DNA from: Candidatus Hermodarchaeum yapensis | GTDB taxonomy: Archaea > Asgardarchaeota > Hermodarchaeia > Hermodarchaeales > Hermodarchaeaceae | Direction: 5' to 3' | DNA: 27,165 bases | Assembly: GCA_016840405.1 (NCBI GenBank) | Contig: JAEOSK010000037.1 | Location: forward strand, 1-27,165 | Part shown: positions 1-27,165 of the stretch, piece after piece | Position numbering within the stretch: the stretch's first letter is position 1 | How the letters are laid out: the number at the start of each line of letters is the position of its first letter | Program-made: the position numbers and the translations under genes | The notes under the pieces: generated by a model | Told to the model about the DNA's origin: nothing | Seen by the model: only the letters and a program-made list of their open reading frames with translations | Database searches by the model: none

Positions 1-840
1 GCCATTGACCTCAAATATATCCAAGTCCTCATGGACTTCCGTGAACCTCCCAAAGAAGGCGTCACCGTCGGTTTCGTCTCAGGAGGAGTCCGCAACGAAG
101 AACAAGTCGAACTCCTCCACAAAATGCGCGAACGTTCAAAAATCCTTGTCGCCTTCGGAGCCTGCTCTGCCTTCGGTGGTATACCCGGGCTCGCCAACCT
201 TCACACAAAAGACGAACTCTTGCAAGAAGTCTACATCGATACAGTAAGCACGGTCAACCCAAAAGGTGTGATTCCCCACAAAGTCGTTCCCCCGCTTCTT
301 GAAGAAGTTCACCCTATCAGCGACTTTGTCAAAGTTGACTATGTTCTTCCAGGCTGCCCGCCACCACCCAAACTCATCGCTGAACTCGTCACCTGTCTCC
401 TCGAAGGCAAGGAATTCCGCCTCGAACCCAAAACCGTCTGCGACCAATGTCCTCTCATCAAAGATGAAAAAAGCGTCACCAACTTCATCCGTTGGGGTAC
501 TAAGAAAATCGACCCCGAACGCTGCCTCCTTGAACAAGGCTTCCAATGCCTCGGTCCCGTCACTCAAGGGGGCTGTGAAGCCCGCTGCCCAACCGCCCTT
601 GCACCTTGCCGAGGCTGCTTTGGACCTACCGAAAATGTCCATGACCAGGCCGCTAAAATGATAGGCGCCATCGGTTCCGTTGTCGTCCAAGACCCTACCA
701 AAGCCCCTGCACCTGAACAAATCGTGAAGGAAATTCCCGACCTCATCGGCACATACCTCCGATTCAGTTTAGCCGCATCTACCTTCAAAAAAGCGCTTCA
801 CACAAACGTTGTAAAAACGAAAAAGGGTGTAAAAGCATGA
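1..840 (+). CDS. mvhG: [NiFe]-hydrogenase small subunit (F420-non-reducing, MvhG-like), 5'-truncated by window edge
   Basis: Frame is open from base 1 (AIDLKYIQVLMD...). Motifs AFGACSAFGGIPGLAN, LPGCPPP, CDQC, CLLEQGFQCLGPVTQGGCEARCP and PCRGCFGP. The stop overlaps the mvhA start (ATGA). Confidence 0.9.
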   Translation, partial: AIDLKYIQVLMDFREPPKEGVTVGFVSGGVRNEEQVELLHKMRERSKILVAFGACSAFGGIPGLANLHTKDELLQEVYIDTVSTVNPKGVIPHKVVPPLLEEVHPISDFVKVDYVLPGCPPPPKLIAELVTCLLEGKEFRLEPKTVCDQCPLIKDEKSVTNFIRWGTKKIDPERCLLEQGFQCLGPVTQGGCEARCPTALAPCRGCFGPTENVHDQAAKMIGAIGSVVVQDPTKAPAPEQIVKEIPDLIGTYLRFSLAASTFKKALHTNVVKTKKGVKA

Positions 841-2261
841 GTCAAAAAGGAAAAACTATTAAAATCGCTCCCGTCTCCCGCGTCGAGGGACACGGAGCCG
901 TTACCATTCAACTCGACCAACAAGGCAACGTCGCCGATGCCCACTTCCACGTTATGGACGTACGCGGCTTCGAGATGTTTATGCAAAACCGTCCCGTAGA
1001 AGAAGCCCAACGCATCGCCACTCGCATGTGCGGCATCTGCCCCGTCAGCCACCACCTCGCCTCCGCCCACGCCGCAGACGCTTTATACGGTGTCGATCCT
1101 CCACGGACCGCCAAAATGCTCCGTGAACTCATGCACCACGGACAAATGATCCACTCCCATACTCTCCATTTCTTCTATCTCGCCGCACCTGACCTCCTTC
1201 TACCTAATACAGGTCCCGAAGAACGCCATGTTGTCACTCTTCTCAAAAAAAATCCCGACCTCGTCGGTAAAATCATCCGCCTGCGCCAAGTCGGCCAAAA
1301 CCTCATCGAAGCCACTGGCGGGCGTGCCATCCACCCCGTCACAGCACAACCCGGCGGCATCTCCCAACCACTCAGCGAAGAAAAACGTGACGACCTCCTG
1401 AAACAAGTCAACGAAGCCCAATCCCTCGCCACCGAACTCCTCCCCGTCGTCCGGCCTCTCCTCGACAAAGTCGAACTTCTCGACGAACTCCAAACCGGCT
1501 ACCTCGGTCTCGTCACTCCCAAAGGCGAACTCGAAGTCTACCAAGGCAATCTTCGCATGATCGACTCCACCGGCAAAAAACTCGCTGAATTTCCCGTCAA
1601 AGACTATCTCAAATACATCGGTGAACACGTCACTGACTACTCCTACCTCAAATTCCCCTTCTACCGCCCCTGGGGCTGGCCCAAAGGCATCTACCGCGTC
1701 GGACCCCTCGGCCGCATCAACGTCGCCGACGACATGAGCACCCCCCTCGCCCGCGAAGAATACACCACCATCAAAGCCAAATTCGACAAACCCTGGAACC
1801 ACACCTTCCTCTACCACTGGGCCCGCCTCACCGAAATCCTCAACTCCGTCGAAAAAGCCCACCAACTCCTCACCGACTCCCACATCACCGACACCGACGT
1901 CACCCGCGAATTCACCATCAAAGGCGGCCAAGGCATCGGCGTCATCGAAGCCCCCCGCGGCACCCTCATCCACCACTACACCGCCAACCCCGACGGCATC
2001 CTCACCAAAGTCAACCTCATAGTCAGCACCGTCGGCAACAACGGCGGCATGGACCAAGGCGTCAAAAACATGGCCCAACGCCACATCAAACACGGCAAAA
2101 TCAACCAACAAATCGAGAACAGCATCGAAATGGTCGTGAGGGCTTATGATCCGTGTCTTTCTTGTGCAGTTCACGCTGTAAATGGACATATGGCAATGCG
2201 TGTTACAGTGAAGAATCACTTAGGTGAAACATCCCAAGTTATTCAAAATTTCGAGGAGTAA
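837..2261 (+). CDS. mvhA: [NiFe]-hydrogenase large subunit (MvhA-like, group 3c type)
   Basis: SRVEGHG N-terminus, L1 motif RMCGICPVSH, EAPRGTLIHHY, L2 motif DPCLSCAVH followed by a 28-aa C-terminal extension. Confidence 0.93.
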   Translation: MSQKGKTIKIAPVSRVEGHGAVTIQLDQQGNVADAHFHVMDVRGFEMFMQNRPVEEAQRIATRMCGICPVSHHLASAHAADALYGVDPPRTAKMLRELMHHGQMIHSHTLHFFYLAAPDLLLPNTGPEERHVVTLLKKNPDLVGKIIRLRQVGQNLIEATGGRAIHPVTAQPGGISQPLSEEKRDDLLKQVNEAQSLATELLPVVRPLLDKVELLDELQTGYLGLVTPKGELEVYQGNLRMIDSTGKKLAEFPVKDYLKYIGEHVTDYSYLKFPFYRPWGWPKGIYRVGPLGRINVADDMSTPLAREEYTTIKAKFDKPWNHTFLYHWARLTEILNSVEKAHQLLTDSHITDTDVTREFTIKGGQGIGVIEAPRGTLIHHYTANPDGILTKVNLIVSTVGNNGGMDQGVKNMAQRHIKHGKINQQIENSIEMVVRAYDPCLSCAVHAVNGHMAMRVTVKNHLGETSQVIQNFEE

Positions 2262-2298
2262 TTGGTTAGTGGCTGGTTCGTGTTGCGAGCCAGTCCAA

Positions 2299-3114
2299 TT
2301 ATTGGTCAGTTTGAGCCAATTGTGATTGTTGAAGAAGTAATGAATATTGGTTGAGCTTCGAATCACCGTGAATCAACGATTGAAAGTTTGAAATCACTGT
2401 GTGGTTGATTTCTTTTATGTTGGTTTTTCGTAGTTTCGCAATGTGTGCAATTATGGGTTGTAGTTTTGTGTAGGGCATTTGTCGTGGGGGTGGTCCTGGA
2501 CCGTCAGTTTCTGTGAGCAACAGGTCTTGGGGAACTTCTTGGGCAATTGTTTGGATGCGTTTCCAATGCGGTATGGTGGTCTCCCATTGGGGAAGAACTG
2601 ATTGGCTGACAGTGATATAGAAACCGCGATCAACTACTTTGGCTAATAATTCGATGGGCCCCTCATAACCATGCATTATCACGCGAGTAATTCCGTATGC
2701 ATCGAGCAGGGTGATGGTCTCTTCATCAGCTCCCTTAGTGTGTAGGTTAACAATTAGATTGTGGGTTTTCGCTTTGTTTAAGAAGAATTCGAATAGTTGC
2801 CGTTGCACAGGATATTGAGAGGTGTCTTTAATGAAGAAGTGATCTAATCCAATCTCCCCTAACATCAGACAATTGATAATTAAATCGGTGAACTGATCGA
2901 GCTGGTTTACATACTCTGCTGCTCGGGATGGATGAATGCCAAATGCGGGAATTATGTAAGGTGACCGTTTTGCAATTTCCAGCGTTTTCTGATAGGCTGA
3001 CGGTTCACCGGACACCGAGACTACCAGTATTGGATGCACATTTAATTCGGCTAAGGCTGATTCTAAATCATCTTCATAAAAACTCCAATGACAGTGTGCA
3101 TCCAGACTTACCAA
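2299..3114 (-). CDS. tatD: TatD-family metal-dependent DNase/hydrolase
   Basis: DAHCH, FGIHP, GEIGLD, NLHT, MHG and LTETDGP motifs. Start placed at TTG 3114 after an AGGTG SD rather than the ORF-track 3180. Confidence 0.88.
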   Translation of the reverse strand: MVSLDAHCHWSFYEDDLESALAELNVHPILVVSVSGEPSAYQKTLEIAKRSPYIIPAFGIHPSRAAEYVNQLDQFTDLIINCLMLGEIGLDHFFIKDTSQYPVQRQLFEFFLNKAKTHNLIVNLHTKGADEETITLLDAYGITRVIMHGYEGPIELLAKVVDRGFYITVSQSVLPQWETTIPHWKRIQTIAQEVPQDLLLTETDGPGPPPRQMPYTKLQPIIAHIAKLRKTNIKEINHTVISNFQSLIHGDSKLNQYSLLLQQSQLAQTDQ

Positions 3115-3243
3115 GTCAACACCTGATATGAAAAAAGAATATTGAGCTATAAATAGCAAGAATAGAAACTCATTCACCATTCAATTTAATACCCTTTATA
3201 AGAGAATCCTTCCAAAGTAATGAGCACGGGTGTGGTGACTACT

Positions 3244-3387
3244 ATGACAGTTTTTTGCAATGATTATCGCACCCTATCGTCTTTTCGTTTAAGGCATTCG
3301 TTATCTTCAGAATGTCCCACTAAAAATGCTGAAGTGAATTCTGCTATTGAAGCTTATACCCACAGTTATCGAACGAAGGCTTCCTAG
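3244..3387 (+). other. Possible 47-aa small ORF or 5' stub of a gene divergent from tatD
   Basis: CTTTATAAG TATA-like box ~3194-3202, GGTGA SD ~3234, ATG 3244, MTVFCNDYRTLSS...RTKAS*. No recognisable family. Confidence 0.25.
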
Positions 3388-3402
3388 GTTTGAAAGTCGG
3401 CT

Positions 3403-3513
3403 TGCCTCTAGTGTGCTTTGCACGCTATTAGCGAATATATGGCGATGCGGGTTAAGGTGTTCAATCATCTTGGTGAAGTTATTCAGGTGATCCAGAACTT
3501 TGAAGATCAATAG
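3403..3513 (+). pseudogene. Diverged orphan copy of mvhA 3' end (copy 2)
   Basis: Translates CL*CALHAISEYMAMRVKVFNHLGEVIQVIQNFEDQ* versus mvhA CLSCAVHAVNGHMAMRVTVKNHLGETSQVIQNFEE*. Hand count ~70/108 nt and 24/35 aa identical. Confidence 0.92.
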
Positions 3514-3615
3514 ATTGGTTTTTGTTCTAGGCGGAGAGTCAGTTTTCTCTGGGATGTCGTTAGAGTTGGTTGGCATATTCATTTAAGATGGGCTTCGTAG
3601 TAGATTGTGGGCTAG

Positions 3616-4116
3616 GTGGCGGTTGTGCAGGTTGAGTTGGTTGCGTATGCGTCGATGGTTGTTGCTTCAATTGGTTTAGTGGGGGCGGTGATTTATTACA
3701 TCAATGATCACCGGAATCAAGCCCGGATGCGGAAAACGGATCTGATTATGCGGTTGTATGCAACGTTCATGTCAAAGGAATTCCAGGAAGCCGATGTCAA
3801 AGTCATCATGCTTGATGTCAAAGATTATGCGGAGTATCAAAACAAGTATGGTCCGTATCCCAGTGAGCACCCAATGCATATTGCGTTCCGTTCGGTTGCC
3901 GCGTTTTTCGAAGCTGTGGGAATATTGTTAAAGAAAGGCCTCATCGAGATTGATCTTGTCTATGAAATTTTTTTTGTAAAACAACGTTGGGAGAAACTCT
4001 GGCCCATAATCCGCGATTTGCGCAAAGAGTTTGACTTTCCCGGATATATGGACAAATTCGAATATCTCTATCATGAAACAGAAAAATACGGACGCAACTT
4101 AGTGGTGAACGGTTAA
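3616..4116 (+). CDS. Membrane-anchored hypothetical protein, DUF4760-like
   Basis: N-terminal TM helix, then RKTDLIMRLY...FFEAVGILLKKGLIEIDLVYE, a pattern typical of DUF4760-like proteins. Confidence 0.7.
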   Translation: MAVVQVELVAYASMVVASIGLVGAVIYYINDHRNQARMRKTDLIMRLYATFMSKEFQEADVKVIMLDVKDYAEYQNKYGPYPSEHPMHIAFRSVAAFFEAVGILLKKGLIEIDLVYEIFFVKQRWEKLWPIIRDLRKEFDFPGYMDKFEYLYHETEKYGRNLVVNG

Positions 4117-4214
4117 TCTGCTGTGCATGCAGTAACGGGCATATGGCAATGTGTGTCAAGGTGTTGAATCATTTGGGTGAGACGACGCAAGTGATTCAGA
4201 ATTTTGAGGGTTGA
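4117..4214 (+). pseudogene. Diverged orphan copy of mvhA 3' end (copy 3)
   Basis: SAVHAV[-1 frameshift]GHMAMCVKVLNHLGETTQVIQNFEG*. Hand count ~73/99 nt identical to 2163-2261. Confidence 0.93.
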
Positions 4215-4219
4215 TGGGA

Positions 4220-4927
4220 TTATGCGACGGGTCCCATGAGCCAAATCCATGCAGCGAAGAGGATGTGTTCGGTTTCGTCGATGATGATTTGTTGGCATTC
4301 AAGTTGCGAGCCCGCACATAGGGGGCCGCAATAGTAGGTGAAAGAAAGTTGCATGTCGATGAGGTATACGTTGGTGTAATTGAATGACTGCTCCTGATTG
4401 AAATCTTCGTAATGGGTGTCATTCCAGAATCCGCCCAGCCAGTAATAGATAGGCCAATCAGGGAGATTGATGGGAAAGAGAATTGATTCGTTGGCTTTGA
4501 TGAGGAGGGGGTTCTGTTCTGGATAGTATTCCCACGCATCGATGTTCACGGTGAGATTGGCATACCAATTTGCACTGGCTGTGTAATTATACCGGAAATA
4601 ACCACAATTTGCATAGGGATCGAATTCGTATGCCGTGATATTTAGGGCGTCACGCCGTGTTTGAGTGATGAATCCTGAGTGTTCAAGATAACTAGTGTTT
4701 GCGGGGATCTGGGTGTAGTTGAAGGTTTCAGCCTGGTGTAGGGCGTTTGCTTCCTCTGGCGTATTAAAGATGCGGTGTTCAAAGTAAGTGAATTCCGCAG
4801 GATAAAATCCACAATTACGCCCAAACCCCAGGTAAATAACAAACCATCCTAAACCGATAATGAGAATGAGGGTTGGGACTATAACCCAAATCCAGGCTCT
4901 TGTCCTTTTCTTCATTTCCATTCCCAA
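4220..4927 (-). CDS. Membrane-anchored extracellular hypothetical protein
   Basis: Basic N-terminus plus TM helix, several N-x-S/T sequons, YYCGPLCAG motif near the C-terminus. Confidence 0.75.
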   Translation of the reverse strand: MGMEMKKRTRAWIWVIVPTLILIIGLGWFVIYLGFGRNCGFYPAEFTYFEHRIFNTPEEANALHQAETFNYTQIPANTSYLEHSGFITQTRRDALNITAYEFDPYANCGYFRYNYTASANWYANLTVNIDAWEYYPEQNPLLIKANESILFPINLPDWPIYYWLGGFWNDTHYEDFNQEQSFNYTNVYLIDMQLSFTYYCGPLCAGSQLECQQIIIDETEHILFAAWIWLMGPVA

Positions 4928-4986
4928 TTAACATCCAACTTCGAATTGAATATTAAGCGTTTCTATAGAGACTGTTATACGGAGCA

Positions 4987-5024
4987 TTTCTTCTTACGCT
5001 GTGCATGCCGTTTACGGGCATAGG
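4987..5024 (+). pseudogene. Short orphan copy of mvhA 3' end (copy 4)
   Basis: tct tac gct gtg cat gcc gtt tac ggg cat = SYAVHAVYGH versus SCAVHAVNGH. Closely matches copy 3 (gctgtgcatgc.gt..acgggcata). Confidence 0.75.
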
Positions 5025-5026
5025 TA

Positions 5027-5683
5027 TCAAGTTCTGAGTTTTTCCCATTGGGCTGTGACTATAATGATTACTACAATTGTAACGACTGCAAATGGAAGTA
5101 AGATTGAAATTGGTAAGAGGTTGGGCATGATTATTGGGAATAGAGTGAGTATGGCTGGGCTCGTTGTATAGGTTACTGCAGGAGAGAATCCTGTCAGAGT
5201 TTGCACTTCGAACACTATCGTGAAGATGTATGTGATATTGGTGGGTGCTGGGTTCTCAACGCGGAGCCAGAAGTTGGTAACAAAAGTATGGTTCCAAAAT
5301 TCTCCTTCTTGTAGGCTTTCATCTAGGTAATCTTCTTGACCATGAGACCAGCCCTGTCCTTGCAGTTTTGCGGAATATTCAGTGATATGAACACTTGTCG
5401 CATTATGAGGTGATGTTTGATTCAAACTGATGACGTGAACCTGTAAAGAAGAAAAATACGAGGTATTCATGACAATGTTAGGTTCACCCTGGGCAGTAAT
5501 TTCTAATGTTGCTCCATATTCCGTCACGGTGTCGTTAATCAACCATGGAGTTGCCGTCGTCGTCTTGTTCAAGCAGGTTGCAAGTAGAAAAAGGATGAGT
5601 ATAGCAGCTGATCTTATTGCGTAATGTATCCATCTAGATTGATTGTGATATTTTTTGTGTTGCATTGCTACAGGCCTATGCAA
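5027..5683 (-). CDS. Secreted/membrane-anchored hypothetical protein
   Basis: Signal-like hydrophobic N-terminal segment, Thr/Asn-rich body with sequons, C-terminal TM helix. Start codon uncertain. Confidence 0.7.
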   Translation of the reverse strand: MHRPVAMQHKKYHNQSRWIHYAIRSAAILILFLLATCLNKTTTATPWLINDTVTEYGATLEITAQGEPNIVMNTSYFSSLQVHVISLNQTSPHNATSVHITEYSAKLQGQGWSHGQEDYLDESLQEGEFWNHTFVTNFWLRVENPAPTNITYIFTIVFEVQTLTGFSPAVTYTTSPAILTLFPIIMPNLLPISILLPFAVVTIVVIIIVTAQWEKLRT

Positions 5684-5930
5684 TCAATTTTATGATGGAA
5701 GATGTTGAAGCTACCTGTTGCTTCCCTCCACCACGTTTACTAAGAAACTTCGCAATTTTAAATGTAGAGAATACGTACTGGTTCAGCAACGTTTACCGTA
5801 TTTGATTCAAAATATCAGGCAAATGGTTTTGTGGATTCTTGTTCTCAAAGTTTTTTAGACTGAAACTCTACGAACCTCATAAGACCCATATGGGTTGACA
5901 CTATTCTCAAATCAGTTGATGTGAAAAACT

Positions 5931-6203
5931 ATGTCAAACGAAACTGCAGGCACTTTAGCCTTGGTTGGTGGAATTCTCAACCTTATTGGTGGAATCATCA
6001 TTGCCATTATCTTCCTTTTCACGATCATTCTCATTCCTCTAGGAATTCTGGCATTGCTTCTCGGTATCCTGCCAATTATGTGGCGTGATGACCCCGGCTC
6101 TCATCGGGTCGGGTTAATCATCATTGGAGTGTTTACCCTGTTTTCCATTGGTGGTATTCTCATCCTCATTGCAGGGATCATTGCCGAAGAAGAAAAAGCC
6201 TAA
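5931..6203 (+). CDS. Small multi-pass membrane protein
   Basis: 90 aa, about three hydrophobic Gly/Ile/Leu-rich helices. Confidence 0.75.
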   Translation: MSNETAGTLALVGGILNLIGGIIIAIIFLFTIILIPLGILALLLGILPIMWRDDPGSHRVGLIIIGVFTLFSIGGILILIAGIIAEEEKA

Positions 6204-6242
6204 TCCACCACGAAACTAGCGCAATATCTAGTAACTCTACGC

Positions 6243-6290
6243 ACTCCTCCTCTCCAAATTCAAAAGTGGATTGCTGAGTAGAGGAGGAGT
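6243..6290. terminator. Inverted repeat between convergent genes (possible bidirectional terminator)
   Basis: ACTCCTCCTCT (6243-6253) and AGAGGAGGAGT (6280-6290) form a perfect 11-bp stem. Confidence 0.55.
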
Positions 6291-6332
6291 CTTATTTCTC
6301 ATATAATTGATGATTCAACGTACTTCGTGTAT

Positions 6333-6962
6333 CTACTCTTCAAGTTTGGTTTTGACCCGTTTTTTTCGTTGATAGGTTTGATACCGTTTGAGGAAAAAGG
6401 CACTAATTGCGACAATGAAGAGGGCGTTCAAGATGACAAGGATGCCTAAATTATGGAAGTCTGTGCCGATGAGGTTGCCGTGAACGATTACGAAAAAGAG
6501 TACAATGTACATGAGCCAGTGGAAGTATCGCCAGTACCTGCTAATCATTGTTCGGAGGAGACCAGCGATTGTGGCGATGTAGAGGATGTACAATGCTGGG
6601 CGACCCGCAAGTTCCCAAAAAATCTGCCAAGAATCAAACCGGGGGATGAAGACAGCTATGTTGCTCTGTGAGATAGCAAAAAAGACTGGATGTAACGTGA
6701 CAAAGATAATCCCAAAAACGGCTAGAATGTGATGGACCCGGATGAAAGGGCGACCAAAGGCTTGCGTAATTTCCTTCAGAAAAGGTGTCATCGTCGTTGC
6801 AAAGGCCAAAGCCACAAATCCGTACAATGCACAGAGACGGACTGCTAAACCGAGTGGATCAGAATAATAGGTGAGAGGCGCAAGAACCGTAACCAGAATA
6901 AAAACTAGGAACACGACAAGAAGGAAAATCCAACCTTCACGTTTAATTCCCATATTATTCAC
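6333..6962 (-). CDS. Ferric reductase-like transmembrane domain protein (cytochrome b type)
   Basis: About six TM helices with paired His (RVHH...LHP; WRYFHWLMY...VHG). Confidence 0.8.
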   Translation of the reverse strand: MNNMGIKREGWIFLLVVFLVFILVTVLAPLTYYSDPLGLAVRLCALYGFVALAFATTMTPFLKEITQAFGRPFIRVHHILAVFGIIFVTLHPVFFAISQSNIAVFIPRFDSWQIFWELAGRPALYILYIATIAGLLRTMISRYWRYFHWLMYIVLFFVIVHGNLIGTDFHNLGILVILNALFIVAISAFFLKRYQTYQRKKRVKTKLEE

Positions 6963-7097
6963 CTTATCTACAAAGGGTTCCTAGGTTCTATAAAGGCGTT
7001 AATTAGAACTGAAAATATCTTTGAAGAAAGACCATTAGGCTATTTATAGTGCGGTTCCTCTTTGCTTCTCTTGAAGGGTTTCGAAAGAGGTTAAATT

Positions 7098-7622
7098 ATG
7101 AAACGGAAGTCCGTTCTGGTCCTAGCCACAATAGGCTTAATGTTCCTCTTACTCCCCACTGTTAAGGCGAATGGCTACTGGTTTCCCATGGAACTCAACC
7201 AAGTCCTGAACCGACCGATTCTCGGGCTTCAGCATTACCACATCACCAAAACCACGTCCCATGACCGAGAAAAATTCGAATTTAACTGGACCTCAGGAGT
7301 CATCGCCATCAATTTCTACATATTCACCGAAACCAACTATCTCAACTGGACCCAAGCTCAACCATCCACACCCCAAATCGCAGTCGAAGATGTCACCAAT
7401 GATGCGACCATTTTTGATACGTCAGGAACCAACCGCACGTGGGTCTTTGTCTGGCATAACCCCACCATCACCTCAACACAACTGATCGGAATGTACGAAC
7501 GATACCGGTGGATAGAAGTGGAAAGTCAAATCCCTGGATTTCCCTGGGTTGCCATTCTGCTAGGAACTTTGTGCGCCATCACCATTGGTCTCTTGGTAAG
7601 AAGGAGAACACGATTCGAGTAA
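7098..7622 (+). CDS. Surface protein with PGF-CTERM/Loki-CTERM-like sorting signal
   Basis: Signal peptide ending VKA; C-terminus IPGFP + TM helix + RRRTR. Confidence 0.8.
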   Translation: MKRKSVLVLATIGLMFLLLPTVKANGYWFPMELNQVLNRPILGLQHYHITKTTSHDREKFEFNWTSGVIAINFYIFTETNYLNWTQAQPSTPQIAVEDVTNDATIFDTSGTNRTWVFVWHNPTITSTQLIGMYERYRWIEVESQIPGFPWVAILLGTLCAITIGLLVRRRTRFE

Positions 7623-7639
7623 ATTGAAAGCGTGACTGT

Positions 7640-10048
7640 TCATCTCTTCTCCTGCTTCACCGGTTTGCGGAGATAGCTTGCAGAGGAAGAAGGGTGTCGT
7701 CGAAAGTTCGCTCGAATAAAAACAACTACAACTAGCACAATGACTAAAATCACAACAGCTTCTAGAAGGAACAGTAGACGATCTGCTGATTGTAATACCA
7801 AGACGCTAATTGGAGTTATTAGTGGGTGAAGATCACGGTTACCTGCAGATCCTGAAATATTGTAGGGAATATCGCCAAAACCGTAAAAAAATATATTATC
7901 GCCTGAGTAATTTGTCCAATAATTACAATCAATGATATTCGCTCCGGGTGTTTGGAATTCAGGTCCATTATCACATGCATCATGGCTAGCATTGCACAGG
8001 AAGATATTCCAATCCACGATATTGTACTGGCAACTACCATGGAGATAGATGCCATAACCGTCGTTGTTAGAGAAGCTGTTGCGTGTAAAATGATTCCAGT
8101 GAGAATCACGAACGAAAATTCCATGTCTTTCATTATTTCCTAGACGATTGTCCATAAAGAGGGAGTGGTTCGTACAATATACAAGAAGACCATATGAACA
8201 GTCTACGAGGGTTTGCCTCCGCACCGTAATTCCTCGGCAATTGAATAAAATTATTTGACCAGCATTCGACCGAACCTGCATATTTACTCGGTTTTTAAGA
8301 AAAACTAGTGGTTGTCCATTCACTGTGTTATCGCTAATATCTACGGGTTCTATCCATTCACGACCATGATATTGTATGTAAAGACCGCAGCCGATCATGG
8401 TGTTATTATTGATTACGATATCTCGATACCCATAGATGTAAATCCCAATTGTATTGTTAACGCAGAGATTATGAGAAATTGGTGTGGTGTTACTCTGGAG
8501 AAAGATGCCGTACGAATTGTTGGTACAGGTGTTCTCCACTACATCATTATCTTGACCTACAATCTCAATTCCAGCCCTATTGCCAGTGCAATGGTTCCAC
8601 CTTACAGTATTCTCATCCCCGTAAATCAAAATACCTAATCCGGGTTCTGGCCACCCCCACCAAAGCTCCTGATTGTGGTTGCAGGTATTGTTGAGGAGTT
8701 GGTTGCCAGAGGCAGTTTCTAAGAGAATGCCATATCTATTGTGGTTGCAGGTATTATTGAGAAGTTCATTGTCGTATGACTCAAAGAGGCGAATGCCACA
8801 ACCCCACCAACTGTTGTTGTTGCACTGATTACCAATTAAACCGGTGTCCCAAGTTTGATCGAGAGTAATTCCTGAAAGGGCGTTATTCGTACAAAGGTTG
8901 TTGTTGACTGTGATATACTCGCAATTTTGAACTCGTATACCGTTCACAGAGTGGTCTGTACAGGTATTATTGAAAACCCGCGATCGACTGGTAAAACAAA
9001 GGAATATACCGATTGAAGCGTCAGTGATATTCTGGTCTTTGACAGTGACAATACTACAGTTGAGAAGGATGACCTGCCCTGCTCCAAGAGGCACCGTGAA
9101 ATCCACACGCCCTACCCATAAAAGCAATGGTCGTTCATTGACGGTATTCCCAATAATCTGTGCATTCACATCTACGGTACTTCCTACGCCCCCCATTGTG
9201 GGAGTTCCTGACATCTCTTCCCAGGAGCCAAAAAAGAAACCACAATTCACTAGCGAGTTATTAACGAGAATATTATCATTGACCGGGTATATCTCGCATC
9301 CAAAATATCGACTATTTTCAATGGTGTTGTTGATAATCTCTGATGAGAACGAATCGAATATCCAAAGCCCGAAATCTGCGTTGAAGCAGGTATTGTTGAT
9401 TATCATAATGGAATTGGAATCACGTACAGAAATTCCTTTGTCAGTATTGATGCAAGTGTTGTTGAATAATTCAATTGATTCCGATAAAACCAGTCTTACA
9501 CCATAATCATAAGTAACACACGTTGTGTTGGCAATGAAACCATTGGCTACATTTTCTAGATAGATGCCGATTTGACTTCTTTCCATCCAACAATCTGCGA
9601 TGACGAAATGAACGCGTGTATTCATGATTAGGATACAGTCTGGTCCTGCTGCTATGTTCAAATCCCTAATAACGTATGGATGTTCTTGTGTGCCATTACC
9701 AGGCCATCCTTGATTAGCAAAATCTGCGTCTGATCTTATTTCAATAGGGGAATGAGGCTGCAGCGGAGCTGGGCTTCTAATGATTTTGCTATAGGTGGTT
9801 GTTTGTTTTGTTCGCGACCAATCACCGAATCGATTCTGCTCTTCAAACGAGGACATGAATGGTTGATGACTTAGGGATACATTCTGGGGCTTTGCAGTAT
9901 GCCCCTCGTATCCGGTCTTCACTCGAGAACTATGCAACCTATGAGTATCAGCGCCAAATTCATGGCTTGGGCTGATCACTCTGCACAGAGTAGTTAGTAT
10001 GAGGAGTATTACGAATAGGACGAAACCGTTCCTCCAAGTTCGTGCCAT
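7640..10048 (-). CDS. Right-handed parallel beta-helix (NosD/CASH) surface protein
   Basis: HSPIEIRSDADF..GWPGNGTQEHPYVI entry motif, many NNTC..N..GI.L repeats, signal peptide and C-terminal TM anchor. Confidence 0.88.
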   Translation of the reverse strand: MARTWRNGFVLFVILLILTTLCRVISPSHEFGADTHRLHSSRVKTGYEGHTAKPQNVSLSHQPFMSSFEEQNRFGDWSRTKQTTTYSKIIRSPAPLQPHSPIEIRSDADFANQGWPGNGTQEHPYVIRDLNIAAGPDCILIMNTRVHFVIADCWMERSQIGIYLENVANGFIANTTCVTYDYGVRLVLSESIELFNNTCINTDKGISVRDSNSIMIINNTCFNADFGLWIFDSFSSEIINNTIENSRYFGCEIYPVNDNILVNNSLVNCGFFFGSWEEMSGTPTMGGVGSTVDVNAQIIGNTVNERPLLLWVGRVDFTVPLGAGQVILLNCSIVTVKDQNITDASIGIFLCFTSRSRVFNNTCTDHSVNGIRVQNCEYITVNNNLCTNNALSGITLDQTWDTGLIGNQCNNNSWWGCGIRLFESYDNELLNNTCNHNRYGILLETASGNQLLNNTCNHNQELWWGWPEPGLGILIYGDENTVRWNHCTGNRAGIEIVGQDNDVVENTCTNNSYGIFLQSNTTPISHNLCVNNTIGIYIYGYRDIVINNNTMIGCGLYIQYHGREWIEPVDISDNTVNGQPLVFLKNRVNMQVRSNAGQIILFNCRGITVRRQTLVDCSYGLLVYCTNHSLFMDNRLGNNERHGIFVRDSHWNHFTRNSFSNNDGYGIYLHGSCQYNIVDWNIFLCNASHDACDNGPEFQTPGANIIDCNYWTNYSGDNIFFYGFGDIPYNISGSAGNRDLHPLITPISVLVLQSADRLLFLLEAVVILVIVLVVVVFIRANFRRHPSSSASYLRKPVKQEKR

Positions 10049-10197
10049 ATAATGGCCCCCAGAATTATGGAAAACGATGTTTGTATGTATCTGATACGGT
10101 TTCTTATTAATCTGCTAATTTTAGGATGCTAACTCGTGGAGGAGCAGATTCGTCTGTTTCTTTCTTCTCTTTATATCATTGACAGTGCGGTGGATGG

Positions 10198-10644
10198 TTA
10201 CCAAACGAGTGTTTTGTCCTTATGCTTCTCATAGCAATCGGAGCAGATACGCACATAGATATTTTCTTCGGGGTTCTCAAGCTTCTGTCCAATTGTCCCA
10301 GTATCATCAATGGATAATTTCTTTCCACAGAGATTACAGCAGTAGATGGCTTCAATTTGAAATTTGATAACCCGTGATGGGCAATTATAGATTCTGACAT
10401 TTCGATTGGGACTTCCAAGTTCCCGCATATCGCCCATTACTCGCAGTGAATGAAGGATGGGATACATGCCGACAAAACTTTCAGGGCAAAAACCTTCCGG
10501 GGTCTTCCAATCAAATTCAAACGTCTCTCCCTTCTTATGAGCTGCACGACAATTCCCCTCCTCAATAACAGTCACCCGATATTGTACTGGTTCCCTCCAG
10601 AACTCTCCAACTTTCAAAACCTTATCGTTCTTGATCATGATCAA
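10198..10644 (-). CDS. TIGR04076-like Cys-rich protein with C-terminal zinc ribbon
   Basis: GNCRAAHKKGETFEF..TPEGFCPES..YP and NCP motifs; C-terminal CNLC...CSDC. Confidence 0.72.
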   Translation of the reverse strand: MIMIKNDKVLKVGEFWREPVQYRVTVIEEGNCRAAHKKGETFEFDWKTPEGFCPESFVGMYPILHSLRVMGDMRELGSPNRNVRIYNCPSRVIKFQIEAIYCCNLCGKKLSIDDTGTIGQKLENPEENIYVRICSDCYEKHKDKTLVW

Positions 10645-10739
10645 TTGTCCCCTTTGTACAGGAAAAAATTCCCGCGGTATTTTAAATTCGATGAATACGG
10701 TATAAGATTGTTTTCAAACGGGAGCAAACGTGTCGAAGT

Positions 10740-11303
10740 TTAGTCTTTATCGTCCTTCTCTTGGGGAATACGGGTTCCTAGCTGGTAGTAGTTGAAATCG
10801 CCTCCCGTCGCCCATAGAATTGGGTGGACTTTTTGCATGTCAAGTTTACCTTCACTGAGACATTCGGCGTTGACATAGGATTTGACGACACGTCCAATGA
10901 TACCATCATTTTGTTCATAATCGAGAATTTCCGCTACTTCACATTCAATATTAATGGGGGCCTGGTGAATCATCGGGGCGGTTTCTAGTTCCCCATAAAA
11001 AATCTCAAAGAGTGAACTCTTATCAACATCTCGTCCAGACTTACTCCCGCAAATATCGACCTCTACGAGGAGCTCCTCTGAGGGGACGTTCACACTAAAG
11101 GTGCGGTGCTCGTGAATACCAATGCGGGTGTGTCGTTTCTTATACAGGCTGAAGAATAGGTAGCGCCCAAAATCGAAGGGGCACATGTACCCAATTACGA
11201 GAAAGTTAGGTACGTCATTCACCAAAGCACCTACCAACGCGATGGGTAAGGGGCTAAACATGTTTTTCTCAAACTCGATCTTACCTAGACTCTGATTGTT
11301 CAA
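10740..11303 (-). CDS. Flavin reductase-like (flavoredoxin) family protein
   Basis: PLPIALVGALVNDVPNF, FSVNVPS, CGSKSGRDVDKS, APMIHQAPINIECEV. Start placed at TTG 11303 after a GAGGTG SD. Confidence 0.85.
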   Translation of the reverse strand: MNNQSLGKIEFEKNMFSPLPIALVGALVNDVPNFLVIGYMCPFDFGRYLFFSLYKKRHTRIGIHEHRTFSVNVPSEELLVEVDICGSKSGRDVDKSSLFEIFYGELETAPMIHQAPINIECEVAEILDYEQNDGIIGRVVKSYVNAECLSEGKLDMQKVHPILWATGGDFNYYQLGTRIPQEKDDKD

Positions 11304-11383
11304 TAACAGACACCTCTTTTCTTCCAGCAGGTTACGACCTAGTGAGCTGCGGAGTTCAACAGAGCATCTTAAATGCGTAATTT

Positions 11384-12136
11384 TCACTTGGGTTTATGTG
11401 CTTCAATTTTAGCACTTGTAGCAATATTGAACGGTGATTCGTTGACAATTCGGACATTAACGAATCCTGCATCCCGCATGAGCTGAAGATACTCTTCTTT
11501 AAGGATAGCTCCGCCCAAACAACCGGTGTAGGAAGCCACTTCATCGCGAACCTCTTTTGGCAGGGACGCTTCTAGCACGATGTCTGAAATTAGCATTCGC
11601 CCTCCTGGACGGAGCACCCGGAATGATTCAGTAAATACTTTTGACTTGTCTGGTGCCAGGTTAATGACGCAATTGCTGATAATGACATCAACGGATTCAT
11701 CATCAACTGGAAGGGCCTCAATATCGCCCTGTCGAAACTCAACGTTTTCTACGCCCATTTTTTCCGCATTGAGTTTGGCTTTTTCAGTCATTTCGGTTGT
11801 CATGTCAACCCCTATTACGCGGCCTTTGGGTCCAACTTCGCGGGCTGCCATGAAGGCGTCAAGCCCGGCGCCACTCCCTAAATCTAAAACAACATCGCCT
11901 TCATGAAGGCTCGCTAAAGCAACGGGATTTCCACATCCTGCAAACGATTCAGTTACTGAGTCGGGGAGATCCGTGACCTCGTAACCCAATTTCTCTGCTA
12001 GGGTATCTTGAGAACAACTTGAGGTGGGTCCACAACAGGATGTTGTGCGTTGGGCAACTTTGGTGTAGGCTTTTCTCACTTCTTCTTTAATTTCTTCATC
12101 GGTCATTTCGGTGATTTTTTTGGTTTCCGTCATCAT
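11384..12136 (-). CDS. arsM: Arsenite S-adenosylmethionine methyltransferase
   Basis: SCCG, FAGCGNP, VLDLGSGAGLD, IISNCVINLAPDK and GCLGGA motifs. Confidence 0.9.
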   Translation of the reverse strand: MMTETKKITEMTDEEIKEEVRKAYTKVAQRTTSCCGPTSSCSQDTLAEKLGYEVTDLPDSVTESFAGCGNPVALASLHEGDVVLDLGSGAGLDAFMAAREVGPKGRVIGVDMTTEMTEKAKLNAEKMGVENVEFRQGDIEALPVDDESVDVIISNCVINLAPDKSKVFTESFRVLRPGGRMLISDIVLEASLPKEVRDEVASYTGCLGGAILKEEYLQLMRDAGFVNVRIVNESPFNIATSAKIEAHKPK

Positions 12137-12148
12137 TTGCCACCAACG

Positions 12149-12216
12149 TATTGGTCGCCCAATAAGTTATGGGTAGTTAGACGACAGGCACATTTAAATG
12201 TATCGGACACCCAATA
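12149..12216. promoter_or_regulatory. Divergent arsM/padR promoter with two palindromic operators
   Basis: TATTGGTCGCCCAATA (12149-12164), palindromic CATTTAAATG TATA box (12191-12200), TATCGGACACCCAATA (12201-12216). Confidence 0.75.
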
Positions 12217-12222
12217 AATGCT

Positions 12223-12567
12223 ATGCCTGAAGAAAAAGAAATCGATGAATGCTGCCCCCCCGACTGCTGCGACATGCGCGGCATGCTATCTTTCCAAATC
12301 CTCTGGGAGCTTGGTAAAAAACCCATGAACGGTCAAGAACTTGCCGAACAAATCGGTCTCCGTCGGGGTAGCAAACCCACACCTGGCACAATCTATCCTG
12401 CCCTAAAAGAACTTAGTAACAAGAATCTGATCTCTGGTATGAGGGAGGGGCGACAAGTGATCTACACTCTCACCGATGAGGGGCGAACGGGGCTCGAGGT
12501 GGCCACACAATACTTCTATCGAGTATTCAATGAAATCATCGAAGCTGGAAAAACCTCGCTCCAATAA
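12223..12567 (+). CDS. PadR-family transcriptional regulator with N-terminal CCPPDCC motif
   Basis: RGMLSFQILWEL..KPMNGQEL, PTPGTIYPALKEL, YTLTDEGR winged-helix signatures. Confidence 0.88.
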   Translation: MPEEKEIDECCPPDCCDMRGMLSFQILWELGKKPMNGQELAEQIGLRRGSKPTPGTIYPALKELSNKNLISGMREGRQVIYTLTDEGRTGLEVATQYFYRVFNEIIEAGKTSLQ

Positions 12568-12631
12568 ATGGTATCTCAACGTTACGGGCTAGTTCTCACG
12601 TTTTAATTCTATTAACTGTAGCCGAAGAAGA

Positions 12632-12692
12632 TATTGGGTATCCAATATATTTAAATATTGGACGTACAATAAAAGATATCGGACATCCAATA
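12632..12692 (+). promoter_or_regulatory. Promoter with three palindromic operators upstream of sORF-nitroreductase
   Basis: TATTGGGTATCCAATA (12632-12647), TATTTAAATA box (12648-12657), TATTGGACGTACAATA (12656-12671), TATCGGACATCCAATA (12677-12692). Confidence 0.78.
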
Positions 12693-12710
12693 AATAGGAG
12701 GTCGATAAAA

Positions 12711-12812
12711 TTGGCGAATAAGAAATGTAATGCAGGCAATGTGTGTTCACCGGATTACAAATCAAATAGCAGTGTAGACTTTGCACGGGCTATGCTACTC
12801 CGAATTAGGTAA
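12711..12812 (+). CDS. Putative 33-aa small protein (MANKKCNAGNVCSPDYKSNSSVDFARAMLLRIR)
   Basis: GGAGGT SD (12697-12702) 8 nt before TTG, directly downstream of the operator-flanked promoter. Confidence 0.5.
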   Translation: MANKKCNAGNVCSPDYKSNSSVDFARAMLLRIR

Positions 12813-12846
12813 CTGTAACATTCTGAATTTCAAGGAATGATGAAAA

Positions 12847-13464
12847 ATGACAAAAGTAGTTGAAACTCAGTCAAAAACACCAGACTCTCCCAAAAAAGGG
12901 CTTTTAGATGTGACAGAACCGTTTTTCAAAGTTATTCAAAAACGCCGAAGCATCAGGCGTTACAAACCCTATGACATTCCTGATGCCGACCTAGAGAAGA
13001 TTCTTAACGCAGCCCGGCTAGCCCCGTCAACAAATAATAGCCAATCGTGGCGCTTCATTGTCATTAAGGACCCTGAAGTTAAAGCCTTGCTTGGACAGCC
13101 TTCTCCACAACGCTTCATAGCCAATGCAAATGCCATCATCGTAGTTCTCGGAATGCAACAGACATCCTGCTGTCCTGGAAATCAGGCTCGCTGGCATGTC
13201 CAAGATCCGATGATTGCGGCTGAACATCTTGTTCTTGCCGCAACGGCTCTAGGTTATGGATCCTGTTGGATTGCCACATATGAGTCCCGGCCACCTGAAT
13301 TTATCCAGGAGGTAAAAACTAAGCTTGAAATCCCCGAGAACGCTGACATTGTGGTTCTTGTTGCCCTTGGTGTTCCGGATGAAGCTCCTGCTCCCCGGTC
13401 TAGGAAACCCTTGGGGGAAATTGCGTTTCGCGAAAAATTTGGTCAATCTTGGTACGTACTTTAG
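12847..13464 (+). CDS. Nitroreductase family protein
   Basis: RRSIRRYK, AARLAPSTNNSQSWRF, LAATALGYGSCWI. Confidence 0.9.
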   Translation: MTKVVETQSKTPDSPKKGLLDVTEPFFKVIQKRRSIRRYKPYDIPDADLEKILNAARLAPSTNNSQSWRFIVIKDPEVKALLGQPSPQRFIANANAIIVVLGMQQTSCCPGNQARWHVQDPMIAAEHLVLAATALGYGSCWIATYESRPPEFIQEVKTKLEIPENADIVVLVALGVPDEAPAPRSRKPLGEIAFREKFGQSWYVL

Positions 13465-13588
13465 TCCCCGCCTTTCTTTCGTAGAGAATCTGTCTAAAAA
13501 GTTGTGCCTAAGCCAGTACGTTAGTAAGTTCTGTAGCCTAATATAACCTCAATCCACAGGCTACAGAACTAACGCATTGGTGAGCTGA

Positions 13589-14296
13589 ATGGACCGAAAG
13601 TGGTTAGGGCTCCTCACTTTTCCCCTCATTCTAGGCTTGATTCTTGTTTCACCATTTTTAATAGGGTTTTTTGCACCTTCTCATGCACCTGAGGGTGGAG
13701 TCATTGGAGAGGAGCTTGCTAGCTTCATGAATGAAAAAGAGGCGGATATCTTTGCCGTTCGAATTCTAAGATATTGTATCTCAGAGATTTTATGCGGCAA
13801 TTTATTTTGTGGAGATCTGGTGTACCCGGACCTAAGGGACGCGCTTTTTATTCCCTTATCCACCGGAGCTTGGAATGCTACAGCCATCTTTGTAAATGAG
13901 ACTCTCGAATCCAATGATGAGCTATTCTACAAGGAGGCATTCCAGATTACGGTAAGCGAGGTTGAAAACATCTACAATGCTATTTACGCTGGGCTGTCGA
14001 ATACAATTGCATCGAGTGATTCCGTTGTCGATGTTATGTTCTTTATTGGGTTTGGGTTAGACCTCCTATATTCAGATGGAACCTGGGTTCAACTGTTCAC
14101 AATCCCAAGTGCGAAAGGACATATCATGTTCCTGAACAGCACCTATACAGGTACACCTAATCCAGTGAATCCTTTTGATCTGAGTTTCCTTCAACGAGAC
14201 GAGAACCGATTGAATGGTGTCCTACTAGAACCCGGAACTGCACTGGATGAACTAGTTACTGTGATGAGTGCAGTGTTTGTGAATCACCTGAACTAG
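13589..14296 (+). CDS. Membrane-anchored hypothetical protein, paralog A
   Basis: N-terminal TM; clearly homologous over its full length to 14370-15053. Confidence 0.8.
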   Translation: MDRKWLGLLTFPLILGLILVSPFLIGFFAPSHAPEGGVIGEELASFMNEKEADIFAVRILRYCISEILCGNLFCGDLVYPDLRDALFIPLSTGAWNATAIFVNETLESNDELFYKEAFQITVSEVENIYNAIYAGLSNTIASSDSVVDVMFFIGFGLDLLYSDGTWVQLFTIPSAKGHIMFLNSTYTGTPNPVNPFDLSFLQRDENRLNGVLLEPGTALDELVTVMSAVFVNHLN

Positions 14297-14369
14297 TCTG
14301 TCGAAACGCTTTGCCGGTAACTGTATGCTAATAAAGCATGGCTCATAATTCAGCAATATCAATTAAAGA

Positions 14370-15053
14370 TTGGTGGGCATTATGAACCGGAAATGGTTAG
14401 GCCTTCTCGTTATACCCATAGTATTGGGCTTGATTCTCGTTTCTCCCTTTATACTAGGCTTCTTCGCCCCTCCATCTCCAACGGATGGGGGAACCACAGG
14501 AGACTCGCTTTCGACTTTCATGCACGGAAAAGAATCTGATATCCTAGCTGTCCAAATTATGGGTAATAGCTCGGATATCGTCTATCCTGAATTGATGAAC
14601 GCTCTCTTCATCCCCTTACTTGGGGGTTCTTGGAATGTGTCTGCTAGTTTCCTCAACGACACTGATCCATACAACATCACTTTTTACAATGAATCATTTA
14701 TAGCTACTCTCACCGATGTTGAAGATATCAATAATGCCATCTACGATGGACTGGAAAACACCACACAATCTCTGGATTCCATTTCAGACCTATTCTATTC
14801 TGTCGGCTTTGGCTTAGACATTCTATATGCAGATAACACTTGGATACAGCTGTTTACCATTCAAAGCCCCACCGGACATATCATGTTCCTGAATGGCACC
14901 TATACTGGAACACCTAGCCCAACGAATCCCTTCAACCCGTCTATCATTCAACGTGACGAGAACTGGATGAATGGCATTCTGTTAGAACCCGGAACCGCAC
15001 TGGATGAACTCGTAGCAACCATGAATGCAGTGTTCGTAAACCATCTCGGCTAG
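14370..15053 (+). CDS. Membrane-anchored hypothetical protein, paralog B
   Basis: Shares RKWLGLL, GHIMFLN.TYTGTP, QRDEN and LLEPGTALDELV with paralog A. The start may be the ATG at 14382. Confidence 0.8.
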   Translation: MVGIMNRKWLGLLVIPIVLGLILVSPFILGFFAPPSPTDGGTTGDSLSTFMHGKESDILAVQIMGNSSDIVYPELMNALFIPLLGGSWNVSASFLNDTDPYNITFYNESFIATLTDVEDINNAIYDGLENTTQSLDSISDLFYSVGFGLDILYADNTWIQLFTIQSPTGHIMFLNGTYTGTPSPTNPFNPSIIQRDENWMNGILLEPGTALDELVATMNAVFVNHLG

Positions 15054-15251
15054 TACTCGACGGTTTTTGACTTGTTTGAATTGAAAATATCAACTGAGCC
15101 ATTTAGAGCTCAAAATCAGAGTTCTAGAAAGTATTAAGATTCAAAGCTAAGCATTGACTTAGTGATAAGAGGAAATCCACCGCTTCGCCATCTTACAGAT
15201 ATACAGGTCTCTCCAGACCAGTAGCTAATTCACTTAGGAGGTTCAAAACTT

Positions 15252-16382
15252 ATGAGATTTGAGCGATTTGAGCTAGAACGTATCCAATCAGAGTGGGAAC
15301 ACCGAGTCCAATACAATTTAGCCGAAAGCGGGGTCATGGCTCTTCAATTGAGTGATATCATTGATGAGACAGATTTTCAGAACCAATTTCTTAACCAGAG
15401 TTTGGGATATCCACAGACAAACGGCACGATTCCGCTGAGAGAACTCATTAGCAGCCAATACGGGGACCTTACTGCTGATCACATAACAGTGACTAATGGT
15501 TGTGCCGAAGCGAATTTTATTACCCTTCTCGGTCTGCGACAACAGCAGGGTGACCGAAATGAAATGGTAATGATGTTACCGAACTACCTGCAACTCTGGG
15601 GTCTAGGAAACGCTTTGAACTACCGAATGAAACCATTCTTTTTACACGCGTCTGAAACTGAATGGACGCTTGATATTGAGGAACTCAAGCATCTGATTTC
15701 TAGAAAAACGAGTTTAATTGCCATCTGTAACCCGAACAATCCCACTGGCGCTGTAATGGATAAGGACACTTTGAAGGCAATTGCTGAACTAGCCGAAGAT
15801 GTCAATGCATGGGTTTTATCCGATGAGGTCTATCGGGGTGCGGAACTCACAGGTCCTATTACACCTTCTATGATTAATTTCTATGATCGGACATTGGTAA
15901 CCTGTGGGCTCTCGAAAGCCTATGGACTACCTGGCCTACGGATTGGCTGGACTATTAGTCCTAATTCAGAAGTCATCTATGACCTTTGGTCGCTCACGGA
16001 TTACACCACTATCGCGCCCTCGCTGCTCAGCGATATGGTGGCAACAATAGCCCTACAGCCCGCTAACCGGAAGAAAATCTTAGATCGAACGCAAACGATT
16101 TTGCGCAAAAATTGGCTGATTGTGAGTCACTGGCTCAAAGAACATCAGGACCTCCTTGACTGTATTCCTCCTAAAGCCAGTGCCATCTGTTTGCCTAAAT
16201 ACAATGCTTCCATCAACTCAGTTGACTTAGCGCATCGGCTCATCCAAGACAAAAGCGTCCTCATCTCACCTGGTGATCATTTTCAAATGCCCAATCATCT
16301 CCGTATTGGTTTTGGTTACAACGGAGACAAATTAGCAACCGGTTTAAACCTCATCACTGAGATTTTTGAGGGCATTAACTGA
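15252..16382 (+). CDS. PLP-dependent aminotransferase class I/II
   Basis: CNPNNPTG, LSDEVY, GLSKAYGLPGLRIGW. Confidence 0.92.
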   Translation: MRFERFELERIQSEWEHRVQYNLAESGVMALQLSDIIDETDFQNQFLNQSLGYPQTNGTIPLRELISSQYGDLTADHITVTNGCAEANFITLLGLRQQQGDRNEMVMMLPNYLQLWGLGNALNYRMKPFFLHASETEWTLDIEELKHLISRKTSLIAICNPNNPTGAVMDKDTLKAIAELAEDVNAWVLSDEVYRGAELTGPITPSMINFYDRTLVTCGLSKAYGLPGLRIGWTISPNSEVIYDLWSLTDYTTIAPSLLSDMVATIALQPANRKKILDRTQTILRKNWLIVSHWLKEHQDLLDCIPPKASAICLPKYNASINSVDLAHRLIQDKSVLISPGDHFQMPNHLRIGFGYNGDKLATGLNLITEIFEGIN

Positions 16383-17028
16383 AGATTTTTCGTAAGCGAA
16401 GTTCATCTCGAATCGGAATACGAGCAAAACCTGGTTGTAGTCCCCCAAGTTTCTCGGCGATTACATTGGGTGCAACTTCAAAGAGTTGAAACCCGTGACG
16501 TTGATAGAAGGCGAGAGCGGGCAGATTGTCGTTGGAGGTGACAACGAGAAGTTGCTGTTTTCCTTGACTTTTCGCATAGTTTTCAACTTGCTCAACTAAT
16601 GTACGTCCGATTCCACATCCTTGAAAACCGGGAAGAATTCCCAAGGCCATAATTAGGACTGCATTTTTCCTGAAATCATTGTAAGAAATGAATCCGATTA
16701 TGTTCCCGTCCTTTTTCGCCGTAATTGCCGGCTCCTGAGCAACCCTAAATGTCTGATTAAACATGAGTTGAATTGGATCTCCCCAGAAAAGTTTCACCAA
16801 CTCTTCAAGGACTTCAACATCATCACAGGATGCTTGCTGAACTGTATATTCGCTCGTCTGTGTGTGAATACATTTCGCACAGACTATTCGAACATGTACA
16901 TCATTCCCACAGGTAGGTTGATTACAAATGATGCACTGAAATTCTCCGAGATTATTACAAAGGTGACAAAAATCATATTGGATCGGCAACGAATCTCTCA
17001 CCCATTTTTGAGCTCTACTTCTATTCAT
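16375..17028 (-). CDS. GNAT acetyltransferase with N-terminal zinc-finger
   Basis: FQGCGIGRTL motif A, TSNDNLPALAFYQRHGF; N-terminal CHLC..CIIC..C..CAKC. Confidence 0.85.
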   Translation of the reverse strand: MNRSRAQKWVRDSLPIQYDFCHLCNNLGEFQCIICNQPTCGNDVHVRIVCAKCIHTQTSEYTVQQASCDDVEVLEELVKLFWGDPIQLMFNQTFRVAQEPAITAKKDGNIIGFISYNDFRKNAVLIMALGILPGFQGCGIGRTLVEQVENYAKSQGKQQLLVVTSNDNLPALAFYQRHGFQLFEVAPNVIAEKLGGLQPGFARIPIRDELRLRKIFS

Positions 17029-17125
17029 ATACGGCTATACATTATTCTACTTCTTTCCGTAGCCGGTTCAAAACTAAAAACAAAGTAAGAAATTTCTTGA
17101 TTGGAAACGGGAGAAATAGAGAATG

Positions 17126-17171
17126 GGACCCGTGCCCTTTTGCCCGAGCCCCAGGAGTTTAGGGCACGTCC
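17126..17171 (-). terminator. GC-rich hairpin downstream of sORF
   Basis: GGACCCGTGCCCT / AGGGCACGTCC imperfect inverted repeat, followed on the minus strand by a pyrimidine-rich tract. Confidence 0.45.
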
Positions 17172-17190
17172 AAGAGTTCAAGCGATTGGT

Positions 17191-17280
17191 TTAGCGGCGG
17201 CAAGCAAATGTGTAGATGTCTTTGATAATTCGTGCTTGCTTTTCCTTGTCCATGCCTTCATAATCATTATATTTGTGCAT
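17191..17280 (-). CDS. Putative 29-aa small protein (MHKYNDYEGMDKEKQARIIKDIYTFACRR)
   Basis: Minus strand shows a TTTTATAA box (~17316-17323), a GGTGA SD 9 nt before ATG, and a hairpin after the stop. Confidence 0.5.
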   Translation of the reverse strand: MHKYNDYEGMDKEKQARIIKDIYTFACRR

Positions 17281-17472
17281 TTTTCGTGTCACCGAAGAAA
17301 GCAATAGGTTCCGTCTTATAAAAGGCGGACTCACGATTTGGGCTCACTTTCAGTGGTCACAAGATGTGACTACAAAAAACAAGTTGAGAGGTTCACTTTT
17401 CCCTTTAGGGTGCCTTTGGATACCCACAACCCTGATTTCATCACTTCGTCATTACAAACTTGGTGAACGCAC

Positions 17473-18492
17473 GTGAAACCTATCAACGTCTTGTTTCTCT
17501 GGGAAGTTCCCAATCCACTCCAAAGGTACATGCAAGCAAACCTTAGTAAAATCAAAGGACTCAATCTGATATTCCCTAAAAAAGCCGAGGAATTCGAATT
17601 ACTCAAATGGGCACCCGACGTTCAAATCATTGTAGGTTGGCGACCTTCACAAGACCTCCTTGAACAGGCTCAACAACTGCAGCTATTCCTGTTTCCCGGT
17701 GTAGGTGTACAGAATCTAATCGACTGGTTCCGAGATCATGGACAACAACGGGGAATCGTGCTAGTGAACAGTCATGGCAACTCATACCTAGTTGCACAAC
17801 ATACTGTCGCACTCCTTCTGGCTTTACTCAACAAAATCGTACCTCACCATAATTGGATGAAAGACGGCGAATGGCGGAAAGGAGACGCCGATGCGAAAAC
17901 TGCACTCTTAAGGAATAGATCCGTCGGCTTCCTAGGCTACGGAGCAATCAACCAGCAGGTCCATCGATTTCTCGCAGGGTTTGATGTGGAGTTTATCGGA
18001 TTACGACGTAGTTGGCGAAGAAAACGTGAGTCTTTACCAACGGCTATGAAAAAGTACAATCCCTTGCAGTTGAATGACTTCCTTGATGCTACTGACACTT
18101 TACTTGTTGCAGTGCCCCTGACTCCTGAAACCGAAGGAATGATAGGCTACAATGAATTGAAGCGGTTGGGTCCTGAAGGCGTCCTTGTAAATGTTGGTCG
18201 AGGTGCCGTTATCAACCAAAAGGGCTTGTATCAGGCACTAAAAAAGAATGACATCGCTGGCGCTGCTATCGATGTATGGTACACTTATCAGCCAGAACCC
18301 GATGAATCGGGTCGAAAATATCCCTTCGAACAGCCTTTCCATGAATTAGACAACATCATATTATCGCCACATCGGGCTTACTCTCCTGCAGATGATCTTG
18401 AACGGTGGGACGAGATAATTGAAAACATCCGCCGATTTGCACAAGGGCGAACAGATTTTTTGAGTATTGTCAATCTCAAACGGGGATACTAA
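17473..18492 (+). CDS. D-isomer specific 2-hydroxyacid dehydrogenase
   Basis: GFLGYGAI Rossmann motif, VPLTPETEGMI, LVNVGRG, AAIDVW, LSPHRA. Confidence 0.9.
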   Translation: MKPINVLFLWEVPNPLQRYMQANLSKIKGLNLIFPKKAEEFELLKWAPDVQIIVGWRPSQDLLEQAQQLQLFLFPGVGVQNLIDWFRDHGQQRGIVLVNSHGNSYLVAQHTVALLLALLNKIVPHHNWMKDGEWRKGDADAKTALLRNRSVGFLGYGAINQQVHRFLAGFDVEFIGLRRSWRRKRESLPTAMKKYNPLQLNDFLDATDTLLVAVPLTPETEGMIGYNELKRLGPEGVLVNVGRGAVINQKGLYQALKKNDIAGAAIDVWYTYQPEPDESGRKYPFEQPFHELDNIILSPHRAYSPADDLERWDEIIENIRRFAQGRTDFLSIVNLKRGY

Positions 18493-18615
18493 CTACACTC
18501 TTAATCCTCGGATATTATTGATAAAGAAGACAAACTACGAATTCATCTTCTTGAGTGGCATTTTTGGGGAACTTCAATCCAATAGCGACTTACAACTGTA
18601 TTTCACCGACAAATA

Positions 18616-19866
18616 ATGGTGGACCAGACAACGATGAAAGTGAGCAAAATTGAGTTATTTCACATTGCCATCCCTCTCAAAACGCCATTTTATCCAGCTT
18701 GGATTCCTGGGTATCCTCAGACCGAAAATCGCTTCACTCTTCTGCGATTGACAACAGACACTGGACTCACTGGCGTTTCGGCCGGAGTTGCCTTTGCTGA
18801 AGAACGGGAGGGACTTGGAGACGTATTGGCTCCATACCTTCTAGGATTAGATCCGTGTGATACCGATTTAGTTCATCAACGGCTTATTGAACTCAGTTTT
18901 CTCGGCTGGCGAAATTTCTGGATGGAAGCAGCCTTCTATGACATTAAGGCCCAAGCTGAAGACAAACCCCTCTGGAAATTACTTGGAGGTACAGACAATC
19001 CCGTTCCCGTGTACTGGTCCACAGGTGCAGTTTGTGATTCAAAAACCCACATTCCAATATGTCAACAAGCTCAACGCGAAGGATATGCAGGTGTCAAGTT
19101 ACGTGTTCACGCTGATACACTTGAAGAAGATATTCAAGTCATACAAGACACCCGTAAAGGCGTTGATTTGGACTATCCTTTGATGGTCGATGCCAATCAA
19201 GGCTGGCGGGTGACCATCGTTGATCGAACGCCTGCATGGGACCTTAAACGCGCTCAAAATTTTGTCAAAGGCGTGGCTGATGCTAATATCCACTGGCTTG
19301 AAGAACCTCTTGAAATGCACGCCTACCAGGACCTCGCGAAGCTTAGGAAGACTAGCTCAATCAAAATTGCTGGAGCTGAATTGAATGCAGGGTGGCATGA
19401 TATCAAGATGTTTCTTCATTTCAAAAGCCTTGATCTGTATCAACCCGATGCAACTGTTTCAGGGATTGATGATATTCTAAAAACCTTAGAAGCAATTCAG
19501 GGGACGGAGCTTGGATTCAACCCTCACACTTGGACTAATGGAGTCGGGCTCTGGATTAACATGCACACCTATGCCCTGACTGATAGAAAATATCCTCTTG
19601 AATTTCCACATGAACCTGGGTCATGGACACCGGGAGTCCGAGATGGGATCCTCAAAGTACCAATTGTACCTAAGGATGGGTATCTCAAACTCCCCCAGGA
19701 GGCTGGGCTTGGTCTGTCGGTTGATTGGAATAAAGTTGAGCAATTTGGGAAATTGTACTTTTCTATGACGGAAGAAGAACTGGCTGTGAAAGTAGTTGAG
19801 GAAAAGGGGCTAGAAATCGCTTTCGCAATCAAAGAAAGACGCGATAAAGCTGCTGAGAAGAAGTAA
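18616..19866 (+). CDS. Mandelate racemase/muconate lactonizing enzyme (enolase superfamily)
   Basis: KPLWKLLGG, VKLR, LMVDANQG, WLEEP, GAE, YQPD, PHTW. Confidence 0.9.
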   Translation: MVDQTTMKVSKIELFHIAIPLKTPFYPAWIPGYPQTENRFTLLRLTTDTGLTGVSAGVAFAEEREGLGDVLAPYLLGLDPCDTDLVHQRLIELSFLGWRNFWMEAAFYDIKAQAEDKPLWKLLGGTDNPVPVYWSTGAVCDSKTHIPICQQAQREGYAGVKLRVHADTLEEDIQVIQDTRKGVDLDYPLMVDANQGWRVTIVDRTPAWDLKRAQNFVKGVADANIHWLEEPLEMHAYQDLAKLRKTSSIKIAGAELNAGWHDIKMFLHFKSLDLYQPDATVSGIDDILKTLEAIQGTELGFNPHTWTNGVGLWINMHTYALTDRKYPLEFPHEPGSWTPGVRDGILKVPIVPKDGYLKLPQEAGLGLSVDWNKVEQFGKLYFSMTEEELAVKVVEEKGLEIAFAIKERRDKAAEKK

Positions 19867-19869
19867 AAG

Positions 19870-20064
19870 CTATTTTTTGGATTTAGGCTTCGGTTTCGCC
19901 TTTGGAGTTGGCTTTCGCTCAGGCTGCTCTGCCATTTGTACAATTACTTTGTGAAGAACTGCTAGGCGTAGCACATCGCCTTCTTTGAGACTGGCACTTT
20001 CAATAAGCCAATCTGGCAGCTGAATTTTGTTTCCCTTCGCCACATGGGCATTAAACTCGATCAT
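19870..20064 (-). CDS. Small AbrB/MazE-like swapped-hairpin DNA-binding protein
   Basis: AHVAKGNKIQLPDWLIESASLKEGDVLRL pattern; Lys/Pro-rich tail; GGTGAT SD upstream. Confidence 0.65.
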   Translation of the reverse strand: MIEFNAHVAKGNKIQLPDWLIESASLKEGDVLRLAVLHKVIVQMAEQPERKPTPKAKPKPKSKK

Positions 20065-20237
20065 AATATCATCACCAGTGGTAAGCCGCTCTTTCTAACG
20101 TTGTTTTCACGGGTATATAAAGCGCTCCAGCTCTCTCAGCCATTCTCCCTTTATCTGAAGTGTTCGAAAAACAAGAGTCAGATTAAATTACAAAGAGAAA
20201 ACTCTTCTATTCAAGAAGGTAAACCTACTAACCTCAG

Positions 20238-21158
20238 GTGAATTCTATGATAACGCTTCCTTATGTTCAAACCAGTGTATTCGTTGACGACCGCTACGCC
20301 TTTGGTGGCAACCAGCTAGCCACGTTTTGTGAGACCAAAGCGAATGCGCAAATTAGCTCAGAAATTATGCAGGGTATCGCGCTGGAAATGAACTTCTCCG
20401 AAACCACATTCATTGAACAATCCAAGCTCGAAGATTGTACAGCGAAAGTTCGAATTTTTACTCCTGCAATTGAACTCCCGTTCGCAGGGCACCCCACTCT
20501 TGGTACCGCCTTTGTTCTCAAACATAAAGGGTTTCTTAGCCCCTCTGTCACAAAGGCGAACCTCGAGCTGGGCATTGGAGTAATACCTGTTGAATATACT
20601 TCTCCTGATGTAGTCCGAATGATTCAATCCGCACCCCAGTATCTCGAGAAGCTCTCGAATCGAACAGAACTTGCCAAAACAGTGGGAATTCCAGAATCCG
20701 CCATCGCAACAGATTATCCCATGCAATATGTTTCAACAGGCCATCCGTTTCTCATCGTTCCTCTAGTCTCACTTGATGCCGTTCAACAAGCCCAACCAAA
20801 TGGATCTCTGATATTACAAACGCTCAAAAATCAGCCTTCATCGGATATTGTACTATTGAGTACTGAAACGGTAAATACCACTTCTGATGTTCATGTACGG
20901 ATGTTCGCGCCCGGTGCGGGGGTCCTCGAGGACCCGGCTACCGGTAGTGCTGCTGGCCCAATTGGAGCCTATGTTGAACACCATAATCTTCTACACCGTG
21001 ATGCGAAAGGAAAATCCATTATTATCGAGCAGGGGTATGAAATGCGTCGACCCAGCCAATTAATTGCGCAAGTTGTTTGGGAAAAAGCAGCGACGAACGT
21101 TTTGGTTTCAGGTAAAGTTAAACTCATGGCTGAAGGAAATTTCTACATAGAAAAATAG
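20238..21158 (+). CDS. PhzF-family isomerase/epimerase
   Basis: GGNQLA, EMNFSETTF, RIFTPAIELPFAGHPTLG, EDPATGSAAG, EQGYEMRRPS. Confidence 0.92.
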   Translation: MNSMITLPYVQTSVFVDDRYAFGGNQLATFCETKANAQISSEIMQGIALEMNFSETTFIEQSKLEDCTAKVRIFTPAIELPFAGHPTLGTAFVLKHKGFLSPSVTKANLELGIGVIPVEYTSPDVVRMIQSAPQYLEKLSNRTELAKTVGIPESAIATDYPMQYVSTGHPFLIVPLVSLDAVQQAQPNGSLILQTLKNQPSSDIVLLSTETVNTTSDVHVRMFAPGAGVLEDPATGSAAGPIGAYVEHHNLLHRDAKGKSIIIEQGYEMRRPSQLIAQVVWEKAATNVLVSGKVKLMAEGNFYIEK

Positions 21159-21185
21159 GCGGTCAAGTCCTCGAGCTGAAACGTT

Positions 21186-22379
21186 GTGAAGGGTTCCCTC
21201 TCCAATCCACCTGCTTTCGCCCAATTTAGCGAAGAACTTGAACAGTATTTCTTCTCGCTTTTTGGGACGGAGCGCACTCACCAACTTGCCGTTGCTCTCA
21301 GCCAACCTGGTGGGTTCTTCTTTCTTCGCACCAATACCTTGCGAACAACCAATGATCAATTAGTCGCGCAATTGAAAGAAGAGAATGTCTCTGCTACCAT
21401 TGCAGATTCTAAATTGAATGTCGTATCAATTCCAATCCGTCCTACTGGTTTGATTCCAAGACATGAAAAAATTGTGGTTGCAGATAAAGCAAGTAGCGAA
21501 AATGTGCTCTTAGGTAGTCATCTATATCGACCAGGGGTTATCAGCACCGATCGCTTTAGTGAAGGTGACGACATCACGGTAGTGAACCCACGAGGACATA
21601 TTGTAGGTAGCGGGATAGCGCAATTCGATAGTTCCGCACTCCACTCAATAAAACACGGAGCAGTCGTTAAGCTAACACATCCATTCTATGATTTACCAAG
21701 TCTTTCCGATTTAGACAGCTACAAGAAGGGATTATTCTATTCGCAATCACTCTCCGCAATCCTAGTAGCTCCGATATTAAATCCTCAACCAGGAGAGACA
21801 ATCATCGATTTCTGCGCAGCACCAGGAGGAAAAAGCACCCATATTGCTCAACTAGTTCAGAACAAATGCCAGCTCACTGCGGTGGACCGCTCAGAGCGGA
21901 GAATGAAACACTTTCAATCTGAAACGAAACGCCTAGGCATAACCTGCATTACTCCCTTTGTCGGTCGGGCAAACGAATTCATTGAACAACACCCTGAAAT
22001 ACAAGCCGATCGCATACTCGTCGACCCACCTTGTACTGCCCTAGGCGTCCGACCTAAACTATACGATGATACCACCCTCGCCCGTATTCAAAGCACTGCC
22101 TCCTATCAACGCATGATTTTAGAATCAGCAACCACGGCACTTCGACCTGGCGGTATCCTTGTTTATTCAACATGCACCCTCACCGTCGAGGAAAATGAAC
22201 ACAACATCCAACAGCTCATTGACACCCAAGGCTTCACCCTTGAATCTCAAACACCCTTCATTGGTAGCCCTGGTCTTGCGGGATCAGACGCTCTAAAACA
22301 ACACGTTCAACGAATCTACCCTGATCTCCACGATTTACCTGGATATTTTATTGCCAAACTACGCAAACCACTTGAATAG
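21186..22379 (+). CDS. PUA-domain RsmB/NOP RNA m5C methyltransferase (NSUN6-like)
   Basis: PUA segment (LGSHLYRPGV), DFCAAPGGKSTH, VDPPCTALG, YSTCT. Confidence 0.88.
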   Translation: MKGSLSNPPAFAQFSEELEQYFFSLFGTERTHQLAVALSQPGGFFFLRTNTLRTTNDQLVAQLKEENVSATIADSKLNVVSIPIRPTGLIPRHEKIVVADKASSENVLLGSHLYRPGVISTDRFSEGDDITVVNPRGHIVGSGIAQFDSSALHSIKHGAVVKLTHPFYDLPSLSDLDSYKKGLFYSQSLSAILVAPILNPQPGETIIDFCAAPGGKSTHIAQLVQNKCQLTAVDRSERRMKHFQSETKRLGITCITPFVGRANEFIEQHPEIQADRILVDPPCTALGVRPKLYDDTTLARIQSTASYQRMILESATTALRPGGILVYSTCTLTVEENEHNIQQLIDTQGFTLESQTPFIGSPGLAGSDALKQHVQRIYPDLHDLPGYFIAKLRKPLE

Positions 22380-22381
22380 AC

Positions 22382-23050
22382 TTACTTGTTCCACCCCTCT
22401 TTTCCGATGAGGGGCACAAAGGCCACAGACATCTGTTTCCGTTTTTTCACCTTCCCCTTCTTATCTTTCGAAACCAACAATAACTCCTGCCAGAAATGAT
22501 GACGACCCACAGGAATCAGCATCAAACCCTCTGGTTTCAGCTGCTCAAGCAGAGTTGGAGGCGTATAGGGGGCTGCTGCGGCAACCATAATACGATCAAA
22601 AGGTGCCTCTTCTGGGTAACCCAAAGTCCCGTCTCCCAAAATCACCGTAACCCGATCAGCATACCTCGCCCGTTCCAGATTCTTTTGAGCAAACTTAACT
22701 AGGGTCGGTTTGCGTTCGATTGTAAAGACATGTCCTGAAGGAGGGGATCCCGTGGGTGACACTACTTCCGCAACCAACGCGGCATGATATCCTGACCCTG
22801 CTCCCACTTCTAAGACCTTCAACCCCTCTGCAAGCTGGAAAAGTTCAAGATAAATTAAACACATATGGATTGCAGAAATTGTCTGGCCCTCACCGATAGG
22901 TAGTGGAGAATCAACGTAAGCGTCACGCACTAGGTGGTCGGGTAAAAACAGCTCTCGAGGGACGGTGCGGTACGCACGGATTGTTTCCTCACTAGAAACC
23001 GTTCCTGAGGAAATTAATCGCTTTATTGTCGACTCCTTCTTTTCAGCCAT
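22382..23050 (-). CDS. pcm: Protein-L-isoaspartate O-methyltransferase
   Basis: VPRELF, AYVDSPLPIGEGQTISAIHM, VLEVGAGSGYHAA, GDGTLGYPEEAPFDRI. Start placed at ATG 23050. Confidence 0.93.
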   Translation of the reverse strand: MAEKKESTIKRLISSGTVSSEETIRAYRTVPRELFLPDHLVRDAYVDSPLPIGEGQTISAIHMCLIYLELFQLAEGLKVLEVGAGSGYHAALVAEVVSPTGSPPSGHVFTIERKPTLVKFAQKNLERARYADRVTVILGDGTLGYPEEAPFDRIMVAAAAPYTPPTLLEQLKPEGLMLIPVGRHHFWQELLLVSKDKKGKVKKRKQMSVAFVPLIGKEGWNK

Positions 23051-23147
23051 ACGAGTCGTATCTTCTAATGGCGTACAATCACCCACCGACACATAAAAGC
23101 GTCCTTGGCTTCAAACTATTTGTACTCCCCCTACTAAATATTCAACT

Positions 23148-23594
23148 ATGGAGATAAAAGAGCAAGCAAAATTCACCTTAACGGCGAAAGGGCATGCCAA
23201 AGTACAGGCCACCCACTCATCGACCTTCGAAATTACTTTAGATTCCCACTTATCACGACAAGGTGACTGCATTATCGGTGTTGAAGCCTCCCATTCAGCA
23301 CAAGATATCAACAGCATCCTAGGAGAGGCATTACGCCGTCCAGACAGTCAGATTCACACCTACCTTTCTGTAGGGGAGATTTCAGAGTGTATTCAGGGGT
23401 GCGGGTCACCTAAACTCATACTTTCGGAGGAAACTTCGTTAGTATGGCGAACAAGCGATTTTGTAGATGCTCGGACTGTTGCTATACAATGCGATAAAGC
23501 TGCGAAAGACCTCAACCGAGCTCTGATAGCCCTACTCCAAAATCCGGATTCTTCCCTTCAGGTAACTCTTGTCGTGTTTTCCGGTGTGACCTGA
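23148..23594 (+). CDS. DUF371 domain protein
   Basis: AKGHAKVQATHSSTFEIT.D.HLS.QGDCIIGV and RTSDFVDART..I.CDKAAKDL. Confidence 0.85.
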   Translation: MEIKEQAKFTLTAKGHAKVQATHSSTFEITLDSHLSRQGDCIIGVEASHSAQDINSILGEALRRPDSQIHTYLSVGEISECIQGCGSPKLILSEETSLVWRTSDFVDARTVAIQCDKAAKDLNRALIALLQNPDSSLQVTLVVFSGVT

Positions 23595-24640
23595 AGGTCT
23601 ATTACCACTTGGAATTCATGTGGCGCGAAAGGGCGGACAATTCGAGAACCACTAATTGTTGCTTTTCGTCCAAAGTTTCCTAGTGCTACAATCACTTCTT
23701 CACATAACGTTTCCAAGGATCGCGTTTCAGTGGTGATTCCATAAAAATGAATGATTCCCCCACTCGGACTGATTGCTGTCGCAGCAACGTCTAAATAGTC
23801 AAAGGCATTGTGTGGGAGATTCATTATGACGCGATTAGCTTTCTTCTCCAATTGGTCTTCGATAATTTTTCGTGCATCACCGATTAAAGGAACTATTTCA
23901 CCGGCTAGACGATTGAGGGTGAGACTTTTTTTCAGGCATTGAATCGCTTGTTCATTTACATCGATGGCATACACTGTGACGGGTTGACGTTTTGCCGCCA
24001 AGAGCGCAAAGGGACCTACACCGGTGAACATATCAATGATGACTTCTTGTGCTTCAATTAATTGGGTCACCCTATCATGTTCTGTTCCCAATCGTGGACT
24101 AAAATAAGTTTGAGCTACATCTACAGCTAGTTTAATCCCATATTCAGTGTGTACTGTCGTAGATTGGTCTTTGCCTGTGATTAGACGAAGAGGACGAACT
24201 CTGTACATCCCTTCAACGCCTCCCTCCTTAGCAAAAACAGTAACCACACGCGAGTTTACTTCCCGAATAGCATCTCCAATTTCTGTCTCATACGGAGTAA
24301 GTTTAGGGTCTAATTCAACAATGGCAATTGTGCCAATTATGTCTAATGAATGAGGGATTGATTCAACCAAGTCTGCAGGAAGTTTTTCCTCAAGTGCTGT
24401 GACAAGATCTGGTGGCTTTCGTTCAGTAGGAGTGATGTCTTTTTGCACAAGGACTAATGGTCCAATCTTCTGGACTAATACTGACAATTCTTCAGCAGCT
24501 ATAGAACGTTGAAGGGGAAAGAAAAGTTGCTTATCCTTTTTTGTGATGGGAAAATCAGCATCTAAAAGCCCTTTCTCAACTAGAAGAATACGGAGTTGTT
24601 CACCTAGGCGCTGTTCGACCTGTATACAATCCTTCCTCAT
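23558..24640 (-). CDS. trm5: tRNA (guanine-N1-37) methyltransferase, Trm5/Met-10 family
   Basis: DIIGTIAIV, YFSPRL..EH.R, DMFTGVGPF, RVIMNLP. Confidence 0.85.
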   Translation of the reverse strand: MRKDCIQVEQRLGEQLRILLVEKGLLDADFPITKKDKQLFFPLQRSIAAEELSVLVQKIGPLVLVQKDITPTERKPPDLVTALEEKLPADLVESIPHSLDIIGTIAIVELDPKLTPYETEIGDAIREVNSRVVTVFAKEGGVEGMYRVRPLRLITGKDQSTTVHTEYGIKLAVDVAQTYFSPRLGTEHDRVTQLIEAQEVIIDMFTGVGPFALLAAKRQPVTVYAIDVNEQAIQCLKKSLTLNRLAGEIVPLIGDARKIIEDQLEKKANRVIMNLPHNAFDYLDVAATAISPSGGIIHFYGITTETRSLETLCEEVIVALGNFGRKATISGSRIVRPFAPHEFQVVIDLQVTPENTTRVT

Positions 24641-24653
24641 GGTTCTATCCTAC

Positions 24654-25031
24654 TCAGGTCGTGCTCGGAGGCTTTTCTTCTTCGGAGGGCATCTCACGGA
24701 AAATTTTGACGCGCCCCGGTGTAAGAATGATGTAACGATTACCCAGTTGAGCAATATCCCCATCAATACTGATACACACCGCACGTAACTGCTCAACCGC
24801 TCGTTTCAATTGCAACTGTAATTCCGTACCCTGTTGCACCAAAGGCGACACATCCACCACAACAAGATTGCCTTTCCGAACCTCATCAGAAATTGGAGTA
24901 ACATCCATTAATCCAGTCAATTCCATAAACCGTACATACATTGAGGCCGCTTCGAGACTCGTACTCGGCGTAGCTTCATCACTTTTTACATCAGACTTTT
25001 TCTCTTTCTTTTTTCGACCAAAAGGGCTCAA
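24654..25031 (-). CDS. sepF: Cell division protein SepF (archaeal)
   Basis: EVRKGNLVVVDVSPL, LKRAVEQL, IDGDIAQLGNRYIILTPGRVKI. Confidence 0.88.
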   Translation of the reverse strand: MSPFGRKKKEKKSDVKSDEATPSTSLEAASMYVRFMELTGLMDVTPISDEVRKGNLVVVDVSPLVQQGTELQLQLKRAVEQLRAVCISIDGDIAQLGNRYIILTPGRVKIFREMPSEEEKPPSTT

Positions 25032-25099
25032 ACCGGATCATCCTCCGACAAATCTTCAAAACAAGGATTAAACGTGACCTGTAAAAACCCTTCGCCCGC

Positions 25100-25615
25100 T
25101 CATTCCGAGAGCTCCTTAGCTAGCTTCCACAAAGGGTCACCCACATAGTGCAGTGTATCGATGGCGCGCCCCTTATTGATTTCCAAAATCGTTTCTGCAT
25201 CAAGAAGCATCCGACCTACTGCCAACGGCATCAGATTTTTTTGATCAATAATTACGGCTAGTTTTCCCTCAACCAATTCTCTATCTAGGTCGTATATCCC
25301 TGGAGCCATCACATCTGCGCCATTAGCAATGTGCGGCACCGCACCCATATCAACCGTAACCTTCGGTAATTGCACGTTTTCTGATAACAACGCTGGTAAC
25401 CCTGGATAGATAAGCTCTTGTTGAATAACTAACCATAGTTCTCCACCAATAAAATAGAGCTCAGACTTGTCATCTAGTACTATTCGCTCAACTTGCACTT
25501 TACTTGACGGAGATTCCCGTATTGCTTTATGCTCCAAATTCGATACTTTTTCGAGTTGTTTACGGAGTTGTCGCAGTTCCTTTGTCCGAAGAAGCGTTCG
25601 GTGTTTAATTCGCAT
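25100..25615 (-). CDS. PUA-domain RNA-binding protein (MCT-1/Tma20, DUF1947-like)
   Basis: VTVDMGAVPHIANGADVMAPGI and KGRAIDTLHYVGDPLW. Confidence 0.88.
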   Translation of the reverse strand: MRIKHRTLLRTKELRQLRKQLEKVSNLEHKAIRESPSSKVQVERIVLDDKSELYFIGGELWLVIQQELIYPGLPALLSENVQLPKVTVDMGAVPHIANGADVMAPGIYDLDRELVEGKLAVIIDQKNLMPLAVGRMLLDAETILEINKGRAIDTLHYVGDPLWKLAKELSE

Positions 25616-25704
25616 GAAGATTCACTAAATCTCTAAATGGGTAGCAAAGTTTTTTAAGGGCTCTTAGTCATGCCAACTGCAATTAGCTGGCAGGAGCTTG
25701 TACT

Positions 25705-25974
25705 TTGACAGAAAATCGTCCCATGGATTTACTTGCACGTTCGCTGAATTCACAAGTCCTAGTTAAACTCAAAGGTGATCGGGAGCTTAGAGGTCGGCTC
25801 CGCGGGTATGATCAACATCTCAACCTCATCCTCGATGATGCTGAAGACATCACGGAACAAACACATCAAGAGCTTGGCACTGTCATTCTCCGTGGCGACA
25901 ATGTCATCTTCCTATCTCCCTCTGGCAAACCTCCCGGAAAGACGCCAGCAAAAAAGACCAAGAAAAAGGGATAA
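25705..25974 (+). CDS. lsm: Sm/Lsm-like archaeal protein (SmAP1)
   Basis: RPMDLL, VLVKLKG, GYDQHLNLILDDAE, LRGDNVIFLSP; located upstream of rpl37e. Confidence 0.92.
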   Translation: MTENRPMDLLARSLNSQVLVKLKGDRELRGRLRGYDQHLNLILDDAEDITEQTHQELGTVILRGDNVIFLSPSGKPPGKTPAKKTKKKG

Positions 25975-25977
25975 ACA

Positions 25978-26163
25978 ATGGGTAAAGGCACTCCCTCATT
26001 TGGGAAAAAAAACAAGAAAACGCATATTCGCTGCCGGCGCTGCGGACGCCGTTCATACCACGTGCGAAAGAAAAAATGTGCCGCCTGTGGTTTCGGTCAA
26101 ACCAGCCGCATCCGGAAATTCAGCTGGGCTTGGAAAGACGTTACCCGCACCCGCCTCGCTTAA
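25978..26163 (+). CDS. rpl37e: 50S ribosomal protein L37e
   Basis: [32 protein letters not shown]. Confidence 0.96.
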
Positions 26164-26174
26164 CCTTCTTCTAT

Positions 26175-26281
26175 GGGCCGGTAGATCAGCGGTAGATCGC
26201 CGTCTTGGCAAGCATCCCTCAATAATGAGTGACGCTCCAAATTGGCGGAGGCCCCGGGTTCAAATCCCGGCCGGTCCACCA
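26175..26281 (+). tRNA. tRNA-Ala(GGC) with 32-nt intron (26211-26242) at position 37/38
   Basis: Acceptor GGGCCGG/CCGGTCC with G3-U70, D stem GATC/GATC, anticodon stem CCGTC/GGCGG, anticodon GGC at 26207-26209, T arm CCGGG-TTCAAAT-CCCGG, encoded CCA, then a T-run. Confidence 0.93.
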
Positions 26282-26725
26282 ATTTTTCTACCCTCTTAAC
26301 TCACCTCTAGGTTATCGAGAATAGTGAATTTCACTATTTTCATTTAATTCTGTGACCGTTTACATTAAACCATCACCGAATATGGGTATAACCCCACACC
26401 CTCTATCCCGGTCTACACCGAAGGCTTTCGGGACTGCTTTCCAGCCAGTCATGGCCTGAATGATCGATGGGGTGATTTGTTTGGGTAGGATCCATGGATT
26501 GTGATGAATGTTGGGGAGGTGAGCTTTAAGGGTGGAGGAGAGAGAGTGATAAGTGTCTATTATGACATTGCTACTCTTAGACTAGTGTGACTCCCTTATT
26601 CTCTGCAATACTAGTTCCCTTGGCAAATATTCAATACCTTCAATATTTTCAGGCTGTACGAAAAGATTAATACCTGCTAGGTAATCCTTGCCGCACGTAA
26701 ACGTGCTCTCTTCGAGGTCGACCGA

Positions 26726-27165
26726 ATGTCACAGGCATATTATTGGAGAACCCGTGAAGACGCCGCTCTGCTCGCTATTGCAGTCGGGCTTTTCGGGGTC
26801 GTTCAGATAATTCTCTCGTACGTCATGGCGCTGGTCTATTGGATCATCTCGCCTGTTGTATTATCCTTTGTGCCCTTTGGGGTGATCCTTGCTCAAGGGG
26901 CAACGGTAGCAGTACTCGCTAATCTGCTTGCTGTTAGAGTCTTCCCCCACCGAGTACAACGCGGCGTTCCTCAACCCACTCCCGTGCGTCAATATTCACG
27001 CCGCTTTGCGATTTCCCTTCTTGCAGTAGCAATGGTTCTAGGGATTTGGGGAGGAATCTTCGCTCTTATCTGGTACTTTTCGGCATGGACCCAAATCGCT
27101 TACCTTGTAGGTTATCTTATCGGCAATACCGCTGGCGCCCTCACCGCCCTAAGTCTGGTCACCCT
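26726..27165 (+). CDS. Multi-pass membrane protein, 3'-truncated by window edge
   Basis: GAGGT SD, ATG 26726, open to the end of the window (MSQAYYWRTREDAALLAIAVGLFG...), with at least four hydrophobic segments. Not in the supplied ORF track. Confidence 0.75.
   Translation, partial: MSQAYYWRTREDAALLAIAVGLFGVVQIILSYVMALVYWIISPVVLSFVPFGVILAQGATVAVLANLLAVRVFPHRVQRGVPQPTPVRQYSRRFAISLLAVAMVLGIWGGIFALIWYFSAWTQIAYLVGYLIGNTAGALTALSLVT

Follow-up and report, generated by a model that had tools for sequence, protein, structure and literature searches.

In Enterobacteria, the rhs-CT/rhsI and cdiA-CT/cdiI orphans form tandem sets of displaced 3'-end-like fragments with their adjacent genes, in up to eleven modules; some of the coding sequence stays conserved in these orphans and provides homology with the main gene, and the orphan of one strain is the working end of another (PMC3967940). 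The locus behind the mvhA gene of Candidatus Hermodarchaeum yapensis resembles these arrays in having tandem displaced 3' fragments, adjacent genes, and ends that are the working ones in other species. In the Rhs/CDI arrays, however, the displaced end is a variable, selected toxin and the neighbour its immunity gene, whereas at the archaeal mvhA locus a conserved and apparently functionless end is displaced, with unrelated accessory genes next to it, and the main gene encodes an enzyme of core energy metabolism. Neither a variable toxin domain nor a cognate immunity gene was found among the cargo and displaced ends that we examined.

Integrons and integrase-less attC clusters, archaeal ones included, offer a second comparison (PMC9668308). 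Like these, the mvhA locus has co-oriented repeats of ~100 nt, mostly single-gene units of varied content, and an order that differs between relatives. Unlike integrons, it has no IntI, no folded palindrome of attC type and no common-promoter logic, and what repeats is a piece of pseudogene whose copies diverge codon-periodically. Integrative islands that target a tRNA or protein gene and restore its 3' end (tRNA-targeting islands, SGI1 in trmE, islands in dusA or guaA) are known to accrete in tandem; they carry a tyrosine integrase or depend on one, and their core is exact. As in such islands, each insertion at mvhA would bring a new gene end and leave the old one as a direct repeat downstream, and direct repeats of the target gene's 3' end do flank the inserts, but the mvhA units are small, have no integrase, and have ragged boundaries. 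Homology-facilitated illegitimate recombination and Campbell-type single-crossover integration are familiar from the transformation literature on Acinetobacter and Streptococcus, and when a circle integrates by a single crossover, the segment that it shares with the target ends up as two direct repeats. Here, too, a conserved anchor gene recruits adjacent foreign DNA, although these processes are known from laboratory events and from single insertions, and the mvhA arrays are long-lived, genus-wide stacks with up to ten remnants. Aloposons, which are giant-gene, tRNA-targeting elements, are unrelated.

The array marks the DNA behind mvhA as a gene-capture hot spot. A core gene serves as landing pad without recognisable mobile-element machinery, and the stacked gene-end remnants form a natural record of successive captures. 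The locus displays the recruitment and exchange of accessory genes, bacterial-type enzymes and an Arf/Roc-like small GTPase included, in the archaeal group closest to eukaryotes. The explanation that we favour, with moderate confidence, is homology-anchored accretion and shuffling between the repeated mvhA ends, the joining being done by ordinary homologous recombination.

Repeated mvhA ends and the genes behind them

The window, i.e. the whole stretch of 27,165 nt that was analysed, opens with mvhG (1-840, forward strand), which encodes the small subunit and is cut by the contig start (Pfam Oxidored_q6; 97% amino acid identity to MvhG of the relative G010). It is followed by an intact mvhA (837-2261, forward) for the large subunit of an Mvh-type [NiFe] hydrogenase (Pfam NiFeSe_Hases), and relatives keep the mvhD-mvhG-mvhA synteny. 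The preliminary description had claimed that the mvhA end recurs downstream, and a repeat search, tblastn and nhmmer placed the repeats where it had put them: a working end, two near-complete orphans and a half copy. The repeat search returned an 85-nt unit three times (2181-2265, 3430-3514 and 4134-4218; identity to the first is 64% for the second and 75% for the third). A tblastn search with the C-terminal 60 residues of MvhA found matches at 3325/3403-3507 (E 4e-12) and 4119-4208 (E 4e-9) and, beyond the window copies, nothing comparable in the 2.7-Mb genome. An nhmmer profile of 345 positions, built from the full-length mvhA ends of 8 genomes, matched at 3401-3506 (E 6.5e-18) and 4117-4209 (E 1.6e-17). 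The extension of copy 2 back to 3325 in tblastn was rejected, as the nucleotide profile gave it no support.

The working copy extends from the P-C-L-S-C codons to the stop (2152-2261, forward; repeat search and nhmmer). Orphan copy 2 (3401-3513, forward; profile positions 236-341; 82 bits with model R1, a model of the mvhA-end copy) has an in-frame TAG at 3409-3411, and orphan copy 3 (4113-4214, forward; 85 bits), right after the stop of the DUF4760 gene, has a 1-nt deletion near 4134. Of copy 4 (~4990-5024, forward) only the left part is present; its nhmmer match is weak (4991-5022, E 0.023, searched within the window), and in the expected frame it reads S-Y-A-V-H-A-V-Y-G-H, ending near profile position 276. 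The stop, frameshift and truncation noticed at the outset were thus recovered. The profile search found no further copy in the window at E < 1, the region 5684-13464 included, and model R1 had no match elsewhere in the genome outside the mvhA locus. Between the convergent mvhA and tatD genes lies a terminator-like hairpin (2270-2296; the 60 nt past the stop fold at -21.9 kcal/mol). Its motif stands behind 6 of the 58 copies tested, and a related version with different stem bases stands behind some copies in other species.

A different cargo stands behind each mvhA end, as had been described. The four cargo genes are tatD, one with a DUF4760 domain and two for membrane proteins, the three convergent ones stopping 37, ~5 and ~2 bp past the repeat. 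Cargo 1, a tatD-family hydrolase gene (2299-3180, reverse; Pfam TatD_DNase, E 1.5e-42), is unique to the species within the class, where its best relative is 34% identical; its best matches in a wider protein collection are 43-45% identical, the few named ones being labelled Chloroflexi/Anaerolineae, and it is of bacterial type. Standing at position 1, it is the newest cargo of the window. Separately, a 99%-identical TatD protein exists. Cargo 2, the co-directional DUF4760 gene (3616-4116, forward; Pfam DUF4760, E 1.6e-11), has ~82% nucleotide identity to G011, G014 and G009, and a junction alignment showed that the window and G011 share this gene together with the left ~20 nt of the following copy. 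Cargo 3 (4220-4927, reverse) encodes a membrane protein of family F18 with 38% amino acid identity to G012:C52 512-1225; in the locus maps, an F18 homologue directly follows the intact mvhA of G012, and another follows an orphan in G013. Cargo 4 (5027-5683, reverse; from the ORF list) encodes a membrane protein of family F35 with a homologue in an array fragment of G004. Both membrane proteins have hydrophobic N-termini, and neither matched a Pfam family.

The remaining variable region (5684-13464), in which copies are undetectable, holds F19, F20, F2, a beta-helix protein, F11, F7, F4, PadR and F5, according to Pfam, locus maps and family comparison. The last four form a block (F7, flavin reductase; F4, methyltransferase; PadR; F5, nitroreductase) that is found directly behind an mvhA end in G001 and G003. 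Across all arrays the units measure 0.3-2.6 kb and are mostly single-gene; the cargo includes TatD, DUF4760, membrane proteins, a small Arf/Roc-like GTPase, a peptidase and others.

Could the arrangement be an artefact, with mvhA strain variants misassembled or a similarity due to chance? All genomes come from metagenome binning, and the mvhA of many relatives is cut at contig ends; we ascribe these breaks to the repeated-end array itself. Collapsed strain variants, however, cannot differ by 20-35% as these copies do, the E-values of copies reach 1e-17 to 1e-27, and arrays occur in 12 independently assembled genomes. In addition, the joints mvhA-tatD and tatD-copy 2 and the region of copy 4 are each spanned, free of differences, by public contigs assembled from other samples, the X3 contig matching the window throughout 4580-5942 with zero differences. 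An artefact is therefore effectively refuted, and the misassembly that the preliminary description had named as a caveat did not materialise. Two joints of X3 (3486/3613 and 3503/3437) were set aside, as their short sides lie inside repeats, and runs X8 and X10 left parts of the stretch without cover, from which no inference was drawn.

Arrays in other species and divergence of the copies

Model R1 was run on 14 other species of the genus and 4 species of the sister genus. It found 2-10 copies in 11 of the 14 and one copy in a 12th. Each of the 4 sister-genus species had exactly one; their neighbours behind mvhA vary, yet no orphans are present. Pattern scans of viral and JGI metagenome contigs gave no copy. 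All genomes are metagenome-assembled and break at these arrays, and array order was read within contigs. In the locus maps, cargo families recur between species in differing order and with differing neighbours, and several that follow orphans in one species were found directly behind an intact mvhA in another (F18 in G012, the F7-F4 block in G001, F34 in G005, and F29 in G010, G007 and G016). The locus is thus the variable accretion array of mvhA ends and cargo that had been proposed, and gene order is not fixed among relatives. The proposal that insertion always takes place at the working mvhA fared worse: in G010 the ancestral neighbour F29 still stands at position 1 with six orphans behind it, and G007 likewise has F29 at position 1 with orphans behind.

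Some 50 orphans were collected from 27 loci, and all copies within a locus were co-oriented. None reached leftwards beyond the AYDPC codons (profile position ~224), and right ends ranged from the stop codon to about +60 nt. A shared starting point had been claimed for the orphans; it holds for copies 2 and 3 of the window, which both begin at profile positions 236-247 of 345, i.e. at the P-C-L-S-C codons, but genus-wide the left ends scatter over 226-249 (226, 234-236, 238, 240-241 and 243-249, with a tail to 285). Outside the copy no motif was conserved, and the copies had no exact boundary in common. The combination of co-orientation with ragged left and right ends suits one founder and erosion rather than an exact core. 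Left ends do cluster at 236-241 (19 of ~46), and half copies break at 261-281 more often than expected, an excess that is statistically not firm and includes several orthologous loci; cluster and breaks could mark a specific cut or crossover site, counter to the homology reading.

Differences between orphans amounted to 0.31, 0.22 and 0.49 at the three codon positions, compared with 0.24, 0.13 and 0.54 between working ends. Column variability was 0.366 at third positions versus 0.157 elsewhere, a result reached in none of 20,000 permutations; shifted frames gave no such third-position pattern, and the periodicity covered both halves of the copy. The orphans thus differ mainly at third codon positions, which indicates divergence as working gene ends. 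Exchange between copies was visible as well. Between G010 and G013, 94% identity ends at profile position ~280 in one copy and sets in at ~263-277 in another, and such switches from near-identical to unrelated DNA fall inside copies. The gene itself is a mosaic: nucleotide identity of mvhA to that of G010 is 90-96% up to ~1080 and 60-70% beyond, and the extreme C-ending codon bias of its body is lost at different points in different species. In the window, C3 is 0.11 in the last 35 codons versus 0.49-0.87 upstream. The switch at ~2125 was considered as proof of a replaced end and rejected, as the sister genus, which has no orphans, shows this switch too; it is compatible with replacement, not diagnostic. 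A short recombination tract inside the working copy is provided by the X7 contig, which covers 2005-2550 and departs from the window in 7 synonymous changes, all within 2153-2174, and nowhere else; the tract begins where the repeat has its left edge, and its sequence is similar to the consensus of the other copies. Exchange points lie at profile positions ~258-262 (X7 tract), ~264, ~276, ~280 and ~263-277, recent events being too few for a firm distribution, and a nearest-neighbour analysis of the copies was star-like and assigned no donors.

That the X7 conversion tract abuts the left edge of the repeat would also be expected if a nuclease or fragile site repeatedly cut mvhA at the DPCLSC codons, the left end then copying a relative's mvhA end with its neighbour and homology-free joining turning the right end into an orphan. 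Left ends within ~20 nt show the small scatter that limited resection predicts, and the varying left crossover points in mvhA and the past of the orphans as working ends agree with such break-initiated capture too. We nevertheless consider this reading, the fixed-break-site option of the preliminary description, quite unlikely. No nuclease candidate was identified, the bacterial-type tatD is absent from relatives and so was not the mvhA neighbour of one, F29 in front of orphans (G010, G007) misfits insertion only at the working gene, and the sister genus has variable neighbours without orphans.

Joining of the units

Under homology-anchored accretion, the conserved mvhA end would act as a portable stretch of homology. 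One or more founding events in the ancestor of the genus would have placed a foreign gene behind mvhA and duplicated the last ~35 codons, resulting in a working end, a cargo and an orphan end. Any two copies could later pair by homologous recombination, within a cell or between the resident array and DNA arriving from a relative, and unequal crossovers together with loop-out and re-integration of [end + cargo] circles would add, delete and reshuffle single-gene units. In this way the working end of a donor would enter an array, or an array end the working gene, repeatedly, and the working mvhA would remain whole, as a compatible C-terminal tail is available from any of the copies. Co-oriented repeats, varied internal exchange points and chimeric repeats, as accretion by homologous recombination should leave, were all found. 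We infer that homologous recombination rather than a dedicated enzyme is the joiner, and the origin of the first duplication is likewise reconstructed. Several observations fit less easily. Copies that are 65-90% identical over ~105 nt are a poor substrate for homologous recombination unless the most similar pairs are used. The orphans are better preserved than neutral DNA as old as the 70-75% identical cargo should be, and therefore need frequent renewal or some selection. Homologous recombination alone, moreover, fails to explain how new single-gene units arise that lie so tightly against the copies.

Such small units, mostly of one gene, and the strict co-orientation are what one would expect of circular cassettes, each a mimic of the mvhA end plus cargo, that are inserted and excised at DPCLSC by a recombinase encoded elsewhere (the cell's XerA, a second tyrosine recombinase or another enzyme), comparable to integron cassettes or 3'-end-restoring elements; the left-end cluster and the half-copy breaks also speak for them. 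Among the window ORFs of at least 90 aa, Pfam detected neither an integrase nor a transposase domain, in agreement with the preliminary description, and it detected no recombinase domain in ten scanned cargo proteins from arrays of other species. No IntI-type tyrosine recombinase lies beside the array (PF00589, window ORFs), and the genome has just two PF00589 genes, on contigs C16 and C53, neither of which is indicated as a trans-acting integrase. When seven copies were folded as single-stranded DNA, Z-scores ranged from -2.05 to +1.44 with only one below -1; a palindrome (TGAATCA...TGATTCA) in some copies, tried as an attC-like or hairpin site, folded no better than shuffles. The copy consensus showed no obvious dif-like 11-6-11 palindrome (two inverted arms, 6-8 bp spacer). 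Cassettes co-oriented under a common promoter were not seen either, the first gene after a copy being convergent in about two-thirds of cases (3 of 4 in the window), and nor was the exact core of a gene-end-restoring element, as the examined units had no integrase and left ends spread over 226-249. Both copy halves diverge codon-periodically, unlike a conserved binding site, model R1 matched only the mvhA locus, and orphans of other genes differ in length. We therefore regard site-specific cassettes as unlikely. The integron-like machinery of the preliminary description found no support, and homology-driven recombination, the other option raised there, fits better than an integrase.

Contig C58 has T[AT]TCGAAGAC repeats, and a link to these was also tried and rejected: only ~4 copies have the exact TCGAAGA (by eye), and R1 had no match on C58. 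The sequence TTCGARGA in the mvhA end results from its coding for F-E-D/E, and we take the resemblance to be coincidence.

More speculatively, the copies may be the working sites of a dedicated Asgard capture system that has no integron integrase, in which a recombinase or nuclease encoded elsewhere cuts or exchanges DNA at DPCLSC and single-gene, end-mimic cassettes move between species, other cassette-like arrays of the genus being the same system at other anchor genes; we consider this doubtful. Other genes trailed by their own 3' ends, as the preliminary description had envisaged, were sought by a C-terminal peptide scan of the genome, self-blastn being too insensitive. Single orphans of similar style, differing in length from those of mvhA, were found behind metF, behind a gltD-like gene and behind an integrase gene. 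They argue for a general homology-based process over one specific site, and they suggest that these genomes commonly gain genes by such a route.

Repeated mvhA ends in the window

The left edge of the window, which comprises a whole contig, falls inside mvhG. The mvhA gene (837-2261; Pfam NiFeSe_Hases) is intact and retains both metal-binding motifs; its 35 terminal codons (2152-2261), running from P-C-L-S-C up to the stop, form the working copy of a repeat. Displaced copies of this end, here called orphans, lie downstream. Copy 2 (3401-3513) carries an in-frame TAG at 3409-3411 and copy 3 (4113-4214) a deletion of 1 nt near 4134, each with an nhmmer E-value of about 1e-17. Copy 4 (about 4990-5024) is a left half only, scored weakly (E 0.023), reads SYAVHAVYGH in frame and ends near position 276 of our nhmmer profile of mvhA ends. 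The accompanying cargo consists of a TatD-family gene (2299-3180, minus strand), a DUF4760 gene (3616-4116, plus strand), and two membrane-protein genes with no Pfam assignment (4220-4927, family F18, and 5027-5683, both on the minus strand). A domain scan of the window ORFs returned no recombinase or transposase domain. Given three extra mvhA-end copies, four genes between them and no such domain, the repeat and profile searches and the domain scan therefore bear out the preliminary description of the copies, their defects, the cargo genes and the absence of an integrase or transposase. No copies were found in this genome outside the window contig with R1, a sequence model of the copy. On another contig, a 55-kb stretch (C58:4875-59285) holds ten co-oriented repeats ending T[AT]TCGAAGAC, which have no sequence relation to the mvhA-end copies.

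The array is no assembly artefact. The copies differ from one another by 20-35% and are therefore not collapsed strain variants. Misassembly, a concern attached to the original observation, is contradicted by contigs (contigs only, not raw reads) of two public sequencing runs from other samples. Those of X3, a separate 2017 sediment sample, cover the entire stretch and bridge tatD to copy 2 (2349-3468) and the copy 4 region (4580-5942) with 0 differences, and a contig of X7, a 2025 estuary sample, bridges mvhA to tatD (2005-2550). All genomes used here are metagenome bins that fragment at arrays, and copy order was read within contigs; among the 19 species genomes of the class, a contig boundary very often cuts mvhA at or near its 3' end. 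Some copies are found on contigs without mvhA, for example in the middle of C33 of genome G010, where two copies (17189-18307; locus L037) lie far from mvhA and adjoin an epimerase gene (F34) that in G005 is the first gene behind mvhA. This suggests translocated array pieces or a large insertion.

Copies and cargo across the genus

Among the 14 other species of the genus, R1 gave 2-10 matches in 11, a single match in one and none in two, and in the latter two this mvhA type is absent. In the sister genus there was exactly one match in each of four species; the gene behind mvhA differs in all four, and none has an orphan. Altogether 27 fetched loci yielded about 50 orphans, with all copies co-oriented within every locus.

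Comparison of gene content downstream of mvhA across these loci revealed variable cargo separated by mvhA-end copies. A fixed gene order and cargo never directly behind an intact mvhA had been named as contrary findings; instead, cargo families recur between species in changed order and with changed neighbours, and F18 immediately follows intact mvhA in G012 and an orphan in G013. Similarly, the flavin reductase/methyltransferase/nitroreductase block (10740-13464 in the window) is the immediate neighbour of the mvhA end in G001 and G003 and has copies on either side in G012, and the gene next to mvhA belongs to family F29 in G010, G007 and G016 (sister genus). Other cargo seen repeatedly encodes an Arf/Roc-like GTPase with a zinc ribbon, an M28 peptidase, a radical-SAM protein and an epimerase, as well as large proteins of no known family, and those recurrent cargo proteins that were examined included no recombinase. 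The window tatD, at position 1 behind mvhA, is unique to its species within the class, where its best relative is 34% identical. It looks like a cross-domain acquisition, because its closest matches share 43-45% identity with it and the few that are named have labels of Chloroflexi type.

The GTPase, with its zinc-ribbon region N-terminal (L026:3653-4816; homologues in G011, G013, G004 and G003), always has mvhA-end copies on its flanks. Further along the window lies a tandem pair of paralogues, 13589-14296 and 14370-15053, that match no Pfam family and whose C-termini are 74% identical to each other; their homologues (family F3) adjoin array copies in G008, G012, G014 and G009.

Boundaries, divergence and exchange points of the copies

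Although the 345-nt profile was long enough to detect longer remnants, all of the about 50 orphans began at or after profile position ~224-226, where the A-Y-D-P-C codons lie. Their left ends fell at 226-227 (4 copies), 234-236 (7), 238 (3), 240-241 (9) and 243-249 (4), with a tail of shorter copies to position 285. Most copies reach the stop codon, and in a subset the similarity continues for ~60 nt past it, including a hairpin that is also present behind the window's working end (2270-2296). Column variability in orphans was 0.366 at third codon positions vs 0.157 at first and second (0 of 20,000 permutations as extreme); shifted frames gave no such third-position excess, and the periodicity was present in both halves of the copy. 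Pairwise differences at positions 1, 2 and 3 were 0.31, 0.22 and 0.49 for orphans and 0.24, 0.13 and 0.54 for working ends. In-frame stops occurred in 13 of 54 orphans and frame-breaking deletions in 17 of 54. The far more variable third positions, together with these counts of stops and frame breaks, mark the orphans as former working ends, which diverged mostly while coding and have decayed only a little since.

With such orphans and with cargo that varies between species, the proposed accretion of units of mvhA end plus cargo largely holds up. Several findings speak against the integron-like, integrase-type site proposed alongside it: orphan lengths differ between genes, boundaries are ragged at both sides, the copy has no significant fold, no motif lies outside it, neither the window nor the examined cargo contains a recombinase, and DNA retained as the target of a recombinase would not show the codon-periodic divergence of the copies. 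Integrons, including archaeal ones (PMC9668308), are like the mvhA array in outline, but each defining feature tested fails here. Tandem islands that restore the end of their target gene also resemble it, but the array has no integrase and no exact core. The closest architecture is that of the orphan rhs-CT/immunity arrays of enterobacteria, in which pieces displaced from the main gene's 3' end are stacked downstream and can recombine back (PMC3967940), with the difference that at mvhA the displaced piece is conserved and its neighbours are unrelated.

Signs of exchange were found in and near the copies. Identity between the window and G010 is 90-96% over mvhG and the first ~245 nt of mvhA (to ~1080) and 60-70% thereafter (protein identity 97% for MvhG, 78% for MvhA); mvhA is a mosaic with a recombination breakpoint at ~1080. 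DNA common to G010 and G013 (94% identical) extends up to profile position ~280 in one copy and starts from ~263-277 in another, and the window and G011 have in common DUF4760 and the first ~20 nt of the next copy before diverging. The breakpoints of these recent events are inside copies. Over 2005-2550, X7 is identical to the window save seven synonymous changes at 2153-2174, a tract that starts exactly at the repeat's left edge and resembles the consensus of other copies, apparently the trace of a short conversion or crossover that involved the working end and one of those copies. The window's mvhA also has an extreme C-ending codon bias (837-2125; C3 to 0.87, GC skew to -0.43) that stops ~45 codons before the stop; in every species the last 35 codons lack this bias, which in G014, G016 and G010 already ends further upstream. 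Since the sister genus shows the same loss, it is only compatible with replaced ends. Comparable C-rich patches on other contigs (e.g. C30:64.5-66.5 kb and C76:73.5-75 kb) presumably mark highly expressed genes.

The simplest account, to which we lean, is based on homology. An early insertion would have duplicated the mvhA end, and since then the repeated ends would have paired with each other and with working ends of relatives, adding, losing and reordering units while mvhA stayed intact. Some points are left unexplained by this account: the copies are less alike than homologous recombination would favour, their left ends cluster at 236-241, breaks of half copies may prefer 262-281, orphans are surprisingly well preserved relative to cargo (70-75% identical), and new single-gene units, whose origin the account does not explain, sit close against copies. 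We therefore retain two alternatives, a site-specific enzyme acting at the copies, which we consider unlikely, and a nuclease-initiated process at a fixed break, which seems slightly less probable again.

Displaced ends of other genes

A check for other core genes followed by copies of their own 3' ends had been suggested, and searching with every C-terminal peptide encoded in the genome identified single orphans of the mvhA style behind three genes. At metF (MTHFR; C42:121004-123209, 505-2710 of locus L056), one convergent 144-aa gene is followed by an open-frame orphan of the last 74 codons (68% identical); G012 (C55) and G018 (C69) have similar metF orphans. Behind a gltD-like NAD(P)H oxidoreductase gene (C73:77199-86014; L055), an orphan of the last 74 codons (74% identical) lies 7.1 kb downstream, beyond Mtd-like, [NiFe] hydrogenase and HdrA/MvhD-fusion genes. 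The third is the genome's second tyrosine recombinase gene (C53:4215-5186, minus strand), for which an orphan of the final 41 codons lies at 2991-3113 (L057) with one convergent gene between, the same architecture as at mvhA.

Follow-up and report, generated by a model that had tools for sequence, protein, structure and literature searches.

A strand-polarised switch of silent-site composition inside the hydrogenase gene mvhA of a Hermodarchaeia genome: a probable scar of repeated break repair at a homing site

The window, a stretch of 27,165 nt, is the entire contig C25 of genome G000 (a 2.7-Mb assembly, 86% complete). It opens with the [NiFe]-hydrogenase genes mvhG and mvhA, followed by four cassette genes, and decayed 3' ends of mvhA, starting at 3403, 4116 and, partly, at 4991, each precede an unrelated gene (Table 1). 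Farther along the window, at 13589-15053, there are two tandem paralogues with no Pfam match, their C-termini being 75% identical.

Table 1. Genes and sequence features around mvhA in the window.
Feature	Position	Strand	Remarks
mvhG, small subunit	31..840	+	5' end beyond contig start; outer gradient, silent sites 65-87% C/A
mvhA, [NiFe]-hydrogenase large subunit	837..2261	+	474 aa, intact; hosts the flip site
Saturated zone in mvhA, all silent sites C or A	1641..2114	+	four-fold sites 75 C, 1 A
Change point (2133-2136) and ten G/T-ending codons	2133..2165	+	
Codons P439-H446 (L2 motif DPCxxCxxH)	2151..2174	+	swap boundary, hypervariable patch, putative endonuclease target
Resident mvhA tail, swapped	2154..2261	+	26% divergent from L129
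tatD-like gene, first cassette	2299..3180	-	G/T-rich on + strand near the tail, fades distally
Orphan mvhA tail 1	3403..3510	+	from the C440 codon
DUF4760 gene, second cassette	3616..4116	+	G/T 80% declining to 32%
Orphan mvhA tail 2	4116..4214	+	
Membrane-anchored protein without assigned function, third cassette	4220..4927	-	homologues in mvhA arrays of relatives
Orphan mvhA tail 3, partial, weak	4991..5022	+	nhmmer E 0.29; tops the non-tail hits; in register
Protein without assigned function, fourth cassette	5027..5683	-	G/T 80% beside the orphan tail

In mvhA, 153 successive synonymous sites are all occupied by C or A, the genome mean being 53%, and the probability of such a run is about 1e-17 even if the C/A level of 78% found upstream is taken as the baseline. 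The bias had been described as growing along mvhG and mvhA, and indeed C/A at silent third positions climbs from 65-87% in mvhG to 100% at 1677-2036. At 1641-2114 the four-fold sites comprise 75 C, 1 A, 0 G and 0 T; the two-fold pyrimidine sites, 38 C and 0 T; and the two-fold purine sites, 23 A and 0 G. The amino-acid replacements in this zone favour C/A codons as well, approximately 2:1. The maximum-likelihood change point is 2136, the next best positions being 2133 and 2115. A recount reproduced the ten G/T-ending codons reported from 2136 onwards, and the local base counts of the original prediction (27 C and 8 G at 1801-1860; 17 G and 5 C at 2401-2460) were exact. The flip is asymmetric: the mvhA tail has merely 56% G/T at silent sites, and the silent sites of tatD have 60-80% G/T across the first ~500 nt. 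Mis-assembly was rejected, as among the matches listed there are contigs of other sequencing runs that span the site, hence the flip is not an assembly join. Thus, the composition switch inside mvhA is real.

The change point is followed by a replaced gene end. Between the window and the mvhA of L129, which are 96% identical, we observe 2-5 differences per 100 nt through 2152 and 25.7 per 100 nt from 2153 on, so that the boundary of the tail swap falls at P439/C440, that is, at 2153 (range 2153-2157). The original prediction placed the flip 20-30 bp ahead of a repeat boundary; the order is correct, and the distance is refined to about 18-20 nt. As positions 2136-2150 are common to the window and L129, the G/T-ending codons there belong to the host side, and this stretch is probably an older conversion tract; in several relatives a tract without the C/A bias begins near codon 412, yielding a mosaic pattern. 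A contig of the same species has seven silent differences from the window over the 546 nt compared, all of them within 2153-2174. Over the 24-nt patch, this contig and the endonuclease-linked allele of L128 agree completely, and no such identity was seen in any of 105 pairs of resident alleles.

Relatives carry 32 orphan copies of the mvhA tail, and the well-preserved ones start at C440-L441 of the L2 motif. Enrichment in G/T is seen for about 500 nt after each orphan tail, and enrichment in C/A, upstream of the resident site only, as would be expected if every cassette had once adjoined the active site. The same cassettes recur in different species. The suggested connection of the flip with an insertion hotspot holds. 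A block of flavin reductase, methyltransferase, padR and nitroreductase genes is present in the window at 10740-13464, as well as in L045:435-3154 and L127:2291-4988. In G001 it is the first cassette behind mvhA, and in L127 it is situated inside the array; judging by these positions, the mvhA array of the window probably once reached 13.5 kb. No copies of the mvhA tail are detectable in the window at 10740-13464.

In six other assemblies (L035, L044, L126-L129), a convergent free-standing gene, encoding 605-640 aa where whole, is located immediately behind mvhA. In the window this gene does not follow mvhA, the first place being occupied by tatD. The C-terminal 340 aa of the encoded protein were modelled by AlphaFold with pLDDT 90, and the model matches the LAGLIDADG homing-endonuclease fold: the best Foldseek hits were the TliVMA intein, I-Tsp061I, PI-SceI and I-DmoI (E down to 2e-7), and both LAGLIDADG acidic motifs are present. 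The free-standing endonucleases were missed by Pfam, and a sequence-profile search of PDB yielded no significant match for the mvhA-linked gene. In the tree of the family (midpoint-rooted; the alignment rows cover the C-terminal part) the members cluster by host gene, with support of 100/100 for the nuoD-like clade and 100/99 for the mvhA clade. The variable patch at the mvhA junction comprises 22-24 nt, and the targets of LAGLIDADG enzymes are 18-22 bp long (PMC7487136). The third of the endonuclease gene closest to mvhA has a nearly neutral, unbiased composition. In the alleles of L035 and L132 the endonuclease gene is present and the C/A saturation is absent, the latter being absent also at the rpsS-linked family member of L134; thus, the gene alone is not sufficient for the mark. 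A search of proteins of 831-2370 aa for a longer homologue, as expected for an intein at DP|C of mvhA, scored none, which is weak evidence. More free-standing LAGLIDADG-like genes are found at C71:1319-4046, C42:121943-122555 and C29:23699-25153; one is fragmented, behind C42:121004.

The mvhA flip surpasses all others in the genome by two statistics (z 11.3). The genome holds about ten sharp flips, all of one polarity, and the nine strongest step-like ones share that of mvhA, large skew values of the opposite sign being the distal edges of the very patches that hold flips. Five within-gene flips of at least 0.5 have the mvhA polarity and none the opposite one, with 0-1 in shuffles. The skew follows the strand, as genes encoded on the minus strand within such zones have coding strands saturated with G (on C30, 30 of 38 four-fold sites are G). 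The rule that every flip coincides with a duplicated gene end was rejected, since in this genome it is limited to mvhA, etfA and one helicase, and no motif common to the flip centres was found by eye or by local BLAST.

It had been proposed to check mvhA orthologues for the same gradient. Within the genus the gradient is found at identical codons of mvhA, radA, etfA and the gene of a NuoD-like large subunit, being decayed in some species, and it is missing from orthologues in other families. The flip positions are constant throughout the genus, and the genes downstream differ. For radA of two species with 98% protein identity, silent differences amount to 10-14% at the 5' end versus about 60% beyond the flip. 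In the relatives, many contigs end where mvhA, radA and the NuoD-like gene are saturated with C (L007-L013, L070-L071, L112-L113), perhaps due to strain mosaicism or low complexity.

Many of the other flips are associated with mobile elements. At the mvhA, etfA and NuoD-like flips, a member of the endonuclease family is situated behind the gene, in this genome or in relatives. The NuoD-like gene, a group-4 large subunit (C76:71749-72954, L052), flips shortly before its DPCFSC motif, as mvhA does, and the endonuclease behind it forms a clade of its own. At the rpsS flip there is a gene with LAGLIDADG-like motifs in this genome, and in L134 a family member is located behind rpsS. The gene of PolD DP2, which also has a flip, contains an intein (C3:82454-87550, L056); in addition to the flank bias, a second sharp flip is observed within this intein, at about residue 1237. 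In six inteins the four-fold sites of the left exteins have 99 C and 6 G, and the right exteins are mostly G/T-rich; the intein starts were placed too far downstream, by four residues at most, with no material effect on these flank counts. In L072 (radA of G006) a 57-nt hairpin insert, an inverted repeat at ~670-730, splits radA at FFGA|PDRPT, at the flip; from its sequence, it looks like an archaeal intron of the bulge-helix-bulge type in a protein gene.

To the remaining three of the nine, C14:50.5k, C14:94.1k and C38:52.5k, no mobile element was linked in this genome; of these strong flips (C14:50500, C14:94060, C38:52500), two lie within genes of small GTPases, and one separates an MFS gene from a hydrolase gene. 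In the MCM gene (C24:1053-3128), in which no intein is present, a weaker flip coincides with the Walker A motif GDPGT; this is possibly an empty intein site. At C36:1871 a flip immediately precedes a tRNA gene, and at C53:4215-5186 there is an integrase with repeated 3' ends; integration sites of the tRNA type may hence bear the same skew mark.

We consider it probable that the flip in mvhA is a scar of strand-specific mutation, formed as homing-type breaks were repaired again and again with biased repair synthesis. According to this scenario, the enzyme would cut near 2150-2175 (codons 439-446) of alleles lacking the endonuclease gene, and donor-templated repair of the break would import a resistant tail, either alone or together with cargo. 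Through co-conversion over varying distances, the flanks would then repeatedly undergo repair synthesis, which would be strand-biased, so that G and then T would accumulate in the strand whose 5'-3' direction points away from the cut; equivalently, C and then A would accumulate in the strand pointing towards the cut, the data fitting both variants. The expected outcome would be a gradient that is saturated beside the cut and fades over 1-3 kb, its sharp edge marking the start of donor-derived sequence, while in other species older conversion tracts would extend back to about codon 412. As the endonuclease gene is absent from the mvhA locus of the window, the mark there would be a relic of past activity or be driven in trans. 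A single DinB-type gene and NucS are present in the genome, the DinB-type gene being no more than a candidate for the polymerase that would produce the scar. In Escherichia coli, break-linked, DinB-dependent mutation hotspots peak within 2 kb (PMC3607216), and oxidised dGTP opposite A leads to A-to-C changes (PMC5542668).

A more tentative proposal, which we regard as possible and would not yet favour, goes further: break-repair synthesis in Hermodarchaeia would be biased strongly enough to bring silent sites to nearly 100% C on one strand and to shift amino-acid usage; the skew would chart the homing and integration sites of the whole genome, both occupied and empty; and the same cycle of cutting and repair would also gather ordinary genes into arrays that resemble those of integrons but need no integrase.

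The original prediction offered deamination of C and A in single-stranded DNA as one cause. As a sufficient cause it fails, because 99% C at four-fold sites requires transversions: transitions alone would yield about 55 C to 45 A at these sites, the observed ratio being 75:1. Moreover, deamination on a resected 3' overhang or on a displaced strand would presumably turn the left side G/T-rich, that is, produce the opposite polarity. Single-strand deamination gradients are known from vertebrate mitochondrial DNA, and APOBEC clusters occur at resected breaks. They resemble the mvhA mark in being strand-specific gradients at silent sites, but consist of transitions only, whereas the 75:1 ratio of C to A in mvhA needs transversions.

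The same prediction pointed out that C/A on the left and G/T on the right is the polarity of a replication origin, and in this respect the comparison with the true oriC of the genome agrees. This oriC has three ORB boxes at C3:42976-44117 (L059), upstream of cdc6 (44363-45598); full ORB matches are confined to C3:42976-44098, and several mismatches are required elsewhere. Matches to Cdc6_C are found on C3 (two), C24 and C18. The reported lack of a recognisable ORB box at the flip was confirmed by the ORB search, which found none on C25 or near 2130 (the contig begins 2.1 kb upstream of the flip), and there is no Cdc6_C match on C25 in the 86%-complete genome searched. In the assembled contigs, the depth is flat per contig. 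Thus, the mvhA flip is not the replication origin of the chromosome. Its likeness to archaeal origins, with their ORB boxes beside orc1/cdc6, is limited to the polarity; the mvhA site is intragenic, has no ORB box, cdc6 or AT-rich intergenic gap, and its skew is much stronger.

The best surviving alternative, which is still unlikely, is that cuts or the site itself launch bidirectional recombination-dependent forks, so that the skew would reflect a leading/lagging bias concentrated near the start. Such a break-primed origin would account for the polarity shared with the oriC on C3 and for the dependence of the skew on strand rather than on gene direction, and it fits all the homing evidence. 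However, the oriC, which would be expected to fire in every cycle, flips in the same direction much more weakly, from 57-62% C/A on the left to 32-45% on the right, compared to 99% at the mvhA site. The mvhA skew also vanishes within 1-3 kb, no replichore-scale trend begins there, and G/T restarts at each orphan tail.

Less probable is an integron-like recombinase that would insert single-stranded cassettes at a core near C440, the skew arising from single-stranded intermediates. In its favour, the junctions are exact to a few nucleotides and cassettes recur between species; however, there is no tyrosine recombinase beside the array, the two matches in the genome being on C16 and C53, and the junction is the most variable stretch rather than the most conserved one. 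The flip centres have no visible common motif, and the same mark at inteins would be left unexplained. The repeats of the mvhA array are decayed coding tails, and the genes upstream of mvhA in L126 are hdrA-mvhDG.

A recent splice of two compositionally different donors, named in the original prediction as a potential full explanation of the flip, is more doubtful still. The tail is foreign from 2153, and several relatives have the mosaic pattern with the tract lacking the C/A bias from about codon 412, so a splice does account for the sharp right edge. The left side, on the contrary, rises smoothly from 65-87% in mvhG to 100%, for which a splice does not account. The genome has no class of genes with such usage, many species show the pattern at the identical codon, and it reappears at unrelated genes. 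The flip itself precedes the splice, being situated in sequence common to the window and L129. Hence, as a full explanation the splice is largely refuted.

That the site is a canonical origin or terminus of the chromosome, or that the flip results from selected codon usage, is hardly credible: despite the origin-like polarity, ORB boxes and cdc6 are on C3 and both are missing from C25, and there are about ten equally sharp flips in the genome, while ordinary codon bias, already doubted in the earlier reading of the sequence, is contradicted by highly expressed genes (just 50-59% C/A in EF-1a, thermosome and rpoB; no saturation in these, in rpoA or in other hydrogenase genes) and by the G-saturation of opposite-strand genes in flip zones. 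A diversity-generating retroelement was rejected too, as there is no RVT_1 match in the 86%-complete genome and it is G and T that are lost, A being retained.

If the repair-scar reading is right, base composition alone flags the cut sites of selfish endonucleases in an uncultured Asgard lineage, and target sites become predictable and testable in vitro, here at codons 439-446 of mvhA. It would also point to a mutational process in archaeal break repair that is strongly polarised and so far undescribed. It would caution against reading origins from skew flips in these genomes, and it would mean that, among the genes employed in phylogenies, radA, PolD, rpsS and those of hydrogenases are mosaics whose composition is locally biased.

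In the literature on skew, homing and Asgard archaea that we searched, covering few subscription journals, no description of a saturating polarised skew mark was found. The words "integron" and "skew" are absent from Wu et al. 2022 (PMC8813620), and a survey of archaeal skew (PMC12999951) makes no mention of Asgard. The type of element is already known, from fungal mitochondria and phages, and the polarised saturating mark and the cargo arrays were not found in the literature searched.

The break-linked hotspots of E. coli, which depend on RpoS and DinB, were demonstrated in an I-SceI assay and tied to resection and gap filling (PMC3607216). Similarly to mvhA, where the break itself is presumed, mutations there cluster on either side of a repaired break, at distances of up to about 2 kb; the mvhA mark, in contrast, is evolutionary and strand-polarised, with silent sites reaching nearly 100% C. 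In intronless homing of T4-like phages, free-standing seg and mob endonucleases cut within a conserved neighbour gene, apart from the endonuclease gene, and the flanks are co-converted (PMC2988022), as would be the case at mvhA if the enzyme cuts there. The mvhA-linked gene, however, has a predicted LAGLIDADG rather than GIY-YIG or HNH fold, and the mvhA system has duplicated tails and a putative long-term compositional scar.

The closest likeness in arrangement is to mORFs of fungal mitochondria, which, according to PMC3630166, bring a foreign C-terminus to a gene, as in Allomyces atp6 and in Glomus atp6, atp9, cox2 and nad3. As in that account, a LAGLIDADG gene (in the relatives) follows a 3' end that has been replaced, and the old one, displaced, is left downstream. 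The window allele has both the foreign resident tail and the displaced tail, and has no endonuclease gene behind mvhA, having lost or never had it, unlike the alleles of six other assemblies. Compared with the mORFs as presented in the consulted passages of that source, which do not mention a saturating strand skew such as that of mvhA, the mvhA system resides on an archaeal chromosome, its endonuclease gene is convergent with the host gene, and up to six old tails are stacked together with unrelated cargo genes.
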